Shown here one piece after another: positions 1-64,000 of a stretch of DNA of 64,000 nucleotides. Every line of letters starts with the position of its first letter. Positions within the stretch are counted from its first letter, which is position 1. Origin of the DNA: a virus (lineage: Duplodnaviria; Heunggongvirae; Uroviricota; Caudoviricetes). Below the pieces are notes generated by a model. The model did not search any database, had not been told where the DNA came from, and saw nothing but the letters and a program-made list of their open reading frames with translations. The translations under genes and the position numbers were made by a program. The stretch is taken from the IMG/VR virus record IMGVR_UViG_3300028048_000051, positions 111,843 through 175,842 of that record; one strand, written 5' to 3'.

Positions 1-162
1 ACCGGCCGCACAAGCTGCAGTTCACCTAATCTGCAGAACTATCCGTCGCGGGACAAGGAATATCCGTTGCGCAACATCTTCATGCCTCCGGAGGGGTTTG
101 TGTTGTGCGCTACGGACTTTTCCTTCATAGAGTCGAACGAGCATGGCTCTCTTGCCGGGTAA
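1..162 (+). CDS. polA: Family-A DNA polymerase (Pol I-like) fragment, 5'-truncated by window edge, ending inside motif A
   Basis: Frame 1 reads ...SPNLQNYPSRDKEYPLRNIFMPPEGFVLCATDFSFIESNEHGSLAG*, matching the Pol I region NLQNIP...DYSQIELR. In-frame TAA at 160-162. Confidence 0.7.
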   Translation, partial: TGRTSCSSPNLQNYPSRDKEYPLRNIFMPPEGFVLCATDFSFIESNEHGSLAG

Positions 163-1129
163 CCGACATGACAAAAGAAAGTGAATTGCTGGAACGCCCA
201 ATGTGCGTAAGCATAATGGCCGATCAGCAGCCGATCAAGGATCGCCTAAACCAGAGGCATGGCGACCGGAAAAGGTTCATCGACCATCCGAAAGGAGTAG
301 GACTCTTCGTCCGAAGCGCTCCATCCCCGGAAACAGGGATGATGATATGGTCAGACCCCGCAGGAATGCGGAAAGGAGAAGAAAGTACATGAAGAACAAA
401 CACGGTGTTATCTACAAGATAGTATGCGCTCTCCACGAGCCGCACGTTGTCTATGTAGGGAAGACAACCCAAACACTGACCGGAAGACTCAGTCATCATG
501 CGGCCAGGCAACGCAAGCCCACAGCTATCAATAAATTGATAAGAACTGTAGGAAAGCAGTATTTCAGTATAGCGAAGATAGCTGAATCAGACGATCCGGT
601 AGAGTTGGCAGCACTGGAGAAGCGCTACATACAGGAATATAAATGCCTGTACAACAAGCGTATTGGCGCAGACTTCACGGAAAAGGATGTGCAGGAAGCA
701 CGAGAAACCTGCTACAAGAACAGGGCCGTGATCTGCGACGAAATGGGTACTGCCTACATATCCAGCGCAGAGGCAGCACGAGCCTTGGGATTGTGCGGTA
801 GCGATGTTCAGGAATGCTGCGCAAAACACCTGCAGCAGACCAAAGGCCTCCATTTTCGGTATGCTGACATGCCGCGCGAGGGTTATGTCGAATATTGGAA
901 CAATTCCATGATCCACAGAAACCGGCGTGTGCACTGCCCGGAGCTTCGTCAGACCTACGTGAATTGTCAGGCTGCAGCCACGGCTACTGGAGTGTCGAGA
1001 GACATCGTTTATCGTCAGTGTAATCACAAGGTTGCCAATTCCCGCTGTGGCTACACCTTCATGTACGAGGACTCGAAATGAGTATGCGCGTTCGCACAAA
1101 GTTGCCTTACGCGGTTCGGCAAATCGCGT
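163..1129 (+). mobile_element. Insertion interrupting polA at motif A; carries a GIY-YIG homing endonuclease gene (candidate group I intron or free-standing HEG that splits the gene)
   Basis: polA reading frame stops at 162 and resumes at 1130 with the motif A continuation (MADIINAGLDPH..., then KxxNFG motif B and VHDE motif C). There is 226 nt without an ORF before the HEG gene. Confidence 0.45.
389..1081 (+). CDS. GIY-YIG family homing endonuclease
   Basis: N-terminus MKNKHGVIYKI...VVYVGKT is the GIY-x10-YVG motif. A C-terminal helix-turn-helix-like segment (SSAEAARALGL) follows. Sits inside the split polA. Confidence 0.8.
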   Translation: MKNKHGVIYKIVCALHEPHVVYVGKTTQTLTGRLSHHAARQRKPTAINKLIRTVGKQYFSIAKIAESDDPVELAALEKRYIQEYKCLYNKRIGADFTEKDVQEARETCYKNRAVICDEMGTAYISSAEAARALGLCGSDVQECCAKHLQQTKGLHFRYADMPREGYVEYWNNSMIHRNRRVHCPELRQTYVNCQAAATATGVSRDIVYRQCNHKVANSRCGYTFMYEDSK

Positions 1130-1945
1130 ATGGCAGACATCATCAACGCCGGCTTGGACCCCCACCGTTGGTTCGCCGCGGTGAAGGCCCATCGGATAAC
1201 GACAAAATTGGACTTCATCCATGATCCCAAAGCCTGCGAAGATTTCAATGAATATTTGAAGCAAATCGTCTCCAAAGAGGAGCGGCAATTTGCAAAATCT
1301 TCAAATTTTGGGTTCCCGGGAGCGTTGGGCGCCAAGACTTTCTGGCGAAATTGCCGGGAGCAAGGAGTCGTGATGACTCTGGAGGAAGCCGCCGAGGCCC
1401 GCAAGGCCTGGATCGACGCCTTCCCCGAGATGCGGTATCACATGAAGCCGGAAGAAATCAAAGAAGATGCGAGGACACTCGCTAAATACGGAGGGGACAT
1501 CGATGAAGATGAAATAGAGATCGAAGGCAGCGAATCGTCGCGGCAAAGGTACAAGGCCACAACCATTACGGGGTTCAGGAGATACAACTGCTCCTACAAC
1601 TCTGCCTGCAACATCCACTTTCAGTCGGTAGTTGCCGAAGGAGCCAAGGAGGCGATGTGGAATCTACTGGCCAATGGTTTCGCCGACCGGATGGTCAACT
1701 TTGTCCATGATGAGGTCCTCTACTTGCTACGGATCGCGGAGCTTTGCGAGCGGATCCCTATAGTAGAGAAGTTGATGATCGCCGGGATGAAGAAAGTGAT
1801 ACCGGACGTCAAGGTGGGCGTGGAGAGTTCTGTAATGCGCCATTGGGATAAGGGCGCCGTGGAATTCGACAAGCTGGAATGGAAAGACGGCCGGCCGATA
1901 ATCGAAGAACCGGCATTTGTAAAGGGGCTGTACGCCCAAGGTTAA
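1130..1945 (+). CDS. polA: Family-A DNA polymerase C-terminal fragment (motif A tail, motif B, motif C)
   Basis: RQFAKSSNFGFPGALG is motif B (R..K..NFG..YG); VHDEVL is motif C; the start aligns with the Pol I sequence following DYSQIELR. Confidence 0.8.
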   Translation: MADIINAGLDPHRWFAAVKAHRITTKLDFIHDPKACEDFNEYLKQIVSKEERQFAKSSNFGFPGALGAKTFWRNCREQGVVMTLEEAAEARKAWIDAFPEMRYHMKPEEIKEDARTLAKYGGDIDEDEIEIEGSESSRQRYKATTITGFRRYNCSYNSACNIHFQSVVAEGAKEAMWNLLANGFADRMVNFVHDEVLYLLRIAELCERIPIVEKLMIAGMKKVIPDVKVGVESSVMRHWDKGAVEFDKLEWKDGRPIIEEPAFVKGLYAQG

Positions 1946-1981
1946 CAAAATGTGCATAACGCACGGAAAGAGAGAAGAGAA

Positions 1982-3409
1982 ATGCAAAGCATGGTAGGAG
2001 AAAGGCGTCAAAGCCAGCAGGTGCGACTGGGCCTCGTTCGTCCGGATTATCAAACCGGGTACGAGATCCCGTTGCTCCCGTATCAGAAGCGTGGTATTCT
2101 GAGTCGTGAGTTCTGGCCGAGCAGGGATCAGATCGTTCGCATCATCCCGGGCTACGATCCGGATACCGGCGAGATCTTTCCTCAGAACATCAACGTCAAC
2201 GAATTCGCCACGGATTCCGCGTATGCGGATTATCTGAGCGACACCTTCTGTACCGCATCCATCATGAGTGGGTTCGGCGGAGTCGGCAAGTTGCTGATCG
2301 CCGATTATCTTCCGGGAAGCGGGGAGGCTGAACGTTATGGCGGAAATACCGTTCTGCGGTGTTTCGCCAATACGATCTTCAACAGCCTCCGTGCCGAAAA
2401 GGAGAAGAAGGAAGTCCGCTGCAAGGGGATCCCCGAGTGGAAGGAATGGATGGGGCGTCAGGGGAAGCTCCCTCTGCCCCGTACTGCACTGCTTATGCAG
2501 GCGCTGATGTTCAAGATCAACGGCGAGTACATGCAGACGCGGGATGCGGATCGTGACGGGAACGAGGACGTCCTGTCCGGACCTTCCGGAGAGCCGCTTC
2601 CGCTGCTGGGAACTATTGCGATGGGCCAGAAGGAATCCATCAAGCAGTTGTTGCAGGCGTTGGTCGAACCTCAGGACAACAACAAACCGCTGAACGCACT
2701 CACCAACAACAAGTATGGCGGCATGGCGGAAGCGGAAGGGAACATCCTGTATCTCAACACGGTTTCCAATGCCGAAAAGACGCGGAACTATCTGCGTCCG
2801 CATGTGCAGGAAGCGGCCAAAGGGTGGAATCCTCACCCGTTCCCGCTGACCCCCGAGCAGATCAGGGCATTGTGGGTGCCGTGGCGTAAGCTGCTGCATT
2901 TCATGACGCCCGAGGAGCAGATGGAGGTGCTGACCGCAGAATTCGGTGCAGACAGCGTGAACTATGTGATCGGTCTCGATCCGCGATTCCGCGATCTGCC
3001 GATTCCGGAGTTCATCGCCAAGGCCGGATTTGGAAGGTATGCCGCCCTCACCGGGACTGCCAAACTGCCGACTGTCGCGGCTGCTCCTGTGGTGACGGCT
3101 TCGGTGTCTCAGGCTGCCGAGGAAGACGGGATCCCGATGGGATCGGCTCCTGCAAAGCCCTCCGGACTCAGTGGCCTCGGTGGGCTCGGTGGTTTGTCCA
3201 CTGGCATTTCCACGCCGAAACCCGCTCCCCGAAACGAAATGGCCCCCGGTATTGGCGTCGGGTTGGCTGCGCACACTCCGGTGGACAGTGAGGCCATACA
3301 GCGCGAACTTCAGAATATGAAGGAGAACGGGGTGTCCAACCCCGCCGCATCGCGCGAGATGGCCGAATCACTGCTCGTAGATTGTGACGTCAACAAAGAC
3401 GCCGAATAA
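1982..3409 (+). CDS. hypothetical protein with Gly-rich C-terminal region
   Basis: Long + strand ORF with a purine-rich ribosome-binding site before the ATG at 1982 (the track ORF begins at a GTG at 1952). No motif recognised. Confidence 0.55.
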   Translation: MQSMVGERRQSQQVRLGLVRPDYQTGYEIPLLPYQKRGILSREFWPSRDQIVRIIPGYDPDTGEIFPQNINVNEFATDSAYADYLSDTFCTASIMSGFGGVGKLLIADYLPGSGEAERYGGNTVLRCFANTIFNSLRAEKEKKEVRCKGIPEWKEWMGRQGKLPLPRTALLMQALMFKINGEYMQTRDADRDGNEDVLSGPSGEPLPLLGTIAMGQKESIKQLLQALVEPQDNNKPLNALTNNKYGGMAEAEGNILYLNTVSNAEKTRNYLRPHVQEAAKGWNPHPFPLTPEQIRALWVPWRKLLHFMTPEEQMEVLTAEFGADSVNYVIGLDPRFRDLPIPEFIAKAGFGRYAALTGTAKLPTVAAAPVVTASVSQAAEEDGIPMGSAPAKPSGLSGLGGLGGLSTGISTPKPAPRNEMAPGIGVGLAAHTPVDSEAIQRELQNMKENGVSNPAASREMAESLLVDCDVNKDAE

Positions 3410-3429
3410 TCTTTTTCGGAGAACGGTAA

Positions 3430-4797
3430 ATGGCCAATTCATTCATATCTGACATGATGGCCGATGTGGTCAAGGGCAGCAAGCCTGGGGCTATAGCCAC
3501 CGTGCAGGAACTGAAGGAAAATCAGTTCGGGCTGCCCCTGCCCCATTACGCGCAACAGTACCTCTTTGGGAGTACAGGCCTCCGACTGCGGACGTTCCAT
3601 TCCATAGCCGGGGTTCCTGCCTCCTGCAAGAGTCCATTGCTGTTCGATCTGATGGGACACATTTGCGCCGCACCGGACATCGGTGGTCTTGGTGGAATTG
3701 GATTCCTCTATGAATTGGAAGATAAGATCTCGCCGAGTTTGCTCGATTCGATGATGCGTCCATACGGAAACATCATCGGGGAGACGTTCCGGGTTATCCA
3801 GGACATGACCATCGACGAGGCTTTCAAGCATTTGACGCTGACTGTCATCGTCAATTACCTGAAGCGCATAACCGCAAGGAATGTGCCTCTGGTAGTCGGT
3901 ATGGATTCCATTGGCGGCGCCGCCTCCGCGGACACCGTCAAGAAAATCATGCAGGAAGGTAACGCCGGCAAGGGGTTCTACGAGAAGTCACACTACGTGA
4001 AGTACTTCTGCGAGAACATGTCCAGGATCATGGAGGATATTCCGATGGTGGTGATCTGTGTAAATCAGGAAAAGGAGAAAGCCTCCAGTGCTCCTGGCTA
4101 CGCAGGTCCGCCTCAGAAGCAGATCACCGGCGGCGTGAGTCAGATCTTCAAAGATGGACACATGATTTCGGCCACCTTCAAGACGCTTGCGTCCGGGGAT
4201 GGAAAAATCGTGACGTTGCGTACCACGAAGACCAGTTTCAGCGACGCCCGGAAGATCGAAGTTCGCTTCATGTGGAACAAATTCGGTACGAGCGAAGAGG
4301 ACTATTACGGTCATCACTTCGACTGGGCTCTGGCCTCGGCTAAGTGCCTTGCCGATCCGGAAAAAGGTGTAGGCGAACTGCGCTCCATAGCGGATGTGAA
4401 GGTGTCGGATGCAAATCTTGTCACCTGTCCGCAGTTGGGGTGCAAATCGGTCAAGCCCGAGGAATTCGAGCAGGCGCTCTTCGAGAACAAGGAGGTACTC
4501 AACGCGCTGTACGTCTATCAGAAGATCGACAGGATCAAGGACGTGAATGCGTACGTCGAATATCTGGAAGCCCTGAAGAAGAGCGGCAAGAAGGGAAAAG
4601 AGGCGGAGGTGATTCAGGTCGATAAACCCAAAAAGGGTGCGGCCAAGAAAGGTAAAGCCAAGCCCCAGGAAGACGTTGCCGCTCCTCCGGAGATGACGAA
4701 GGTCAGACCCTTGATGAGTTTTTCGCCGTCTGCCGAGGACAAGGAGGACGAGGATGACAAACCAAGCGTCTCCTCAGATAGCCGCGTTCTTGAGTGA
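3430..4797 (+). CDS. RecA-like recombinase (UvsX/Sak4-like) with non-canonical Walker A and a Lys-rich C-terminal tail
   Basis: GVPASCKS aligns to the RecA Walker A GPESSGKT. RNVPLVVGMDSIGGA resembles RecA VDVIVVDSVAAL. VVICVNQ resembles RecA LIFINQ. Confidence 0.5.
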   Translation: MANSFISDMMADVVKGSKPGAIATVQELKENQFGLPLPHYAQQYLFGSTGLRLRTFHSIAGVPASCKSPLLFDLMGHICAAPDIGGLGGIGFLYELEDKISPSLLDSMMRPYGNIIGETFRVIQDMTIDEAFKHLTLTVIVNYLKRITARNVPLVVGMDSIGGAASADTVKKIMQEGNAGKGFYEKSHYVKYFCENMSRIMEDIPMVVICVNQEKEKASSAPGYAGPPQKQITGGVSQIFKDGHMISATFKTLASGDGKIVTLRTTKTSFSDARKIEVRFMWNKFGTSEEDYYGHHFDWALASAKCLADPEKGVGELRSIADVKVSDANLVTCPQLGCKSVKPEEFEQALFENKEVLNALYVYQKIDRIKDVNAYVEYLEALKKSGKKGKEAEVIQVDKPKKGAAKKGKAKPQEDVAAPPEMTKVRPLMSFSPSAEDKEDEDDKPSVSSDSRVLE

Positions 4798-5278
4798 TGT
4801 CGGAAAAAGAACGGCAGTTCTCAGAAAGCAGCAGAAAACGGATGATATCATCAGATTTATCCGCAGCAGCTGGCGTTTGTGGACTGACGACCGAAACGAT
4901 CTGGAAATGGCGGTATCGCAACTCCACCGGGACAATGATGTCTCGGTGGAGCATCTTGCGATGCTTCTCGGGATTCCCGATGGGGTGTATTTCAAGCGCG
5001 TGAAGCAGACTGATGTCGCACGAGCGTTGCTCGATTTCCCCAAATCTGACTTGTTTGAAATATTTCTCAAGTGTGTTGACATGCGTAAATCCGCCGAGGC
5101 CTGTCTCTTTGCCGTAACCGGCAAGGAGGCGTTGGTTATCACCAACATGCAGACTGATTATGTCCCGGGCAAGATGCATCACTTCTTCAAGTCGATGCGC
5201 AATGCCAAGGATATTCATCTGTTCATGTCCGCGGAGGCGCCGGAGCGCTTGTCGATGTTCAGACATTTCGATCAATGA
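4754..5278 (+). CDS. hypothetical protein
   Basis: ORF with ATG start overlapping the end of the previous gene. Confidence 0.5.
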   Translation: MTNQASPQIAAFLSDVGKRTAVLRKQQKTDDIIRFIRSSWRLWTDDRNDLEMAVSQLHRDNDVSVEHLAMLLGIPDGVYFKRVKQTDVARALLDFPKSDLFEIFLKCVDMRKSAEACLFAVTGKEALVITNMQTDYVPGKMHHFFKSMRNAKDIHLFMSAEAPERLSMFRHFDQ

Positions 5279-5295
5279 AAAAGGAGTTTAAAAAA

Positions 5296-6345
5296 ATGAG
5301 CGAAGAAAACAACAACGTACCCACCGAAATTGAAGATGTTGCCGGAGTGGATGCTGCTCTGATGACTGTGGAGCCCATGCAGGGTTCCGATGTGGAGAGC
5401 ATCGCCCTCCCCGGACTGGATGAGGTGGACGACGACAAGAAAATAATCAAATCCATTCGTGATGTCTTCCGTGGTTTCGATTTCAACACCAAGGATGACT
5501 TCGGCACTCGATTCCCCACACTCGATTCGTTGGTGGATTACACCAGAAGTGCGATCGAGGATATTCGTGATGCTCGTACGAAGAGTGTGGCGGAGACGCT
5601 GCTCAACCAGGGCGCCTGTATTGGGCGTTTCTGGTGTGTCGGCAAGGCACTGGATTCCGCGCTGACCAATGCGAGTTACGGCGTGAACGCCTACAACCAG
5701 TTGGCGACCTCGTTGGGAAAGAGTGTTGGATTCGTATACAAATGGCGGTCTGTTGCCAAGAATCTCACGCTCAGTCAGGCATATCTGCTCGGCATCCGCG
5801 GCGTGGAGCAGACCACCGTGGTCAATCTCGCCTACAACATACACGACGACAACACGCGCAATGCGCTCATCTCAGGCTTCGTGTCGGCGGTGGTCGATGG
5901 GGCAGATGAACAGACCCGACTGGAAGCGGTGCGCAAGTTGAAGCAGGCCATCAACGACATTCCGCACAATAATCTACTGGAGACCGGGAATACCGATCCG
6001 GCTACCGGCGGAAATGAAGTGGAAGTCACGCCGGAGTTCACTGCCGCAATGAAGCTGTTTGCGGATATGCACCGCAAATACGCTCCGGTGGCGGATGAGA
6101 AATTTTTCGACCGTGTCGCCACTGTCTGCGAGGATTTTTACCTGATGGACGACGTTCCCGACTGTGAGGATCATCTGGAACGTCTGCGCGAACAGGCAGA
6201 AGAACTCAAGACGATGCTCACCGCGGCCATGAACATGACCACCGATGCGATTGCTCAACTTGACTCCATCGCTCACTGTGAACTCACCAAGGCGGAAGAC
6301 AATGACCAGGATGGAGGGGCTGACGGACAGATTGTCCAAGGCTAA
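5296..6345 (+). CDS. hypothetical acidic protein
   Basis: ORF 5275..6345. The ATG at 5296 is preceded by AAGGAG; the ATG at 5275 (ATGA overlap) is an alternative start. Confidence 0.55.
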   Translation: MSEENNNVPTEIEDVAGVDAALMTVEPMQGSDVESIALPGLDEVDDDKKIIKSIRDVFRGFDFNTKDDFGTRFPTLDSLVDYTRSAIEDIRDARTKSVAETLLNQGACIGRFWCVGKALDSALTNASYGVNAYNQLATSLGKSVGFVYKWRSVAKNLTLSQAYLLGIRGVEQTTVVNLAYNIHDDNTRNALISGFVSAVVDGADEQTRLEAVRKLKQAINDIPHNNLLETGNTDPATGGNEVEVTPEFTAAMKLFADMHRKYAPVADEKFFDRVATVCEDFYLMDDVPDCEDHLERLREQAEELKTMLTAAMNMTTDAIAQLDSIAHCELTKAEDNDQDGGADGQIVQG

Positions 6346-7036
6346 AGAAATCGCCCACGCGTTTGCCGGTGATTCCTTCGGAGAAAAAGAACTCGTGGGG
6401 CTGTGCCGCGCCTGCTCCCGCCTATGTCTGCCTCGCAAAGGCAAACTGGACGGTGTGCAGGCATTGGCCCTGCAACAGAGCCTGGAACATTTGCGCGGAC
6501 GCGGGCATTCCGAGGACATCATATACCTCAACATGTACCGCGTGATCGCCAACTGGGATTTCATCCGGGAAGGCATGCGCATTCCGATTTGGCAGGGCGA
6601 GCCCATCACATCGGACGTCATCTTCATTGGCGTCCGACTGCTCTCCAACAAACCTGGAGAGATGCCGCGTTATCACCTTGACGTGAGGTTAAAAACCGGT
6701 ATCGGAGCAGGCATAATATGTGGGGCGGTCCTTAGGACTGAAGCCATGCAATTGTTCTTGGACCGCGTCTCAGGGTGTGCAAAATACAACTGCACAGTCG
6801 AGGAGATAGCCGGCATGCAAACCAGAGCCGTGGTATCCCTGGTGTCAGGAAATCTGCATTTTCACGACTGGAAGTGCACTCCGGAACAAAAACGCAAGAA
6901 CAAGGAATTGGCTGAATTGCGTGGTGATCCCTGCAAATGCAGGAAGAAGAATATGTGCAACACCTGCAAGTGCGACATCAACGAGTGTCCGCTTGCGGTG
7001 TGGCTGCCGAATGAGGAAAAAATAAAAAATGGATAA
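6302..7036 (+). CDS. hypothetical protein with Cys-rich C-terminus
   Basis: ORF 6245..7036 with an internal ATG at residue 20. C-terminus reads CKCRKKNMCNTCKCDINEC. Confidence 0.5.
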   Translation: MTRMEGLTDRLSKAKEIAHAFAGDSFGEKELVGLCRACSRLCLPRKGKLDGVQALALQQSLEHLRGRGHSEDIIYLNMYRVIANWDFIREGMRIPIWQGEPITSDVIFIGVRLLSNKPGEMPRYHLDVRLKTGIGAGIICGAVLRTEAMQLFLDRVSGCAKYNCTVEEIAGMQTRAVVSLVSGNLHFHDWKCTPEQKRKNKELAELRGDPCKCRKKNMCNTCKCDINECPLAVWLPNEEKIKNG

Positions 7037-7757
7037 AAAACTGCATATCGTCAGAGTGCGTGGACGTGGTGACGGGACGTTCTATGATCCGCAGGCAGAT
7101 TTCCGCGGGATCTTGCCGAACATTGCTGTGCTCACACTCGGTGAATTGGAGGATTCGACAGAGGACCAGGAAGCGAAACAGGCGTACAAACACCTGTATC
7201 ACAGTTTCCGGATCTTCCAGTTGAGACTGCTGGAGGACAGCACCCCGTTGAACGAGCAATTGAAGTTGTTCCATACCGCGGTGAGCACCGTTCCTCTGAA
7301 ATATCGGGAAACGTGGCGTGCGGCGTTCATGGAAGTGCTGTTGTCGTTGTATGCATTGCTCATGCGTCGAGATCAGCCGATGCGTGGACGGGACTTCAAG
7401 GATCTCGTTAATGCCGCAGGGATGCTCAGCCTGCAAAAGAGACTGTCTCCGGAACACTATCGGCAGGTGTGTTCCTGGCTCGGAGAAGAGGGCGTGGATT
7501 CCACGTTTCCGGTATCGCAGGAGTCCACCGCCATATGTGAAGAGACAGGAGACAAGTTCACGAGGTTGCGGGACATTGCCGCCAGACTGGTCAACGCCGA
7601 CGGTGCCGAAACATGGGAGGAGATGGCTGATTTGTGCGACAAGCAGTTCAATGCTGATGGTCTTGCCGACGTGGAGAACATTGCGCTGGCTTTGGCTTAT
7701 CCCACCTACCGGCATCCGACGATGCGTGTGGAAGTGGAGGAGGAAGATGGAAGGTGA
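7029..7757 (+). CDS. hypothetical protein
   Basis: ORF with GAGGA ribosome-binding site before the ATG. Confidence 0.55.
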   Translation: MDKKLHIVRVRGRGDGTFYDPQADFRGILPNIAVLTLGELEDSTEDQEAKQAYKHLYHSFRIFQLRLLEDSTPLNEQLKLFHTAVSTVPLKYRETWRAAFMEVLLSLYALLMRRDQPMRGRDFKDLVNAAGMLSLQKRLSPEHYRQVCSWLGEEGVDSTFPVSQESTAICEETGDKFTRLRDIAARLVNADGAETWEEMADLCDKQFNADGLADVENIALALAYPTYRHPTMRVEVEEEDGR

Positions 7758-8532
7758 TTTCATCGAAAAACTTCACCGGCTGTACGGCATAAAAGATCAG
7801 GTCCTCTATCGCTGGAAGATCGGACGAACCGCAGGTACGCGGTACTGTGTTCTTTCGAGCGTGAGGTTCGAGTCGTTGTCCTGTCGTGACGGCGATATTG
7901 CGTTCAGCAGCGCTGCAGGATATCTGCAGTATGCATACGGCAGACCTCAGATCATCTTTGCTGACAAGGACATCGTGTTGAGTCTGTCTGGTTCGCGGGC
8001 CGGATGCAATTTCCCGTCCCGTTTTCGGCGCGATGAGGAGGACGTCAGCAAGGCGCCCAACTGCGGACAGTACGATGTTGGTCCCAACAGCCCGTCATGG
8101 TTGATCAACAAGGTGTTGAGCATGGGTAATGATCCTTATTACAACACCTTCAAGATCGTGCAGCCCGAGTGGTATCGTTCCACCAGGATGCCGGAGAATC
8201 TGAAACCGCTGTTCAATGCGGAGCTGATTCATGCCATAGGCGGCAGCAAGGGAGATCATCTGGAGAAGCTGGAGAAACTTTTCCAGCAGAATCTCGACAG
8301 ATTCGGCACATACGAGGAGGAAGGTTATGTGATACCGTTCGATCTCGTGGTCGCCGGAGGGCGGGTCATGTGTGCGACCAAAGGACTTTACGGTCGACAT
8401 GGCGCATTGCACTGCATGGACGGCGCCCAGTTTCGCGCCGAGATGGCGAGACTGCATTGGCATCTCAAAACAGGGGACTCCTATGGAACAGAGGAAGCGG
8501 CTGACCTGGGGAAGCTTGCTGCCGACGAATAG
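7747..8532 (+). CDS. hypothetical protein
   Basis: Internal ATG (MEGDFIEK) of track ORF 7318..8532. Overlaps the previous gene end by 11 nt. Confidence 0.55.
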   Translation: MEGDFIEKLHRLYGIKDQVLYRWKIGRTAGTRYCVLSSVRFESLSCRDGDIAFSSAAGYLQYAYGRPQIIFADKDIVLSLSGSRAGCNFPSRFRRDEEDVSKAPNCGQYDVGPNSPSWLINKVLSMGNDPYYNTFKIVQPEWYRSTRMPENLKPLFNAELIHAIGGSKGDHLEKLEKLFQQNLDRFGTYEEEGYVIPFDLVVAGGRVMCATKGLYGRHGALHCMDGAQFRAEMARLHWHLKTGDSYGTEEAADLGKLAADE

Positions 8533-9100
8533 TCCGGTTATCCTGCTGTGTACCGCCACTACCGGGTTGAAACCGCCGGAGGGCAAGTGCATCGGGGTTT
8601 GGTATCGGATATTCGACGTCAGAAGTCAGATAAGCACACAAGATTGTCTGATCAGAGACCTTTCGGAAGAGGAGCTTGCTCAAGGATCCGAGTACCATAA
8701 AATTACTTCGGAGTTTGTCCGGGTTCATGCTTTGGACAAGGAAGCGTTCCGCAGACGTTGTGTTGAACTTTTCGGTTCCGCCACGCTGTTGACGTTCAAT
8801 CCGAAGTTCCAGTCGCAGTGGCTTCCGGAAGCCGTCGGGCATCTGTTTGATCTGCCGTTGCTATTGAAAGGAGCCGACATGCGCATATGTATGACGCCTG
8901 AGGATTCAGGCAGTCTGCGTAACGCGGAGGCATTTTTCATGACAATGACGTTTTCGCCGAAAATCCAGGAATCCATGCGTTGGCATGGTGTCACTGAGGC
9001 AGAGGCAGAATTCCCGGTCGAGTCGAAACTCGTCGGCCTTTTCCATCTTTTCCGGGCTTGGAAAAACTTGGAACTTTCGGTGCAGGAGCCGACAACTTGA
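8483..9100 (+). CDS. degenerate DnaQ-like (DEDD) 3'-5' exonuclease fold protein, probably catalytically inactive
   Basis: VILLCTATTGL resembles the Exo I motif DTETTGL with D changed to C and E to A. LLTFNPKFQSQWL is Exo II-like. Confidence 0.4.
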   Translation: MEQRKRLTWGSLLPTNSPVILLCTATTGLKPPEGKCIGVWYRIFDVRSQISTQDCLIRDLSEEELAQGSEYHKITSEFVRVHALDKEAFRRRCVELFGSATLLTFNPKFQSQWLPEAVGHLFDLPLLLKGADMRICMTPEDSGSLRNAEAFFMTMTFSPKIQESMRWHGVTEAEAEFPVESKLVGLFHLFRAWKNLELSVQEPTT

Positions 9101-9542
9101 TGGCGTCGAACATGGCATTTGCACGATTGACGACGCACACCTCGGGGATGCCTTCGTTGTTGATTCGTATTGCTTGCGCAACGACGGAGCGTGATTGCAG
9201 CACGACGTTTCCCGGTAGGGCATGGATGAGTATGAAGCCGTCCTTGCCTCCGGGATCAACGAGGGAGGCTCCCTGAGTGTCCATCAATCGCCAATGTGCG
9301 GAGTTGACGGAGAGCAGCACACCATCCCGAGAAGAGGCATCAGAATCTGATTCCTTTACAAAGGTGAGCGACTGCTGAGTAAGTTTACCAAATTTGTCAG
9401 GAGAATCGAATAATGGATACATCATAAGTGATGCACGTTGGATCTGTGCAGTTCCGGGATCGTCGGTAAGGATACTCTCGTATTTACCAACATCGATTCC
9501 CGGTACCGGGTCTGTATCAACCGTATAACAAAGAAGTGACAT
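8991..9542 (-). CDS. hypothetical protein (minus-strand ORF, divergent from the RT gene)
   Basis: 183-aa ORF with protein-like composition. Its start codon abuts the RT ATG (cat|ATG) and its 3' end overlaps 8483..9100 by about 110 nt. Alternative reading: this span is the RT-associated ncRNA. Confidence 0.3.
   Translation of the reverse strand: MSLLCYTVDTDPVPGIDVGKYESILTDDPGTAQIQRASLMMYPLFDSPDKFGKLTQQSLTFVKESDSDASSRDGVLLSVNSAHWRLMDTQGASLVDPGGKDGFILIHALPGNVVLQSRSVVAQAIRINNEGIPEVCVVNRANAMFDAIKLSAPAPKVPSFSKPGKDGKGRRVSTRPGILPLPQ
9101..9542 (+). ncRNA. candidate RT-associated non-coding RNA region (retron msr/msd-like or DRT-type ncRNA); speculative
   Basis: About 440 nt immediately upstream of a small retron-sized RT with no + strand ORF. 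Short palindromes (cccggtaccggg, ttgcgcaa, gggaggctccc); no long a1/a2 pair found by eye. Confidence 0.2.
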
Positions 9543-10499
9543 ATGTTTGATTTCGATATGCCTCCCATCTCATGGAGGGAAGCAAGGATTCCCAAAAAAT
9601 CCGGGGGATTCCGTAAACTGGAGATCCCCAACGACGAGTTGAAGGCGGTACAACGTACTATCTTACAATACTTGTACCGTAACAAACGGCTTCGTCCGTC
9701 TGCCATGGCCCACGGGTTTGTTCCGTTCAGGAATACCTGCACGGCCCTGACACACCACAATACCAAAGCACCGATTATTCTGTGCATGGATATCCATGAC
9801 TTCTTCGGGACCTTTCCCCTGGAACCGGTGCGGGGGCGAATGCTGTCTGCCGGGTTGCCGGCTACTGTGGTGGACAAAATCCTGTCTGTCTGTACCTACA
9901 AGGGACATTTCCCTCAGGGTGCTCCGACTTCGCCGTATCTTACCAACATCGGAATGTTGGACACCGACAGGGTGCTTGCCGCCTACGCGTCGCGCCATGG
10001 TTACATCTACACCAGGTATGCCGACGACATTACCTTCTCTCTGAAGTCGTCTGAAAGGCCGATCAAAGGACAGGCATTCATTTTCTACGGCGTGGAGAAG
10101 ATTCTCAGTGTGATGCTGGGTATTCATCTCAAGAAATCCAAAAGTCACATCATCGACATCAAAGGTCGTGCCGCACGTCGCGTCACCGGTGTCGTGGTGC
10201 GCAAAGACGGGCTTGGGTTCAATGCACCGCGGAAAATGCGTAAAAACACTCGCGCCGGTATTCATAACCTGGCGGAGAAGATCAGGAAAAATCGAGGCAG
10301 GGTTTTCGACGAGGACCATCTGAAGTGGCGTGAACTGCTGGGTTATGCCAGGTACATGGATACGCTGCGCAGTTACAGCCCGGAACCGCAGGCGGCCGGA
10401 GCCGATCCGACGATATCTGAGATCGACTGGCGCTATCTGTGTCGGAAATTCAATTACAAGAAAGGATTGGAAGATGGAAATGGAACAATTCCCGATTGA
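9543..10499 (+). CDS. reverse transcriptase, small retron/DRT-like (RT domain only, 318 aa)
   Basis: Contains motif 1/2 IPKKSGGFRKLEIP, motif A ILCMDIHDFF, motif B' QGAPTSPYLTN, motif C YTRYADDITF, motif D/E LGIHLKKSKS, and an RRVTGVVV 'VTG' motif typical of retron-type RTs. Confidence 0.85.
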   Translation: MFDFDMPPISWREARIPKKSGGFRKLEIPNDELKAVQRTILQYLYRNKRLRPSAMAHGFVPFRNTCTALTHHNTKAPIILCMDIHDFFGTFPLEPVRGRMLSAGLPATVVDKILSVCTYKGHFPQGAPTSPYLTNIGMLDTDRVLAAYASRHGYIYTRYADDITFSLKSSERPIKGQAFIFYGVEKILSVMLGIHLKKSKSHIIDIKGRAARRVTGVVVRKDGLGFNAPRKMRKNTRAGIHNLAEKIRKNRGRVFDEDHLKWRELLGYARYMDTLRSYSPEPQAAGADPTISEIDWRYLCRKFNYKKGLEDGNGTIPD

Positions 10500-11412
10500 T
10501 GACGTGATCCCGGTGGATCATGCGCATCTGATCGAGGACCAAAACCGCCTGATCCTGCAACATGGTGGGGTGGTTACTCGCGTATTCTTCAACAAGGTAT
10601 CGCGGATGCCGCTGGATCATTATCTGAAGCACGAACTGCCGAAGGCTGACGGGACGACGAAATGTCACCTGATCCGAGACTACAACCACAATAACATCAC
10701 CATGATTCTGGACGATCACGTGGCGGTGTATGATGTGGCTTCGATCGAGGAAGTGTCTTTGAAAGATTTGGCCGACAACCTGATCACGACACAGAATCTG
10801 GAGCTGTTTCCAGATATTCCGTATCAGATCATCGGGTACATCAAACAACAGGACTGCCTGCTCGTCACGGTGTATATCCCAGCCAGTTGGTTCAATTACA
10901 GAGCTGCTGACGTGGATTCGGTGCGGGTGATGCATCCGCCGCTGTGGTTCAGAATCAAGCTCAACAATGCCGGAGCCCTGCTGTCTTCCGCCATGGCGGT
11001 GGTGCGAACCACAGAACCGCGATGGAAAAATACGCAGCTGTACAAATGGCTGTTGCCTAACGTATTTCCGAACAATGAAATATGTTTGGGATGTTCCCAA
11101 CTGTCCGGGGGCATCGATAATCCCACGAGCGGCCAGGCAATCATGTCGGTGTATCATCAGGTATTCGACAGTTTGTGGAACTACCATTTGTTCAACAGCG
11201 ATGATGCCGACAAGGCCGTCATGGCTGCATTCAATGCATTACCGAAAAACAGGGTACCGTTCGAGGGTCTGACGGACAAGGCACACAGTGCCACCGCATC
11301 CATAAAACGCATGCTGTCCGTGCTGCACCAGCCGGAAGGTTGGCGACAGATAAAATGGCCCGAGAATCAGTTTTCCGCCGAGGACTTTGTCCGAGGTAAG
11401 GGAGGTAGGTGA
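10474..11412 (+). CDS. hypothetical protein immediately downstream of and overlapping the RT gene
   Basis: Internal ATG (MEMEQF) of ORF 10330..11412. Contains VFPNNEICLGCSQL and MHPPLW segments with weak resemblance to E2/UEV-like HPN loops. Confidence 0.5.
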   Translation: MEMEQFPIDDVIPVDHAHLIEDQNRLILQHGGVVTRVFFNKVSRMPLDHYLKHELPKADGTTKCHLIRDYNHNNITMILDDHVAVYDVASIEEVSLKDLADNLITTQNLELFPDIPYQIIGYIKQQDCLLVTVYIPASWFNYRAADVDSVRVMHPPLWFRIKLNNAGALLSSAMAVVRTTEPRWKNTQLYKWLLPNVFPNNEICLGCSQLSGGIDNPTSGQAIMSVYHQVFDSLWNYHLFNSDDADKAVMAAFNALPKNRVPFEGLTDKAHSATASIKRMLSVLHQPEGWRQIKWPENQFSAEDFVRGKGGR

Positions 11413-11669
11413 TGAGACCGAGTATTGCCGGCCGCCACTCCAAATTGAGGTGTGTAGAAGCGCCAGTCATGGTTACACGCGCCGGTAAAATGCTTTTTGA
11501 GGATGTTACGGTGTATTATCCGGAACTGAAAGCACTGGCGCTGGCTTTCAACAAATCCAAGGAGACCAGACGTATGAACATCTTGGCTGAACACGTCAAG
11601 AACGAACGACATATGGCTGGGGAAATCAACACGGAGGACCTGGATATAACCGTCCTCGACAACAAGTAA
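11409..11669 (+). CDS. hypothetical small protein
   Basis: ATGATG start overlapping the upstream stop codon (GTGATG). Confidence 0.45.
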   Translation: MMRPSIAGRHSKLRCVEAPVMVTRAGKMLFEDVTVYYPELKALALAFNKSKETRRMNILAEHVKNERHMAGEINTEDLDITVLDNK

Positions 11670-11679
11670 AGGTATTCAA

Positions 11680-12747
11680 ATGAAAAACATGATTGTGGGC
11701 AGCGATGGCTGTCTGATTCGGACTCAGTCCAAGCTGATTTCCGGATGGGAGAAGTGCGACGACCTGAAAGTACTCAAGGCGTATGCCAAACCCCTGCCCG
11801 ATGGCTTTCAGGATGGGCTGAAGTGGATCGGAGCCAAAATTCCGGTCGAACTGATGCGCCGCATGTGGGCAACAATGAAAGAATTTCCTCATCGGGAAAT
11901 CGGATTCATGTTGTACATCAACAGCGAGAGTGGGGAGTGGTATGTAAAGTGCCCGCCTCAGCGCGGTTCCGGCGGCAGCGTCTTCATGGAAGACAAGGGA
12001 GAAGGCGTTCCTGACGGATTCGCCTGGATCGGCACTGTGCATACGCATCCCAACATGGGCGCGTTTTGGAGTGGCACCGATCAGAATGACCAGAAGGCCA
12101 AGTACGGGCTGCACTTCGTTTTCGGACTTGACGACGGTGTGCCCAAGCGGTGGAAGGTGACGATCTTCACACCGCGGGCGTCGTACGATCAGGAGATTCT
12201 TGACGTAGTTGAAGCCCTTCCGGATGACCAGAATCTTGGCGAGCCCGTCAAGGAATGGCTGGAGGTGTTGAATAAGCCGCTGCCCGAATCCGCCGAACGT
12301 CAGCGCTGCAATGTCGCGTGGTCTACTCCGATGTCGCCCTCGATGGCGTCGGCATTGCTCACCAAGCCGACGCTGTCGATACCTTCCGGGTCTTACTCCG
12401 ATCCTTCTCGCGAACGCAGAGCGCTCATGACCGATGTATTCAGAGAGGGATGGGAAGAGGTGCTCAAGGCACATATCGATTCTCTGTTCGGGCTTCTCGA
12501 TATGTGCGAAGATTCTTTCCCCGAACTTATGATATCCGACCTGCTCGTTGAGCAAATGTATAATCACGGGTGGCAGGATGCGGTGATGCAGTCATTGATG
12601 GAGATCCAGTCCGATGATGGATGGAGTTCTGCAGAATTGCGCAGAGCCTACGACATGCAACTTGCCGAGGGTCAGGATAAGTATCCGCCGAATGACGCTG
12701 ATGATGACCTGTGGGATGTGGGCTGCAGAAAGGCTTCCAAATGCTGA
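11680..12747 (+). CDS. JAB/MPN (JAMM) metallopeptidase domain protein with C-terminal extension
   Basis: E...GTVHTHPNMGAFWSGTDQND is the JAMM motif HxHx7Sx2D. Confidence 0.75.
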   Translation: MKNMIVGSDGCLIRTQSKLISGWEKCDDLKVLKAYAKPLPDGFQDGLKWIGAKIPVELMRRMWATMKEFPHREIGFMLYINSESGEWYVKCPPQRGSGGSVFMEDKGEGVPDGFAWIGTVHTHPNMGAFWSGTDQNDQKAKYGLHFVFGLDDGVPKRWKVTIFTPRASYDQEILDVVEALPDDQNLGEPVKEWLEVLNKPLPESAERQRCNVAWSTPMSPSMASALLTKPTLSIPSGSYSDPSRERRALMTDVFREGWEEVLKAHIDSLFGLLDMCEDSFPELMISDLLVEQMYNHGWQDAVMQSLMEIQSDDGWSSAELRRAYDMQLAEGQDKYPPNDADDDLWDVGCRKASKC

Positions 12748-13640
12748 ACATATATGTGATCGGCTGTGGAGGAATCGGAGGATATCTGCTGGACTTGCTG
12801 CCTCAGGCACTGGCCAGTGCCAGTCTCGATGCAATACAGGCCAACGGCACCGACATTACCCCCTTGCTGGAGAAAGCGGGTAATTGCTATATCCAATGTG
12901 TTGCCGACAGGCTGGTATTGATCGATGGCGACTCGTTCAATGCCCGCAATGCGCTGCGCCAGGGAGCAGGAGCCGGAGGCAAGCTGGTGACGCGCCTGCG
13001 GAGGATCAAGGATTCCATGCTGATGCAGACCTATCTGCAGGGCATGCATCTTTCAGGGGTCGATGGATACATCACCCCCGACAATATGGAGGATCTCATC
13101 CCTCGCATGGCTCCCGAAAACCCGGATAACATGCCGGACAACGCGTTTGCCGACAACTCTGGTGGGTTTGTGCTGCCAGGCCGCAAACACTATGCTTCCA
13201 CGGTAGTGTTCCTGTGCGTGGACAACGTCAAGACTCGGTACGAGGTTTCCAAATATATGGAGACATTCGATAATTGTCTAGTCATCAATGGCGGAAACGA
13301 GCGTACCACCGGGCATGTAACCGTGTATGAGAGGGTTGGCGGCATACCGCTTGATCCCAACATCATGGACATCTATCCCAACATCACGCCGGATGCCGAC
13401 AAGCGTCCGGACGAGTTGGCGTGTACTGCGGTAGCCCCCAAGCATGACCAGATCGCGGTCACCAATGCGATCGTAGCCAACGTGATGGCGATGATTTTCA
13501 TCCGATGGCTCGCCAACGGCACCATCAACCGGCAGATAACCCGCAAGGGATCTGTTGTGGTGGAACGCAAGAATGAAGTCGTCATCGACATAGAAACTAT
13601 GACGATGACTCCGTTGTATCACCCGAGAAACGATGGGTGA
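12741..13640 (+). CDS. ThiF/MoeB/E1-like ubiquitin-activating-enzyme family protein
   Basis: MLNIYVIGCGGIGGYLLDLL is the Rossmann GxGxxG motif. LIDGDSFNARNALRQ resembles the E1 motif LxDxDxVexSNLnRQ. ATG overlaps the upstream stop (ATGCTGA). Confidence 0.8.
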   Translation: MLNIYVIGCGGIGGYLLDLLPQALASASLDAIQANGTDITPLLEKAGNCYIQCVADRLVLIDGDSFNARNALRQGAGAGGKLVTRLRRIKDSMLMQTYLQGMHLSGVDGYITPDNMEDLIPRMAPENPDNMPDNAFADNSGGFVLPGRKHYASTVVFLCVDNVKTRYEVSKYMETFDNCLVINGGNERTTGHVTVYERVGGIPLDPNIMDIYPNITPDADKRPDELACTAVAPKHDQIAVTNAIVANVMAMIFIRWLANGTINRQITRKGSVVVERKNEVVIDIETMTMTPLYHPRNDG

Positions 13641-13679
13641 TTATAGTAAACCAAGGCCAACAAAGAAAGGAAAAGGAAA

Positions 13680-14057
13680 ATGGCTCAGGTTAACTTCCAT
13701 GTCAGGTCCAACCGCATCTCGCAGATGGAGGTGGACGGAAACAAGACGGTTGCGGAGATCCGTGAGATGCTCGCGCAGGCCGGTTTCGATGTGCGGGAAT
13801 CGCACGTCACGATCATCCGTAAGGACAATACGGCCTTGATCGGACACACCGATGGCTATGTCCCGGGGAATACCGACATCGTGCGTTTCGACACCTCGAC
13901 CGTGAATCTGCCGCTGGCGGAACGGGCCTATCGTGAGGCGGGTAATGCCTGCTGCGAAGCCTGCCGGCAGCCCGATGCTTCTGTTCGCGTCGGCGGTCAT
14001 GTGCTGAGTGTCGAGGCCGGCGAGGACGGCAAGACCGTGGTCATCAGGTTCCGGTAA
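13680..14057 (+). CDS. hypothetical protein (possible beta-grasp-like)
   Basis: ORF with a purine-rich ribosome-binding site; no motif recognised. Confidence 0.5.
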   Translation: MAQVNFHVRSNRISQMEVDGNKTVAEIREMLAQAGFDVRESHVTIIRKDNTALIGHTDGYVPGNTDIVRFDTSTVNLPLAERAYREAGNACCEACRQPDASVRVGGHVLSVEAGEDGKTVVIRFR

Positions 14058-14138
14058 TCCCGGAACCAGATGGGAGTATTCAACAAACAATCAACAACCA
14101 AATGTAAAAACACAATTTTTCAAGAAAGGTATTTCAAA

Positions 14139-14684
14139 ATGAAGAACATCACCATTATCGCCATCGAGAACAACGTCACCCGTACTTTCGTCGCCGCCGA
14201 GGATGAAACTCTCCGCTCCGTGTTGGAGCATGAGGATGTCCTCAATTTCTTCGACGCCGAGGCAGAGACCATCCGCAGCCATTTCGACACCTACAACGGC
14301 ACCGACATGTCGAACGAGGCGGTCGCCAGTGCGCTGCTCAACGCCGTCGTCAACGATGGCGACGTCATCGAGATCGATCTTGCCGGCAGCGAAGAAGCGG
14401 GAGAGGACAACGACGCTCAGGGCGGAACTTGTGTGGTCGCCACCTCCGGCGGCATGCAGGAAACCGAAGTTACGATCACCGAAGGCATGACCGTGCGTGA
14501 TGCGGTCTACAGCGAGGCCGTGCGCACCCGCTCCGGCATGACCGACGCCCAGCTTTCGGCCAGCAACTTCACCATCAACGGTGAAACCATTGCGGCAGCC
14601 AACCTCGGCAGTCGGCAGGTCCGTAACGGAGATCGCATCGTGCTTTCCCCGCATGCCGCCTGCACCAAGGGCTGCCGTCGGTAA
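14139..14684 (+). CDS. tandem ThiS/MoaD-like (beta-grasp, ubiquitin-like) domain protein with internal di-glycine motifs
   Basis: Domain 1 ends ...NDGDVIEIDLAGSEEAGEDNDAQGG; the linker reads TCVVATSGG; domain 2 reads EVTITEGMTVRDAVY...FTINGETIAA...NGDRIVLSP, resembling ThiS INGE...DGDxIxI. Confidence 0.55.
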   Translation: MKNITIIAIENNVTRTFVAAEDETLRSVLEHEDVLNFFDAEAETIRSHFDTYNGTDMSNEAVASALLNAVVNDGDVIEIDLAGSEEAGEDNDAQGGTCVVATSGGMQETEVTITEGMTVRDAVYSEAVRTRSGMTDAQLSASNFTINGETIAAANLGSRQVRNGDRIVLSPHAACTKGCRR

Positions 14685-14692
14685 TCCGCACT

Positions 14693-15208
14693 ATGCGGAC
14701 ATGGCAGATACACATTCCAGTACGTCCCAAGTGCGTACAGTCCACCGCGTTCAGACGCGGTCAGGGCGCGTACGCACCTAAGGACGTAAAAGAGTGGAAA
14801 GCCAAGATACGCCCGTTCATAATGGCCTCCTGCGGGGGGCCTCCCACCAAACTTCCGGTCGAGATCGTAGCACTCAGATACATATTCAAGTACCCGCAGA
14901 GCACGCCCCTGAACGTCAGAGAGTACATCCGTGCCGGAGGACTTGTTCCTTACCTAAAGGCCGCGGATATTCATGACAACCTCAACAAGGGCACGATAGA
15001 TGTCTGCAAAGGTATCGTATTCGAGGACGACAACCTCGTATGGCGGATCAAAGGCACGGTGGAGAAGGTGTACGGAGAACAGGACGGAATGTATCTGGAA
15101 TTCCGCGAATGTCCAGATGTCATGCTGATAGACGGACGGAAAGGAAAAGATCTTGATGAGTCTGCTGACGAAATTCAAGACGACTCCGGAACTTTTGGCT
15201 GGTCGTAA
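14693..15208 (+). CDS. rusA: RusA-like Holliday junction resolvase
   Basis: WQIHIPVRP... N-terminus, and ADIHDNLNKGTIDVCKGIVFEDDNLV matching the RusA DxDNxxKxxxDal...DD motif. Confidence 0.55.
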   Translation: MRTWQIHIPVRPKCVQSTAFRRGQGAYAPKDVKEWKAKIRPFIMASCGGPPTKLPVEIVALRYIFKYPQSTPLNVREYIRAGGLVPYLKAADIHDNLNKGTIDVCKGIVFEDDNLVWRIKGTVEKVYGEQDGMYLEFRECPDVMLIDGRKGKDLDESADEIQDDSGTFGWS

Positions 15209-15551
15209 GGATCTCCATCTGATTGTGGATCTGCTGTGGCAGAGAGGACCGTTCACCCGTACCCAGGTGTATCGGAAAATCTCCGATATGCTTGGATCGG
15301 GTGAGCTGGTCCACATTTCCGATCTTAAACTGTCCCAGATACGCTGGCTTGTCGATGCACTGCAGTTTGAATTGCAGAAAGTCGGAGTACTGCGTTGCAA
15401 GGACTGCAAGTACAAGTTCGTAGATCCGGTTTCCGGATTGTTTCGTTGCTCCAAATGGGGCAGTTTTTTCGAGAAGGGCGCGGTTGACATTGTCCCGTGC
15501 GAGGATTTCAGGAGAATAAAAAATGATTTTTCCATCAACCTTCAAACTTGA
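15153..15551 (+). CDS. hypothetical protein with Cys cluster (CKDCKY...C...C)
   Basis: ORF with ribosome-binding site; overlaps rusA 3' end by 56 nt. Confidence 0.4.
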   Translation: MMSLLTKFKTTPELLAGRKDLHLIVDLLWQRGPFTRTQVYRKISDMLGSGELVHISDLKLSQIRWLVDALQFELQKVGVLRCKDCKYKFVDPVSGLFRCSKWGSFFEKGAVDIVPCEDFRRIKNDFSINLQT

Positions 15552-16584
15552 CTGGTACGGAAGAATACTGGACGTTTATCTTCCGGTCGGGAAACGGAAT
15601 ACCAAAGAGTATCCGGAGTTCTACAAGGATTCCGAGGTATATCTGAACGCACGTCAGTTGAGTCAGCGTTTCCCGTACAACCCTCTGTGGATGTTGCTGC
15701 ACAGGCAAAATACACTGAAACACGACGTCAGAAAGATGAACAGATTGCCGCCTTCCACCGGCAAGCACAAGATCAAGCGAGATCAGACGCAATCGGATAG
15801 AGAGTCCATCATCGGACTGCTTTCAGAGGTGCTTCAGCCCGGTGTGAAGGGTTCGCGGCAGGGGCGCTACATAAGCATTCAGCAGCTGAGAGATATTCTC
15901 TATCTCGCCATCGCGAATTGGAACAAGCTCAAGATGCCCAAATCCGTGTACATCGACAGATGCTGTGCGTCTCCATCTGACGCAGATGCGCTGTACCTGT
16001 CGACCAAGGAGTGGTTCAGTGCCTGGTTGAATCTGCTCACCTCCGATCTGCCGGCAGCAGAGGGAGAGGCGGATGCGCTGTCCTATTACAGGGATTGGGC
16101 AAGGCAACTGGTGCACCGGGATCATCATCCGGAAAACTCTTCCGCGATGCTTCCGGAGCGTATCATCCCCTACGCCGGTGAGGACCGCGTGGAACTGCAG
16201 CTGGCTCCCGTGCAGAGTGTGGCACAGCAGATGGCGTTGAAGCCGGAAGATATCATTGCCGATCCGCATACCACACTGACTTTGAAAACCGAAGTGGTAG
16301 TCAATCACGCAACCTCGGAAGAGATACATGAAATCATGGAGCGCATCCAGTTGCTCGATGATTCCGGAGCCAAATTCTCGGTAGGAGGGATGGGAACGCT
16401 GGTGATCGAGATCACGGTTCCCACTTATTGCGGATATCCGATAAGCGATGGAGACCACTCGTTGTCTTTGGTCACCGCGGCGAGACATATCGACACCATA
16501 TTGCGACTAGTTGAAGTAGCCCGCAATATGCAGGAAAGTCAGCGGCATGTGGAAAAACTGGCAGAAGCCTATTCCGGGAGGTGA
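15523..16584 (+). CDS. hypothetical protein
   Basis: 353-aa ORF with ribosome-binding site GGAG before the ATG. Confidence 0.55.
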   Translation: MIFPSTFKLDWYGRILDVYLPVGKRNTKEYPEFYKDSEVYLNARQLSQRFPYNPLWMLLHRQNTLKHDVRKMNRLPPSTGKHKIKRDQTQSDRESIIGLLSEVLQPGVKGSRQGRYISIQQLRDILYLAIANWNKLKMPKSVYIDRCCASPSDADALYLSTKEWFSAWLNLLTSDLPAAEGEADALSYYRDWARQLVHRDHHPENSSAMLPERIIPYAGEDRVELQLAPVQSVAQQMALKPEDIIADPHTTLTLKTEVVVNHATSEEIHEIMERIQLLDDSGAKFSVGGMGTLVIEITVPTYCGYPISDGDHSLSLVTAARHIDTILRLVEVARNMQESQRHVEKLAEAYSGR

Positions 16585-16586
16585 AT

Positions 16587-17819
16587 ATGAAACTTGCCGA
16601 TGTGTTCGCAGACATAGCAGCAGAAGCTCCTGAAGCCACCAAGGTACGGCTTGAGGAGAACATGATCCATGTAACTGCCGCTGTGGTTTATGTTGGACCG
16701 GTGGAGTCCGAACATCAGCGTGCATGTCCCAACGGCAAACTTCTGCCATATCTTCCGAACAAGCCCAGACACAAGAATATCACCGATGTGGATCATCTGC
16801 GTCCGGAAAAACTTTTCAGGCCGGAGTCGGTAAAGTTGCCGACGGAGGTGCTGGCGAAGTATGCCGTGGAGGGTATGGCAGGCGATCTGTATATCACCTT
16901 CGGCAATATCCCGGGTCGTACATTCGAGCTTCTGTTGATGGTCGCCAGCGAGGTAAATGATAAGAAGATATGGCGCATCGTCTGGCGTTCGGAAGCATCG
17001 GATCATTTCAAGATAGCATACAAACGGTTTCTCTTGTCGACTTTGGAACCGCGTCTGTGCAGTGACTGTATTTCCGGTGAGTATGATTGGAAGATCCAGA
17101 CGTCGTATCGCGTCAATAATCCGGTATTGGCGATCAACAACAAGACCGAGACCTTGTATCATCTTCTGAAATACATCAAGGACCCTGCCGCGCTCCCCGA
17201 TTTCATCGTCGATGATGACTACGGACAGATATATTGTCCGGATGGCTGGAAAGATTCCACTCGGGATTTCACAAAACTCAGAACGGCTAAAGCCAAGGAG
17301 GTAAAAATGAGCGATGTAAAAATGCTCGGAAAACTGCCAATGCCCGATATCGGGACGGCCAAGAAGAAAGAAGAGGCCGGCGTCGCACCGGCTGCGGATC
17401 AGTCTGCCGTGACGTCGAATACCGTCAAGCAGTCCGCGGTACAGGAACCGTCGCAACCCGCTGCTCCGATATCGACGTCGAAAGTTTCGGACACCCCTGA
17501 ACTCCAGACTCCGCCAGCGGAAGCAGTCCAGCCGGAGATCGCGAATGCTCCCGCCGAAGAGGAGAAGCCTAAGCGTCAGCGTCGAATGAAGCAGGCCACG
17601 ACTGTGGGATTCAACTTCGACGAGGTGATTGAATATCTCGGGCATCCGGTAACTCTTGGCGCGGCAGATATTCCTGCGGCGGTCAATGAGGTGCGTATTA
17701 TTCGTGATCTACAGATCGCGGCAGCACGCAGGATGGCTAACATCTGTACCGGGCTGAACGAAATCGCCGGCCCGGCGATGGAGAAGTGCGGTAAGATCAA
17801 GGATCTGATGAACAACTAA
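16587..17819 (+). CDS. hypothetical protein with Pro/Ala/Glu-rich disordered segment
   Basis: ORF 16581..17819; second ATG chosen (GGGAGG at good spacing). Confidence 0.55.
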   Translation: MKLADVFADIAAEAPEATKVRLEENMIHVTAAVVYVGPVESEHQRACPNGKLLPYLPNKPRHKNITDVDHLRPEKLFRPESVKLPTEVLAKYAVEGMAGDLYITFGNIPGRTFELLLMVASEVNDKKIWRIVWRSEASDHFKIAYKRFLLSTLEPRLCSDCISGEYDWKIQTSYRVNNPVLAINNKTETLYHLLKYIKDPAALPDFIVDDDYGQIYCPDGWKDSTRDFTKLRTAKAKEVKMSDVKMLGKLPMPDIGTAKKKEEAGVAPAADQSAVTSNTVKQSAVQEPSQPAAPISTSKVSDTPELQTPPAEAVQPEIANAPAEEEKPKRQRRMKQATTVGFNFDEVIEYLGHPVTLGAADIPAAVNEVRIIRDLQIAAARRMANICTGLNEIAGPAMEKCGKIKDLMNN

Positions 17820-17829
17820 GCAAGAAAGG

Positions 17830-17882
17830 ATAAGAGCGTGTGACTCTCCTGTCGAAGGTGGTCACACGCTCTTATTGTTTGT
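17830..17882 (+). terminator. rho-independent terminator-like hairpin
   Basis: ATAAGAGCGTGTGAC / GTCACACGCTCTTAT perfect 15-bp stem, 16-nt loop, then TGTTTGT. Confidence 0.55.
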
Positions 17883-17883
17883 C

Positions 17884-18762
17884 ATGGAGAAATTTTTTAG
17901 TTCCAAATTCAGGAAACGTGTGAATGCTCTGCTGGATGCGGCTCAGGCTCAGGCAACACACACTCCTACGCTGGCCGTTGAATATAATTCCGGCGATCAT
18001 GTACATCTCGGAAGGGAGGCAAAACTCAGTACGTTAACTCCGTTGCCACCTGGGCTGGAAGTGATTGTTGGTGATCACAGCAGTGTTTCCGAGCTGCTTG
18101 TTCCTTCTGTCATGCATGAATGCCGCATCAGCATCGGTAAGCAGTGCTGGATACACAACATGCGCATTCGATGTGCGGTTAACATGCCAAGCGGGATAGA
18201 AATATCCATTGGCGATAACTGCAGATTATATGATGTAAGTATAAGCATCTTTGCGCATCAAGTATCGCTTACGATAGGCAGGGATTTTCGTGACAGCCAT
18301 GGTGATTTTTCGTTGTATAACTCTCTGCGGGTCGGCAATCGCGTTTTTTGTGACGGAGTCTCCATTCAAACTCCCTATGACATAAAGCGGAGGATACCGC
18401 GATGTATAGGAGATGACACGGTTATCGGAAGGTCAGGGTGCCTTAGCACCGAGTTGTCGCAACTTAGCGGAATAACTACTTTGCGCTTGTGCGGTGATGT
18501 CGGCAAGCGGAATATTATTCTTGCTGACAGCGCCAGTCTGTATAAGACGGGAGATGATGTCACCGCGGTATTCAAAGGGAAGACGTGTGCTATGAAGCAT
18601 ATATTGTATGACGGAGCCACGCTTATTTCCACCCGAGAGCTGGGCTTCCAAAGTGGTGTGGACACTTCCATCACTGTGGGAAGAAACGCCATATGCACAA
18701 TCAGGTCTCAGTTTTATGACGAAAACATTGTGGTGCATCCCAGTGCAGTGGTGATGCTGTAA
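17884..18762 (+). CDS. hexapeptide-repeat (left-handed beta-helix) protein, putative acyl/acetyltransferase
   Basis: Repeated [LIV]G-x-x-x-x hexapeptides (IGDNCRL, IGRDFRD, VGNRVFCDGVSI, IGRSGCL). Lower GC than neighbours and sits just after a terminator. Confidence 0.5.
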   Translation: MEKFFSSKFRKRVNALLDAAQAQATHTPTLAVEYNSGDHVHLGREAKLSTLTPLPPGLEVIVGDHSSVSELLVPSVMHECRISIGKQCWIHNMRIRCAVNMPSGIEISIGDNCRLYDVSISIFAHQVSLTIGRDFRDSHGDFSLYNSLRVGNRVFCDGVSIQTPYDIKRRIPRCIGDDTVIGRSGCLSTELSQLSGITTLRLCGDVGKRNIILADSASLYKTGDDVTAVFKGKTCAMKHILYDGATLISTRELGFQSGVDTSITVGRNAICTIRSQFYDENIVVHPSAVVML

Positions 18763-18779
18763 CAGGAAAGGTAAAGAAA

Positions 18780-19280
18780 ATGGCATTGACCGATTCTGTC
18801 GTGAAGGGCCTTGGTGCACATGTAGAGGAGCCCAGCGGAGTAAAACTGGCCAACGGGTGCATCAAGACCGCGGACGGCTTTATTGTCGTACCGCGTTCAC
18901 GACATCGTGAGGGTCTTCGCACCGGAAGACCGACAGAGTTGGACGAGACACCACCGTCGGAACAACCGGAAGTTGGGTGTTCCGGTTCTTCCGCGGCTTC
19001 GGTGGCACCCACGTCGGAGCGTGAGACGGTGACGTTCGGGTTTTCGTCCATGGGGCAGATACCGAGTCAATACACCGCTATAGGTACCGGACCTGATTGT
19101 GTGGTTTTGGGAATGATCCCGGGATTGTCGTTCATGCCTCCGGTAAGCACTGGCGAGGATATAAAAATGTTCTCGTTGAGCGTTAGTCAAGGTATGTTTG
19201 CCTTCACCGGCCTGGAATTTACGTTCGGTGACGCGACACGTTATATCGTGTTGCTGAAGGTAAGTTCGGAACAGGCTTAG
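18780..19280 (+). CDS. hypothetical protein
   Basis: ORF with ribosome-binding site. Confidence 0.5.
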   Translation: MALTDSVVKGLGAHVEEPSGVKLANGCIKTADGFIVVPRSRHREGLRTGRPTELDETPPSEQPEVGCSGSSAASVAPTSERETVTFGFSSMGQIPSQYTAIGTGPDCVVLGMIPGLSFMPPVSTGEDIKMFSLSVSQGMFAFTGLEFTFGDATRYIVLLKVSSEQA

Positions 19281-19301
19281 AAAACAGCAGGGAGAAAGAA
19301 A

Positions 19302-19457
19302 ATGGATAAGAATTCGAGTGAACACAAGGTCTGCATCTACTGTGACTCCGATGCACTTCCCGGTACCGAGCCGCCGGTTTGCGAAGTGCACAAGAACACA
19401 AAGCAGGCGTCCGATACCCCGGTGAACCTGAAGGATCTGGAAAGTCGTGAGGGGTAA
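19302..19457 (+). CDS. small Cys-containing protein (51 aa; CIYC...C..H)
   Basis: Not in the track (under 60 aa). GGGAGAAAGAAA ribosome-binding site before the ATG. Confidence 0.3.
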   Translation: MDKNSSEHKVCIYCDSDALPGTEPPVCEVHKNTKQASDTPVNLKDLESREG

Positions 19458-19571
19458 ATGGGTGATATCATCAATTTCATCGTCGGCTCCGCGGTGTTCT
19501 GCATCGTGTTGTCGGCGGTGACTCCGTTTTTCATGGCATTGAAAATAATCATAAAGGAGTTGTCGAGATGA
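19458..19571 (+). CDS. small hydrophobic membrane peptide (37 aa)
   Basis: MGDIINFIVGSAVFCIVLSAVTPFFMAL...; its stop overlaps the next ATG (ATGA). Confidence 0.3.
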   Translation: MGDIINFIVGSAVFCIVLSAVTPFFMALKIIIKELSR

Positions 19572-19861
19572 CTGAGTCGCAAAAACTTGCCGCATCTTTC
19601 GGTTTTACCACCAAGGGGTATCCGGCGCCTCCACAGGGAGTGCACAGTGTTCAGGATGCTTACTACAAAGCCGAGGATAAGCGTCCGGCAATCACAGAGG
19701 TGGATTCGAGTTGGCAACCTGCGCCTCCGCCTGCCGTAACCGGCAGTGCGAGTGAGGATCGCCAGGCGATCTTGGATCGGCTTTACGCCGAACGCGATCG
19801 GCTGTTGAAGTCTCTCGATGAAGTCAATGCTGAAATCTATCGGTTGCTCGGTCAGCAGTAA
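19568..19861 (+). CDS. hypothetical protein
   Basis: ORF with GGAG ribosome-binding site. Confidence 0.5.
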   Translation: MTESQKLAASFGFTTKGYPAPPQGVHSVQDAYYKAEDKRPAITEVDSSWQPAPPPAVTGSASEDRQAILDRLYAERDRLLKSLDEVNAEIYRLLGQQ

Positions 19862-19882
19862 TTTTATCCTTGGGTATAAAAA

Positions 19883-20116
19883 ATGAGCGGCGAGCAGTTG
19901 AGTAAACTGGCCGCGGCTGTATTGGCCGATGCCACCGGAGATAAACCGCAGGGCGTTCCGTTGTCTGGTGGATTGCGGGCGTGGTTTGAGTTCATCGACT
20001 ACCGCGAAAAGCCGAGGATGGCCGTCGCTGTGAAGAATGCGCATGGGGAGACGTTGTATCGGTATATTTCGAAGTCGTTCTACCGCATGTGCGCGTTGAA
20101 GAAAGTGCCGGCATAA
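19883..20116 (+). CDS. hypothetical protein
   Basis: ORF with ribosome-binding site. Confidence 0.5.
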   Translation: MSGEQLSKLAAAVLADATGDKPQGVPLSGGLRAWFEFIDYREKPRMAVAVKNAHGETLYRYISKSFYRMCALKKVPA

Positions 20117-20754
20117 TGTCCCGCCCGACGATGGCTATGCCGCCGGCTGTTTACAGCTGTGTGAAACGCGTAGGTGTGAAAGAATTTGCGCGTTCAGTCG
20201 GTATCAGCAAGAAAACACTGGAATCGGCAATGTGGCGGGGACGCATACTCCAATCATTATATCCCAGATACGAACTGGCGTTGCGGCTCTGTGCCGAAAG
20301 GATCCCGGAGCGGGATCGCTTTGCCGAATTCAGAGAAAAGCATCCGCGGATTGCCCGTCGTTTATTGGTTGCTGTTGGTGAAATGTTAGCAGTACAGCCG
20401 CAGAAAGTCAGTGAAATCGAATGTCATACACCTCTGTTGAGAGCATGGCGCGAATTCATGAACGCCCGGGCAAGAATGGAAAACATCTATGAGAACATAG
20501 GAATAAAAATGACGAAAATCCTGAAATTCACCACTCCCAGTTGTCCGCTGTGCAAGCAGCTGGGAAAAATGCTGGGTAAGCTGACTGACGTGCTGGTCGA
20601 GGAGCATAACGCTCTTGAATCGCCGTTGGCCGCCCAGTACAACATCACGACGGTTCCCACGTTGGTGATACTGCGCGATGGTAAAGAGATCGGCAGAACG
20701 GTTTCCATGACCGATCTTACAACGATTCGCGGAATCATCAACAAAAAGGACTGA
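20116..20754 (+). CDS. HTH-like N-terminal region fused in-frame to a thioredoxin/NrdH-like redoxin domain
   Basis: C-terminal MTKILKFTTPSCPLCKQLGKML has the CxxC thioredoxin-fold signature. The internal ATG at 20509 could give a stand-alone redoxin. TAATG overlap with the upstream gene. Confidence 0.55.
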   Translation: MSRPTMAMPPAVYSCVKRVGVKEFARSVGISKKTLESAMWRGRILQSLYPRYELALRLCAERIPERDRFAEFREKHPRIARRLLVAVGEMLAVQPQKVSEIECHTPLLRAWREFMNARARMENIYENIGIKMTKILKFTTPSCPLCKQLGKMLGKLTDVLVEEHNALESPLAAQYNITTVPTLVILRDGKEIGRTVSMTDLTTIRGIINKKD

Positions 20755-20758
20755 CAAG

Positions 20759-23700
20759 ATGTCGCTTACACAGATTGTGAAGCGGGACGGGACGACCGTG
20801 CCCTTCAACGAGACCAAAATATCCACCGCCATCGAGAAAGCGCTCGCCTCCGTAGGTATGAAGAGCGATCGTCTGATGAAGCTCGTGACCCGCGATGTAC
20901 TTACTGCACTTAAGGATCATGAGGGAATACCCACGGTCGAACAGGTGCAGGACATCGTCGAGCGCATGTTGACCAAACGCGGGCTCTACGCGGCGGCTAA
21001 GTCATTCATTCTCTACCGGGCGCAGCATGAAAAGATGCGCGACGGTAAAGAGCTGATGATGGATATCAGCGGTCTCATCAATGCCTACCGGGACCAGTCC
21101 GACTGGCGGGTTCACGAGAATGCGAACAGTGGATACAGCTACAGCAGTTTGCTGAAGCATGTTTCCAGCAGCGTGATGGCCAAGTACGGTCTGATGGAGC
21201 TGTATCCGCCGGAGATCGCTCGTCATCATATCGACGGTGATTTCCACATTCATGACCTGCAGTGCAGCATCATTCCGTACTGTGCTGGTCACTCGTTACG
21301 GGATCTCTTGCTCAAGGGTTTCAAAGGAACTCCAGACAAAAATACCGCAGGTCCGGCCAAGCACCTGGCTCCGGCGTTGCAGCAGGCGGCGAACTTCCTT
21401 GCCACGTTGCAGACCGAGTGGGCGGGGGCTCAGGCCTTCAGTTCCTTCGATACTTACATGGCCCCGTTCGTGAAAGTAGACAAGGAATACTTCGCCAAGC
21501 GCGGTTTCGCCAACTGGGGGTATACCGAGGTCAAGCAGGCGCTTCAAATGTTTTTGTACGTGATCAACGTCGCCTCGCGCTGGGGCGAATCGCCGTTCAC
21601 GAACATCACCATGGATCTAGTCTGTCCCCCGGACATGAAGGACCAGCCGGTAATCATCGGCGGTGAGTACGTAGACGGTCTCCATTATGGCGATTGTCAG
21701 GAAGAGATGAATATGCTCAACAAGGCGTTCATCGAACTGATGATGGCCGGGGACTATGAGGGCAAGCCGTTCAGCTTCCCGATTCCGACGTACAACATTA
21801 CGTCCGAGTTCGACTGGGAAAGCGATCTTTCTCGGGACCTGTTCGCACTGACCGGCAAGTATGGTATTCCGTATTTCCAGAACTTCATCGGCAGCGACAT
21901 AAGTCCGCAGGACACCCGCTCGATGTGCCCCATGGACGGTGATACGCCGGTGTGGGTCAAGGCTGGCAGGGGCATCCATATAAGAAAGATCAAGGATGTT
22001 TATCACCAGCCGGGCGGATATGTTGAACCTTTCCAGACATTGCTTCCTGATGGCAGCTGGGTTTCCGCCAGGGCAACCAGGCAGGAGCCGACAGACGTCA
22101 TCGAGGTGGAGCTGTCAAACGGCGATAAAAAGACGCTCGGAGTGGAACACATCCAACCCATCGTCAACCCGGATGGAAAGCTCGTCAGTATACGTGCCGC
22201 AGAGATTGAAAACGGGATGTATATTCCGTATTCGCTCGGAGGCATGGATACGGGGTGTGTGGGCAGCTACGATCTCGGATATGTTGTCGGGGTGTATCTC
22301 GGCGACGGGTCTACCGATGAGATCAACCGAGACGGGGAGAAGAATATCATCTTCTCGCTGTCGGCCTCCAAAGTCGATAAAACAGGTAAACCCGTAGCTG
22401 AGCGAATACGCGAATTTTTCCAGCCCATGGGCTTCGCAGTCACGGTCACTCCGCACGAGGACAGTCCGTTGATCACCGTAAGAGCCACAGGTCCGGCGTT
22501 TCATGTCATATCTCGCTTCATAGACGGAAATGACGCGAATGACAAAAGCATGACGCGCTATGTGTTCAATATGTCCTCGGAGTTCCGCCAAGGTGTGTTG
22601 GATGGCATACAGGATACTGACGGCTGCAGAGTCCGTCGCAGAATCTACACCTCCTCTCCTGCCCTGAGAGACGACCTGTTCAACTTGTGCTACTCTTTGG
22701 GCATCAAAGCCAGAAAGGTGTACACGGATGTCCGGGACAATCGGATCTCGCCCAACTCCAAGCCTGTGTACAGAATCGACTATACGCTTCGTAGCGGGTA
22801 CGGAGAGCTGTATAAAGAACTGGGCGGTTATTCTTGTGTATCGGTGGTGTCAGTCAAGCGGGTGAAAAACGGCAAGGCGCTCTACTGCTTTGAGGTGGAT
22901 ACGGACGAGCATTTGTTCGTACTCCCCGGCGGTATGGTCACGCACAACTGCCGCCTGCGTATCGACCTGCGCGAACTTCTCCGCAAGACCGGCGCGTTGT
23001 TCGGCTCGGGTGAAAAGACCGGCAGTATCGGCGTGGTGACGCTGAATATGCCGCGTCTCGGATACCTCCACCAGGGCAACGAGAAGACGTTCTTCGCGGC
23101 CTTGGAGCAGCTGATGGACGATGCGCGGGATTCGTTGGAGATCAAGCGCAAAGTGGTCGAGCGCAGCCTCAACAGTGGGCTGATGCCGTACTCGAAGGAG
23201 TACATCGGTTCATTCGACAACCACTTCAGCACCATCGGACTCGTCGGCATGAACGAGTGTTGTTTGAACTTCATGGGTGTGAATATCGCAGACCCCAAGG
23301 GCAAGGACTTCGCAGTCCGGGTCCTGAAGTTCATGCGTGATCGGCTCTCCTTCTATCAGGAGGAAACCAAGCACCTATACAACCTGGAAGCCACTCCGGC
23401 CGAGGGCACCTGCTACCGGCTTGCCAGAGCTGATAGGAAGGCGTATCCGGATATTATCACCGCCGGCGGAGATGGGGAGCCGTACTACACGAACTCCACG
23501 CATCTGCCGGTAGGTTATACGGATGACGTCTTCAAGGCTCTCGACCATCAGGAAGAGCTGCAGACTATCTACACCGGCGGTACTGTGGTTCATGTGTTCC
23601 TCGGCGAGGGTATCCAGGATCCCATGCAGTGCATGAAACTGGTGAAGAAAATCGCGGAAACCTACAAGATCCCTGCGTTCACCATTACTCCCACATACAG

Positions 23701-23815
23701 TGTGTGCCCGGAACACGGGTACATCAAGGGCGAGCATAAGCGGTGCCCGAAGTGTGTGGAGGTCGAAGTGTCCGGGGAAGAAATCATCAAACAAATGAAG
23801 GAAGAAGGAAAATGA
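20759..23815 (+). CDS. nrdD: anaerobic ribonucleoside-triphosphate reductase (class III) large fragment, intein-containing
   Basis: N-terminal ATP-cone (IVKRDGTTVPFNETKISTAIEKA). C-terminal CPEHGY...CPKC Zn-site half. The glycyl-radical motif is in the next overlapping ORF. Confidence 0.85.
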   Translation: MSLTQIVKRDGTTVPFNETKISTAIEKALASVGMKSDRLMKLVTRDVLTALKDHEGIPTVEQVQDIVERMLTKRGLYAAAKSFILYRAQHEKMRDGKELMMDISGLINAYRDQSDWRVHENANSGYSYSSLLKHVSSSVMAKYGLMELYPPEIARHHIDGDFHIHDLQCSIIPYCAGHSLRDLLLKGFKGTPDKNTAGPAKHLAPALQQAANFLATLQTEWAGAQAFSSFDTYMAPFVKVDKEYFAKRGFANWGYTEVKQALQMFLYVINVASRWGESPFTNITMDLVCPPDMKDQPVIIGGEYVDGLHYGDCQEEMNMLNKAFIELMMAGDYEGKPFSFPIPTYNITSEFDWESDLSRDLFALTGKYGIPYFQNFIGSDISPQDTRSMCPMDGDTPVWVKAGRGIHIRKIKDVYHQPGGYVEPFQTLLPDGSWVSARATRQEPTDVIEVELSNGDKKTLGVEHIQPIVNPDGKLVSIRAAEIENGMYIPYSLGGMDTGCVGSYDLGYVVGVYLGDGSTDEINRDGEKNIIFSLSASKVDKTGKPVAERIREFFQPMGFAVTVTPHEDSPLITVRATGPAFHVISRFIDGNDANDKSMTRYVFNMSSEFRQGVLDGIQDTDGCRVRRRIYTSSPALRDDLFNLCYSLGIKARKVYTDVRDNRISPNSKPVYRIDYTLRSGYGELYKELGGYSCVSVVSVKRVKNGKALYCFEVDTDEHLFVLPGGMVTHNCRLRIDLRELLRKTGALFGSGEKTGSIGVVTLNMPRLGYLHQGNEKTFFAALEQLMDDARDSLEIKRKVVERSLNSGLMPYSKEYIGSFDNHFSTIGLVGMNECCLNFMGVNIADPKGKDFAVRVLKFMRDRLSFYQEETKHLYNLEATPAEGTCYRLARADRKAYPDIITAGGDGEPYYTNSTHLPVGYTDDVFKALDHQEELQTIYTGGTVVHVFLGEGIQDPMQCMKLVKKIAETYKIPAFTITPTYSVCPEHGYIKGEHKRCPKCVEVEVSGEEIIKQMKEEGK
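21926..22948 (+). mobile_element. intein (341 aa) with LAGLIDADG homing endonuclease domain inside nrdD
   Basis: Begins CPMDGDTPVWV (block A) and ends VTHN followed by extein Cys (CRLRIDL). LAGLIDADG motifs LGYVVGVYLGDGS and FRQGVLDGIQDTDGC. Confidence 0.75.
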
Positions 23816-23973
23816 AAGAGAAAAAGGAATGCGGCCAGAAGACTGCGGTGTTCAGCCGAGTCAACGGGTACTACCGTCCGGTGGAAAACTGGAATAAGGG
23901 CAAGCAGTCCGAGTTCGCTGAGCGCAAGGAGTACGAGAACGGCAAGGAGTGCGCCTGCGCTACCGGGTGCTGA
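23812..23973 (+). CDS. nrdD: NrdD C-terminal glycyl-radical domain encoded as a separate 53-aa ORF (ATGA overlap, -1 frame relative to nrdD)
   Basis: MKEKKECGQKTAVFSRVNGYYRPVENWN... carries the RVxGY glycyl-radical motif plus Cys ligands (CG...CACATGC). Confidence 0.6.
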   Translation: MKEKKECGQKTAVFSRVNGYYRPVENWNKGKQSEFAERKEYENGKECACATGC

Positions 23974-23988
23974 GAGCCAGTAACACGC

Positions 23989-24028
23989 GAAGGCGGCGGG
24001 ATATAAAAGTCCCGCCGCCTTCTTTTTG
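23989..24028 (+). terminator. rho-independent terminator
   Basis: GAAGGCGGCGGGA / TCCCGCCGCCTTC 13-bp stem, 8-nt loop, then TTTTTG. Confidence 0.7.
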
Positions 24029-24033
24029 CGGTC

Positions 24034-24063
24034 TTGACAGAGCGCCCGATGGGAGGTTATATT
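24034..24063 (+). promoter_or_regulatory. sigma70-like promoter (TTGACA, 17-18 nt spacer, TATATT)
   Basis: Consensus -35 hexamer and a near-consensus -10 immediately upstream of the lipoprotein gene. Confidence 0.5.
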
Positions 24064-24090
24064 AGACCGTAGCTGAAAGAAACGGAGGAA

Positions 24091-24591
24091 ATGATGAAGA
24101 GTAGCATACTGTTGTGCGCGGCAGTGCTGTGCATGCTGTTTGTCGGATGCCGCAGCAAAGCCCCGGGGATATGTGATTATGATGATTGTCCGCTGATCGC
24201 GGTCACGGCCGACAGACATTATTGCACCATCCATTGTGCCGAGGATATGGAGAAGCGGAATGATAGCGACATGGCCCACCGGTGTGCGGTGGTCTGTCAG
24301 GTGTGCGGCGAGAAGCTCGACCCTCCGCAGTGGATCAGGGCAAGGATCGTGTACTGCAGAGGTTATGAGTTTCAGCCCTCGCAGTATAATTTCTACAACA
24401 TCCCTGTCTGCCCCAAGCACAGTAAGCACTGTATACGGAAATCGGTTTATCCGGTATTTATCGTGTTCGGGGGCAGAATCGAATATGTACTCGATAAAAT
24501 GCGACCATTCGATTTCAGCAATCTTGAAAGCGGTTCCGATGATCTGTTTGATCATTGTCGGAGGAAAAGAAGTCGTCAATACGAGGATTGA
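24091..24591 (+). CDS. predicted lipoprotein, Cys-rich (moron-like)
   Basis: MMKSSILLCAAVLCMLFVGC is a signal peptide with a lipobox-like FVGC. Flanked by its own promoter and a terminator. Confidence 0.55.
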   Translation: MMKSSILLCAAVLCMLFVGCRSKAPGICDYDDCPLIAVTADRHYCTIHCAEDMEKRNDSDMAHRCAVVCQVCGEKLDPPQWIRARIVYCRGYEFQPSQYNFYNIPVCPKHSKHCIRKSVYPVFIVFGGRIEYVLDKMRPFDFSNLESGSDDLFDHCRRKRSRQYED

Positions 24592-24688
24592 CCGTTCCAT
24601 CTGTGTGTGGCTGAGTGCCGATCTTCAAGGATAGACGCATTCTCTTATATGTATCAGTGCATTTTATTTTACGTAGGAGAAATGTGTT

Positions 24689-26137
24689 ATGGCCGCTGAA
24701 GCTTTGATGCCTAACGACCCGGCAGCCATTGTTCGTAAGGGGTTCGCCGATGTACCGGCACAACCATATAGTTATATTCTGGGCAGGTTGCTGCGGGATC
24801 CGGCGTACACCTTGGCAGCGTACATCAATCCCCAGAAAGCGTACAATGGCAGTCTTGTCGGAGTTCCTAATCCGAGAATGTCTACAAAAGGTACGGACTG
24901 GTATTATTGGCTTACGCAGGGCATCAATCCCCGGCATGTACGGGAGCAGAACGAAAGAGCCTGGGCGGAAATCAACAAGGATGCGGACACGCTGGGTATT
25001 CCGAAGGATCATATCGTCCGCGCCAATCTTCCAGTGGTGTACCCGTTAGATGGCAACGGTAATCCGGTTCCGTTGAGGCTTAAGACGGTGGATGACCGTA
25101 CCGGCCGGGCCGCGAGGCGTTTGCGGCGTGCAGGCAAGGATCCGGAGCCGGGAGTGTACGCCGGAGATTATTACGACTCGGGCAAGCGCGGATTCTCTCC
25201 GGAAGATGTGCTCCTTCCCTCGTGGCGACGCAAGTTCGTTCCCGGGACTCCCGAATACAACCGGATACTGATCGGCACGAACAATGCCAACAGGCCCTGG
25301 GATGAAACGCGCTCCTACTCCATACCGATGACCGGTTATGTGGATCTCGACCGCAGAGATGACCTCGGGACAGTCACCGAGGAGGTACTGCACAACTTCA
25401 ATCCGGCGCTCCACCACGGCGGCAGCGGTGCAATTCTGCGTTGGATGTTGTCCGGACATTACGACTCGCGGAATCGTACTGTACCGAAAATACCCGGTCT
25501 GACAGAGTTTGATATTCTGCCGATGTTTGATTCCCGCCAAAGCAGTGATGTTTACGTTAACAGACGTTATCGTTCCGGAGCCCACCCTACGCAGTTGGGT
25601 TACAATACGCCGGTACATACTATGGAAAATTCCGCTGGAGTTGCTGCTCTGGTACTGAATGAGATGGGAATGACTGGCAAAGAAGCTCCTGGAGGTTATG
25701 CTGCCTTGTTGAAGGGTATGATCGACCGTGGTGCATTATTGGAGGGTTTCGACGGTAAACTGTACGAAGTCCCCGGTGCCAAGAGGTTTTTCAACAACAA
25801 GTTCACCAACGAAAATACTGGCTGGAACGAGTTCATTGATAATGAGAACCGTTTCCGAGAAGCTGAGAATACAGTGAAAGCGCGCCTGCAGAAGGCCCGC
25901 AGTTATCTTACCGGTGGTTTCAAAACTGGTCTCAAGGCGGCGCCGTTGCGTACACTCGGCATGCCCTTTCAGAAGGCGCTGCAGGAGGCCAACAAGTATG
26001 GTTGGGCATACGAGGGTGCGCGCTATGCTCCCATGTACCGTACCAACATGGATAAAGCCGTGAGAACCGCACGCTTTGGTCCGGATCCCAGAGCAGTCGG
26101 AGCATATATTCCACCTCCCGCTGCCGATCCTAAGTAA
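24689..26137 (+). CDS. hypothetical protein (482 aa)
   Basis: Long ORF with ribosome-binding site; no recognisable motif. Confidence 0.6.
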   Translation: MAAEALMPNDPAAIVRKGFADVPAQPYSYILGRLLRDPAYTLAAYINPQKAYNGSLVGVPNPRMSTKGTDWYYWLTQGINPRHVREQNERAWAEINKDADTLGIPKDHIVRANLPVVYPLDGNGNPVPLRLKTVDDRTGRAARRLRRAGKDPEPGVYAGDYYDSGKRGFSPEDVLLPSWRRKFVPGTPEYNRILIGTNNANRPWDETRSYSIPMTGYVDLDRRDDLGTVTEEVLHNFNPALHHGGSGAILRWMLSGHYDSRNRTVPKIPGLTEFDILPMFDSRQSSDVYVNRRYRSGAHPTQLGYNTPVHTMENSAGVAALVLNEMGMTGKEAPGGYAALLKGMIDRGALLEGFDGKLYEVPGAKRFFNNKFTNENTGWNEFIDNENRFREAENTVKARLQKARSYLTGGFKTGLKAAPLRTLGMPFQKALQEANKYGWAYEGARYAPMYRTNMDKAVRTARFGPDPRAVGAYIPPPAADPK

Positions 26138-26160
26138 AGTCAAGTTCCCTACCCTTTTCA

Positions 26161-26191
26161 CCCACGGTAGTTAACTACCGTGGGTTTTATT
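26161..26191 (+). terminator. rho-independent terminator
   Basis: CCCACGGTAG / CTACCGTGGG 10-bp stem, TTAA loop, then TTTTATT. Confidence 0.6.
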
Positions 26192-26226
26192 GTATATACA
26201 CACATCAAAACCAAGGAGGAAAACCA

Positions 26227-27387
26227 ATGTACAAAATTGCAGAGAATGTCCTGTCATGGTGCAATGATCCGGAGTCCGGAGCGCAGTTTCAGGCGATGAA
26301 TATCTCTCGCCATCCGTGTCTCATTGGCAATGTGTGTCTCATGCCGGACACGCATGAAGGTTACGGCATGCCGATAGGCGGCGTGGCGGCATTTGAAAAT
26401 GCCGTCTGTCCCAACATGGTCGGCGTGGATATCGGCTGTGGGATGCTCGCGGTGAGGACATCCATCATCGAAAAACCCGGTCGTGAGGAGCTGTGTCGGG
26501 TCGTACAGAAGATACGAGCGTCCGTTCCTGTCGGGACTTCCCATCAGAGTACACCGCAGCCCGACGAATTGTTCGACGAGCCGATTTGGAGCAGTAACAG
26601 TGTTTGCGGGTTTGAGTGCGAAAATGCCAAGCGACAACTTGGTACGCTCGGCGGTGGCAATCACTTCATCGAGCTGCAGTGGGGTGATGATGGGCATATG
26701 TGGCTCATGATCCATTCCGGCTCACGTAATCTCGGTAAAAAAGTTGCCGATTATTACAACAACATCGCGGTAGAACTCTGCACCAGATGGCGGCAGATCG
26801 AGTGCGTCAGGGATCAACTGGCTTTCTTGCCTCGCGGCACCACGGAATATACTGATTACATGCGCGAGATGAACGCCTGCATACGTTTCGGTCAGGCCAA
26901 TCGTCGACATATTGCCGATGCCGTGATCCGCGCGATCAGTGAGGTATTCAGCAGCCAATGTCCTGATTTTGCCGATCCCATCAACATCAAGCACAACTAC
27001 GCCACTCTGGAACATCACTACGGCAAGGATGTCATGGTACACCGCAAGGGCGCTACGCTTGCCAGGAAAGGCGTCATCGGTATCATTCCCGGGTCACAGG
27101 GCAGCTGCTCGTATATCGTGGAGGGTCTGGGTAACGAGGCGTCGCTTTGTTCCTGTTCACACGGAGCCGGCCGCAGAATGTCGCGTTCGCGCGCACGCTC
27201 AGTGTTGAGTCTTGAGGACGAGGTTGCCAAGATGGATGCTTGCGGCATAGTGCATGGCATCAGCTGTGCCGATGACCTGGACGAGGCGCCGTCCGCGTAC
27301 AAGGACATAGACACTGTCATGCGGGAGCAGGCTGATCTGGTGAAGCCGTTGGTGCAGCTTAGCCCGTTGGCGGTCATCAAAGGATAG
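26227..27387 (+). CDS. rtcB: RtcB-family RNA ligase
   Basis: MPDTHEGYGMPIGGV, GGGNHFIE, HRKGAT and SCSHGAGR are RtcB active-site motifs. CAAGGAGGAAAACCA ribosome-binding site. Confidence 0.9.
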   Translation: MYKIAENVLSWCNDPESGAQFQAMNISRHPCLIGNVCLMPDTHEGYGMPIGGVAAFENAVCPNMVGVDIGCGMLAVRTSIIEKPGREELCRVVQKIRASVPVGTSHQSTPQPDELFDEPIWSSNSVCGFECENAKRQLGTLGGGNHFIELQWGDDGHMWLMIHSGSRNLGKKVADYYNNIAVELCTRWRQIECVRDQLAFLPRGTTEYTDYMREMNACIRFGQANRRHIADAVIRAISEVFSSQCPDFADPINIKHNYATLEHHYGKDVMVHRKGATLARKGVIGIIPGSQGSCSYIVEGLGNEASLCSCSHGAGRRMSRSRARSVLSLEDEVAKMDACGIVHGISCADDLDEAPSAYKDIDTVMREQADLVKPLVQLSPLAVIKG

Positions 27388-27395
27388 GAGGAATC

Positions 27396-28151
27396 ATGCA
27401 TCATTTCAGCGAAAACGACAATCTCATCGCTGGCATTACGCCCTTCACCACCATCGACTACCCGGGCGAGCTTGCAGCAGTGCTCTTCGTCCGCGGCTGT
27501 CCGTTGAGATGTCGATACTGTCACAATCCTTCGCTGCTCGGCACTGAGGGCGAGCACATGTCGGACAACTCGGTGTTCGAGTTTCTGGAGCAGCACAAAG
27601 GCAAGCTCTCAGGCATCGTGCTTTCCGGCGGCGATCCGCTGCTGGCGGCACGAAGGCAGCTTCCTGGCATCAATGAACTCATCGCCCATGCTCACGCCAT
27701 GGGCTACAAGGTCAAGTTCGACACCAACGGCGTGTGCTATACCGAGTATTTTAGCGAGGAGCCGTACAACCGTGGTAAGCAGCTGATAGCGTCGATGGAC
27801 TACATCGGGCTGGACATCAAGGCTCCGGTCGACAAGTACACCCTATTTCAGGGCAGCCCACAATGTTTCAAGAATGTGCAGGCCTTCATCGAGGACGTAC
27901 TCGAAAGCGGCGTCCCCATCGAGGTGCGCACCACCGTGCACAAATCACTGCTTGACGAGCGCGACCTCGTCCGGATCAAGGAGGAGATCATCGATCCTTA
28001 CGGCCTGGGAGATCGGTGGTGGCTGCAGCAGTTCCACGAGGGCGAGCTGTATGACAATTCAATCAATAAGGAACCGACGTATTCTGACATTGAACTTACC
28101 CGGATCGCTGGTGAACTGGGGTGTCGGATACGCGGAGTAAAGGAGGAATAA
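27396..28151 (+). CDS. nrdG: anaerobic ribonucleotide reductase activating protein (radical SAM)
   Basis: GCPLRCRYCHN is the CxxxCxxC radical-SAM cluster motif typical of NrdG/PflA-type activases. Confidence 0.8.
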   Translation: MHHFSENDNLIAGITPFTTIDYPGELAAVLFVRGCPLRCRYCHNPSLLGTEGEHMSDNSVFEFLEQHKGKLSGIVLSGGDPLLAARRQLPGINELIAHAHAMGYKVKFDTNGVCYTEYFSEEPYNRGKQLIASMDYIGLDIKAPVDKYTLFQGSPQCFKNVQAFIEDVLESGVPIEVRTTVHKSLLDERDLVRIKEEIIDPYGLGDRWWLQQFHEGELYDNSINKEPTYSDIELTRIAGELGCRIRGVKEE

Positions 28152-28153
28152 AG

Positions 28154-28597
28154 ATGGAGAAACAGAAACTCAAGTTCCATTGTTCGGAACCTAACCTTGA
28201 CCAGCTGGTCAAAGCGCATCCCACTGATGCCGGGTACGACCTGTGCTGTGCCGAACACACCGTGACCGTTCCGGCACGCGAGTGGGCGGTGATAGCTACC
28301 GGCGTGCGCCTGGCTATTCCGGAAGGCTACGTCGGCATTGTCAAGCCGCGTTCCGGTCTGGCGGCCAAACAAGGCATCGACGTAGGTGCCGGCGTCATCG
28401 ACTCCGGATATCGTGGAGAGGTCAAGGTGGTGCTTTTCAACCATTCCGATACGGATGTCCAATTCCAATACGGAGATCGTATCGCTCAGTTGGTGGTGCT
28501 CCAACTTTTCACCGGAGATTTGGAGAAAGTTGAATCCACGGATGATCTGCCGGAAGCCGATCGTGCGGAAAAGGGATTTGGAAGCAGTGGAGTATGA
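28154..28597 (+). CDS. dut: dUTP diphosphatase
   Basis: AGYDL, RSGLA, GVIDSGYRGEV, GDRIAQL and a C-terminal GFGSSG motif. Confidence 0.9.
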   Translation: MEKQKLKFHCSEPNLDQLVKAHPTDAGYDLCCAEHTVTVPAREWAVIATGVRLAIPEGYVGIVKPRSGLAAKQGIDVGAGVIDSGYRGEVKVVLFNHSDTDVQFQYGDRIAQLVVLQLFTGDLEKVESTDDLPEADRAEKGFGSSGV

Positions 28598-28668
28598 ATG
28601 ATGCAATACTTTTCGGAGTTTTGCTCGCAGTGTTTCTCGGATCACTGCGACTTTTCACGAGGTGAGCC

Positions 28669-29352
28669 ATGTACAGATTAGATACCATCAGTCCCGAGGC
28701 TGGACAGTATCTTCATTTGGTCGTGATGGATGTACATCCTTTATTCACTGATGATTTGAGCATAAAAAGGATATCTGTCAGTCCCGTGAATGGAAGAACA
28801 TATCGGGTTTATATCGGACTTTCCGATGGCAAAGACGAGGTGGTGACCATAGACAAACTGGTCCATTTTAACCGGAGAAATTTCAATAAAACTTCCTGTG
28901 TTCCAGTGTTTTCGAACATAACTTACGAAGAGACCTCTGACGGGTTTGACGATAATTTTCTCCATATCGAGTTGAGTGCGCCTGGAACTGGGGATACGCT
29001 GCTTGTTCGTATGCCCAGTTCCGATTTCCTTAGGCGGCGAGTGTGGTATGGAGGTACAAGTATCGGTATGTCTCCTTGGGAAATCAGATATTCAACGCCG
29101 CTGATGTTTCAACTGTCCGAGTTGCTCAACTCACCGGAACACTTCCGGAAGGTGCATCTACCCGGGTATTCCTCGGAGCAGGTAGCGCAACTGGTACACA
29201 AGATTCCGGAGACGATCGGTCGTTCCGATGGCTGTCTGGCGATATTGCGTAAGGCCAGAGTCAAACAACTGACACTGCAGGAACTTGCCCGTAAGTATCG
29301 TGTGGACAGCGACAAGCGTGAATTGGCCTCGTTTATCGATCCTGAGGATTGA
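28669..29352 (+). CDS. hypothetical protein (AT-rich gene)
   Basis: ORF with distinctly lower GC than its neighbours. Confidence 0.5.
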   Translation: MYRLDTISPEAGQYLHLVVMDVHPLFTDDLSIKRISVSPVNGRTYRVYIGLSDGKDEVVTIDKLVHFNRRNFNKTSCVPVFSNITYEETSDGFDDNFLHIELSAPGTGDTLLVRMPSSDFLRRRVWYGGTSIGMSPWEIRYSTPLMFQLSELLNSPEHFRKVHLPGYSSEQVAQLVHKIPETIGRSDGCLAILRKARVKQLTLQELARKYRVDSDKRELASFIDPED

Positions 29353-29370
29353 AAGGAGTTTATGTGAAAA

Positions 29371-29631
29371 ATGTTTGAAAAGTGGCTGTTGAAGTTGAAG
29401 GAAGGTTTGGAACTTCCGTGCCTGTTCGTCCCCCGGAGGACCTCTTTTGACGAGGTGCCGGATAAAGCGTATGCGTACCGTTATGAGGCGTCCACCAGCA
29501 TAATGACCGGAAAGGTGAATGCCATCCAACAGAAGGCATACTGCAACTACTGCGGAGATATTTGGCTGGCCAGACCTCTCCGAGTGGGTAAGTTCTCGTG
29601 GAGGGAAGTCGTCAGCATTCTTCCGCGGTAG
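29371..29631 (+). CDS. hypothetical small protein
   Basis: ORF with GGAG ribosome-binding site. Confidence 0.45.
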   Translation: MFEKWLLKLKEGLELPCLFVPRRTSFDEVPDKAYAYRYEASTSIMTGKVNAIQQKAYCNYCGDIWLARPLRVGKFSWREVVSILPR

Positions 29632-29660
29632 CTCCAAAGAAAAAGAAAATTCATTAACCC

Positions 29661-29696
29661 GGCGGGGTTGAGCGATCTGCTCCCCCGCCTTTTTTG
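29661..29696 (+). terminator. rho-independent terminator-like hairpin
   Basis: GGCGGGG / CCCCGCC stem followed by TTTTTTG. Confidence 0.55.
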
Positions 29697-29723
29697 TGTC
29701 CATTTACAAGGAGTATTGTAAAA

Positions 29724-30314
29724 ATGTTCAGAAAGAAATCCGTATCCGCATCCGTTTCCTCGGCGTCTATCGTTCACCCCGGCGTCTCCAAGTCCGATTT
29801 GCCCAGTCGCACCACCGTCTCCGTTACCCGAGAGTCGAAGCGGCTGCGTACAGAGCACTTGCGTTATATCCGGCGTGAGGCGGCAGCGGCGAAGGCGCAG
29901 AAACTTCAAGACTTCCGTGCGAAGACCGAGGCCGCACTTCAGGTGTTCGACGACACCGCCGTGATGGTGCGTTTCGCGGATATCCTCTCGTCTCGCGGAG
30001 GGGCCTACATCCAGAAGCAGCTGATTGACCTAATCATCGGGCGTCTCCGTGACGGACGTACCTCGGCCAAGCACAATGTCATCGGGATCGATCTGTCGAA
30101 GATCCCTGAATTCATTGCCCTGAGGAGTAATTTCCAGAAGTCCAGGGATGCATTGAACGAGGCCTACGAGGCCGGAGTTCAGAAGATCGAGCAGTCCATC
30201 TCGGATGTCGTCGACGGTGTGTATCTCGACAGCATGCCGGACGAGTGTGCTGAAAAGGTGCGGCTGCTCCGGGAACTGCCGATACCGGGACTTCCGCAGC
30301 CGGCAGTGGTGTAA
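29724..30314 (+). CDS. hypothetical protein
   Basis: ORF 29694..30314; ATG preceded by AAGGAG. Confidence 0.5.
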   Translation: MFRKKSVSASVSSASIVHPGVSKSDLPSRTTVSVTRESKRLRTEHLRYIRREAAAAKAQKLQDFRAKTEAALQVFDDTAVMVRFADILSSRGGAYIQKQLIDLIIGRLRDGRTSAKHNVIGIDLSKIPEFIALRSNFQKSRDALNEAYEAGVQKIEQSISDVVDGVYLDSMPDECAEKVRLLRELPIPGLPQPAVV

Positions 30315-30365
30315 TGTACAGTAAAGCGGTGGGGACACTGTGTCCCCACCGTACGTCTGGAGGTA

Positions 30366-30623
30366 ATGATGGTAGACGAGGAAAAAGGCGAACTTCATAT
30401 CATCTGGGATGTGAATGATATCCGAAATTACGCCACCATGTGCTTGGAGCCGGAGACGTGTCAGGAACTGTCGCACGAGGACGCGCTGAATATTCTGCAC
30501 GAGCTTGATCGCGAGCACGACAGCAGTCGAGGCATCACCTGGAAGGTGGTGGAGTCGAAGATACGTGAGTATCTGAGGAACAAGGAAACCGAATTGCAGA
30601 GGGCGGTGAATTATGGCAGCTGA
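30366..30623 (+). CDS. hypothetical small protein
   Basis: ORF with GGAGG ribosome-binding site. Confidence 0.45.
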   Translation: MMVDEEKGELHIIWDVNDIRNYATMCLEPETCQELSHEDALNILHELDREHDSSRGITWKVVESKIREYLRNKETELQRAVNYGS

Positions 30624-30792
30624 GTTCGAGTTAAATGGCAAACAGTATACGACGAAAGAGCATTTCGCGCGCACTTGCGCAGGCTGTGTCTTTGCACATG
30701 GAGATCATTCGGAATGCGCCGAAGCACAGAATGTATCCGGTAAGTCTTGTGGTTTGGATCACGTAGTTTTTATCGAGGTTAAACATGAATGA
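30613..30792 (+). CDS. small Cys/His protein (59 aa)
   Basis: Not in the track; MAAEFELNGKQYTTKEHFARTCAGCVFAHGDHSECAEAQ...; overlaps its neighbours. Confidence 0.3.
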   Translation: MAAEFELNGKQYTTKEHFARTCAGCVFAHGDHSECAEAQNVSGKSCGLDHVVFIEVKHE

Positions 30793-31033
30793 AGACGAAT
30801 ATCTGAAAGCACTGCTGCAGCGCAATCCGGGATTGAACAAAGGCGACGACGATACTGTCACGCTGAGAGTCCGCGGACTGAAGGCCATTATCCGTCAGGC
30901 TTTCCAGAAGGGACGGGAATCGGCGTTGGGTGATCAGAAAAATTACAGTGCCGCAGGTGACGGCAGCAGCGGTTCCGCGCTGTTCGATAAACTTTTTGGA
31001 GGAAACCGAAATGGACAAAGCAGCTTCTTTTGA
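30785..31033 (+). CDS. hypothetical small protein
   Basis: ORF with ATG. Confidence 0.4.
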   Translation: MNEDEYLKALLQRNPGLNKGDDDTVTLRVRGLKAIIRQAFQKGRESALGDQKNYSAAGDGSSGSALFDKLFGGNRNGQSSFF

Positions 31034-31463
31034 TCAGAAAAAGGCAGATGATCCGGTAAATCACCCCGGTCATTATTGTGTTGGAAATCTGGAATGCATT
31101 GAGGTGATGCGCAGTATCCACGGCGATTTCGCGGTGGGTTGTTTTGCCCGCTGTAACGCCTGGAAGTACTTGTGGCGCACCAACCGGAAAAACGGCAAGC
31201 AGGACATTGAGAAAGCCTTGTGGTACTTGACCAAGTACAATAATGAGCTTTCCAACAGTACCGATGAGGTTAAAGCCGCCATTCGTGTTCTGACATCTTG
31301 TGCCATAAAAGTCGGCGTGCGCAGGTCTTCCGGGTGCGGTACGGAATCCGCGGAAATGGAACTTTGCAAGGCATTCAGGAGACTGCATGATCTCCTCGGT
31401 TTGAGCAGCGACTGGAATCCTGTGAGCGGCACGCTGCCCAGTATATTGGGGGAGGACAAGTAA
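31011..31463 (+). CDS. DUF3310-like phage protein
   Basis: NHPGHYCVGNLECIEV...NAWKYLWR...KALWYL matches the DUF3310 pattern HY..g.iE.id.....NaiKYl.R....KA.wYl. Confidence 0.5.
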   Translation: MDKAASFDQKKADDPVNHPGHYCVGNLECIEVMRSIHGDFAVGCFARCNAWKYLWRTNRKNGKQDIEKALWYLTKYNNELSNSTDEVKAAIRVLTSCAIKVGVRRSSGCGTESAEMELCKAFRRLHDLLGLSSDWNPVSGTLPSILGEDK

Positions 31464-31799
31464 ATGATGCAGAAGGCATGCATAAAGACTCCCAATGGCA
31501 CTGCGGTGGCCATAAGCGTTGATCTGCACAAGGTGTTTTCTGATGACTTCAAGGCCATCGTCAGAACGACGTTGGTGGGTAACCTGCTCAAGGAATTCGC
31601 CGCGGCCAAGTGCAATCCCGAAGACACCAGTCACAAGGGAGAAGCCTTCCGCAACACGGTATGCGACATTGCGGAATATACCGCGGCGGCAATCCAGCCT
31701 ATGATCAATGAACTCATGGAGGAAATACGTCATGGCGATGTTCTCGATCAGGAGCTGGCGGATATGGGCATCACCTTCGCCGATGATAAGGAGAAGTAG
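31464..31799 (+). CDS. hypothetical protein
   Basis: ORF; its ATGATG follows the upstream stop. Confidence 0.5.
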   Translation: MMQKACIKTPNGTAVAISVDLHKVFSDDFKAIVRTTLVGNLLKEFAAAKCNPEDTSHKGEAFRNTVCDIAEYTAAAIQPMINELMEEIRHGDVLDQELADMGITFADDKEK

Positions 31800-31801
31800 C
31801 A

Positions 31802-32197
31802 ATGGGATTGATGATAGGTAAGACTGGAGCAAATCCTACGATTCCGATTTGTCCATACTGCGGCAAAGGAAAGAACGAGGTAATACTTACCGGATTGGCC
31901 GGTGAGAAGTGGGCCAAAGAAAACGGACGTCCAGACGGCCAGATGCCGATGTATGTGCAGATCGAGGGTGATGTTGAACCTTGCGCTGAATGCAAAAAGA
32001 AGGGCATTGCGATAGTAGAGATGGCTCCGGACACCCGGAAACCCACCGGTAAACGGTGGCTGGTGACCAGGGATTACATCAAGCGTACGGTGAAACAACC
32101 GCTGCAGGATCAGATTCTTAAAAAAGGTATCGCCTTCATTGATCCCGAGACCGCCGAGTCGGTGGGATTGCATGCAGCACTAGAACAGGAGGGTTAA
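31802..32197 (+). CDS. hypothetical Zn-ribbon protein (CPYCG...CAEC)
   Basis: ORF with two CxxC pairs. Confidence 0.5.
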   Translation: MGLMIGKTGANPTIPICPYCGKGKNEVILTGLAGEKWAKENGRPDGQMPMYVQIEGDVEPCAECKKKGIAIVEMAPDTRKPTGKRWLVTRDYIKRTVKQPLQDQILKKGIAFIDPETAESVGLHAALEQEG

Positions 32198-32199
32198 AC

Positions 32200-32508
32200 A
32201 TGAGCTGGGGTACTTATTACAAACACAAGGGTTATCTGTCTCATATTTGTGAGAATGAGTTAGATAACAAATACGATGAGTGTAAACAGATCAATGATAT
32301 GATCTGGCGTGAGATACTCTCGTATATGGCTTCGACGCCTCCCGCTACGGCGAAGGACTTCGAAGGTAATGAGTACCCCTGGCCCGAGTTTATCGCAAAT
32401 AAGGTGCGGGAGTTTCGTGAAACCATTGAGGAGAACAATCACTTGATGACACGAATTAACGACTGCATTGAAGCTCGTGAAGACAATCCTGAAAACGTAT
32501 GGTCGTAG
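32200..32508 (+). CDS. hypothetical protein
   Basis: ORF. Confidence 0.5.
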   Translation: MSWGTYYKHKGYLSHICENELDNKYDECKQINDMIWREILSYMASTPPATAKDFEGNEYPWPEFIANKVREFRETIEENNHLMTRINDCIEAREDNPENVWS

Positions 32509-32515
32509 GTGTATT

Positions 32516-32689
32516 ATGGATTTTGTGTTTTTCTATTTGATCGTGACTGCGTGGACATGGCTCGGCAGACAGTATATGCTGACATCTGAAGATGACCGTC
32601 GCGATTATTTTCGTAACGGCTTTGCCGAGTTCATCAGATGTCTTGGCTGGCCGTTGATGTTGATTAACCACAAGGAGAAAACTAAATGA
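32516..32689 (+). CDS. small hydrophobic protein
   Basis: Internal ATG of ORF 32468..32689; MDFVFFYLIVTAWTWL... Confidence 0.35.
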   Translation: MDFVFFYLIVTAWTWLGRQYMLTSEDDRRDYFRNGFAEFIRCLGWPLMLINHKEKTK

Positions 32690-33753
32690 GGAAGTTGGCA
32701 AGCATCAGAACGATAGAGTCTCTCAGTCCTATCGAGGGCGCGGATAAGATCGAGTTGGCTCATACCGGTGGATGGCAATGTGTGGTCGGCAAGGACCAGT
32801 TCAAACCTGGTGAAGCTGCTGTGTTTTTCGAGATCGACAGTGCTTTGGCTCCAAATGATGAGCGTTATGCTTTCTTGAAGCCGACATGTCTTAAGGAATG
32901 GCGGAACAAGGACGGACAGCTCGTTGATTCCTGTATACGGATTCGTACCATGCGGTTCCGTGGTCAGATCTCGCAGGGGTTGTTTATGCCCATTCACGAT
33001 TTTCCAGAGATTGTGGATAGGACTGAGGGAATTGACCTTACTGAAGTACTGCATGTACGGCATTTCGACCTGATCAAGGAGCAGGCCGATACCATTCTCG
33101 GCAAGGTAAAGCTCGCTGGAGACATCTATGGTAGTTTCCCATCGGCATTGGTCCCGAAGACCGATGAGGAAAGACTGCAGAATCTGATGGACTATTTCGA
33201 GACCAGGAAAGATGTAGCCTTTGAATGTACTGAGAAGTTCGACGGATGCAGCGTTACCTTTGGGTACTCCACCACGTTGGAGGATCCATTCTTTGTCTGT
33301 GGCAGAAACAACCGTCTCAAGGACACGGGAGAGAATCTCTACTGGCGAATGGCGAGAAAGTACGATCTGCAGCATCTTCTGGAGCAGTGCTCCAAGATGG
33401 GAACTGACCTGGCCATCCAAGCCGAGATAGTCGGTCCCGGAGTCAACGGCAATCGGGATCAATACACCGAGCATGAGATACGGGTATTTCGTATCTACGA
33501 CATGCAGAAGCAGCAGTGGTTGACTCCTGAAGCGCGTCATGCATTTTGTGAACGCCATAAACTGCCGCATGTCAAGATCGTCCGTGATAACTGGGAGGTG
33601 TTCAAGGAGTTCACATCGTTGGATGACTTCCTGAGGTTCGTTGAGGGCAAAACCGATCGGGGGCATGAGCGGGAGGGCATGGTGTGGAAATCTCTAAATG
33701 GTCGTACCAGCTTCAAGGTCATCAACAATAATTACTTGCTGAAGGAGAAGTGA
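32686..33753 (+). CDS. ATP-dependent polynucleotide ligase of the covalent nucleotidyltransferase superfamily, RNA-ligase-like
   Basis: TEKFDGCS (motif I KxDG lacking the Arg typical of DNA ligases) and EGMVWK (motif V). Confidence 0.6.
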   Translation: MRKLASIRTIESLSPIEGADKIELAHTGGWQCVVGKDQFKPGEAAVFFEIDSALAPNDERYAFLKPTCLKEWRNKDGQLVDSCIRIRTMRFRGQISQGLFMPIHDFPEIVDRTEGIDLTEVLHVRHFDLIKEQADTILGKVKLAGDIYGSFPSALVPKTDEERLQNLMDYFETRKDVAFECTEKFDGCSVTFGYSTTLEDPFFVCGRNNRLKDTGENLYWRMARKYDLQHLLEQCSKMGTDLAIQAEIVGPGVNGNRDQYTEHEIRVFRIYDMQKQQWLTPEARHAFCERHKLPHVKIVRDNWEVFKEFTSLDDFLRFVEGKTDRGHEREGMVWKSLNGRTSFKVINNNYLLKEK

Positions 33754-33754
33754 A

Positions 33755-34141
33755 GTGGTTACCGAAAGCATGATTTATTGGATATTCCGCCTAGATTATA
33801 TCCGTGCATTTTGTATCGGAGTTGCGGTAGTATCCAGTGTTGCTGCTGTTTTGTTGCCGTTTGCTGCGATGGATATCAACAGTGACGATGACCTTGCAAA
33901 GCGATGGAAACGGCGTCTGTTTCGATTGTCGGCATTGTGCGCGGTGTTGTTTATCTCGGCCGTACAAGGATCAATATTCATACCCACCACACAAGAGATG
34001 ATCTTAATCAAGGTGATTCCTGTCATCAGCAATTCCAAGTTCATGACCGAACAATTGCCTGGTGAAATGAAGGAATTTTACGACCTCGGCAGAAAGGCGC
34101 TCATCAGTAATTTGAAAGGTGCGGTCGATGGACAAAAATGA
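33755..34141 (+). CDS. small membrane protein, paralogue of 35029..35427
   Basis: GTG start. MxYWIxRxDxIR... and FxPTTxExxxIxVxPxIxNS... are shared with the paralogue. Confidence 0.5.
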   Translation: MVTESMIYWIFRLDYIRAFCIGVAVVSSVAAVLLPFAAMDINSDDDLAKRWKRRLFRLSALCAVLFISAVQGSIFIPTTQEMILIKVIPVISNSKFMTEQLPGEMKEFYDLGRKALISNLKGAVDGQK

Positions 34142-34526
34142 ACTTGTAAAAACTTGCGTGGCCTGTGGTAAGTGTCAGGGATACGAACTGTTCGCCTCGC
34201 AGGGTGTTCCCGATGGACTGGATTGCGAAACCGCCCGAAAATGGGCGGAGTCCGGGACGTTGCGGAACAACGTGCGGAGCAATGTCGAAGCCGACGGCAA
34301 GTTGTATCATGTGTACTACGGAGCCAAATTCAACGGTACTCAGCAGGAATTCGTCCTCGATGTTCGGGCGAGTAGTGCCAGGGAGGCCTGTGCAGAATGT
34401 AAACGACTGGTGTTCAAGAACACTGGACGTAACGCATTTACACCGCAGGCGGTGCTTTCTGACAAAAGACCCAAATGGTACTCCGAAGCTAAAGTGCGTA
34501 AGGGGTATCCTCCTCCGAAGATGTGA
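34128..34526 (+). CDS. hypothetical Cys-containing protein
   Basis: ATG inside track ORF 34119..34526. Confidence 0.45.
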   Translation: MDKNELVKTCVACGKCQGYELFASQGVPDGLDCETARKWAESGTLRNNVRSNVEADGKLYHVYYGAKFNGTQQEFVLDVRASSAREACAECKRLVFKNTGRNAFTPQAVLSDKRPKWYSEAKVRKGYPPPKM

Positions 34527-34528
34527 CC

Positions 34529-34834
34529 ATGTTCAAATTACTGAAATTTGTGTGTATTCACTGTGGCTCAGATGATGCGCATGTACGTGAGCATTTGCGT
34601 GCACCGATGCTTGTGAAGCAGTATATCGCAGTAAGTACTGATGGCCAATGTTGGAAAGGCAATAACGCCCTGTCCGAGTATGACATTGACGACACATCGA
34701 CTCAGGTACCTAAAGTGGAGTTCTTTTGTAGCAACTGTGGGCGTCCTATACTGGCAAGACCAATGGACGTCAAAGAGGGACGTAAGGCTCTTTTTGAATT
34801 TTTGAAGACATTGCCCTGTAACCAGAAGGAGTAG
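34529..34834 (+). CDS. hypothetical Zn-ribbon protein (CIHCG...CSNCG)
   Basis: ATG at residue 3 of track ORF 34523. Confidence 0.45.
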   Translation: MFKLLKFVCIHCGSDDAHVREHLRAPMLVKQYIAVSTDGQCWKGNNALSEYDIDDTSTQVPKVEFFCSNCGRPILARPMDVKEGRKALFEFLKTLPCNQKE

Positions 34835-34837
34835 ATA

Positions 34838-35032
34838 ATGTCTACCAAGCCGGAAAGAGATAAAGAGGGCTGGACGTGGTTGTGGAACGCCCGTAAGGAT
34901 CATTATTTCCGCAATGGAAGAAGTCTTTGCGGGCGTTGGCTGTGCCTGGGAAGTGAACTCTACGACTCCCCGAATCCGTTGGCAACTTGTGCCGCTTGTT
35001 TGAAGAAACTTGAAAAGGAGAAGAAAAAGTGA
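34838..35032 (+). CDS. hypothetical small protein
   Basis: ORF with GGAG ribosome-binding site. Confidence 0.45.
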   Translation: MSTKPERDKEGWTWLWNARKDHYFRNGRSLCGRWLCLGSELYDSPNPLATCAACLKKLEKEKKK

Positions 35033-35427
35033 TTACGACAACACAGATGTATTGGATCACACGTGCCGATGCGATACGGCATGGCCTCGTGGGGATAATG
35101 ATACCAATCATTCTTCTATTTGTGCTGGCTTCGGTGGGTAAGATAGTTACGTTGATCGAGCAGACGGTCAGCGGTGACGAATCACCGTTGGCCAGAACTA
35201 TGACGCGACTTTGGGTCGGGTTCTCCGCGGCACTTATACTGGTGATTGGCGCGGAGATGTTCACACCCACTACCAAGGAACTGGCGGCGATCATCGTTGT
35301 GCCGAAGATCGCCAACTCCACGCTGGTGACGGAGAAGATCCCGCAGGAGCTTAGCGAGTTGTACACGCTCGCCAAGCAGTATATGATCGAAAGTCTGAAG
35401 GAAAAGAAAAAGGAGGCAGAGAAGTGA
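35029..35427 (+). CDS. small membrane protein, paralogue of 33755..34141
   Basis: GTG start; pattern shared with its paralogue. Confidence 0.5.
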   Translation: MITTTQMYWITRADAIRHGLVGIMIPIILLFVLASVGKIVTLIEQTVSGDESPLARTMTRLWVGFSAALILVIGAEMFTPTTKELAAIIVVPKIANSTLVTEKIPQELSELYTLAKQYMIESLKEKKKEAEK

Positions 35428-36278
35428 AAATCGTAATGCCCAGCGTGGAAATCATTCCGCGCATGGACCCCATCAAGAAGATAGAACTGTGCGCCCGTGT
35501 GGCGTACAAGTCCGAGGACAAAATCACCGAGGATTCCGCAGAACGCTTCGTCAAGCGCCTGATCGAGCGGGGGCATACGAGTGTGTTGGAACATGCGAGA
35601 GTACTGGCTCCCGAGACAGCCCTCAGTTACTGCCCACCGGATGCAGAACGGCCGTATGGATGGCGTGATCGAGTGAAATGGTTCAGTAGCAAGGAGTATG
35701 GCGCCCAATACCACGTAACTTGGTGGCGTACTTTGAATGCGCGTGATTTCATTGCGCTAGGCGGAACCCTCGAGCAACTCAAAACGCTCGAAGAAGCCGA
35801 TGACTACATGTCGGTGCGATTCACCTGCGACCGTGCCATTGCCAACGAACTGGTGCGCCACAGACAACTAAGTTTTACTCAGTCATCAACACGCTATATC
35901 AACTACAGAGAGGGCGTGGAGTTCGTGCTACCAGTGCCGTTCGGCTGGACGGCGTATTCCGAAGTGGTCACCGACCTTCGTCCGGCCTCCGAGGATCCGC
36001 TGTATGCCGAGTGGAAACAGGCGTGCTCATATGCCGAGCGTGCGTACATCCAGATGATCCGTCATGGCGCCACCCCGCAGGAAGCGCGCGACGTGCTACC
36101 ATTGTCTACCAAGACCGAGCTTATCATGACCGGCATGTACAAGCAGTGGGAGGACGTCTTCAAGCTGCGACTCGACAAGGCCGCCCATCCGCAGATGCGG
36201 TACCTGATGAAACTGCTGGTCAACCTGCCGGAGTTCCCGAAGGATAAGATCCACGTGGAGGACAAGACCGATGACTGA
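35424..36278 (+). CDS. thyX: flavin-dependent thymidylate synthase
   Basis: VRHRQLSFTQSSTRY is the ThyX motif RHRxxSxxxxSxR. GTG start 7 nt after AAGGAGG. Confidence 0.85.
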   Translation: MKIVMPSVEIIPRMDPIKKIELCARVAYKSEDKITEDSAERFVKRLIERGHTSVLEHARVLAPETALSYCPPDAERPYGWRDRVKWFSSKEYGAQYHVTWWRTLNARDFIALGGTLEQLKTLEEADDYMSVRFTCDRAIANELVRHRQLSFTQSSTRYINYREGVEFVLPVPFGWTAYSEVVTDLRPASEDPLYAEWKQACSYAERAYIQMIRHGATPQEARDVLPLSTKTELIMTGMYKQWEDVFKLRLDKAAHPQMRYLMKLLVNLPEFPKDKIHVEDKTDD

Positions 36279-36615
36279 CGCGCATGGCGTAATAGCAGGA
36301 TTGCTGTTTCTCTTTTTCGTTATCCAGTTCATAGAGCTGTTAGCGTTTGAGCATGGCGATCGCAGTCAGGCGATGAACACTGGGATTGTGTACGTCGTAC
36401 TCATCGGCGCTCTGGCGATAGCCAATCTCGTGTGCTGGATGAATCCGGACGTCGCATTAGTCGGGTTGGACAAGCGTGAGATAGCCATCATCCGCGAGTG
36501 CCGTGCCGAACAGACAGTTATCAAAGCGCAGCAGGAGCTGCAGAAATTGAAACAGAAAGGAGATACTGATGGTAACGATCAAAATCGAGACGGACAACGC
36601 CGCCTTCCACGATGA
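36271..36615 (+). CDS. hypothetical membrane protein
   Basis: ATGA overlap with thyX; hydrophobic N-terminus. Confidence 0.45.
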   Translation: MTDAHGVIAGLLFLFFVIQFIELLAFEHGDRSQAMNTGIVYVVLIGALAIANLVCWMNPDVALVGLDKREIAIIRECRAEQTVIKAQQELQKLKQKGDTDGNDQNRDGQRRLPR

Positions 36616-36814
36616 CGACGGCAAGCCCAGTGCGTATGCTCAAACACTGGAAGTGGCGCGTATTCTGCGTAAGTTGGTGCACGAACTGGAGTCCAATTTG
36701 TCCATAGGATCTCACGTGTATGCTACCCCGCTGATGGACTGCAACGGCAATCATGTCGGTGACTTTTCCATGGATCCCCCTTGCAATGAGGAGGACCACC
36801 ATGAAGAAGCGTAA
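36569..36814 (+). CDS. hypothetical small protein
   Basis: ORF with GGAG ribosome-binding site. Confidence 0.45.
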   Translation: MVTIKIETDNAAFHDDDGKPSAYAQTLEVARILRKLVHELESNLSIGSHVYATPLMDCNGNHVGDFSMDPPCNEEDHHEEA

Positions 36815-36989
36815 GCGCGGATACAAAGTCTACGTCAGATTCAGTCAGGTGACTCCGATCATCGTGGATGCCTACAGTGCATCCGGCGCGCTGAAGAAGG
36901 CCTTGGAAAAAGCCAGCGCCATGTCTGTGGTCGGCGAGGAAGTGGAAACGGTTTCATGGATTTATCTGGAAAAGGAGAAAAATGAGTAA
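36801..36989 (+). CDS. hypothetical small basic protein
   Basis: Internal ATG of ORF 36753..36989, preceded by GGAGGA. Confidence 0.4.
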   Translation: MKKRKRGYKVYVRFSQVTPIIVDAYSASGALKKALEKASAMSVVGEEVETVSWIYLEKEKNE

Positions 36990-37518
36990 CTACAGTGGTG
37001 ATATCGAACTTACTTTCAAAACGTTTGGGACGGTGGTTCCTGATGTCTATGACTTTTTCGTACAAAACACACTGTCTGTGCTGTTGGACTGGCCTGATCT
37101 AGCAGCGGATTCGGTTTGTCATCCGGAATCCAGTGCATTCGGACGAATTTGCATATACTACACGGCTTCCAATCTTCCGGATGTTCCAACGTTTAAGCGG
37201 TTGATGTCTATAAATGATCTGCAGGAGTTCAATATTTGGTACTCCGACAGCGATATGACTGATCGCGGTGAATTTCATTGGAGTTTTACTTCTGGCAGCA
37301 AAGAGTCTGAGGTTGTTGTGTGGACGCATCTTCAAGAGGCGTTTAAACGACAGAAGCTGATGGCCATGACGTTTAAGTGCTTCAATGAATATGAGTTGGA
37401 GGAATTGTACCAGAAATATCGCGATATAGATCGTATTGACGTTCCTGTCAGGAATCCCAACGATCCCTCATTCCAGGCGATCATGGAAGCGCTCCAGCAT
37501 CATCGGAGGCATGTATGA
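36982..37518 (+). CDS. hypothetical protein
   Basis: ORF with ribosome-binding site. Confidence 0.5.
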   Translation: MSNYSGDIELTFKTFGTVVPDVYDFFVQNTLSVLLDWPDLAADSVCHPESSAFGRICIYYTASNLPDVPTFKRLMSINDLQEFNIWYSDSDMTDRGEFHWSFTSGSKESEVVVWTHLQEAFKRQKLMAMTFKCFNEYELEELYQKYRDIDRIDVPVRNPNDPSFQAIMEALQHHRRHV

Positions 37519-37916
37519 GTGATATTCGTAGTGTTCCTCCTGAGAAGCTGTTGGGGCGTGGCGTGTGGGTGTGCGTCAACAACAAAACCGATGACTGGGA
37601 AAAGCGCATTGTTATCAAAGCATTAGTGCCGATGAGCTTGGAGCCCATTCTTGATAACGGTGTTGGGCGTTGTAGGGCCTACGTTGATTCGGTGACAGTA
37701 CGCGATCGGGGCGGACAGCAGCATTTTGTTCCTGGGCGGGAGGCGTTTTTGCGTAAGCGTGACATTCCCTATGTAGGAGCATACACCGAGGCTGCAAAAA
37801 AAGTCAGGACTGCACTTAATGAGTGCAATGAGAAGATCGGGCAACTGAAGACGAAGCGCAGACAGTTGATGGATAAGCTGAGATGGCTGTCGGTAAGACG
37901 CGTCGTGAAAGGATAA
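37515..37916 (+). CDS. hypothetical protein
   Basis: ORF with GGAGG ribosome-binding site. Confidence 0.5.
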   Translation: MSDIRSVPPEKLLGRGVWVCVNNKTDDWEKRIVIKALVPMSLEPILDNGVGRCRAYVDSVTVRDRGGQQHFVPGREAFLRKRDIPYVGAYTEAAKKVRTALNECNEKIGQLKTKRRQLMDKLRWLSVRRVVKG

Positions 37917-37918
37917 AA

Positions 37919-38140
37919 ATGGATACGCTCAAGAAAATCATGCAGAATCTCACGGAGTCGATAAACAACAGCACTGCGAGTTTCAATAACTCGTTGGACG
38001 AAATATCGGACTGGTTGGCGCAGGACCCTACCGCCAGTCCCACTCTGCGGGGCAAAGTTATTGAGATCGCAATGATGCTCAACAGTCTCGTCGATCGACA
38101 TTCCGAACTGCTTTCCAAGGTAAGTGATGTGCGGAGGTGA
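37919..38140 (+). CDS. hypothetical small protein
   Basis: Internal ATG of ORF 37883..38140. Confidence 0.45.
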   Translation: MDTLKKIMQNLTESINNSTASFNNSLDEISDWLAQDPTASPTLRGKVIEIAMMLNSLVDRHSELLSKVSDVRR

Positions 38141-38144
38141 AGTG

Positions 38145-38492
38145 ATGCCTAAAACATATGTGGCCCGGAGGTATGATGTAAAGTTCCAGAGCTGGCTTCA
38201 GTCCAGTGAATGGGATGAGATGTGCGTAACATGGGCTGATCTCTATGAGGCGTACGTCGATTCGGACGGCTGGGATTGCGACTCAGATCTTGATGCCGGC
38301 TGGTATGAGTTCAAAAAGGCCGATGTCCGGAAGCTGTTGGAGGTGCTGAAAACCTTCAGATGTTTGAACGGTTGGTTGTACGCTCCAGGAGAAGCATCTC
38401 CGATATGTCCGATCGCTACGCGTGATTATCTGGAGGAGTTGTTGCTCATCTCAAAGCACGTCCCTGGATTTATTCGAGTGGAGGTGAGATGA
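38145..38492 (+). CDS. hypothetical protein
   Basis: Internal ATG of ORF 38124..38492, preceded by GGAGGTGA. Confidence 0.45.
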   Translation: MPKTYVARRYDVKFQSWLQSSEWDEMCVTWADLYEAYVDSDGWDCDSDLDAGWYEFKKADVRKLLEVLKTFRCLNGWLYAPGEASPICPIATRDYLEELLLISKHVPGFIRVEVR

Positions 38493-38860
38493 GTACGCAA
38501 AAGTACACGGTCGAGCTGAGTACCGACAACGTAGAAGCAATGAGACTCATAGAAGAACTCGGCAAGGTGGCCAACGTCGTAAAACGACCGTACTGGGACG
38601 ATTATCTCAAATGTCATTGTCCATCGTGTGGAACATCAGCGCGGATCATGCGCAAGTGCGAGGATCTGAAGATGTTGGTGCCGACGTTCGAAGAGTCACC
38701 CGGATTTGTCGGATTGGACTGGACCGAGTGGGAAAGTCAGCCGGACATTGGCGATACCGAACCGTTGTACGTCTGTGAAAACTGCGGACATGTACTCTTT
38801 CGAGGCATCACCGAGATCGATGAATGGTTGAAGGAGCATCCGCAAAAGAAGGAGGAATGA
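38489..38860 (+). CDS. hypothetical Zn-ribbon protein (CPSCG...CENCG)
   Basis: ORF with ribosome-binding site. Confidence 0.5.
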   Translation: MSTQKYTVELSTDNVEAMRLIEELGKVANVVKRPYWDDYLKCHCPSCGTSARIMRKCEDLKMLVPTFEESPGFVGLDWTEWESQPDIGDTEPLYVCENCGHVLFRGITEIDEWLKEHPQKKEE

Positions 38861-38861
38861 T

Positions 38862-39293
38862 ATGGGACATTTAGAGGATTTGGTGCCCCCGCTGGAGTTG
38901 TGCGAGCAGCTTCCTGCTGGGGCTTTCAGCGACAGCGCCCTGGTACATGTCGAAGTGCTGATTAAGGATGGCTTGGTCAACCTCAAAGGCATTGTTCCTC
39001 GGGCTTGCTTGAAAGCATGTTACGATGGCACGCTCGGCACCGTTTTCGGCACCGTTCTTGCCCCTGCTCCGACTCTACAGGAGATTATGGACGCGCTGTA
39101 CACGGATGCCGAAGGCACCTGTGAGTGCATCAACTGTGAGCGAGATATGCTAGGATGGAACGTGGATACAACATACGAATGTCACGATGACAGCGGTTAC
39201 GGGTCGGACGATGGAACGGAATCCGATGGATCCAATCCTGCCGCCGCTGCGTTGAGGCTGTATCTGGAAAGGTATGGGAACGATGGAGCGTAA
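38862..39293 (+). CDS. paralogue family A member (LVPxLELC...FxDSALV...PAPTLxEIM)
   Basis: Shares its N-terminal motif with 39283, 47141 and 50495. Confidence 0.5.
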   Translation: MGHLEDLVPPLELCEQLPAGAFSDSALVHVEVLIKDGLVNLKGIVPRACLKACYDGTLGTVFGTVLAPAPTLQEIMDALYTDAEGTCECINCERDMLGWNVDTTYECHDDSGYGSDDGTESDGSNPAAAALRLYLERYGNDGA

Positions 39294-39732
39294 GTACCTG
39301 GTGCCGTCGCTCGAACTGTGCAAGCGACTCCATGAGGACTCCTCGCCGCCGTACTTCTGTGATTCGCACTTCATGTGGTGCGAGGATGATAAGGGCGCGG
39401 CCGTCATCGAGCGCGACAGTTCGTGCCCGGACGGCGGCACGCACCGCATCGGCTATCCGGGGCAACTGGTCTATCCGGCGCCCACGATCGGGGAGCTGAT
39501 GCGGGCGATCATGTGCCAGGTGGGCAAGCAGAAGACCGTGGAGTTGAGAGTCATCAACGACGGCAACCCGCATTGGTTCGTGAAATGCCAGGTCAAGGAC
39601 AGCCTGCTCGACTACCTCGAGAATACTGAGCACGGCCCGGCGCGTCCCGAGGATCAGCTGGCGCAGACATGGCTGATGCTTCGCGAGGCTAAGCGACGGA
39701 GGCGTGTAAGAAAGGAGAAACAAAATGGATGA
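39283..39732 (+). CDS. paralogue family A member
   Basis: MERKYLVPSLELCKRLHE...YPAPTIGELMRAI. Internal ATG of ORF 39274. Confidence 0.5.
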   Translation: MERKYLVPSLELCKRLHEDSSPPYFCDSHFMWCEDDKGAAVIERDSSCPDGGTHRIGYPGQLVYPAPTIGELMRAIMCQVGKQKTVELRVINDGNPHWFVKCQVKDSLLDYLENTEHGPARPEDQLAQTWLMLREAKRRRRVRKEKQNG

Positions 39733-40402
39733 GGAAAAAGAAAAGGCGCAGTGCCTCAACTTCTGGCCAACCGGGAAGCAGTTGTCGCTGCTCACGCTGG
39801 ATTTACTGGTGTGCGGCATGGTCAACAAACTGTCGCACAGTAACGAATACTGGATGAAGAACCTCGACGTCGTTCGCAACGCCGATCGGATCACGTTGTG
39901 GTTTCACGGCACTACCGGTTGCGATCAGTTCTGGCACGAGCTGACCAATTTGTGCACCTATGCACATGAGTGCGGTGCGCTGAAGGAGGTCGGCGGCGAG
40001 CTCTGGTTTATTCCAACGTTGGGCGGACAGGAATCGATAGTGGCTGGTCCGGGCTATCATCTGGAGAGACTGGTACGTAAGCGGGTGGCACGGTGGGGAG
40101 AGGAGGTGCCGGTGAAGTTGGACGAGGCACTGGGGACCGAAAAACCCGTGCGACCGGATAACGAGGTAAAGCTGGGTGTCGTGCAGAAGGTGTGGGAGCA
40201 CTGCAATGAGTGTCCCAACATGCGTGTGGCATGTGTCAGCGATACGCCGTGTCCTTCCTGCATCCTGTCCACTGAATTTGATCCTCCGCCGGCAGGGTGC
40301 CCAACGATCAAGCAGTGCAAGCTCGACAATCGGCCGTGCGACCACAGCTGCGATGGACATAAGCTCTTCGCGGCGAAGCTGGAAGCGGGAGACCAGGTAT
40401 GA
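39725..40402 (+). CDS. hypothetical Cys-rich protein
   Basis: ORF with ribosome-binding site. Confidence 0.5.
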   Translation: MDEEKEKAQCLNFWPTGKQLSLLTLDLLVCGMVNKLSHSNEYWMKNLDVVRNADRITLWFHGTTGCDQFWHELTNLCTYAHECGALKEVGGELWFIPTLGGQESIVAGPGYHLERLVRKRVARWGEEVPVKLDEALGTEKPVRPDNEVKLGVVQKVWEHCNECPNMRVACVSDTPCPSCILSTEFDPPPAGCPTIKQCKLDNRPCDHSCDGHKLFAAKLEAGDQV

Positions 40403-40587
40403 ACCACGACTACGCGCATTGTCAAAACGGGTTGTGCCCGCTGCACCAGTCCTGCCACCGGTACATTTTGTACTTGGAGGATAAAAAGGGCAACAGCCCT
40501 GGCTGGTGCAGCTATTCCAGCTTCAAGCCGGACAAGAAGGGCGAGTGCGAACATTACATCCCAGAGGATTGGAAGGAGAACGACTGA
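40399..40587 (+). CDS. hypothetical small Cys/His protein
   Basis: ORF with ribosome-binding site. Confidence 0.45.
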   Translation: MNHDYAHCQNGLCPLHQSCHRYILYLEDKKGNSPGWCSYSSFKPDKKGECEHYIPEDWKEND

Positions 40588-40701
40588 TAGCTTTTGTCAT
40601 TGTAATCTTGATGTGTATTGCGCCGGTATTGGAGTTGGTGGCTGCCGCCAGCGACAGGAACGAGGCTCGCAACCATGAGGACTACATGCGGAGGATCAAA
40701 G

Positions 40702-40941
40702 ATGCCTACCATCGGTGAATGCTATCATGCGCTCGCGGTCAAGATGGCCGCGTTGATGGGTGATCTGCAGGAGGTCATGGAGAAGTGTGAGGATCTTCAG
40801 GACGCTGCAGACGATGATGGGCTGCCGTATTATGAGATGCAGAGCTGCGTTCGGTATGGCGGGACCGCGTTGGCGGCTATGGTTACCTACGCGGATGAGT
40901 ATCTCAAAGCGGAAAAGAACGTGAAAGGAGAAACTAAATGA
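40702..40941 (+). CDS. hypothetical small protein
   Basis: Internal ATG of ORF 40618..40941. Confidence 0.4.
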   Translation: MPTIGECYHALAVKMAALMGDLQEVMEKCEDLQDAADDDGLPYYEMQSCVRYGGTALAAMVTYADEYLKAEKNVKGETK

Positions 40942-41435
40942 GTTTTTACGTTTATGCACGGTGGCGCTTCGAGGTCCCTTACCACACAAAGGGACAGAAG
41001 AAGGCGCTTATCGAAAAAATCAACCTCGAGCAGCTGATTGCACGGTTGGAGATGTTCCCTGCCGACAGCAATACAAGTCTCGAAGATGTGCCCGAGTGCA
41101 GTATGCTGGTCATTGATTCCAACGGCACTACCGAGATCAAGGCTGATTTCGATGATGTCGTGGAGGATCTTTGGTACCGGCTGCGCTACGAGAACAGTGC
41201 CCAGATGACCGGGTATGTAGTGACCGACAATTCAGAGGGAGCTTACTACCGTGGAGATCTCACTTCAGAGGGAAAGCTCGATTATGAGGACGTTCGACAG
41301 TTTACTGATTTCAAGGTAGATGATCTGCGTAAATTGCTGAAGATCGCCGACATACTGGACAAAGAACAGAGCGGCCTGGGTAAATTGCTCAAAGTTGCTG
41401 AAGTTTTGAAGGAGGACGAAGAAGATGCCGAGTAA
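40938..41435 (+). CDS. hypothetical acidic protein
   Basis: ORF with ribosome-binding site. Confidence 0.5.
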   Translation: MSFYVYARWRFEVPYHTKGQKKALIEKINLEQLIARLEMFPADSNTSLEDVPECSMLVIDSNGTTEIKADFDDVVEDLWYRLRYENSAQMTGYVVTDNSEGAYYRGDLTSEGKLDYEDVRQFTDFKVDDLRKLLKIADILDKEQSGLGKLLKVAEVLKEDEEDAE

Positions 41436-41925
41436 ACTTAAATTCATATGTCCGCAGTGTGGTTGCACCGAGATCGAGGCCGTGCAGCAGAACGCGCAGG
41501 TCTCGCAGAAGGTCGAGCTGGACCGCGACGGCAGCATCGAATGGATCGGTTTTCCGGCGATCAGTGGTGATGACATCTTCACCGAGCGTTTTCAGTGCGC
41601 GGCGTGCGGTAAGGTTTTGCCGCTGCATTACGGTGATGGTGACGAGATGGATCAGCTGTGTGAGTATCTGGAGTCACAAGACTACAACCGGCCTATTACA
41701 AGGTCTAAACAGGAGTTATCCGCTATTGCAAAGGCTGTGGACGCTCTCGTGGATCAAGCCAAGGAACTTGCACAGATGGAGAATCTGTTTAACGAGGATT
41801 CCGATGAGTTGAAAAAGTGCTTGCACACGTTCTATGAGCGACGCGACGAGTTATATGCGGTTATCGGCGGTTGCGATGAGCTGCTTGAGTCTGTGAATGA
41901 GGCTGAGGAGACTTCAAATGAGTAG
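41425..41925 (+). CDS. hypothetical Zn-ribbon protein (CPQCGC...CAACG)
   Basis: ORF. Confidence 0.5.
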   Translation: MPSKLKFICPQCGCTEIEAVQQNAQVSQKVELDRDGSIEWIGFPAISGDDIFTERFQCAACGKVLPLHYGDGDEMDQLCEYLESQDYNRPITRSKQELSAIAKAVDALVDQAKELAQMENLFNEDSDELKKCLHTFYERRDELYAVIGGCDELLESVNEAEETSNE

Positions 41926-42256
41926 TAACAATCCGCAGGACCCCGAGTACAATCCGTTCGATGACCGCTCTCCGGAGGACAGAAAATATCCGCAACCCAA
42001 GTTCAGCATCGGCGAGGCTGTATATTGGCTATCAAGTGCTGCTGATAATGGTTTCATAGTGACGCTGGTAACCGTCACCAGTATTCGGTATTGTGCCGAT
42101 TGCGGTTTTCGTTACGATGTAAAAGAAAGCGAGGATTGTTATATAGTAAAGGAGTCCCGCCTGTTCTCTACGCCGCGTGCTGCAATGCGTCAAGGTATGC
42201 AGGAGTACGAAAAGCAGTTGGAGATGGAAGAGAAAATCCGACAGGCGAAAGCATAA
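41918..42256 (+). CDS. hypothetical protein
   Basis: Internal ATG of ORF 41897..42256. Confidence 0.45.
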   Translation: MSSNNPQDPEYNPFDDRSPEDRKYPQPKFSIGEAVYWLSSAADNGFIVTLVTVTSIRYCADCGFRYDVKESEDCYIVKESRLFSTPRAAMRQGMQEYEKQLEMEEKIRQAKA

Positions 42257-42263
42257 TTGTGTT

Positions 42264-42328
42264 CCCGCACAGAGAGTTAAACAAACAAAAGTACAGGTTG
42301 CTTGCCCTCTCTGTGCGGGGCTTTTATT
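42264..42328 (+). terminator. terminator-like hairpin with large loop
   Basis: CCCGCACAGAGAG / CTCTCTGTGCGGG 13-bp stem, about 30-nt loop, then GCTTTTATT. Confidence 0.4.
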
Positions 42329-42345
42329 ACAGAAAGGATTGAAGC

Positions 42346-42570
42346 ATGAAGGTTATCCAAATAATAAGCTGTCGTGAGTACACTGCCCATCGTCCTCGTG
42401 CGCGTGTCCTCTTGCGCCGGGTGTGCGACGCCGGTAAGTGCGAGGAACTGGAGATGCTGCTGAACATGTGGGCTCCTCACGGCTTTACCCAAGAGGGGTG
42501 GGACAGCTTCCTCACCGAGCATTACGACCACATCTTGAACAAACTGATGCTGGCGGAGTCCGAGTCGTGA
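42346..42570 (+). CDS. hypothetical small protein
   Basis: ORF with ribosome-binding site. Confidence 0.45.
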   Translation: MKVIQIISCREYTAHRPRARVLLRRVCDAGKCEELEMLLNMWAPHGFTQEGWDSFLTEHYDHILNKLMLAESES

Positions 42571-42678
42571 AGTTGTTGGTAAACCTTTTGTTGTTCACTG
42601 GTTGCGTAGTTTTGGCGGTCATCACATTATCGGTGATCGCCTTTTCTATCTGTTTTGATTCGATGGTGGAGGACGTGG

Positions 42679-42945
42679 ATGGTGGCTAAGACAATCATTT
42701 ACGAATTGCGCATAGACCATACCAATAAGTTCTTCTGGTCGTTGGCCCGCATCAGGGCGGCCTTAAAGAAGCTGCCGGAAGAAACTCAGTTCAAATCGTA
42801 CGGCGGTGTTAAGCTTTCACGTACCCAGGCATTGTGTACGCGGTGGTGGAAGGAAGAGTTGGACAAGTGGGGTATGGCATCGTTTATTTGTCGTTATGAC
42901 AACGAATGTAAAAGTATCGATATCCTGAATCATGAGGTGAACTGA
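42679..42945 (+). CDS. hypothetical small protein
   Basis: Internal ATG of ORF 42655..42945, preceded by GGAGGACG. Confidence 0.45.
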   Translation: MVAKTIIYELRIDHTNKFFWSLARIRAALKKLPEETQFKSYGGVKLSRTQALCTRWWKEELDKWGMASFICRYDNECKSIDILNHEVN

Positions 42946-42979
42946 TGGAGTGCATAAAATATATCCCGTTTGCCGCGGT

Positions 42980-43354
42980 ATGTATCGCCGTGGCATTCGC
43001 ATTCGGAGGTACAGATTGACAGTGGAAAGTATTCTCGGCATCATTGCGGCGGTGCTGTGCTTTTGCGTGATTCGGCAGTATTACTACAACATGGTGTTCG
43101 CCAAGAGCATCAAAAAGTTGATCGAGACGGTCACTCGCGACAGTGTCTCCGACCTATTCATGAACAGTCAGGATTTGTCGGAGGCGAGCCTGCATGACCC
43201 CCGCAACGAGGAATTCGCAAGGTATTACAAGGTCATCGAGGCGGAGCATGTACATGCGAAGCGTGGATGGCCGCGTGGAACTTGGATGGCGTCCAACAAA
43301 TTCGGTGAAGTGATAAAGAGAGGAACGCTATATGTCGAAAGATTGCAGCAATGA
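42980..43354 (+). CDS. hypothetical membrane-anchored protein
   Basis: Internal ATG of ORF 42950..43354; the track start is a GTG, so the true start is uncertain. Confidence 0.4.
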   Translation: MYRRGIRIRRYRLTVESILGIIAAVLCFCVIRQYYYNMVFAKSIKKLIETVTRDSVSDLFMNSQDLSEASLHDPRNEEFARYYKVIEAEHVHAKRGWPRGTWMASNKFGEVIKRGTLYVERLQQ

Positions 43355-43553
43355 AGTCTTGCCGAGCATTATTCATATCCCGGTGGATGATATGCCGAAA
43401 TTACAGGAGATAGCTCCTGTAAAGTGGACTGGCTGTCGTTTTTCCCTGTTCGGTATCACAATAAAACCCAACCGCACAGTGGAACCTGGTACGTGGGTTG
43501 CCGTATATCCTGACGGTGAGCTACTGGTGGGAAAAATAAAGGAGGATTCGTAG
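43332..43553 (+). CDS. hypothetical small protein
   Basis: ORF. Confidence 0.45.
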   Translation: MSKDCSNEVLPSIIHIPVDDMPKLQEIAPVKWTGCRFSLFGITIKPNRTVEPGTWVAVYPDGELLVGKIKEDS

Positions 43554-43820
43554 ATGTCTAAAGACATTCTGTCGGAAAAGCTTAAGCCCTGCCCTTTTTG
43601 CGGTAACAATGTTTTGCACGTCAGGCACGCTGAAATAGGCGGACTGCAGTACGCAGCTCCCGGTTTTATCAGTTGTGAATGCGGTGTCCGCATGCCTGGT
43701 ATAATGCTGTGGGAAGCTGGAAAGGATGAGGTTGCAAACGCAGAGGCATGTGATGCCGATATGGTGCGTCGCTGGAATACAAGAAAGGGGAATGACGATG
43801 GAAATCAAGACCAAGTATGA
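43554..43820 (+). CDS. Lar-like (restriction alleviation family) small Zn-binding protein
   Basis: LKPCPFCGN...C.C matches the Lar-family KPCPFCG signature. Confidence 0.4.
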   Translation: MSKDILSEKLKPCPFCGNNVLHVRHAEIGGLQYAAPGFISCECGVRMPGIMLWEAGKDEVANAEACDADMVRRWNTRKGNDDGNQDQV

Positions 43821-44271
43821 TATTGGAGATATTGTGTGGTTGACCAGGCTTGGGCAATTTCAACAAGGCCCGGTGCAGGGCAAAATTTTCGAGATACGTA
43901 TAGACAACTTCGGCAGTATTTCGTATCAGACCTGTGATGATCACATCTTCTACGAGGAGCGGTATCTGCATGACAATGAAGAGGACGCTATCTTGGCGCA
44001 TGCCAAAGCACTTGTAAGTTGTCAACAGCAGGTGGTGGAAAGTTCTCGCGATACTTTGAGATACTATGAGCGACTGGTACAAGAGAAGCAAGCAGAACTT
44101 GAAAATGAGGAGAAAAGACTTAGCTTCTATAGAGAAGTCGCAAACAGCAGTAAGCATTGCGGGTCTTGTGTGTACTTCAAAAAGAATGCTTGCATTTATT
44201 CACACCCTATCACCGCTGTTAGCGATGCCAGTTCCTGCCCCATATACGAAGCAAGTGAGGTTTGTCCATGA
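43798..44271 (+). CDS. paralogue family B member (N-terminal KYxIGDxV beta-rich domain plus C-terminal coiled coil)
   Basis: MEIKTKYDIGDIVWL...; tandem with 44268 and 44620. Confidence 0.5.
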   Translation: MEIKTKYDIGDIVWLTRLGQFQQGPVQGKIFEIRIDNFGSISYQTCDDHIFYEERYLHDNEEDAILAHAKALVSCQQQVVESSRDTLRYYERLVQEKQAELENEEKRLSFYREVANSSKHCGSCVYFKKNACIYSHPITAVSDASSCPIYEASEVCP

Positions 44272-44639
44272 AACTACTGCCCACAAAATATACCGTCGGA
44301 GATAAGGTGTATTGCACATCAGAGTACGCCAAAGAGGAATATGGAGTGATATGCGGAATAATTTCCGCAATCAAATACACCGAGTTCGGCGGCAATATGT
44401 ATCAGTTCAGGAATGCCTATGAGTGGTATGAGGAGTGTGAACTCTACGATACGGAAGAGGAGGCCCGTAGTAAGTTCAACACCGATCTTCTCAAACGGTA
44501 TCAGGAGCGCTTGGAGTCTCTGGAACGCGATCTGGAAGGACATAAGAGTGTTGTACAGATCATCAAGAGACACATAGAAGAGGTAAAGGATAAAATCAAG
44601 CAAGTAAAGGAATGGCTCGATGGCAACACTGGAAACTAA
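44268..44639 (+). CDS. paralogue family B member
   Basis: MKLLPTKYTVGDKVYCTSEYAKEEYGVICGII...; ATGA overlap. Confidence 0.5.
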   Translation: MKLLPTKYTVGDKVYCTSEYAKEEYGVICGIISAIKYTEFGGNMYQFRNAYEWYEECELYDTEEEARSKFNTDLLKRYQERLESLERDLEGHKSVVQIIKRHIEEVKDKIKQVKEWLDGNTGN

Positions 44640-44988
44640 GTACGGTATTGGCGACAAAGTGTATGTGATGACCGAGTACGCAAAAGACATGTACGGTGTG
44701 GTGTGCGGAGTAATCGATAGCATTCGCGTCAGCACCTTTGGTCGTCCTTGTTATCAGTTCAAAGGAGGGTACGATTGGCACTTGGAAGATGAACTGTATA
44801 AGACTTGTGCGGAGGCTGAGAGTAACAAGACTCGTTCGATGTTGGCCGCTTATCGTTCGACTTTGGCGCGCAATAACAAGGAGCTCGCCCAATATCAGAA
44901 CGCCGTACAGCACCTTAGCGATCATCGGAAAGAGTTGGAAGAAAAGATAAAGGAGCTGGAGAAGAATGAAGAAACGGGTAAGGATTAA
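44620..44988 (+). CDS. paralogue family B member
   Basis: MATLETKYGIGDKVYVMTEYAKDMYGVVCGVI... Confidence 0.5.
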   Translation: MATLETKYGIGDKVYVMTEYAKDMYGVVCGVIDSIRVSTFGRPCYQFKGGYDWHLEDELYKTCAEAESNKTRSMLAAYRSTLARNNKELAQYQNAVQHLSDHRKELEEKIKELEKNEETGKD

Positions 44989-45148
44989 TAAGTATTGGCG
45001 GCACAAAGACTTTTTGTGTTTGTTGATCCGGCGTTACAAGGCGCGTCTTGGTTGTTTCGGTGAGCGTGAACTCCTTGCTTTTATGAACTCCAGAGATTGG
45101 TTTGAGCGTCCGTGGAGTATCAAGATAAAACGAAAGGGCAAACGATGA
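44966..45148 (+). CDS. hypothetical small basic protein
   Basis: ORF. Confidence 0.4.
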   Translation: MKKRVRINKYWRHKDFLCLLIRRYKARLGCFGERELLAFMNSRDWFERPWSIKIKRKGKR

Positions 45149-45543
45149 GCAGAGATTATCTGAAGTATCGGGTGTGGGACACAGAGAAGAAGGAGTACAT
45201 TGGAGACGATACCGATGCCGAGCTGCGTGTCGACGGCACATTGTTGCTCTATCGTAGGGCCCTGGGTGAGCGCTACGTGGATGATGACAGTTATGACGAG
45301 TGCAGACACGCTGTAGAACGTTGTACTGGCTTTAGAGACGACCGTGATATACCCATTTATGAGAAGGATCGCATCAAGGTTGAAGATCCCATAAAGGGAA
45401 TCAAGGAAGACACCGAATACTATATCGGATGGTTCTACGGGTGTTGGTATGCGCTGGGTGTTCACGGTATGAGGAGACTCTCGGAGTTGTTGGAAAAGCA
45501 CAGTGTAGTTGTATTGGGTACTGTTCACGACAAGGAGGACTAA
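45145..45543 (+). CDS. hypothetical protein
   Basis: Internal ATG (MSRDYLKYRVWD) of ORF 45112. Confidence 0.5.
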   Translation: MSRDYLKYRVWDTEKKEYIGDDTDAELRVDGTLLLYRRALGERYVDDDSYDECRHAVERCTGFRDDRDIPIYEKDRIKVEDPIKGIKEDTEYYIGWFYGCWYALGVHGMRRLSELLEKHSVVVLGTVHDKED

Positions 45544-45545
45544 AA

Positions 45546-45920
45546 ATGTTCAAAATCTTTTTGCTTTGCCTCGGATTGCACTTTTTCGCCGATTACACGC
45601 TGCAGGGTTGGCTGGCACAAGCCAAGTGCACGGCGTGGTGGGAGAAAAACGCTCCTGATCCGTTGTATAGGTGCGACTGGTCCTGCGCCCTGCTGTGTCA
45701 CGCGGTGTACTGGACGCTCGTCACGTATGCACCGTTGATTTGGCTGTGGCCCGGACATACGGCCAAGTTGGCCGTGTTGTTGTTCCTTAATATCATTGCT
45801 CATTGCGCCATTGATGACCTGAAGGCCAATCGTCATCACATCAATCTGTGGCATGACCAAGCGCTACATGTCCTACAGATAGCAATGACGATGTTGCCGC
45901 TTGCTGCTTTATTGCACTAG
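45546..45920 (+). CDS. hypothetical integral membrane protein (Cys/His/Trp-rich)
   Basis: MFKIFLLCLGLHFFADYTLQGW...; GGAGGACTAAAA ribosome-binding site. Confidence 0.5.
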   Translation: MFKIFLLCLGLHFFADYTLQGWLAQAKCTAWWEKNAPDPLYRCDWSCALLCHAVYWTLVTYAPLIWLWPGHTAKLAVLLFLNIIAHCAIDDLKANRHHINLWHDQALHVLQIAMTMLPLAALLH

Positions 45921-45930
45921 GAGGGGCAGT

Positions 45931-46530
45931 ATGGAGATTAGACGCTGGGGTGACTATGAAATACCCGCGGGGTTGACTGATCCGGCAAAACAGATCGTGA
46001 CTTTCGGAGCCTGCTGTTTGAAGGGAGACTCCGAAATGAGCAAATGCTGCTACGGGGACACAAGGGTAGCCTGTAAGGATTGCATCTGCTTTGCAGCCAA
46101 TCGCAGTCACCTGAAGGATATGCTCAGATACCAGGGAATACCCTACAACTACATGCCGGAGATAAAGCCCGGTTATGTAATCGGCAAGGACATGCTTCAG
46201 GGGCGTGTCTGGGTGTTTGTTCAACAGGTAAAGGGCACCGAGGCAGAAGGATACGTGCTGCAGGAAGGTTGCAATCGTGCAGGAGACGCTGCCGTTGTAC
46301 TGGTCGGATTGGGGTGGATACCCTTCAGCGATATCGTCGAGATATACGCACCTAGGGTTCCTGTTGTTTCTACGGTTGCTTTGATGGATCTGGTACGCAA
46401 CGGTGAGTGCAGTTTCATGGATCGTATCTACAGGAGAATCAAGGAGGAGTACGAGGTTATGGAGTTGACACATAGACAGCTGGAACAACACTTCGGGCGC
46501 AAGATCAGAATCGTGGAGGACGAGAAATGA
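45931..46530 (+). CDS. hypothetical protein
   Basis: Internal ATG of ORF 45901, preceded by GGAGGGG. Confidence 0.5.
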   Translation: MEIRRWGDYEIPAGLTDPAKQIVTFGACCLKGDSEMSKCCYGDTRVACKDCICFAANRSHLKDMLRYQGIPYNYMPEIKPGYVIGKDMLQGRVWVFVQQVKGTEAEGYVLQEGCNRAGDAAVVLVGLGWIPFSDIVEIYAPRVPVVSTVALMDLVRNGECSFMDRIYRRIKEEYEVMELTHRQLEQHFGRKIRIVEDEK

Positions 46531-46617
46531 GGAGTAAAGAATCCAGTCCACTATAACGGGGCGCTCGCAGCAGCTTGTTTGTGGCGTTTGGCTGATTGTT
46601 ACAAGGAGGTAGAATAG

Positions 46618-47148
46618 ATGAATAACTTAACGACGAGGGAGTTTTGCAGGGATTTCGGGGCGTGCCCCGAGGGCACACGCTTCGCGCTCAAGTTCGAAAC
46701 AATGAAGGATTGTTACGCCGCTTTGCTTCGCGGCGAAGCGGGAGAGAAGTCCGCAGGATGGGCGGTTTGGACGATCACGCGCGAAGGAGTGATAAGTGAC
46801 CGCAACTTGCGACTGTTCGCCGTGCGTTGTGCGAGGAGAGTGCAACATCTGATGACGGATGAGCGCATCATCAAGGCGCTCGACGCGGCGGAGCGGTATG
46901 CCAACGGCGAAGCGACGGACGATGAGCTTGCTGCCGCCCGTGCCGCCGCCTATGCTGCCCATGCCGCCGCCTATGCTGTCGCCTGTGCCGCCCATGCCAC
47001 CGCGAGCGCCGCCGCCTATGCTGCCGCCCGTGCCGCCTGTGTCGTCCATGCCCCCGCCTATTACGCCGCCCGTGCCGCCGAGCGTCGAGCGCAGTTGGAG
47101 ATTCTCGCCGAGTTCGGCAACCCGTTCGAGGAGACGAAAGATGAATAA
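46618..47148 (+). CDS. hypothetical protein with Ala-rich tandem-repeat region
   Basis: AAARAAAYAAHAAAYAVACAAHATASAAAYAAARAA... encoded by degenerate 21/24-nt repeats. Confidence 0.5.
   Translation: MNNLTTREFCRDFGACPEGTRFALKFETMKDCYAALLRGEAGEKSAGWAVWTITREGVISDRNLRLFAVRCARRVQHLMTDERIIKALDAAERYANGEATDDELAAARAAAYAAHAAAYAVACAAHATASAAAYAAARAACVVHAPAYYAARAAERRAQLEILAEFGNPFEETKDE
46930..47085. repeat. degenerate tandem repeat (about 21-24 nt units, GCCGCCCGTGCCGCCGCCTATGCT-like) inside a coding region
   Basis: Visible periodic repetition of gccgcc(c/t)(g/a)tgccgccgcctatgct units. Confidence 0.5.
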
Positions 47149-47485
47149 TCTCGAACAACTTGTGCCGCCGCCGAAAATGTGCCGGGAAATACCGGAAGGC
47201 GCGTTCGCGGACAGCGCGCTGGTGTGGACGCAGGGCATAGACGGTATGTTCATTGATTTCCGCGACGCGCTCCCAGAGGATGAAGAGGGCGATTTGCCCG
47301 CGCCAACGCTAGTCGAGATCCTTAAGGAGGGCGGCGCCCGTATGGAGTTCGAGATCGCTAACCTGCTGCTCATGGGCGGCGAGCATGCCGACACCATAAC
47401 CGATTCGGCTCTGGAGGCGTGGCTGGACATTCAAAAGGAGAAGCAGGAGCAGCCAGATGACGCAGGAAGAGACCCGTTTGATTGA
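47141..47485 (+). CDS. paralogue family A member
   Basis: MNNLEQLVPPPKMCREIPEGAFADSALVW...LPAPTLVEILKE. Confidence 0.5.
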   Translation: MNNLEQLVPPPKMCREIPEGAFADSALVWTQGIDGMFIDFRDALPEDEEGDLPAPTLVEILKEGGARMEFEIANLLLMGGEHADTITDSALEAWLDIQKEKQEQPDDAGRDPFD

Positions 47486-47777
47486 GATGCTTCGTCGCGT
47501 ACCGAAAGGGTTTATGTTCGGAAACGAGTATATGCCCGGGCAATACGAGATCGCCGACCTGCTCGAAGAAGTGCGGGATGCCATCGAGCGCAGGGATAAG
47601 GAACAAGTTATCCAGGCTCAGCGTTTTTGTGAGGAGTTCTCGAAGCGCGAAGCTGCCGAGGCTATAAAGCTGTCGGAGTTGCGTAGAGAGTCTTACGAGG
47701 GCATCTCGCAGGTCTATTCTGGGTTGGTCGACGATCTGGACAAGATCGCCGATGATTTGAGGAAAGGTAAAACGTAA
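47457..47777 (+). CDS. hypothetical protein
   Basis: ORF. Confidence 0.5.
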   Translation: MTQEETRLIEMLRRVPKGFMFGNEYMPGQYEIADLLEEVRDAIERRDKEQVIQAQRFCEEFSKREAAEAIKLSELRRESYEGISQVYSGLVDDLDKIADDLRKGKT

Positions 47778-47795
47778 AGAAAGGAGAAGCGGAAT

Positions 47796-48281
47796 ATGGA
47801 GGAGGATAAGGAGTTCTTTCCCACCACGCCGCGATCGGATGGTGTGAAACGGTTTTTCACACTTCCGGAAAAGCAACCGTTGTCGCGGGGGATGGCAGTG
47901 CTGTATAGCATCGGTTACGTGGTGGACAAGTGCATTACCGTGCTGCTGATCGTACTGTGGCCGCTGCTGACGCTACTCACCTGGGCAAGCTACTGCTACT
48001 TCAACGTCAGGACAAGACAGTGGGTCTGTATGGAAAAGGATGATCAACCGTTGGTTGATTTACGCGGCGGAGATGGTTCAGACTTTGTCGAGGCGTTGTT
48101 CATTACTTTTTTGGGCAATATTGCCGTCGGTGGATGTTTGGCTTCGTTGCTCGCCGTAGGTTGTTGGATGTGGGACCACCCGCGGATATCAGCTGTTATT
48201 CTCGGGAGTACGGCAGTGGTAGTAGCACTGTCGTATTGTGAGCATGTGTACTTAAAAAATAAAGGAATGAAACATGTCTGA
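47796..48281 (+). CDS. hypothetical membrane protein
   Basis: Two or three hydrophobic segments; ribosome-binding site present. Confidence 0.5.
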   Translation: MEEDKEFFPTTPRSDGVKRFFTLPEKQPLSRGMAVLYSIGYVVDKCITVLLIVLWPLLTLLTWASYCYFNVRTRQWVCMEKDDQPLVDLRGGDGSDFVEALFITFLGNIAVGGCLASLLAVGCWMWDHPRISAVILGSTAVVVALSYCEHVYLKNKGMKHV

Positions 48282-48699
48282 CTACCAGATCTGTGTGGTG
48301 ATCGATGGTGATGACGTCGATCTCCGGGCCAACCGTGAGAAGTTTCGTATCTTGGAACAGACCATGCGGGACAAGATGAAGGAGCTTGGATTGGATAAAC
48401 CGCGGTGTGGTGTGGTCAGCTGCTGTACCGAGGTTCCTAAACCGCTGCGCCACTACTGCCCCGAGTGCGAGCAGGAAACGCTGGTGATGCTCATATATGA
48501 GAACGCCGACGTTCAGATGCTGCTCACCAACGAGTTCGGCAACATTGTGGAGAACCGTGACAATGTGGGTATCGAGCCGGATGAAAACACTTCTGTCAAG
48601 TGCGTCTGTCACAACTGTCGGCATGTGTTTTGTTTGGATGTGATTCCGGAAACGGTTGAGCAGTTCGAGGAGATGTGCGGAAAGGAGGAGTGCCAATAA
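48274..48699 (+). CDS. hypothetical Cys-rich protein
   Basis: ORF with multiple CxxC pairs. Confidence 0.5.
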   Translation: MSDYQICVVIDGDDVDLRANREKFRILEQTMRDKMKELGLDKPRCGVVSCCTEVPKPLRHYCPECEQETLVMLIYENADVQMLLTNEFGNIVENRDNVGIEPDENTSVKCVCHNCRHVFCLDVIPETVEQFEEMCGKEECQ

Positions 48700-48700
48700 T

Positions 48701-49180
48701 ATGAAGCACTTTGATCTCCTGATAAAAGCCGAGGAGCAGCTCAAGCGTTGGAAGTGCAGCCCGATTGTAACGGAACTCCATACTTGTAACAACACCGGAG
48801 AGATCCCAGATACTATCGGCTGGACTTGCAGGGGTTCTATTCTCTTCGAGTGTAAGGCCAGCAGGGAGGATTTCCTACGGGACCGTAACAAGCTGTTTCG
48901 CCATGATCTTCCGGATCGTGGGATGGGAGATTTTAGGTTCTACCTCACCAATCCCGGCGTTGTTCATTCCGCCGACGAGCTGCCTGCCGGTTGGGGATGC
49001 TACGAGGTTAACCCAACCGGTGGGAAACCACTGTTAATCCACAAGTTCGGTGTAAAATACCACTGGTCGCTGCAGCCACCGTTGTGTGGCAATAAGCATA
49101 ATGAGATTATCATGCTGAGAAGCGTGATAAGGAGAAAAGGCGGTTATATTTCCAAATCCAGTTTGAAGGAGGAAGTATGA
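48701..49180 (+). CDS. PD-(D/E)xK-like nuclease fold protein (VRR-NUC/RecB-like), putative
   Basis: IPDTIGW...GSILFECK resembles the D...E.K core. Confidence 0.4.
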   Translation: MKHFDLLIKAEEQLKRWKCSPIVTELHTCNNTGEIPDTIGWTCRGSILFECKASREDFLRDRNKLFRHDLPDRGMGDFRFYLTNPGVVHSADELPAGWGCYEVNPTGGKPLLIHKFGVKYHWSLQPPLCGNKHNEIIMLRSVIRRKGGYISKSSLKEEV

Positions 49181-49344
49181 AAAACTTCACTGTGCATATG
49201 AAAGTCACCAAAGAATATAGCTTCACATTGCCGGCGGAAGATCTCGACGACGCATGGGAGAACGCCAAGGAGGCATTTGACCTCAATGATGCTGAGGAGA
49301 TATTCTCAAAGAAAGACATCATCAACATCGTGGAGCAGAAGTAA
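49180..49344 (+). CDS. small acidic protein (54 aa)
   Basis: Not in the track; GGAGGAAGT ribosome-binding site; coordinates hand-counted. Confidence 0.3.
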   Translation, partial: KNFTVHMKVTKEYSFTLPAEDLDDAWENAKEAFDLNDAEEIFSKKDIINIVEQK

Positions 49345-49733
49345 TGGACAAAACATGTGAATCCATCTACCAGGGCAAACCCTTGATTGCAGTAGGCAGT
49401 ACGGCGTGGGTGATACACTCGTCGAATCTTGTCAATGGCCCGAATGTGGGGACTGCGCGAGTGTCGAAAATAGAGATCACCCCGAATGGCGTGTATTATT
49501 TGCTGCATGGCGATGATAATAACGTCACGTACACCAAGAGCGCAAACCATGTTTTCGGCGATCGGGATGCCGCATACATGGCGGCTCTCGGGTGCATGCA
49601 CGAGGCTTGTCACCAGCAACTTGAGCAGGCTGAAAAAGCTATTTCCGAAAAGAAGGAGGAGCTGGAAGAACTCCTGAAGATCCGGGAGCGCATCAACTCG
49701 ATGATGACATCGATGCCGTGGAGGGACAACTGA
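49344..49733 (+). CDS. paralogue family B-like member (beta-rich N-terminus plus coiled coil)
   Basis: Same architecture as 44268 and 44620. Confidence 0.45.
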   Translation: MDKTCESIYQGKPLIAVGSTAWVIHSSNLVNGPNVGTARVSKIEITPNGVYYLLHGDDNNVTYTKSANHVFGDRDAAYMAALGCMHEACHQQLEQAEKAISEKKEELEELLKIRERINSMMTSMPWRDN

Positions 49734-50065
49734 TGGTGCAGAAGAAAACCATTGGTGTTGGTGACAAGGCGTTCTTCTACGAGATCGATCCGTTCGGCGA
49801 TGGCGACGTGTGGGAGGGTCGTGTTACTACGGTTACTAAGGAACATAGCTATGTGTTGATCGTCAACGATAAGCCCATATATGTCCCAGAAGCCCGTATT
49901 TTCGACTCTAGGGTCAAAGCCAAACATGCTCTCAGGAAAGCGATGATCAATAGTCTGGAGCAGAGACTTGACAATCTGCATGGTCGAGTTGAGGATTTGG
50001 AGCAGGCCTTACGGTTGATGAAGAAGGTCCTCGGCAATATAATTATGAAGATGAAGGAGATGTGA
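49733..50065 (+). CDS. paralogue family B member
   Basis: MVQKKTIGVGDKAFFYEID...; ATGA overlap. Confidence 0.5.
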   Translation: MVQKKTIGVGDKAFFYEIDPFGDGDVWEGRVTTVTKEHSYVLIVNDKPIYVPEARIFDSRVKAKHALRKAMINSLEQRLDNLHGRVEDLEQALRLMKKVLGNIIMKMKEM

Positions 50066-50494
50066 GATGTCCAAGGAAAACATCGAAAGCGCTCTCATCC
50101 CGCACAGAGTGGTGGAAGACGTGTACATCGGTGACATGTCTCCACTTCGCGCCTGGCGATTGTACCAGAGCTTCGTCAATCCGGGATACGTCCCGACGCT
50201 GTGGTAGATCGATGCGATGTGCGCCAAGCTCGGCATGACGCGGAACGAGTACATCGAACTCGAACTAAAAAAGCATCCCGACCCGGAGCTGCTGAAGAAG
50301 GCGGCCGATGCGCTCGGCATCACGCCGGAGCAGCTCGACGTGCGCGGTACGTATTTCGGACATGCGAAGGATACTGAAAATGCCTGATTGCACATCGACG
50401 GGATTTGCGTCGTGGGAACTCGCGGCCTGGCATGCCTGTGCTGACATGTACGCTTTCTACAGTAAGGCGCAGGAATGCGGAATAAGGAGTACGT

Positions 50495-50839
50495 ATGGAA
50501 GAGCAACTCAAGAATATCGTTCCTGACCTGAAGTTGTGCAAACATATCCCGGAGGGCGAGTTTGCCGACAGTGCCCTGGTGTGGGAACGGAACATCGGGC
50601 TGGACAGAACGGAGTATGAACCGGTCGTGAACACGCGCAAGGCCGCGCTCGACCACAACATCATCTGCCCTGCCCCCACTTTGGAGGAGGTGCTGAAGAA
50701 ACTTCCGCTCGCCATGTGCCGCCAGTATTTCGATGACGGCGATTGGTGCGTAGGATTGAATCACGTGGTCGTATGCGAGCCCTGCGCCGCTTCGGCGGCA
50801 CTGCAGCTGTGGCTGGCGCGACAGAAACCGAAACCCTGA
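50495..50839 (+). CDS. paralogue family A member
   Basis: MEEQLKNIVPDLKLCKHIPEGEFADSALVW...CPAPTLEEVLKK. Confidence 0.5.
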   Translation: MEEQLKNIVPDLKLCKHIPEGEFADSALVWERNIGLDRTEYEPVVNTRKAALDHNIICPAPTLEEVLKKLPLAMCRQYFDDGDWCVGLNHVVVCEPCAASAALQLWLARQKPKP

Positions 50840-50853
50840 ATAAGGACAAAGCA

Positions 50854-51210
50854 ATGAAGAAATTCACATTCATCGAACTGCTGACCATCATCGGCATCAT
50901 TCTCATCATCGTCGCCATGTTGTCACCGGCGTTCCATTCCTGCAACGCCAAACGGGTGAACGACATCCGCGAGTCGTACATCACTCAGGACGCCGACGTG
51001 CGCGTCAACTCCTACGAGTGGTTCTACGACATGTACCATCAGATCCAGGCGACCAAACGCAAGGCCGAACTGGCCAAGGGCACTCCCGAGGAACGCGGCA
51101 TCCGCATGGTGCTCTCCGGCATGATCGAGGAGTACAACGCCAAAAGTCGGATGACAGGTACGAAGGCGCAGTGGAAGCCGCGCGACCTGCCGTTCGAGAT
51201 CACCGAGTAA
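50854..51210 (+). CDS. protein with prepilin-type N-terminal hydrophobic segment (pilin/pseudopilin-like)
   Basis: MKKFTFIELLTIIGIILIIVAML resembles the class III (G)FTLIELxxVIxII segment, with the conserved Glu5 but no Gly before Phe. Confidence 0.4.
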   Translation: MKKFTFIELLTIIGIILIIVAMLSPAFHSCNAKRVNDIRESYITQDADVRVNSYEWFYDMYHQIQATKRKAELAKGTPEERGIRMVLSGMIEEYNAKSRMTGTKAQWKPRDLPFEITE

Positions 51211-51234
51211 CAAACAAACCAAGGAGGAAACAAC

Positions 51235-51762
51235 ATGAAGAAGGTATTCGGAATTCTCACCATCGCCGCTGCAGCTGTCTGTTTGCTGTGCGGAGCCAAG
51301 GGCGGCTGTTTGGACGAGCCGCAGGACGTCGAAAGACAGGAACAGCGTCGCAACATTCAATCGGCGCAGGCATCGATCCCGATCCCGCGGATGACGTATT
51401 ATCAGGAGCGTCGCACCATTTCCAAGTGGGCGCAGCGGTGGGATACGCCGAATCTGCCGTGCTACGTCTATCTCGTATCGTACGGGCGGATCATCGGGTA
51501 CTACGTCACCAATGGCAAGCCGTCGAGCACCCGCAGCTACATCCTGCCGGAGTACAAGCACAATTACCACGGAAGCGGTAACTGCTGTCTGGAGCCGACC
51601 GCGGATCTGGACGGTACCTACGGGCAGAACAACCCCGGCATCCGGTTCTTCACGGCCGAGGGCACCGCGGTGGAGTGGGCGGGAGACGGCGCGAGCTACA
51701 TATACTCCGACGCCCCGCTGCCGGTGAATGCGCCGATGCTCAATCAGAGACCCGCAAAATGA
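51235..51762 (+). CDS. secreted or lipoprotein-like protein with signal peptide
   Basis: MKKVFGILTIAAAAVCLLCGAKGGC...; GGAGGAAACAAC ribosome-binding site. Confidence 0.5.
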   Translation: MKKVFGILTIAAAAVCLLCGAKGGCLDEPQDVERQEQRRNIQSAQASIPIPRMTYYQERRTISKWAQRWDTPNLPCYVYLVSYGRIIGYYVTNGKPSSTRSYILPEYKHNYHGSGNCCLEPTADLDGTYGQNNPGIRFFTAEGTAVEWAGDGASYIYSDAPLPVNAPMLNQRPAK

Positions 51763-52211
51763 AGCGGGTCTTCTGGTTCGAGTGCCGGTACTCCGATGTT
51801 CTTTCCGATGTAGTTATCCGCACGTGCGACAGTCCGATCAAGCGCGTGGACAAGGAGGCTTGCCTCGTCCATACGACCGACGGTCAGGCCGTCCCGTTGG
51901 ACGAGGGGCTGTACAAGTCCCCGCAGGATGCGCTGCACCACGACTGCATGGCACCGCTGCGGGTGGATATCGAGGAGGCCAAGTATGGTTGCATCACCAG
52001 TGTCTACGGCGCCGGATTCGTGTACAAGGAAAACGTCGATGTCAAGGCTCTGTTGAAAGCCAGACTGAAGATCGCGTTGGAGTGCACGGCGTCCTGGAAA
52101 AGGCATGTGACCGAGCTTCGTACCGCGCTCGCGGACAAGTCGAGAATGGTGGCCCGCGCCGAGCTCGCCGTCAACAACTCCGTCAATATGAAGGAGGAGG
52201 CAAATGGATAA
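51759..52211 (+). CDS. paralogue family C member (RVFWFECRY...HTTDG...LDEGLYxSPQDA..HDCMAP...YGAGF)
   Basis: Near-identical motif order to 52479. Confidence 0.5.
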   Translation: MKRVFWFECRYSDVLSDVVIRTCDSPIKRVDKEACLVHTTDGQAVPLDEGLYKSPQDALHHDCMAPLRVDIEEAKYGCITSVYGAGFVYKENVDVKALLKARLKIALECTASWKRHVTELRTALADKSRMVARAELAVNNSVNMKEEANG

Positions 52212-52482
52212 CTATGTCTACATGGTCCGCAGTGCTTGGTATGACGAGTACCATGTGTTCGGCATATACACCACCGCGGAAGCCGCACGTGAGGTCTTGA
52301 GAAAATATCTTGACGAACGTACCATGATTGGATTACACACCTATAAATGGCGAGACGATAATACCGTTGATGAGTATGCTCGCATTGACCACATTACTGA
52401 GGATGTGTATTGCAATGAGTACAAAATAATCAAAGTACCGCTCAATCAGTGGACAGAAAAACCCGAGGCATGGAGAGCATGA
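52204..52482 (+). CDS. hypothetical small protein
   Basis: ORF with GGAGGAGG ribosome-binding site. Confidence 0.45.
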   Translation: MDNYVYMVRSAWYDEYHVFGIYTTAEAAREVLRKYLDERTMIGLHTYKWRDDNTVDEYARIDHITEDVYCNEYKIIKVPLNQWTEKPEAWRA

Positions 52483-52901
52483 AAAAGAGCAGAAAGAGAG
52501 TTTTTTGGTTCGAGTGCCGTTACTCTGCCGCGGTTGTTGATGTCGAGATCAGGAAGATAGACGGTGTAATCAGGTCCCGTGATGAATATTCCATCCATAC
52601 AACGGACGGCAAAGAAGTCCTGCTTGATGAAGGACTGTATAGATCTCCTCAGGACGCAAGCGACCACGACTGCATGGCGCCGGCCAGGTACTATATCGAA
52701 GCCAACAAGGTAACAAATATCTACGGTGCCGGATTCGAATACGAATCTACTGACGATCCGGAACTTGTGTACAGGACCAAAGTCAGAATAGCTGAAGAAT
52801 GCACCACGCAATGGCGCATTGAGGCTGCCGGGTATCGCCGTGATCTTGACGAGCGTGCCGTAGAAGTTACCAGGGAGGTGCTTAAAGCAGGGAAAGGATA
52901 A
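52479..52901 (+). CDS. paralogue family C member
   Basis: MKKSRKRVFWFECRYS...IHTTDGKEVLLDEGLYRSPQDASDHDCMAP...YGAGFEYESTDDPELV. Confidence 0.5.
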   Translation: MKKSRKRVFWFECRYSAAVVDVEIRKIDGVIRSRDEYSIHTTDGKEVLLDEGLYRSPQDASDHDCMAPARYYIEANKVTNIYGAGFEYESTDDPELVYRTKVRIAEECTTQWRIEAAGYRRDLDERAVEVTREVLKAGKG

Positions 52902-52906
52902 TACTG

Positions 52907-53329
52907 ATGTCTAAACGACTTTTTTGTTTTGCCGTGGAGTATACGGAGTCGCTGTCCATTTTCAACATCACGGTCAACATGGACGAGGAGGTCGATCGCA
53001 TGTCGTCGGGGACCTACCTGGCAAAAGACGGTCTGACGAAAGAAGCCTGGAGGATACTGGACTCGCCTTTGCAGGTATTGGCAATGGATCATCCGGCAGA
53101 TCACCATACGGTATATCCGCGGTTTCGAGACGAACTGCTGCATTGTCGTGGCGGGGCCTTTGCCTATAACTCTGATGATGATCCTGAGTTGGTTGAAAAG
53201 GCCAAACGTCATATTCTTCACGCGGTTACCGATCCTGTTTCGGAAGTCTGTGCAAACCTCTACAGACGTGTGTTGGCGATATCCGATAAGATATTGGTTA
53301 CCAACGACCAAATCTGTCAGCATCACTAA
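52907..53329 (+). CDS. paralogue family C distant member
   Basis: KRLFCFAVEY...GGAFAYNSDDDPELVEKAKRHI. Confidence 0.5.
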   Translation: MSKRLFCFAVEYTESLSIFNITVNMDEEVDRMSSGTYLAKDGLTKEAWRILDSPLQVLAMDHPADHHTVYPRFRDELLHCRGGAFAYNSDDDPELVEKAKRHILHAVTDPVSEVCANLYRRVLAISDKILVTNDQICQHH

Positions 53330-53342
53330 GGGAGCTACGTCA

Positions 53343-53801
53343 ATGAGTAAGTACGTGTTTTACTTTAGGTGTTCATTTACCCAAGATCCTGAGGATTTGC
53401 GCATCGACGTGGTGGACGATCTTGTTAGAGAGTCTACTGGCAACGGTATTGTCACAAAGGGCGGCAGGTATGTGATTACCAGTCATGGAGGAGTATATCC
53501 TACGTTGAAGGCAATGAAAAATGCCATCAAGCAAGGATATAGGCACGGCAGTGACATCCACGTATGTGATGATGCCGGCACGTTGATGAGGCATCACTGG
53601 TTTGGCTTCTGCTATGACTCAGAAGATGATTCGGAAGATGTCGCTGTTACAAGAGCACGTGTGGCCGATATCTGTACCGCGGCATACCTTGACATGCTGA
53701 AACACCAACGCGAGGTCATTGATGATATGACGGTCAAAGTGAAGGATGCTGTAGCTATGGTAAGAAGGGGAGAGATTCCAAGGAGTGTTATCAATGAATA
53801 G
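53343..53801 (+). CDS. paralogue family C distant member
   Basis: KYVFYFRCSF...FGFCYDSEDDSEDVAVTRARV. Confidence 0.45.
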   Translation: MSKYVFYFRCSFTQDPEDLRIDVVDDLVRESTGNGIVTKGGRYVITSHGGVYPTLKAMKNAIKQGYRHGSDIHVCDDAGTLMRHHWFGFCYDSEDDSEDVAVTRARVADICTAAYLDMLKHQREVIDDMTVKVKDAVAMVRRGEIPRSVINE

Positions 53802-54300
53802 ACCTACCATTTATGCCATCGACTTCGATGGTACCATCGTGAGGGATGCCTGGCCAGGTATTGGTGATCCTATTCCAGAGGTATGTAATCTCATCCTGAA
53901 CATCCAGAAACGCGGGGACAAATGGATCTTGTACACCATGCGCGAAGGAGAGTTGCTGGATAAGGCTCTGAAGGAGTGCGAAAGGATAGGTCTGAAGCCG
54001 GATGCGGTCAACGACAACATCAAATCCATGCAGGAGTTGTTTGGCAATAATCCGCGGAAGATATATGCCGATGTATATATCGACGACCACAACGCCGGTG
54101 GGCTGCGACTGGACAACCAAGAATCGTCGAAAAGTACAACACCTTTTTGCGATGATTGTCGGTATCGGCTTCCCATATGGCCGAATGACATTTGCGTTTA
54201 CGGTAATATGAGTCGTTCCTGCAAAATTCTTCGAGACACAAAAGATCTTTGTGGTCCGGAGGGTAAATGGTTTGATCCTAACAAGGTGGTACCTGTGTAG
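53794..54300 (+). CDS. HAD-superfamily phosphatase-like protein
   Basis: IYAIDFDGTIV is HAD motif I (DxDGT). Confidence 0.5.
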   Translation: MNRPTIYAIDFDGTIVRDAWPGIGDPIPEVCNLILNIQKRGDKWILYTMREGELLDKALKECERIGLKPDAVNDNIKSMQELFGNNPRKIYADVYIDDHNAGGLRLDNQESSKSTTPFCDDCRYRLPIWPNDICVYGNMSRSCKILRDTKDLCGPEGKWFDPNKVVPV

Positions 54301-54591
54301 ATGAAATCTTCGGTAGACATGTTGTGGGAGCGTATTTTCGCAGAGCCCGACATTGGGACAGACCAGTGGAGACAGCGCACTCGACAATGGTTGATGGACT
54401 TCGGAGCAAGTCATCGTGATTGGGTTTACTGTCGCAGACTGAAGCGAAGGGACAAACGTAAGAACACAAGGTTCTGGCGTACCAAGCAGGTCTGTGCAAC
54501 ATGGAAATCACATCCGCGCATAGTATCCACTCCGCATTCACCTGGGATGTCTGTATACGCTATGGCGTTTGGCGTCAATACAGAGCAGTAG
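54301..54591 (+). CDS. hypothetical small basic protein
   Basis: ORF. Confidence 0.4.
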   Translation: MKSSVDMLWERIFAEPDIGTDQWRQRTRQWLMDFGASHRDWVYCRRLKRRDKRKNTRFWRTKQVCATWKSHPRIVSTPHSPGMSVYAMAFGVNTEQ

Positions 54592-54611
54592 GTTTTAAGA
54601 AAGGAAAAGAT

Positions 54612-54899
54612 ATGAGTTGTCGGTTCTGCAAACACTGTAAACCGGCGCCGGAGGGCGCGGATTACTGCGATATGGACGTAGAACATATCATTACGCCGGA
54701 GGGTGTGAAGACCGAGAATTATCCGCGCAGTTGGTGTGGAGCGTCCTTGGAGTATTTCAGATCCAAGAACAACGGTCGGTGTCCGCACTTTTCCAAATCA
54801 TGGTACTGTAGTGGTAATTGCGGATGTTGCGGCGCCCTTCTGTGTGGAATACCGGCAGTGTTACTGCTTTTGTTTGTGTTGTTCGTATTATGTAGGTAA
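54612..54899 (+). CDS. hypothetical Cys-rich protein with C-terminal transmembrane segment
   Basis: Internal ATG of ORF 54501, preceded by AAGGAAAAG. Confidence 0.4.
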   Translation: MSCRFCKHCKPAPEGADYCDMDVEHIITPEGVKTENYPRSWCGASLEYFRSKNNGRCPHFSKSWYCSGNCGCCGALLCGIPAVLLLLFVLFVLCR

Positions 54900-54903
54900 G
54901 ATC

Positions 54904-55326
54904 ATGTCTGCATCGTTGGCAAAAGCCTTTGGGCTTTTCAGTGGATTGCTTCAGTACAGGTACTACCACGCCATTCACATGGCATTGGAACATTACGACG
55001 ATCCGGATGCGGTGGTGGCATTGTTTCATGATCTGGTGGAGGATGGTGATGTAACTTGGCAGCAGATAGAGGATGCCGAGGTACTGAGTGACGAGCAACT
55101 GGAGGCCCTTAAAATTCTTACGCATGACAAGATCATGACTTATCGCGATTACATCTTATCCTGTGTGGGTAATCCCATAGCGCGAAAGGTGAAATTGTGG
55201 GATGTCGAGCATCACTTGAACACCAAGGACTCACTGGCTAACTGGTTGGAGCCTAAATACCATAAAGCGAGAAGAGTGTTGATTGGAACCAAAACCGAAC
55301 ACCAAGGCTACGGAAAGGAGGTATGA
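54904..55326 (+). CDS. Rel/SpoT-type HD-domain hydrolase (small alarmone hydrolase-like)
   Basis: HMALEHYDDPDAVVALFHDLVEDGDVT resembles SpoT H...aALLHDviEDT. KVKLWDVEHHLNT resembles IKLADRLHNMRT. Confidence 0.65.
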   Translation: MSASLAKAFGLFSGLLQYRYYHAIHMALEHYDDPDAVVALFHDLVEDGDVTWQQIEDAEVLSDEQLEALKILTHDKIMTYRDYILSCVGNPIARKVKLWDVEHHLNTKDSLANWLEPKYHKARRVLIGTKTEHQGYGKEV

Positions 55327-55565
55327 TGCTACGTATACTGTTGGTGTTGGGACTCACGTTTGCGCTGTGGTGGACTGTCTACAGGTTTCTGCTGAGACGG
55401 TTCATACGCGTACGCAGTGAGTTGGAAGACGAAGACGAACCCTGCGAGGGTCGTCTTTATGAACTGAAGGAAAAGCGAAACAAACTCAAAGCCGACTGTG
55501 CGGAGGCGCAGAAGGCAGCCGCCCGTAAGATCAAAGAGGCGGAGAAGATCAAAAAAGCACTATGA
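55323..55565 (+). CDS. small membrane protein with charged coiled-coil tail
   Basis: MMLRILLVLGLTFALWWTVYRFLL... Confidence 0.45.
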   Translation: MMLRILLVLGLTFALWWTVYRFLLRRFIRVRSELEDEDEPCEGRLYELKEKRNKLKADCAEAQKAAARKIKEAEKIKKAL

Positions 55566-56764
55566 GCAAAAAGAAAAAGGAGGATAACAGAATGAATCAG
55601 AAAGGTATTGTGGCTATCATAGCCGTGGTCGTGGCGCTCGTGTTGGCGCTCATCATCAGCAATGTGTTTCTGCACAGCAACAACGTGCAGAACTTCCAGG
55701 TCATCCAATCCATTACCGGTGACATCGAGGTTCGTCATGACGGTGGATACTACTTCCGGGTGCTGCCCAAGATTTGGACGTACCCGAAGGTCAACACCGT
55801 GTTTTTCTCCAACGAGACGCAGGAGAGCAAAGAACGCGACGGCGTGCAGGTCCGCTTCTCCAACAAGGGCGAAGGCGATGTCTCCTGCCAGGTGGTGTAT
55901 CGTCTGTACACCGAGCAGGAATCCATCAAGCGGATGCACAACTATGCCGGCGGCAATATCGATGTGGTCGACAACCTGGTGTTGTCGAAGCTTAAGGATA
56001 TCGCCATGACCTGTGCCGCCAATATCACTTCCAGTCAGGCCATCGAGAACCGCGAGGAGTTTGCCAGCAACATCCGAAAGCTGTTTGTGAACAATCCGGA
56101 ACTCAAGGCTACCGGTATCGTTGTCGAACAGTTCTCGATCACGAAGATCAATTTCGACAAGATCACCACCGACCTGTTCCAGGCGCAACAGAAGGCAGAC
56201 CTGCAGAAGAAGACCGCGGAGGCCGAAAAGCAGAATCTGCTCATGCAGAAGGAGCGCACTGTTGCCCAATATGAACAGCAGGTTGCCGAGTCCAAGGGTA
56301 AGGCCGAGGTCGAGAAGATCAAGGCAGTGACCGACGCTCAGCGGCAGAAGGAACTTGCCGAGATCAAGGCTCAACAGGAAGTTGCTGTTGCCGAGCTCGC
56401 CAAGAAGCAGGCTACGGTTGAGGCCCAGAAGAAGCTGGAAGTTGCTGAAATTCAGAAAAAGGAAGAGGCTGCCAAGCTCGAAGTCATCCGTATTCAGGCC
56501 GAACAGAAGGTGGCCGCGGCAAAGGCACGTGAGCAGGAGATCAAGCTGTCCGGCGCCATGACCGAGCAGGAGAAGGTGCGGCTGGAGATCGAGAAGGAAA
56601 CCCGCATCGGAGTGGCCAAGGCGTGGGCCGACGGCATATCCCGTATGACCCTGCCGAGTACGGTCATGCTGGGTTCCGGAGCCAACGGATCTCCGGTCGG
56701 CGATTTGATCAATTTGATGACGGTCGAGAAGGCCAAAGCACTTGCCGCGAAGCCGAGCAAGTAA
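55562..56764 (+). CDS. SPFH/band-7 (flotillin/YqiK-like) membrane protein with long coiled coil
   Basis: N-terminal transmembrane segment, a beta-rich SPFH-like core, then Ala/Glu/Lys/Gln heptad repeats. Confidence 0.55.
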   Translation: MSKKKKEDNRMNQKGIVAIIAVVVALVLALIISNVFLHSNNVQNFQVIQSITGDIEVRHDGGYYFRVLPKIWTYPKVNTVFFSNETQESKERDGVQVRFSNKGEGDVSCQVVYRLYTEQESIKRMHNYAGGNIDVVDNLVLSKLKDIAMTCAANITSSQAIENREEFASNIRKLFVNNPELKATGIVVEQFSITKINFDKITTDLFQAQQKADLQKKTAEAEKQNLLMQKERTVAQYEQQVAESKGKAEVEKIKAVTDAQRQKELAEIKAQQEVAVAELAKKQATVEAQKKLEVAEIQKKEEAAKLEVIRIQAEQKVAAAKAREQEIKLSGAMTEQEKVRLEIEKETRIGVAKAWADGISRMTLPSTVMLGSGANGSPVGDLINLMTVEKAKALAAKPSK

Positions 56765-56813
56765 GACATTCATCGAACAATGGCCCTATAGAAAAACAGG
56801 CCAATATTTCTGC

Positions 56814-56846
56814 AAACACCGGGGTAACTCCCGGTGTTTGTTTTTA
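56814..56846 (+). terminator. rho-independent terminator
   Basis: AAACACCGGG / CCCGGTGTTT 10-bp stem then GTTTTT. Confidence 0.55.
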
Positions 56847-56923
56847 TGCCCACAGTGGGCAGAACAAATCGGGCTTTCAGTCCGTGCCGCCGGAAGCGGT
56901 AATAATCATAACGAGAGTATGAA

Positions 56924-57172
56924 GTGGGTAACAACAGAAAAAGTATCTTCCATTTGTGGAAGTCCATAGGTGCCACGAGAAAATTGCGCAAGATGGGCGC
57001 AGGACGTGGTGTGTATTGTCTGTACTATGAAATAGACGGTAAGCCGCTATACTGCATCCGCTGTACCAGACGTGATTCAAGGATAGTGGCTTATACGGAT
57101 CTGGAAGGAGCGTACTCGCTATGGAAATATTGTCCCTGCGCACCAAGGGTTGTGTCACGCTGGGGATGTTGA
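56924..57172 (+). CDS. hypothetical small Cys-rich protein
   Basis: 82-aa ORF followed directly by a strong terminator; weak ribosome-binding site. Confidence 0.3.
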   Translation: MGNNRKSIFHLWKSIGATRKLRKMGAGRGVYCLYYEIDGKPLYCIRCTRRDSRIVAYTDLEGAYSLWKYCPCAPRVVSRWGC

Positions 57173-57182
57173 AAATTTGACA

Positions 57183-57217
57183 GTCCTTCCGATGGATACG
57201 GGAGGACTTTTTTTTTT
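57183..57217 (+). terminator. rho-independent terminator (T10 tract)
   Basis: GTCCTTCCG / CGGGAGGAC stem with one G·U pair, then TTTTTTTTTT. Confidence 0.6.
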
Positions 57218-57350
57218 ACTCTTCGTCAGTCAGGCCGAGAAGGATCTCCATCGCCAGCACCACAGCAGGGTCTACGCATTCACATGGAGTGTACTCTTCG
57301 TCTTCGTCCGCCTTCAGGAATTCAGTTAGTTCCAGGACATCCCCGAACAT
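57216..57350 (-). CDS. small acidic protein (44 aa) immediately downstream of the sigma factor gene; candidate sigma-associated or anti-sigma factor
   Basis: MFGDVLELTEFLKADEDEEYTPCECVDPAVVLAMEILLGLTDEE. Same frame as the sigma gene and one codon after its stop (TGA ACG ATG), with AAGGGG ribosome-binding site. Confidence 0.35.
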   Translation of the reverse strand: MFGDVLELTEFLKADEDEEYTPCECVDPAVVLAMEILLGLTDEE

Positions 57351-57353
57351 CGT

Positions 57354-58211
57354 TCACACCCCTTCATGTCTGCCGGTGATTCCATCTGCCAACAGGCGTT
57401 TCTTCAGTGTTGCCAGTTCCTGCTGAAGGAATGCCTCGGTGTTTCTTATGGACATGCCGATCTCTTGGGCCACTACCTTAATAGGCCATGTCTTTTTGCC
57501 CATACCGAAAAACAACTCCACAGCCAATTTACCGCGGTCAGACAGTTGATCTATGTGTTTCTGCAGAGTTTTAACGAGCATTTCGTTATATGCAGCATCC
57601 TGAGGATCCTCGCATTCTGCACACAGCACGTCTCCAAACGTAAGTTCTTCATCCTCTTTGATTTTCTCATCTAACGAGCACGCGTGTACAGCAGCGTATT
57701 TGAGTGTCTTTACTGTGCCGAGTCCGATGTTGGACAGTGCGGCGAGTTCTTCATCGTCCGGCAGTCTGTCGAATTCACGTACAAAGGCCGCTTTTGCCTG
57801 TTCTATCTTGTGCAGTTGTCCTGTGGTTTGCGTAGACAGTTTCACTGCGTGCGCTTGTGCAGATATCGCCAAACGCATGGTCTGTTTGATCCAGTATGAA
57901 GCATAGGCTCCGAACTTAGGGCACTTGGAGGGATCGAAGCGTTGTGCTGCGATGATGAGTCCTAGATTACCTTCGGATACGAGATCCTGAAATCCAAGTC
58001 CGCAGTATTTCAGGTCGTGGGCTATCTTCACAACTAATCGCAGATTACCGGTGACAAGTTCGTTGATTGCGTTGGTGCGCTCTTCAGGAGTACCATGTTG
58101 GATGATCTCTGCGAGTTCCGTTTCGCGGGAACGGACGATGCGCGGGAACTGATTGATGCTGCGTACGTACCTGTTTACTGATTCGATCGGCGCCGCTGCT
58201 GTCTGTGTCAT
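57354..58211 (-). CDS. sigma-70 family RNA polymerase sigma factor
   Basis: Regions 2 (ELVTGNLRLVVKIAHDL...YASYWIKQ), 3 and 4 (helix-turn-helix near the C-terminus). AGGAGGAAGTACC ribosome-binding site before the ATG. Confidence 0.85.
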   Translation of the reverse strand: MTQTAAAPIESVNRYVRSINQFPRIVRSRETELAEIIQHGTPEERTNAINELVTGNLRLVVKIAHDLKYCGLGFQDLVSEGNLGLIIAAQRFDPSKCPKFGAYASYWIKQTMRLAISAQAHAVKLSTQTTGQLHKIEQAKAAFVREFDRLPDDEELAALSNIGLGTVKTLKYAAVHACSLDEKIKEDEELTFGDVLCAECEDPQDAAYNEMLVKTLQKHIDQLSDRGKLAVELFFGMGKKTWPIKVVAQEIGMSIRNTEAFLQQELATLKKRLLADGITGRHEGV

Positions 58212-58345
58212 GGTACTTCCTCCTACTGTATGGCTATGACGCTGATAAAGTATACTACTTAAAGTTGATAATTTCAAGTCGAAAACGACTTAATTTCAAA
58301 GGTTTTTTCGGCATAATATAATGGAACGAAAGTTCCAAAAGTAAA

Positions 58346-58365
58346 TTTTGTACTTAAGTACAAAA
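58346..58365. promoter_or_regulatory. perfect 20-bp palindrome TTTTGTACTTAAGTACAAAA (candidate operator) in a divergent promoter region
   Basis: Seen directly; lies 5 nt upstream of the AAGTATAACCCA motif, between the sigma gene and 58401. Confidence 0.45.
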
Positions 58366-58369
58366 TCAA

Positions 58370-58381
58370 AAGTATAACCCA
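58370..58381 (+). promoter_or_regulatory. conserved promoter-like motif AAGTATAACCCA (copy 1 of 4), 8 nt upstream of AGGAGGGTA
   Basis: Repeated at 59223, 60523 and 61856 at fixed distance from ribosome-binding site and ATG. Confidence 0.5.
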
Positions 58382-58400
58382 AACACAGGAGGGTACAAAA

Positions 58401-58769
58401 ATGAGTATGACCGCTACGTTGTTTCTGAAACTCGAAAAGGAGTTTTGCTCCGAAACATATTTTGACTTTCATGGCGTTCCGGCGCTTAAGCGCAAAATCG
58501 CCAGTCTTCGCAAGTTCATTCAGTCGTGCAGGTCATGGCTGGACAAAGAAACCTCGGATGATCTCAAACTAAAGCTCAAGGCTGCTGAAGCCGAGCTCGA
58601 CCGACGTCTGAATCCCGACATACCTTGTCGGGACTGCCGTCAATATCGTGTTGTCTGGAATTACCTGGACAATTGTCCGGAAGAGGTTCGGAACTGCCGT
58701 CGTGCATGGCAGAGTCATCCCTTCAAATGTCCGCGGAGAGTACACGGCGAAAAGAAGGAGGGCAGATGA
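58401..58769 (+). CDS. hypothetical protein
   Basis: ORF downstream of the motif and ribosome-binding site. Confidence 0.5.
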   Translation: MSMTATLFLKLEKEFCSETYFDFHGVPALKRKIASLRKFIQSCRSWLDKETSDDLKLKLKAAEAELDRRLNPDIPCRDCRQYRVVWNYLDNCPEEVRNCRRAWQSHPFKCPRRVHGEKKEGR

Positions 58770-59080
58770 TGGACTGGAGTGCTCTTTTTCAAAAACCAGC
58801 GCGGGAGCGCAAAGCACTCCGCGAACTGGATCTTGCGGATAAACTGGTCAGTTGGGGGACGGATCATATCTGGATCGCCAACGCCAAGTACCCGGTCACG
58901 TACATCAACGTGGCCAGGGACGTTGTTGACGGCGAATCGGTTATGCAGGCCGGAGATATCCGGTTCGCATACCGTAATAATGACAACCAGTGGTTGGATG
59001 GTATTGCCAGTCGCTACAAAACCGATGCGTGCATCGGTCATCCTGCCGCATGGCGGTGGGAGATAAAATTTTTCCACTGA
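58766..59080 (+). CDS. hypothetical protein
   Basis: Internal ATGATG of ORF 58625, preceded by AAGGAGGG. Confidence 0.5.
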   Translation: MMDWSALFQKPARERKALRELDLADKLVSWGTDHIWIANAKYPVTYINVARDVVDGESVMQAGDIRFAYRNNDNQWLDGIASRYKTDACIGHPAAWRWEIKFFH

Positions 59081-59222
59081 ACAAAAAAAAAAACAGGCTT
59101 GGGCAGTGCCGTTAAACTGCCCACCGTCCAGGCGGGTCGTTCCCGTCTGCCGATGAGCCAACGATCCGCAAAACAGCGGTAAAGGCGAAACGGTAACGTC
59201 GTTACGGTCATTGTTCAGCCGT

Positions 59223-59234
59223 AACGATTCACAA
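59223..59234 (+). promoter_or_regulatory. AAGTATAACCCA motif copy 2
   Basis: acaAGTATAACCCAaacataAGGAGGGTAcatcATG. Confidence 0.5.
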
Positions 59235-59263
59235 GTATAACCCAAACATAAGGAGGGTACATC

Positions 59264-60283
59264 ATGAACGTCAACACCAACACCATTAACAACAACGTCA
59301 TCAGCTGCCGTGATCTCGAGCTTCCGTTCAACGAGGCTCTGCTCACAGCCAACGAGAAGCTCTTCATCGAGAAGGGCTGGGACGGCGAGGCCTGCCTCAA
59401 GACCGCGCTGCGTTTCGAAGATGTGGTTGCCGTCCACGACGGCGAGTTCCACAGCGATGAGGTTCTGAGCCTCGCGCTGTTGGTAGTATTCGCGGGGCTG
59501 GACCCCGAACAGCGGATGCGGACCCGCGATCCGAAGAAGCTCATGGACGCCGACCTCCGGGTCGACGTGGGCGAAGGCCTCCTCGACCATCACGGCGCTC
59601 GTGCCACCACCGGAGTAGCGGCCTGCAGCCGGGTGTTCGCGTTGTTGAGAAACACCGGAGTTTTCCGTAAACTAGCGCTGTCGACCAGGGCGGTAGACGC
59701 CCTGGTCGACCTGGTCGATCGGGTAGCCGCGGTCGACACCGGCGATCCCAATGCCGAGGGGCACTGGATCATCGACATGGTCCAGACTTTTAATCGGGCC
59801 ACTACAGTAATAACTGGAGAAGATTTCTTCGACCGCGCCGTAGCGGCGGTCGTCGACGCTCTTCAATGCATCATCGGCATTGCCGATGCCGAGGCGATCG
59901 CAACCAATGCGGCGCTTGATGCGATCGTGGCCGCTGACGGGGATGCCGTCGTGGCATTCCCGGCGGAAGCCCGGGCGGCGAAGTGCAAGGAGCTGTTGTG
60001 GAAACACGCGAAGGACTGCGTGTACTACGTCAGCCCCGAGAGTCCTGACGATTGGCGCATTCTTTGCGCCGCGGCTCCGGAAGTCAGCCCCGCGGACGGA
60101 AAGGCATTCGCTTTCTCCAGCCGTCGACTGATCCCGGAGAGATTCCGAGGACTTCGCGGAGAACAACTCTCGGAGGTCACCGGCATCGACGGAGGCATCT
60201 TCAGCCACGCGGCAGGTTTTATCGCGGGTTTCAAGACTCGCGAGGCGGCAATCCATTTCGCGGTGCTTTGTCTCCGCGACTGA
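59264..60283 (+). CDS. MYG1/UPF0160-like metal-dependent hydrolase family protein (high-GC gene)
   Basis: VAVHDGEFHSDEVLSLALL resembles the MYG1 signature THNGTFHCDEALACALL. GC content is clearly above the surrounding genome. Confidence 0.4.
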   Translation: MNVNTNTINNNVISCRDLELPFNEALLTANEKLFIEKGWDGEACLKTALRFEDVVAVHDGEFHSDEVLSLALLVVFAGLDPEQRMRTRDPKKLMDADLRVDVGEGLLDHHGARATTGVAACSRVFALLRNTGVFRKLALSTRAVDALVDLVDRVAAVDTGDPNAEGHWIIDMVQTFNRATTVITGEDFFDRAVAAVVDALQCIIGIADAEAIATNAALDAIVAADGDAVVAFPAEARAAKCKELLWKHAKDCVYYVSPESPDDWRILCAAAPEVSPADGKAFAFSSRRLIPERFRGLRGEQLSEVTGIDGGIFSHAAGFIAGFKTREAAIHFAVLCLRD

Positions 60284-60295
60284 TTTAATGATCGG

Positions 60296-60375
60296 GGGGC
60301 CGGAAGAGGTTCGACGGGGCGCAAAGCCAAAGCGCAAAGCTCCGGACAGGGATTCGATTCCCCTCGGCTCCACCA
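60296..60375 (+). ncRNA. tmRNA tRNA-like-domain mimic (5' and 3' tmRNA termini fused, about 80 nt, genomically encoded CCA, G3·U70 acceptor pair)
   Basis: GGGGCCGGAAGAGGUUCGACGGGG... resembles the tmRNA 5' end GGGGCUGAUUCUGGAUUCGACGGG. ...GGACAGGGAUUCGAUUCCCCUCGGCUCCACCA resembles the tmRNA 3' end GGACGCGGGUUCAACUCCCGCCAGCUCCACCA. No mRNA-like domain. Confidence 0.45.
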
Positions 60376-60388
60376 ATTCTTTCATGGG

Positions 60389-60461
60389 GGCGCGGTAGCT
60401 CAAAGGTAGAGCTCTCGACGCTTAATCGAGCGGGTGAAGGTTCGAGTCCTTCCTGCGCCCC
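60389..60461 (+). tRNA. tRNA (anticodon-loop positions give CUU = Lys, but with unusual G at position 33)
   Basis: Acceptor GGCGCGG/CUGCGCC; U8A9; D-stem GCUC/GAGC; anticodon stem CUCGA/UCGAG with loop CGCUUAA; T-arm GAAGG-UUCGAGU-CCUUC. Confidence 0.65.
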
Positions 60462-60522
60462 CGTCATTTTATAAATCAATATGGACGTCATCCACGGTGG
60501 GTGGCGTCCTTTTTATTTCCCA

Positions 60523-60533
60523 AAGTATAACCA
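60523..60533 (+). promoter_or_regulatory. AAGTATAACC(A) motif copy 3
   Basis: cccaAAGTATAACCAAGGAGaataaaaATG. Confidence 0.45.
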
Positions 60534-60545
60534 AGGAGAATAAAA

Positions 60546-61088
60546 ATGAAGAAGGTTTTTTCAATGTTTTTGGCGCTCATTTGCGCCGTTACCGTCTTTG
60601 CCGGATTCCCGGCCAACATATACATCGCGGATCCACAGGACGTCGCGTCCGTGGTGTCCAAACTGCAGAAGCAGCAGAACGCCGAAACAGTGTACGTCGA
60701 AACCTTTATGCAGGGTTTCCGCGCTGGCTTCACAATAGCCAGTGACAAGGAGTTGGGAACTCTCGAACTGCGGTACGTTCGTAAGAAGGTAGAGGAGTTC
60801 GTGGCTACTAAGCTGGTTCCGGTCCTGAAGCGGGATGGCTTTTATGAAGACTGGCGAAAGGCCCAGTTTGATCCGGAGCAGATCTTCATGGTCGAGGACG
60901 TTGTACAGATGTATCTCGATCATGAGGCTTACTCCCCTAAGGAGCTGATGGCTAAAATAGAAAAGCATGTGGCCATCATGAGGAAGAAGCATCCTGTCAT
61001 AAAGATGATGGAAAACGATCCCAAATACGTGGGTATGATCGTTATCCTGAACAGAGATATCGTCGCCCACTTCAAACAGGACAAGTGA
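60546..61088 (+). CDS. secreted protein with signal peptide
   Basis: MKKVFSMFLALICAVTVFAGFPA... Confidence 0.5.
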   Translation: MKKVFSMFLALICAVTVFAGFPANIYIADPQDVASVVSKLQKQQNAETVYVETFMQGFRAGFTIASDKELGTLELRYVRKKVEEFVATKLVPVLKRDGFYEDWRKAQFDPEQIFMVEDVVQMYLDHEAYSPKELMAKIEKHVAIMRKKHPVIKMMENDPKYVGMIVILNRDIVAHFKQDK

Positions 61089-61214
61089 TCATGGCCAAGG
61101 TCAAAATGGTACTTTGTTTCGCGGTCGGAGATTTCTTCGACTTCGCCGGTTGCGGTATTTGTGCGGCTCGTTGGTACCTGCGCGGTGCCAATTGCATCAA
61201 GGGAGGTGACTACA

Positions 61215-61658
61215 ATGAGTAACCATCTCACTTTTGATGAAGCAGTCAACGACGGCAGTTTCATTCTCAGGTTCCTGATGCAAGGCCTGGAGACCGGTAA
61301 GAGCATTACTCCGGAGCAGGCCATCCGCAACGGTGAGAAGATATTCGCCAAGATCAGGGCGAAGGGCATCACCGGAGCAGATGTCACCTTGCTACGTGCC
61401 TACAAGGCCATAGTGCAGGCCGAGTACATCATCAGGTCTTGTCCGGAAGACGCTCCGTTGCCGGCGCGTATTCTTGGCACTCTCGCCAAGGAAACGCAAC
61501 AGGCGATCATCCGCACTTGGACCTTCAAGGGTCCTGGTAACGACGACCGGTGTCGCGACGCCAGGTTCCGGGCATTGAAAGAGATAGAGTTCAGGTTGAG
61601 GGTCATTCAGCAGATCTTCAACAAACTGGGCTACGATATGGGGGATACGGAACAATGA
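61215..61658 (+). CDS. hypothetical protein
   Basis: Internal ATG of ORF 61161, preceded by GGGAGGTGAC. Confidence 0.5.
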   Translation: MSNHLTFDEAVNDGSFILRFLMQGLETGKSITPEQAIRNGEKIFAKIRAKGITGADVTLLRAYKAIVQAEYIIRSCPEDAPLPARILGTLAKETQQAIIRTWTFKGPGNDDRCRDARFRALKEIEFRLRVIQQIFNKLGYDMGDTEQ

Positions 61659-61780
61659 ATAATCTCCCTGCTTGGACTCAGGCACTCTTGCTGATTACCG
61701 GTATTACGCTGATAGTTATCGGCGTAGCCGGTGCGTTTGACAAGGCCGAGAAGGATTACGAAGATCCTGATCGGTGGTAA
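61655..61780 (+). CDS. small membrane peptide (41 aa)
   Basis: MNNLPAWTQALLLITGITLIVIGVAGAF... Confidence 0.3.
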   Translation: MNNLPAWTQALLLITGITLIVIGVAGAFDKAEKDYEDPDRW

Positions 61781-61855
61781 TGTAAAGTATCTCGGAAGCA
61801 TGGCGCCCTATCCCCATTGGGGCGATCTCCTCCGTGCTTCCGAGATTTTTCTTTT

Positions 61856-61867
61856 AAGTATAACCCA
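61856..61867 (+). promoter_or_regulatory. AAGTATAACCCA motif copy 4
   Basis: ttttAAGTATAACCCAGGAGGGTAaacacaaATG. Confidence 0.5.
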
Positions 61868-61882
61868 GGAGGGTAAACACAA

Positions 61883-62248
61883 ATGAGTGAAGTCAAAAAA
61901 GAGCAACCCACGTTGATCGAAGGCCGTTGGTATTGGGTGAAGAAACATCACGCGGTACCGGAATGCGCCTTGTATGGAACCAAGGACGGCATCAGAGGGT
62001 TCCATCTGATATATGAAGACGACAAGGTCTACCAGTTGGAAGACTTCGAGCTCTTCATCGGAGAGGCAATCAACCCGGCGTTGAAGAAAATATACAACAT
62101 CCTGAAGAAGGATATTAAAGCCAAGTTGGCCGATGTGGAGCTGCGCATGCTATATAACCACGTTTGTCGCAACACTTGCGTGGTGGAAGGCTGTCCGGAA
62201 TCCCAGATGAGGGAGTGTTTCCTCGTCAGAATGAAGAAAAATTTGTAA
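61883..62248 (+). CDS. hypothetical protein
   Basis: ORF downstream of the motif and ribosome-binding site. Confidence 0.5.
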   Translation: MSEVKKEQPTLIEGRWYWVKKHHAVPECALYGTKDGIRGFHLIYEDDKVYQLEDFELFIGEAINPALKKIYNILKKDIKAKLADVELRMLYNHVCRNTCVVEGCPESQMRECFLVRMKKNL

Positions 62249-62354
62249 CAGATGTCGTTACTTATTGTCGGGAGCCATCGTTCCGGCTCCCTCCAATAAG
62301 TACAACATCGTAAAATGCCTGCTTACGCAAGGCTAGACAAAGGAGAATCATGAG

Positions 62355-62573
62355 ATGAAAAATATAATCAAAAAAATCAATGACTGTGTGGAAAATATAA
62401 AGAAAAGCCTACTGCCGCGGTGTATCCACAAGTGGACTCTTTACAGAGGCCATTATTATGTGGACAACGACGGAAATCGTCATGTGGTGGTGCGTTGCAA
62501 CAAGTGCGGCGCCATGATGACGTCGTTCGGAGTACTGCGTCCGGAAGAGCTCATCAGCGTGAAGGAGGCGTAG
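62355..62573 (+). CDS. hypothetical small Zn-ribbon-like protein
   Basis: ORF with AAAGGAGAATC ribosome-binding site. Confidence 0.5.
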   Translation: MKNIIKKINDCVENIKKSLLPRCIHKWTLYRGHYYVDNDGNRHVVVRCNKCGAMMTSFGVLRPEELISVKEA

Positions 62574-62575
62574 TA

Positions 62576-62611
62576 TGGGATTCAAAACATTTACTTGCGT
62601 CATCTGCGGCT
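62576..62611 (+). repeat. direct repeat copy 1: truncated duplicate of the 5' end of gene 63126 (encodes MGFKTFTCVICG then stop)
   Basis: ATGGGATTCAAAACATTTACTTGCGTCATCTGCGGC versus ATGGGATTCAAGACTTTCACCTGTGTCATCTGCGGC at 63126. Confidence 0.5.
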
Positions 62612-62652
62612 AATCTCTCCTAAAAGGAGGATTAAAAAAAAGGAGTAACGAC

Positions 62653-63105
62653 ATGGATTTCAAGCGCATCATGAAGTACATCATTCCGGTTGAGAAGCAG
62701 ATTCCCACCGGTGATGTCGATGAGCAGAGTCTGTTTTATCAAAAGGTCGAAGGCCGGTGGGAGTTGGTTTACGACTATTATCGCGACAGTGCCGGTCATG
62801 AGTATGAGAATCAGAGAATCGGTAATCTTCCGCGAATCGAAGATAATCTTCCGCACAACGGAATTCGTACGATCAATCCGACTGTTGATTATAACGGTAA
62901 CATGGCGATCGTGATCGAGGGAACGATCTCCTATGACGGCGATAACATCATGAATGACAACTTCCGTCTGCGCACGGAGATCAAGGAGCAGATGATGTTC
63001 GAAGTTCAGCGGATTTTCGACGAGGCTCGTAGCCGCATTCGTGAGCAGAAGAAACGTCTTGACGATCTGCTTGCCAAATATGAGCATCTTCCGATCAAGG
63101 GCTAA
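62653..63105 (+). CDS. hypothetical protein (cassette between direct repeats)
   Basis: ORF with AAAAAAGGAGTAACGAC ribosome-binding site. Confidence 0.5.
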   Translation: MDFKRIMKYIIPVEKQIPTGDVDEQSLFYQKVEGRWELVYDYYRDSAGHEYENQRIGNLPRIEDNLPHNGIRTINPTVDYNGNMAIVIEGTISYDGDNIMNDNFRLRTEIKEQMMFEVQRIFDEARSRIREQKKRLDDLLAKYEHLPIKG

Positions 63106-63125
63106 CAAACAATGAGGAGATCAAA

Positions 63126-63161
63126 ATGGGATTCAAGACTTTCACCTGTGTCATCTGCGGC
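63126..63161 (+). repeat. direct repeat copy 2 (intact 5' end of gene 63126..63926)
   Basis: See copy 1. Confidence 0.5.
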
Positions 63162-63926
63162 AAGGAAGGACTGACGAAGCGCAGCAGCTATGCGGTAGGC
63201 GTTGGTCGTGCCTGCAGGGAACACCAGGAGGCGCAGGATGCCAATAACAAACGGCAGGAGGCCTGTCGGAAGGCACAGGAAAAGCGAGATGACATCGTTG
63301 CCGAATTACGGAAGATGAATCGTCGTAATTTCCTGCCCTGTGATATAGAGCAGTATGATTTCAGATGTCTGGAATATCTGGAGTCGGCCGCGTCGGACAA
63401 CACGACTAACGGCTTCATGACTGAAATACTTCCGTTGTTGAGACAACTCGCGAAATCTCCATATGCATTCTACCCGCGACACTACACCCAGATGGCCCTG
63501 GATGACATAGAAAAAATGCTTGACGAGGACAACTGCCAGATGCACTTTGTAAAGGCGGTCGTGAAGAACGCCAAAGATGCATTGCGTCGGGACAGTCTGA
63601 GACAGTTGAACAGCAATCTTGTCGCCCAGGTGGAGAAGTGCTTGTTGGATTGGTGTCGTGCCACTGTCGCAGTACTGAAGGCGCCTGTGGAGAAACGTAC
63701 TCCGATAATGCTTGAAGCAGTATTGAAGACGTTGAGGCAGGTCAGGGAAACCGAAAAGCAGTTTTCTCAGCTGGACTATCGGTTGTGGGCCTTCACCGAT
63801 GACACTTCGGTATATCCGGCTCACGTGGAGAAACTGCATTGTTTGCGCTATGCGATTGTATCCATGGGCGGAAGGCAGGAGAAACTTCCGGAATTACTTC
63901 GCATGGTGATGACGTTGCGGAAGTGA
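63126..63926 (+). CDS. hypothetical protein with N-terminal CxxC...C..H cluster
   Basis: ORF. Confidence 0.55.
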   Translation: MGFKTFTCVICGKEGLTKRSSYAVGVGRACREHQEAQDANNKRQEACRKAQEKRDDIVAELRKMNRRNFLPCDIEQYDFRCLEYLESAASDNTTNGFMTEILPLLRQLAKSPYAFYPRHYTQMALDDIEKMLDEDNCQMHFVKAVVKNAKDALRRDSLRQLNSNLVAQVEKCLLDWCRATVAVLKAPVEKRTPIMLEAVLKTLRQVRETEKQFSQLDYRLWAFTDDTSVYPAHVEKLHCLRYAIVSMGGRQEKLPELLRMVMTLRK

Positions 63927-63942
63927 AGGAAACCACACGTGG

Positions 63943-63974
63943 AGACGGCTTGGATGCCGTCTTTTTTTTTTTTT
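63943..63974 (+). terminator. rho-independent terminator (T13 tract)
   Basis: AGACGGC / GCCGTCT stem, TTGGAT loop, then 13 T. Confidence 0.65.
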
Positions 63975-64000
63975 ACCCTATAGGTGGAAATATTAAAAGG

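Follow-up and report, generated by a model that had tools for sequence, protein, structure and literature searches.

RNA ligases differ in the ends that they join: RtcB joins a 3'-phosphate or a 2',3'-cyclic phosphate to a 5'-hydroxyl, the enzymes that seal broken loops are Rnl1 and Rnl4, and Rnl5 is not of that type. It is already established that phages encode RNA ligases against host RNases, and a pair made of RtcB and an Rnl5-like enzyme is already annotated in cultured phages. In phage T4, Pnkp and Rnl1 act against the anticodon nuclease PrrC. The combinations of RtcB, Rnl1 and Rnl2 that occur in jumbo phages were read as countering different RNases without redundancy (Iyer et al., 2021, PMC7824862), and the same survey generally found the ATP-dependent ligases together with RlaP, kinases and phosphoesterases of the 2H or HAD type (PMC7824862). 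Rnl5 seals 3'-OH(RNA)/5'-P nicks in duplexes and is feeble on single strands; it has an N-terminal OB-like domain before the NTase domain and no C-terminal appendage, and phage homologues were previously known (PMC4408790). The roles of the catalytic residues have been described for Naegleria gruberi NgrRnl (PMC7261155).

The window analysed here, a stretch of 64,000 nucleotides from a viral genome of about 176 kb, carries an RtcB gene and the gene of an Rnl5-clade ligase, separated by 5.3 kb and 13 genes. We consider it probable (roughly 0.6) that they provide two RNA ligases whose end chemistries complement each other and which act independently, not as one pathway. The logic would be the same as in T4, in that the phage supplies an enzyme to rejoin RNA that a host RNase has cut. 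However, neither Pnkp nor Rnl1 was found in the window, RtcB would act in one step without healing, and the ATP-dependent ligase is a nick sealer by homology. The phage resembles those of the jumbo-phage survey in having several RNA ligase types in one large genome, whereas the ATP-dependent partners in that survey were Rnl1 and Rnl2 (PMC7824862) and the partner here is Rnl5, for which none of the usual kinases, linked phosphoesterases or RlaP was found in about 84 kb. The isolated Microbacterium phage Cece (OP068343.1), of about 186 kb, has gp153 annotated as 'RNA ligase' and gp161 as 'RtcB-like RNA ligase'. The Rnl5-like ligase of Cece shares 33.6% identity with the window protein across 99% of its length and, like the window, Cece has ThyX and tRNA-Lys(CTT) genes nearby. 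The ligase genes are 2.3 kb apart in Cece, closer than in the window, and the sequences are only distantly related; Cece, the host of which is an actinobacterium, encodes a peptidyl-tRNA hydrolase, and its tRNA array is very large, against one tRNA in the window. The window ligases show at most 40% identity to any protein of an isolated phage and add a divergent phage example in which a predicted direct 3'-P/5'-OH ligase and a predicted 3'-OH/5'-P nick sealer occur together.

The ligase genes and the HAD phosphatase gene

Three intact open reading frames on the plus strand were confirmed where a preliminary description had placed an RtcB, a second ligase and a HAD phosphatase. RtcB (26227..27387, 386 aa) is an intact, complete gene with a Shine-Dalgarno sequence (AAGGAGG) 5' of its start. 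In a Pfam profile search of the plus-strand ORFs it matched PF01139 with E 1.5e-104 (351 bits, cut-off 27), and it matched PHROG 1075 'tRNA splicing ligase' with E 6e-115. The catalytic set, including the Cys and His on which the earlier assignment hung, is complete (D41, H43, D68, C71, N145, H146, H163, H256, H312), and all nine residues were invariant in the 29 family members compared (29/29). In the alignment with Pyrococcus horikoshii RtcB, seven of them (D68, C71, N145, H146, H163, H256 and H312) correspond to the metal-binding residues and the histidine that accepts GMP, which are D95, C98, N202, H203, H234, H329 and H404 there. All metal ligands of the E. coli, P. horikoshii and T. thermophilus enzymes (PDB 1uc2/4dwq, 2epg), and their His-GMP site, have counterparts in the window protein, which, unlike these, is a compact form of 386 residues. 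Its homologues predict a GTP/Mn-dependent RNA ligase of 3'-phosphate (or 2',3'-cyclic phosphate) and 5'-OH ends. The scores were under the cut-offs both for the E. coli-type equivalog NF007153 (182.5 bits, cut-off 407) and for the PrfH-linked RtcB2, TIGR03073 (151 bits, cut-off 271.8), and the sequence places the protein in a separate, phage-rich RtcB branch. No RtcA, RtcR, PrfH or archease gene was found near it.

The second ligase (32686..33753, plus strand, 355 aa) belongs by sequence to the Rnl5 clade of RNA ligases and is not a DNA ligase; its activity is predicted by homology. Membership of the clade is supported by an end-to-end alignment with NgrRnl (PDB 5cot, E 8.5e-63). The N-terminal OB domain PF21189 was found at residues 4-103 (E 3.9e-28) and the NTase domain PF09414 (RNA_ligase) at residues 179-346 (E 6.8e-25), and the chain ends 11 residues past motif V, with no C-terminal module. 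This two-domain layout is shared with NgrRnl and with Deinococcus radiodurans DraRnl, which are cellular whereas the window enzyme is viral. Against TIGR02306 (RNA_lig_DRB0094) the protein scored 145.3 bits, slightly under the trusted cut-off of 151.15, with coverage of positions 2-341 of 341. Its key residues are all present (R2, R163, the adenylylation site K184, D186, R207, E247, F268, E330 and K344), and K184, E247, E330, K344, R163 and D186 were invariant in 38 relatives. The NgrRnl residues Arg4, Arg149, Lys170, Asp172, Arg190, Glu227, Phe248, Glu312 and Lys326 have equivalents in the window protein, among them the essential K170, E227, E312 and K326, and also R149 and D172; NgrRnl Lys121 aligns to Arg125/His126. 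The earlier view that motif I looked RNA-ligase-like held up under profile classification: it reads K184-F-D186-G-C-S and the Arg at +5 is absent. An ATP-dependent DNA ligase was rejected, since no DNA-ligase Pfam family matched (E <= 0.01), motif I is KFDGCS and not KxDGxR, and the OB domain is N-terminal.

The third gene (53794..54300, plus strand) encodes a probable BT0820-type capless HAD phosphatase (DFDGT ... YIDD), the C-terminal tail of which is rich in Cys. Numbered from the ATG at 53794, which suits the AAGGAG better than the GTG at 53785 does, the DFDGT motif occupies residues 10-14. The core (DxDGT ... DD) aligns over about 100 residues with BT0820, a structural-genomics HAD of Bacteroides thetaiotaomicron (PDB 2obb; E 2e-17 for the first ~107 residues, 7e-26 with a profile); in the single-sequence search 2obb was the sole match at E <= 1. 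Against the BT0820 family NF046079 the score was 85.1 bits (cut-off 165), with only the N-terminal ~100 residues aligned. The tail, about 60 residues that are additional to BT0820, gave no match. In the profile search Pnkp1 (4xrp) appeared amid generic HADs with E 0.086, and T4 Pnkp was not among the matches. A Pnkp-type polynucleotide 3'-phosphatase was therefore rejected for this gene, the product of which does not significantly resemble Pnkp phosphatases and which no kinase gene adjoins. It lies about 20 kb from the ligases and has no detectable link to either; it would be an unrelated phosphatase of the small-molecule type.

Search for healing enzymes

The search for healing enzymes spanned about 84 kb of the ~176-kb genome. 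Its outcome agreed with the earlier remark that no kinase P-loop partner was visible. A strict Walker A motif was absent from every plus-strand ORF of the window; a relaxed form gave four matches in six frames, of which three were off-frame and one lay 5' of the start codon of a small ORF, and none was plausible. The Pfam survey of the plus-strand ORFs of the window revealed no PNK, 2H, RlaP, archease or Tpt1 match, and no Pfam kinase family occurred among the genes called on the flanks, ~10 kb on each side. One gene on the minus strand, encoding a sigma factor, exists besides these plus-strand ORFs. A heal-and-seal system of the Pnkp+Rnl1 or Pnkp/Hen1 type was rejected, because no 5'-kinase/3'-phosphatase was present in the ~84 kb and the components are neither co-located nor co-conserved. 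A Pnkp-type healing enzyme elsewhere in the genome could connect the two routes.

Genomic setting and distribution

RtcB occupies the end of a variable segment. By blastn the window is collinear with L005, the closest relative of this kind, over 19780-24132 and 27386-34388, and the segment between (24133..27385, plus strand, from the nrdD tail to nrdG, defined by blastn, blastp and gene calls) is replaced in L005. In the window these 3.25 kb contain most of ORF166, the orphan ORF482 and RtcB; in L005 the same place holds 1.7 kb of small unrelated ORFs, and no homologue of RtcB or ORF482 was found between nrdD and nrdG in the 12 kb of L005 viewed. RtcB may be located elsewhere in that genome. 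On the right the segment ends with the RtcB stop codon, some 10 nt 5' of the ATG of nrdG. NrdG, the anaerobic ribonucleotide reductase activase (27396..28151, plus strand; TIGR02495, 148.7 bits, cut-off 131.15), starts 9 nt past RtcB and is 93% identical to the L005 protein; it is a marker of the genomic setting and not an RNA-repair gene.

Rnl5 showed a different pattern. It lies between nrdD/nrdG/dut and thyX and was kept in all three relatives checked (3/3, about 167-186 kb), with 53-68% identity. The 184-kb relative has both ligases, 21 kb apart, and in other relatives RtcB is found amid small unrelated ORFs. RtcB is exchangeable and Rnl5 retained, that is, the two differ in evolutionary behaviour within one phage family. 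Furthermore, hundreds of phages have RtcB, in widely differing contexts, and no conserved partner gene of either ligase emerged across 160 IMG/VR loci, where the two ligases lay within 10 kb of each other in only 6 (2/80 and 4/80) and a HAD gene of the BT0820 type was near RtcB or Rnl5 in 1/80 and 1/80.

Possible roles of the ligases and signals near RtcB

Taking the activities from homologues, we suggest that nrdD and nrdG flank an exchangeable slot in which RtcB is an accessory gene. The enzyme, guanylylated on H312 by homology, would open the 2',3'-cyclic phosphate and move GMP onto the RNA 3'-phosphate, and the 5'-OH would then attack. It could thus reseal breaks from metal-independent RNases with no healing step needed, candidate sources being anticodon nucleases, HEPN enzymes, colicin-like enzymes and toxin RNases, and its likeliest use would be the repair of tRNA, or of other RNAs of translation, that is cut while the phage infects its host. 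This counter-defence role is drawn from the literature, in which it is accepted that such genes answer host RNases, as the preliminary description also proposed (PMC7824862). Rnl5, adenylylated on K184 by homology, would seal 3'-OH(RNA)/5'-PO4 nicks held in a duplex, and could act where metal-dependent nucleases have nicked structured RNA, or on RNA-ended DNA nicks. Without healing enzymes, none of which was found in about 84 kb, the two ligases would be unable to act on the same break.

An unlikely alternative is that Rnl5 serves the replication or repair of phage DNA and not RNA repair, sealing RNA-ended DNA nicks such as gap-filling ribonucleotide patches within a block of nucleotide-metabolism and replication genes. 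The gene is flanked by nrdD/nrdG/dut on one side and thyX on the other, Rnl5 genes of relatives lie near RecA-like, helicase, RuvC and rIIB genes, and its commonest IMG/VR neighbours are helicase, ThyA, RecA, DNA ligase, dUTPase and DNA polymerase. A role in repairing RNA patches in DNA was proposed earlier for Rnl5 (PMC4408790), and loss of DraRnl made D. radiodurans more sensitive to ionising radiation (PMC5397189). However, early-gene clusters of phages mix counter-defence with replication genes, so that little weight can be put on neighbourhood; Rnl5 loci also repeatedly contain RlaP and Macro domains, which have a link to RNA repair, and there is no conserved replication partner, the commonest neighbour family being present in <=16 of 160 loci. 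A fuller version, in which Rnl5 is the retained replication/repair enzyme sealing RNA-ended phage-DNA nicks in the nrdD-nrdG-dut-thyX block of an uncultured phage family of ~165-185 kb and RtcB is a separately acquired counter-defence gene in the exchangeable slot, seems to us improbable. If true, it would give a first defined in vivo role for the Rnl5 family in a tractable viral setting, and the contrast between RtcB and Rnl5 is a modest lead on Rnl5 function in vivo.

It is very improbable that the HAD belongs with RtcB and the KxDG ligase to a single integrated toolkit that heals and seals anticodon-nuclease breaks by redundant routes, as first described. The three genes are all present and intact, the phage carries a tRNA-Lys gene, a BT0820-like HAD lies 7.5 kb 5' of RtcB in the 184-kb relative, and the T4 Pnkp phosphatase domain is likewise a DxDxT enzyme (PMC3592404). 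However, RtcB and Rnl5 need opposite ends, which makes them complementary rather than redundant, and their chemistries are compatible only if there is a 5' kinase, of which the search of about 84 kb revealed none; Rnl5 seals duplex nicks and not loops (PMC4408790). The supposed linkage also failed, given the 13 intervening genes, the position of RtcB in a variable segment that lacks it in the closest collinear relative and the rarity of the two as neighbours, and so did the membership of the HAD, given its distance, its probable BT0820 family and its scarcity near either ligase. Finally, processing by RtcB of the phage's own RNAs (tRNA-Lys, the candidate tmRNA-like minihelix at 60296-60375, or intron and RNase products) instead of host-inflicted damage is extremely unlikely: tRNA-Lys(CUU) and the adjoining 80-nt element, which resembles the tRNA-like domain of tmRNA, do follow directly on a MYG1-type exonuclease gene, and RtcB is the tRNA-splicing ligase of archaea and metazoa (PMC12135372), but neither RNA shows an intron or split arrangement, both lie 33 kb from RtcB, and the very different contexts of RtcB in phages also argue against it.

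Returning to the two independent ligases, several putative transcription signals on the plus strand, all from pattern matches only, border the RtcB unit. A terminator-like hairpin with a 14-bp stem and a T tail (23989-24022) and a near-consensus sigma-70-type promoter (TTGACA-18-TATATT, 24034-24063) were found 5' of ORF166. Another terminator-like hairpin (26160..26185), between ORF482 and RtcB, would divide the ORF166/ORF482 unit from RtcB-nrdG-dut.

RNA ligases and their active sites

RtcB is encoded at 26227-27387 on the + strand (386 aa), and the ORF and its family matches (Pfam RtcB, E 1.5e-104; PHROG 1075 'tRNA splicing ligase', E 6e-115) confirmed the assignment made in the preliminary description. 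The ORF follows a ribosome-binding site reading AAGGAGG. When the protein was aligned with the RtcB structures from Pyrococcus horikoshii and Thermus, the residues that bind metal and the histidine that accepts GMP were present, namely D68 and C71 (DIGCG), N145 and H146 (GGGNHF), H163, H256 and H312 (SHGAGR). The protein has D41 and H43 as well. None of these nine residues varied among 29 family members. Loss of the catalytic His or Cys, earlier considered a possible objection, was not observed.

The second ligase, at 32686-33753 on the + strand (355 aa), carries the motif I KFDGCS, as had been described. It matched the PF21189 N-terminal OB domain (E 3.9e-28), PF09414 RNA_ligase (E 6.8e-25) and PHROG 968 'RNA ligase' (E 7e-72), and no DNA-ligase domain was found in the protein in the Pfam search. 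The TIGR02306 model 'RNA ligase DRB0094' was covered over its whole length at 145.3 bits, 6 bits below the trusted cut-off, and the structure of the Naegleria gruberi Rnl5 ligase NgrRnl (5cot) aligned end to end (E 8.5e-63). These matches place the protein among RNA ligases of the Rnl5 class, not among DNA ligases. In NgrRnl, ATP and two metals are contacted by Arg4, Arg149, Lys170, Asp172, Glu227, Glu312 and Lys326 (PMC7261155). All of them have counterparts in the alignment (R2, R163, K184, D186, E247, E330 and K344, respectively), as do NgrRnl Arg190 and Phe248 (R207 and F268), and all nine of these phage residues were unvaried in 38 relatives. The only checked residue that differed was Lys121 of NgrRnl, which is dispensable. 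Four other ORFs with KxDG matches (10330-11412, 20759-23815, 52449-52901 and 60546-61088) had other or no family matches and no ligase family in the Pfam survey, and these matches were taken as chance.

End chemistry and the search for healing enzymes

By the established reaction scheme of the family (summarised in PMC4408790), RtcB would be guanylylated on H312, open a 2',3'-cyclic phosphate, activate the RNA 3'-phosphate and then join it to a 5'-OH. No healing enzyme would be required, and RtcB could reverse the cuts of metal-independent RNases by itself. In enzymes of the Rnl5 class the lysine of motif I is adenylylated. They seal duplex 3'-OH/5'-PO4 nicks in which RNA is the 3'-OH strand and act only weakly on single-stranded RNA; loop repair is the work of Rnl1 and Rnl4 rather than of the nick sealers (PMC4408790). 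The preliminary description proposed an RNA-repair toolkit with redundant routes. Both RNA ligases are indeed intact, but because their substrate ends differ, the end chemistry is complementary, not redundant. Without a kinase-phosphatase, RtcB and the Rnl5 ligase are predicted to be unable to act on one and the same break. The role of RtcB is most likely counter-defence, which agrees with PMC7824862. The substrates of the Rnl5 ligase may be nicks in structured RNA or RNA-ended nicks in DNA. The DNA option is kept because of the replication and nucleotide-metabolism neighbourhood of the gene and because a Deinococcus rnl mutant is radiation-sensitive (PMC5397189).

As had been reported, no kinase P-loop partner was found: the strict Walker A motif is absent from every + strand ORF of the window. 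A relaxed pattern matched four times in six frames, three times off-frame and once 5' of the start codon of a small ORF. Furthermore, Pfam searches of 118 + strand ORFs in the window revealed no polynucleotide kinase, 2H/LigT, RlaP, archease, Tpt1 or CCA-adding enzyme. One flank of about 10 kb contains helicases, a Rad50-like gene and a PolA gene that is split, and the other contains an integrase and ORFs without a Pfam match. Window and flanks together make up about 84 kb of the ~176-kb genome.

The HAD ORF was present where it had been placed, at 53794-54300 on the + strand, and encodes a small protein with DFDGT and YIDD motifs. Its match to the BT0820 family was limited to the first ~100 residues (NF046079, 85 bits against a cut-off of 165), and the Cys-rich tail of ~60 residues had no match at all. 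As a single sequence it matched PDB 2obb (E 2e-17). A profile built from this protein and four relatives and searched against PDB matched 2obb (7e-26) and 1xpj (2e-6), while Pnkp1 (4xrp) appeared only at E 0.086 amid generic HAD enzymes and T4 Pnkp was absent. The reading as a Pnkp-like phosphatase was rejected on these sequence and profile searches of PDB; the single-sequence AlphaFold model reached pLDDT 35. The HAD gene lies 20 kb past the Rnl5 ligase, and a BT0820-like HAD was near the ligases in only 1 of 80 Rnl5 loci and 1 of 80 RtcB loci in IMG/VR. Taken with the lack of a significant Pnkp-type match, this speaks against the HAD protein as a repair partner.

An exchangeable slot and the distribution of the two ligases

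A 21-kb part of the window recurs without any difference in a 175.8-kb metagenomic contig. By DNA similarity among the 50,697 phage records of INPHARED it had no close relative, the only match being a 36-nt patch in RtcB, so there are no close isolates. It is tiled almost completely by + strand ORFs, and among the genes checked, strong AGGAGG-type ribosome-binding sites precede RtcB, the Rnl5 ligase, nrdG and HAD. The gene order is nrdD (20759-23815), a 53-aa nrdD tail ORF, ORF166, ORF482, RtcB, nrdG, which begins 9 nt after RtcB, and dut. After these come ten small ORFs, one of them a DUF3310 gene, then the Rnl5 ligase, further small ORFs and thyX (35424-36278).

The closest collinear relative with DNA available, the 167-kb contig L005, was collinear across 19780-24132 and 27386-34388, and its ligase is 68% identical. 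In place of the intervening 3.25 kb (24133-27385), which hold ORF166, ORF482 and RtcB, L005 has 1.7 kb of small ORFs unrelated to them, and the right-hand break coincides exactly with the end of RtcB, at its stop codon. This replacement indicates that RtcB occupies an exchangeable slot between nrdD and nrdG. Elsewhere among relatives RtcB stands amid unrelated small ORFs. The Rnl5 ligase was retained in three relatives of ~167-186 kb (53-68% identity), and one 184-kb relative has both ligase genes, 21 kb apart.

By pattern match only, ORF166 is preceded by a hairpin resembling a terminator and by a promoter close to the consensus, and a second such hairpin lies between ORF482 and RtcB. ORF166 and the 482-aa ORF482 (24091-26137) thus form a putative promoter-to-terminator unit of their own within the slot. 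ORF482, directly 5' of RtcB and co-inserted with it, was considered as a repair partner, and no link to RNA repair could be drawn. Neither Pfam nor PHROG gave a match, a search of 5.8 billion proteins found nothing but ORF482 itself, and a set of 1.8 billion representatives contained a single weak relative (E 9e-8); the single-sequence AlphaFold model was unusable (pLDDT 33).

For the wider distribution, 80 Rnl5 and 80 RtcB loci were retrieved from IMG/VR with alignment-based queries (single-protein queries gave 1 and 0 loci). An RtcB gene stood no more than 10 kb away in 2 of the 80 Rnl5 loci, and an Rnl5 gene did so in 4 of the 80 RtcB loci. Together with the separation of 5.3 kb and 13 called genes in the window, and the replacement of the RtcB segment in L005, this is against the two ligases forming one module. 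When ~4,500 ORFs near the ligases in the 160 loci were clustered, no partner family of either ligase exceeded 16 loci. The commonest neighbours were RecA, ResIII helicase, RlaP, ThyA, ATP-dependent DNA ligase, metallophosphoesterase, SNF2 helicase, PolA, dUTPase, Macro-domain protein, DnaB and SPFH protein (the last in 7/160). The window's own SPFH/Band 7 protein (55562-56764) is 77% identical to its counterpart in the 184-kb relative. In cultured phages, Rnl5-like genes were found chiefly in Pseudomonas and Aeromonas phages and RtcB chiefly in Mycobacterium, Bacillus and Listeria phages, so that the host distributions are largely different.

Such a pair was not new. Phage homologues of the Deinococcus radiodurans Rnl5 ligase were noted already in 2015 (PMC4408790), and Microbacterium phage Cece encodes an Rnl5-like ligase (gp153) 2.3 kb from an annotated RtcB (gp161), with ThyX and a large array of tRNA genes, tRNA-Lys(CTT) among them, close by. 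The window pair is divergent but of an already known kind, and its novelty is modest. What is new is that no isolate protein is more than 40% identical to its ligases, that RtcB sits in a replaceable nrdD-nrdG slot, and that RtcB is exchangeable whereas Rnl5 is retained inside one phage family.

Other elements in the window

nrdD contains an in-frame 341-aa intein at 21926-22948, which starts with Cys after RSM, ends in THN before a Cys and has the LAGLIDADG-like blocks VYLGDGS and LDGIQDTDG; L005 lacks it and instead has a mini-intein of ~160 aa elsewhere in nrdD. The glycyl-radical motif is normally at the end of NrdD. Here it (SRVNGYY) is borne by the 53-aa ORF (23812-23973) that overlaps the nrdD stop (ATGA). 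The same split occurs in L005, and NrdD may be genuinely split or made by programmed frameshift.

At 110-373 and 203-1081, a group I intron (Rfam RF00028, 52 bits) that holds a homing-endonuclease ORF (PHROG 314) interrupts a family A DNA polymerase gene, with the PolA C-terminal piece at 1130-1945; in a related contig this place is taken by a GIY-YIG endonuclease. The reverse transcriptase at 9543-10499 is the sole large ORF with a YADD box (RVT_1, E 7.6e-20 in the window survey), and its counterpart on related contigs also has an RVT_1 match. A diversity-generating retroelement was rejected, as no template/variable repeat of at least 40 nt was found in 5-20 kb. Directly 3' of it are an E2-like gene (10330-11412, weak match), a JAB gene (11680-12747) and a ThyF/ThiF E1-like gene (12711-13640), a putative phage-borne set resembling ubiquitin-like conjugation enzymes.

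An 80-nt element (60296-60375) adjoining tRNA-Lys(CUU) (60389-60462) matched both ends of the tmRNA model (RF00023, 52 bits, E 1e-17). Its acceptor stem contains G3:U70, and a T arm and an encoded CCA are present. ARAGORN did not call it. Only 18 nt take the place of the ~312 of tmRNA, so that the tRNA-like domain is there but the tag-coding part is missing. The element may serve as a decoy for SmpB/alanyl-tRNA synthetase, or it may be a remnant or belong to an attachment site. A 32-mer from its 3' half had zero exact matches in 185,579 species genomes, and the matches of a 23-mer, in many Alphaproteobacteria and in a few MAGs of the Clostridia type, were not diagnostic of a host. Immediately 5' of the element and the tRNA-Lys gene lies a MYG1/UPF0160-family gene of the DHH-type exonuclease family (59264-60283, Pfam E 1.7e-28), which may act in RNA processing. 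A single clear gene was seen on the minus strand (57354-58277); it encodes a sigma-70-family factor, and its counterpart on the source contig has recorded Sigma70_r2/r3 matches. A tyrosine integrase lies ~0.1 kb to the right of the window, a hint that this ~176-kb phage is temperate.

Follow-up and report, generated by a model that had tools for sequence, protein, structure and literature searches.

Several described systems resemble the locus analysed here in part. T4 late promoters (TATAAATA) are read by gp55, a minimal and highly diverged sigma factor dependent on gp33 and on the sliding clamp. The promoters of the phiEco32 sigma factor gp36 consist of a single element, tAATGTAtA, which occurs six times per genome and has transcription starts 6–8 bp downstream (PMC8948821). 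The promoter-early stem-loops (PeSLs) of T4-type phages are terminator/promoter composites (Arbiol 2010, PMC2839356; Comeau 2014, PMC4122927). In prophages, hammerhead ribozymes near the integrase flank single genes or short blocks of varying identity, implying that long transcripts are processed (Perreault 2011, PMC3088659).

A 10-mer and its neighbourhood

We examined a 64-kb window, the whole stretch of phage DNA analysed, and found four exact copies of a 10-mer, AAGTATAACC, all on the plus strand and spanning just 3.5 kb near a phage sigma-factor gene (Table 1). The phage that carries it is uncultivated and ~176 kb in size. A preliminary description had reported the same element 5′ of four genes, which we confirmed, and had proposed a motif scan as a check; the scan showed that the copies are non-random, strand-specific and gene-proximal. 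Across the ~84 kb searched (the window plus 10 kb past each end) there was no further exact copy. When up to one mismatch was allowed, 8 matches were obtained compared to 1.39 ± 1.16 in shuffled sequences, and none of 100 shuffles got to 8. Furthermore, AAGTATAACC is one of just seven non-trivial 10-mers with at least four copies.

Table 1. Features at and around the motif copies, with positions counted from the first base of the window.
Feature	Position	Strand	Remarks
Acidic 44-aa ORF, conserved	57216–57350	−	Directly downstream of sigma gene
Phage sigma-70-family factor, 285 aa	57354–58211	−	Pfam Sigma70_r2 and Sigma70_r3; phrog_351
Canonical-type promoter, TTGAAA-17-TATACT	58249–58277	−	Faces sigma gene; contains AGTATAct
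Canonical sigma-70-type promoter, TTCAAA-16-TATAAT	58295–58322	+	TATAAT at 58317–58322; faces gene array; conserved in L014 and L018
GGAAC-GAAA-GTTCC hairpin	58323–58336	+	At or just past predicted rightward start; conserved in L014, L017 and L018
Perfect palindrome, 22 bp	58345–58366		Inside 32-bp insertion with CAAAAGTA direct repeats at both ends
Motif copy 1	58370–58379	+	Exact AAGTATAACC; RBS AGGAGGGTA 58387–58395; ATG 58401; orthologous copy L014 9871
Type III hammerhead ribozyme candidate	59123–59194	+	U4-to-C core change; between operon 1 and copy 2
Hairpin with 11-bp stem	59198–59228	+	Ends 4 nt 5′ of copy 2
Motif copy 2	59233–59242	+	Exact; RBS 59251–59259; ATG 59264 (MYG1-like gene)
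Coding-sequence-less tmRNA (tRNA-like domain only)	60296–60375	+	52.2 bits versus gathering score 47; conserved in L014 and L017
tRNA-Lys(CUU)	60389–60462	+	
Intrinsic terminator	60483–60519	+	12-bp stem and T tail; ends 3 nt 5′ of copy 3
Motif copy 3	60523–60532	+	Exact; RBS AAGGAG 60533–60538; ATG 60546; orthologues L014 4781 and L017 8544 (AAGTATAAGG)
Long-stem intrinsic terminator with T tail	61789–61855	+	Abuts copy 4; −45 kcal/mol, z = −4.9
Motif copy 4	61856–61865	+	Exact; RBS 61867–61875; ATG 61883; orthologues L014 3435 (AAGTATACCC) and L017 7286 (AAGTATAGCC)
Conserved 62-nt hairpin element	62254–62315	+	100% identical in L014, 88% in L017; 3′ arm holds AATAAGTACAAC

Each copy lies just 5′ of a ribosome-binding site (RBS), as first described, but several details of that layout did not hold: copy 3 carries AAGGAGAATA and lacks AGGAGGGTA, the gap from RBS to ATG (given as 5–7 nt) is 4 nt at copy 2, and the final A of copy 4 is common to motif and RBS. 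The motif end (...ACC) is 7, 8, 1 and 1 nt from AGGAG at copies 1–4, respectively. In related phages the distance runs from abutting up to a few tens of nucleotides, with the RBS directly abutting the motif at 4 of 17 sites (AAGTATAAGGAGG and similar), one of which, L017 8544, follows a terminator. Because this distance varies, motif and RBS do not form one fused unit, contrary to the earlier view.

The sigma gene is the sole minus-strand gene apart from the small ORF after it, and its identification in the preliminary description was borne out by its Pfam and phrog matches. In L014/L015/L016 and L018/L019 the sigma gene is likewise followed by an ORF of 43–44 aa; gene calling gave no such ORF in L017. 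The TATAAT box and the GGAAC hairpin that had been pointed out in the divergent region are both present and are conserved in relatives. The 20-bp palindrome TTTTGTACTTAAGTACAAAA, at 58346–58365, is indeed perfect and extends to 22 bp. Its proposed role as an operator fared less well: the palindrome belongs to a lineage-specific 32-bp insertion missing in L014/L015/L016 and L018, where the site reads GTTCCAAAAAAGTATAACC and similar, and it is therefore not a conserved operator.

Conservation, breakpoints and separators

Three related phages, with sigma factors 70–87% identical, contain 13 further motif sites in the same sigma-to-integrase interval. The AGTATA core is invariant at all 17 sites in the four phages; conservation is lost 5′ of the motif, and the spacers vary by insertions and deletions. 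In the relatives, no motif was found beyond the sigma gene, on the side away from the array. The loci of more distant sigmas (38–40% identity) share no motif, which says nothing for or against a link between sigma and motif. In the relatives the motif often precedes different genes, and it is kept even where the downstream genes differ.

The preliminary description had missed that recombination breakpoints fall at the motif. We found that motif base 1 is the exact starting point of blastn similarity blocks between phages (window 59233 = L017 9825), and that one block (L014 9427–9389 = L017 9825–9784) holds only the motif, RBS, ATG and a few codons. Some breakpoints fall a few codons inside genes, as homologous exchange predicts. 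The window phage, L014 and L017 carry different sets of genes in the array. A hyperplastic location is thus borne out by the block structure, the breakpoints at the motif and the variation of gene content among close relatives.

Stable hairpins end 0–17 nt ahead of the motif at every one of the 17 sites. In the window phage, copy 1 is preceded by a promoter and hairpin, copy 2 by the candidate hammerhead and copies 3 and 4 by intrinsic terminators; these last two and their orthologues lie 0–17 nt 3′ of strong T-tailed terminators. The hammerhead candidates of the four phages possess stems I, II and III together with a GUC or GUA cleavage triplet, and their stem sequences differ yet pair. Set against the CUGAUGA...GAAA consensus, their cores are perfect in L014 and L017 and read CCGAUGA in the window phage and L018, and their Rfam scores of 21.9–28.1 bits are under the gathering thresholds. 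Together with the terminators and the tmRNA without coding sequence, which like them went unnoticed at first, these candidates are predicted to be the separators between cassettes.

Candidate functions of the motif

On balance, we consider it probable that AAGTATAACC, with its core AGTATA, is a lineage-specific, −35-independent promoter of the −10 type that heads the cassettes, with the adjacent phage sigma as its plausible reader. Between the terminator and the next RBS at copies 3 and 4 the motif is the sole conserved sequence, which makes a promoter role the simplest reading. No −35 box was found 16–19 bp upstream, where the best match to TTGACA was 1–4 of 6 positions across all 17 sites, equal to background. 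Two registers were compared with the −10 consensus. Read as AAGTAT, A−11 and T−7 are invariant (17/17) and only 3 of 6 positions match; read as TATAAC, 5 of 6 positions match TATAAT and the last one is C, G or A, never T. A start 6–9 nt downstream, placed by geometry only, would fall at or before the RBS at 13 of 17 sites and past it at the other 4. Copies 3 and 4 and their orthologues read AAGTAT-N6/7-GGAG, and a purine start would sit at the RBS.

The phage sigma aligns with primary sigmas across regions 1.2–4. Its region 4.2 reads IRNTEAFLQQ compared to RTRERVRQIQ in host-type sigmas, with the canonical −35-contacting residues replaced, and the missing −35 box fits together with this loss. 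Regions 2.4 and 3.0 differ from those of sigmas at motif-less loci. Adjacency to the array plausibly links this sigma to the motif.

Several observations weigh against a promoter. Some sites are too close to the RBS for normal −10-to-start spacing, and where the two abut, a start 6–8 nt downstream would remove the RBS. A canonical promoter is already present 48 nt 5′ of copy 1. The ribozyme candidate ahead of copy 2 implies read-through transcripts that bear the motif as RNA. In addition, a phage sigma regulon made up of accessory cassettes alone, as seen in ~84 kb of ~176 kb, would be unusual.

The leading alternative, although we regard it as unlikely, is that the motif acts as RNA. Long read-through transcripts from the promoter at 58295–58322 would be processed by hammerheads, RNase P or RNase Z, and AAGUAUAACC, single-stranded just 5′ of each RBS, would be the target of a translational regulator that binds RNA sequence-specifically, or of an endoribonuclease, setting the translation or 5′ ends of cistrons. 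The motif is predicted to be unpaired and always lies abutting to a few tens of nucleotides 5′ of an RBS, and direct abutment at four sites is more in keeping with a translational operator than with a −10 box. Hammerhead candidates directly upstream suggest intercistronic RNA processing in the array (PMC3088659), and copy 1 sits within the 5′ untranslated region of the canonical promoter. However, strong, conserved intrinsic terminators precede copies 3 and 4, so that little read-through RNA would reach them. Neither a conserved RNA structure nor a complementary partner for the motif was found, nor was a candidate RNA-binding protein or nuclease. An invariant 7–10-mer is also unlike host RNase sites, which are normally degenerate.

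Alternatively, the host primary sigma might recognize the motif as an early promoter with a weak or extended −10-like element (TATAAC), exactly as in T4-type PeSLs, leaving the phage sigma irrelevant. We find this improbable. The hexamer match, the T-rich terminator tails at the position of an UP element and the hypervariable block of small genes by canonical promoters, typical of an early region (PMC4122927), are consistent with it. However, the sites, described earlier as extended −10-like boxes, have neither a TG extension nor a −35 box, and the critical final T never occurs. Moreover, the canonical promoters of the phage (TTCAAA-16-TATAAT) are quite different, and the conserved AAG upstream and ACC downstream are not needed by host sigma.

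There is very little to commend the idea that the motif is primarily a recombination signal, either for integron-like site-specific crossover by the tyrosine recombinase at the array end or as a mere homology patch without a role in expression. Two comparisons do place the similarity breakpoint precisely at motif base 1, the arrays of close relatives differ in gene content, and in the window phage, L014 and L017 the array is bordered by a Phage_integrase gene; furthermore, the motif read on the opposite strand, GTTATAC, is similar to the integron core GTTRRRY. However, the motif lies outside any imperfect inverted repeat and hence offers no attC-like R″/R′ pairing, the upstream hairpins are terminators or ribozyme candidates of unrelated sequence, and breakpoints also occur a few codons inside genes. 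The recombinase is convergent and distal in the array, and 25-nt direct repeats on either side give it the look of an inserted element. An integron attC site was considered and rejected, since the motif is outside the hairpins and these terminators or hammerhead candidates are unrelated in sequence. It is highly doubtful that the 10-mer, in place of or besides a promoter role, is where a dedicated cassette-exchange system of large phages has its defined crossover or recognition point. Such a system would be an integron analogue whose self-expressing cassettes (10-mer, RBS, gene, ribozyme or terminator) trade places at one fixed phosphodiester bond, perhaps through that recombinase.

Proposed organization and comparison with known systems

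Returning to the promoter reading, we propose that the 10-mer would head every expression unit of the hypervariable array of accessory genes between the sigma gene and the integrase, in the order separator, 10-mer, RBS and one or more genes. An intrinsic terminator, a hammerhead ribozyme or tRNA-like RNAs would act as the separator. The most plausible reader of the motif would be host RNA polymerase with the adjacent phage sigma, and from the geometry we infer a transcription start ~6–8 nt 3′ of AAGTAT, at or just ahead of the RBS. Because it is common to otherwise unrelated cassettes, the block of 10-mer and RBS could serve as a homology patch for cassette exchange between related phages.

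If the 10-mer is read by the primary-like phage sigma, it would provide a ready sigma/promoter pair from a ~176 kb uncultivated phage infecting an anaerobe, in which substitutions in sigma regions 2.4, 3.0 and 4.2 could be tied to an unusual −10 sequence. The regulatory-cassette gene shuffling known from T4-type phages would then operate in an unrelated phage lineage, using ribozyme and tRNA-like RNA separators besides terminators. In practice, the motif may flag the boundaries of accessory cassettes in this phage group, whose genes are likely to act in host takeover or anti-defence.

Like integrons, the locus is an array of short cassettes by a tyrosine recombinase, with a short conserved boundary sequence after a hairpin; unlike them, it lacks attC architecture, its cassettes carry their own expression signals and its recombinase is convergent and distal. 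The prophages of Perreault 2011 (PMC3088659) also have hammerheads near the integrase, flanking variable gene blocks. That work, however, describes no conserved 10-mer between ribozyme and RBS, and here only some junctions have a hammerhead candidate, two of the four with the U4-to-C core change.

With T4 late promoters the motif shares an AT-rich, −10-only form without a −35 box and, as proposed here, reading by a phage sigma, but the consensus sequence and the gene class are different. Also similar in form are the phiEco32 gp36 promoters, where one short element lacks a −35 box, occurs only a few times per genome, has a similar GTATA core and is served by a phage-encoded sigma-70-family factor. 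Those promoters lie ahead of middle and late genes and their starts have been mapped, whereas the present motif, as seen, heads accessory cassettes only and its start is predicted; gp36 has no region 4, and the window-phage sigma retains a diverged one.

PeSLs similarly combine a stem-loop or terminator with a promoter-like element among small genes of a hyperplastic region, are tied to insertions, deletions and replacements between close relatives, and provide a short conserved regulatory block as a recombination patch. Their promoters are bipartite sigma-70 promoters (TTGACA-N17-TATAAT-like) in contrast to the single 10-mer without a −35 box, and the separators here include hammerhead candidates and tRNA-like RNAs. 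The window phage encodes a primary-like sigma and is not demonstrably T4-like. The cassette-head element is most likely a familiar kind of phage element and not a new kind.

Recurrence and conservation of the motif

The 10-mer AAGTATAACC occurred exactly at 58370, 59233, 60523 and 61856 of the 64-kb window, each on the + strand and ahead of an ATG (58401, 59264, 60546 and 61883, respectively), in agreement with the four promoter-like copies that the preliminary description had placed at 58346–61867. When up to one mismatch was allowed, we found 8 matches compared with 1.39 ± 1.16 in dinucleotide-preserving shuffles (n=100), none of which reached 8. The exact copies all stood upstream of genes; the four mismatched matches lay inside coding sequence elsewhere in the window. 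The motif was one of only seven non-trivial 10-mers with at least four copies in the window, k-mer counts there gave no comparable repeated intergenic motif, and no extra copy was present in the 10 kb past each window end (about 84 kb of about 176 kb examined in total). The claim of a recurrent ribosome-binding site held for copies 1, 2 and 4, which are followed by AGGAGGGTA, and failed for copy 3, which is followed by AAGGAGAATA; the gap from the ACC of the motif to AGGAG was 7, 8, 1 and 1 nt at copies 1–4. The complement of the motif (GGTTATACTT) was not found in the tmRNA-like RNA, the tRNA or elsewhere, and RNA folding around the four copies left the motif unpaired, with weak ACCC/GGGU pairing only and no conserved structure.

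All relatives with 70–87% identical sigmas (87% in L014, L015, L016 and L026, which are one phage; 80% in L017, a 178-kb contig; 70% in L018 and L019) bore the motif on the gene strand and solely within the sigma-to-integrase interval. There were five exact copies plus AAGTATACCC and cAGTATAGGAGG in L014, two exact copies plus AAGTATAGCC, AAGTATAAGG and cAGTATAAGGAG in L017, and AAGTATAAGGAGG in L018. Across 17 sites the position counts were A15, A17, G17, T17, A17, T17, A17, A14, C13 and C13, and the sequence 5′ of the motif showed no conservation. When the junctions of copies 3 and 4 were set beside their orthologues, AAGTATA was untouched while the T tail, spacer and ribosome-binding site showed substitutions, insertions and deletions, a comparison indicating that the 10-mer itself is under selection.

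Megablast of 56000–64000 against GenBank phages gave no match. IMG/VR scans with the sigma and with the motif plus ribosome-binding site returned only a 31% identical sigma (L001), where a motif copy lies antisense within a gene, and nine single pattern matches that are apparently random. The sole return of the JGI metagenome scan was L026, identical to L014, and the single match of the GTDB genome scan was a sigma of 26% identity from a Candidatus Harrisonbacteria metagenome-assembled genome, which does not point to a host. Three loci with 38–40% identical sigmas (L021, L022 and L024) shared a lone-sigma layout and lacked the motif, an absence that neither supports nor refutes a sigma–motif link.

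RNA elements and genes of the array

A stable hairpin ended 0–17 nt 5′ of every motif copy. The intrinsic terminators before copies 3 and 4 were kept at orthologous positions in L014 and L017, and a hammerhead candidate upstream of copy 2 had the order ACCG-GUC / stem I CAGGCGGG..CCCGUCUG / CCGAUGA / stem II / GAAA / CGGU. Parsing by script revealed stems I, II and III and a GUC or GUA triplet in the candidates of all four phages, with stems that vary among phages yet retain pairing. The core CUGAUGA...GAAA was perfect in L014 and L017 and read CCGAUGA (U4-to-C) in the window phage and L018. Rfam scores were 21.9–28.1 bits, the highest for L014 (Hammerhead_3, E=2e-4, 161-nt search), and all were below gathering thresholds; given these scores and the U4-to-C core in two copies, the elements are candidate ribozymes.

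Features of the window and of related loci (window numbering unless a locus is named)
Feature	Position	Strand	Remarks
44-aa strongly acidic ORF (MFGDVLELTEFLKADEDEEYTPCECVDPAVVLAMEILLGLTDEE)	57216–57350	−	directly follows sigma gene
Sigma-70-family protein gene	57354–58211	−	Pfam r2 and r3, phrog_351
Canonical promoter	58295–58322		facing array; TATAAT 58317–58322 with TTCAAA 16 bp upstream
Second canonical-type promoter			facing sigma gene; TTGAAA-17-TATACT
Hammerhead candidate, type III	59123–59194	+	spacer upstream of copy 2; complete architecture
L014 hammerhead candidate	L014 8761–8683	−	before motif copy; perfect CUGAUGAG...CGAAAC core
L017 hammerhead candidate	L017 6171–6110	−	before motif copy
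L018 hammerhead candidate	L018 82–21	−	before motif copy
MYG1-like gene	59264–60283		RNA-repair-like set
tmRNA without coding sequence, 80 nt	60296–60375	+	52.2 bits, gathering score 47
tRNA-Lys(CUU)	60389–60462	+	RNA-repair-like set
Intrinsic terminator before copy 3	60483–60519	+	strong, T tail
Intrinsic terminator before copy 4	61789–61855	+	T tail, −45 kcal/mol, z=−4.9
RVT_1 (reverse transcriptase)-matching gene	9543–10499	+	conserved block; L029 6960–7652
RtcB gene	26227–27387		RNA-repair-like set
RNA ligase gene	32686–33753		RNA-repair-like set
Integrase-flanking repeats	L027 10903–10927 and 12901–12925		about 64030 and 66028 in window numbering, past window end

Between the MYG1-like gene and copy 3 lay the tmRNA-like RNA and tRNA-Lys(CUU), both kept in L014 and L017. 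The former has counterparts at L014 6111–6032 and L017 8770–8690 (Rfam 52–62 bits, above the gathering threshold) and was not called by ARAGORN. It consists of the tRNA-like domain only (an acceptor stem with G3:U70, a T arm and ACCA), and 16–18 nt stand where the tag and pseudoknot region would be. Mycobacteriophage DS6A already provides a case of a phage tmRNA that lacks a coding sequence and acts as an inhibitor of the host tmRNA (PMC11915505). In the L014 phage, a second tRNA-like 3′ end (...GGUGUAGUUCCCGGCGGCUCCACCA; about 5168–5249, −), a weak alpha_tmRNA match of 20 bits, was observed between the tmRNA-like gene and tRNA-Lys. Window 59083–59123 holds an A11 run and then the hairpin GGGCAGTGCCGTTAAACTGCCC, which on the minus strand reads as an intrinsic terminator; there is no minus-strand gene nearby, and the element may be a barrier to antisense transcription.

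The source contig (ENA ERZ27252073 k141_1341108) is about 175.8 kb long, and the coordinates imply that the window extends past the record end, so that a circular or circularly permuted genome is likely. Small + strand genes make up the array to the right of the sigma gene; a convergent tyrosine-recombinase gene closes it just past the window, with tail-fibre-like genes beyond. Direct repeats of 25 nt (84% identical, sharing the exact core GAAGCGTCAAACGAT) stand on both sides of this integrase gene, which may therefore have been inserted as a mobile element and not be the phage's own gene for lysogeny. The gene set includes NrdD, RtcB, RNA ligase, helicases, a reverse-transcriptase-like gene and a DNA polymerase A interrupted by a GIY-YIG endonuclease gene, a split seen in the polymerase gene of L029, a closely related contig. 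With an RtcB tRNA ligase, an RNA ligase, a MYG1-like exonuclease and tRNA-Lys(CUU) all in one phage, the combination resembles a kit for RNA repair, which might serve against anticodon nucleases aimed at tRNA-Lys.

The sigma factor and readings of the motif

Domain matches supported the phage sigma gene of the preliminary description. The protein could be aligned with primary sigmas and RpoS across regions 1.2–4 and was 35–40% identical to short primary sigmas. In an alignment that included the four sigmas of motif-bearing phages (E. coli sigma-70 numbering), these four had Y at W433, L at R441, Q at H455 and G at E458, positions with roles assigned in the literature, and IRNTEAFLQQ where host-type sigmas have RTRERVRQIQ, the −35-reading helix. 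The substitutions fit, without proving it, a promoter that needs no −35 box and is contacted differently near the −10 box. The sigma gene and the conserved acidic ORF were the only minus-strand genes in the area; an ORF of 43–44 aa was found at the same position in L014, L018 and L019, and it could encode a sigma partner or anti-sigma.

Beside the sigma gene, the TATAAT box and GGAAC hairpin noted previously were present and kept in all relatives. The palindrome was perfect over 22 bp (58345–58366). It is part of a 32-bp insertion between CAAAAGTA direct repeats and is absent in L014 and L018, which have GTTCCAAAAAAGTATAACC and GTTCCATAAATTTAACCCAAGTATAAGG there; the suggested operator is thus not a conserved one, and the idea finds no support. 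Separately, a 62-nt element at 62254–62315 (+) has an 18-bp stem (TACTTATTGTCGGGAGCC / GGCTCCCTCCAATAAGTA) without a T tail; L014 and L017 share it at 100% and 88% identity, respectively, though neighbouring genes differ. The sequence of its 3′ arm, AATAAGTACAAC, is similar to the motif and also to the half-site of the palindrome.

We infer three transcription units. The array-facing canonical promoter could drive unit 1, comprising operon 1, the hammerhead, the MYG1-like gene, the tmRNA-like RNA and tRNA-Lys and ending at the terminator before copy 3; unit 2 would span 60546–61780 and unit 3 would run on from 61883. A strong terminator precedes both of these later units, and from there to the ribosome-binding site the 10-mer is the sole conserved sequence, which is the main argument for a promoter. 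No −35-like hexamer was found at any of the sites. The terminator-preceded sites (window copies 3 and 4; L014 4780 and 3434; L017 7285) had the form AAGTAT-N6/7-GGAG. With AAGTAT as the −10 hexamer (A−11 and T−7 invariant), transcription would start at the initial G of the ribosome-binding site; a TATAAC hexamer would put the start inside or beyond that site. Four sites, including the terminator-preceded L017 8544, have a ribosome-binding site directly against the motif, where normal spacing would leave it out of the transcript, which is the main argument against a promoter, or for translation from short leaders. This tight, variable juxtaposition and the evidence for RNA processing within the array make an RNA-level operator or processing site a serious rival, if an unlikely one. 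That the motif is a promoter read by a host sigma appears quite improbable. A sigma-dependent pause element downstream of the canonical promoter was rejected because it could fit copy 1 only, and an integron attC site was ruled out on architecture. On balance, we lean towards a phage-specific promoter as the best-supported reading.

Probable cassette exchange and known parallels

Array-versus-array blastn revealed a mosaic that breaks at the motif. The window resembled L017 up to 58337, just past the GGAAC hairpin, and again from exactly 59233, the first base of the motif (L017 9825), so that operon 1 is present in one phage and missing in the other. L014 9427–9389 matched L017 9825–9784 over the motif, ribosome-binding site, ATG and a few codons only, with unrelated genes behind, and window 59182–59285 matched L014 9478–9378 in like manner. 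The GC content of the MYG1-like gene (62–65% over 59500–60100, versus about 50% in its surroundings) is consistent with recent acquisition of this cassette.

Single-element phage-sigma promoters are known in phiEco32, which has six per genome (tAATGTAtA, start 6–8 bp downstream; PMC8948821), and Perreault et al. described hammerheads that flank single genes of variable identity close to the integrases of prophages (PMC3088659). The promoter-early stem-loops of T4-type phages combine a terminator with a promoter, lie in hyperplastic regions and bring about insertions, deletions and replacements (PMC2839356, PMC4122927); the mosaic arrays that break at the motif show the pattern reported for these stem-loops. 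The element would belong to known types, the phage-specific promoter and the regulatory shuffling cassette.
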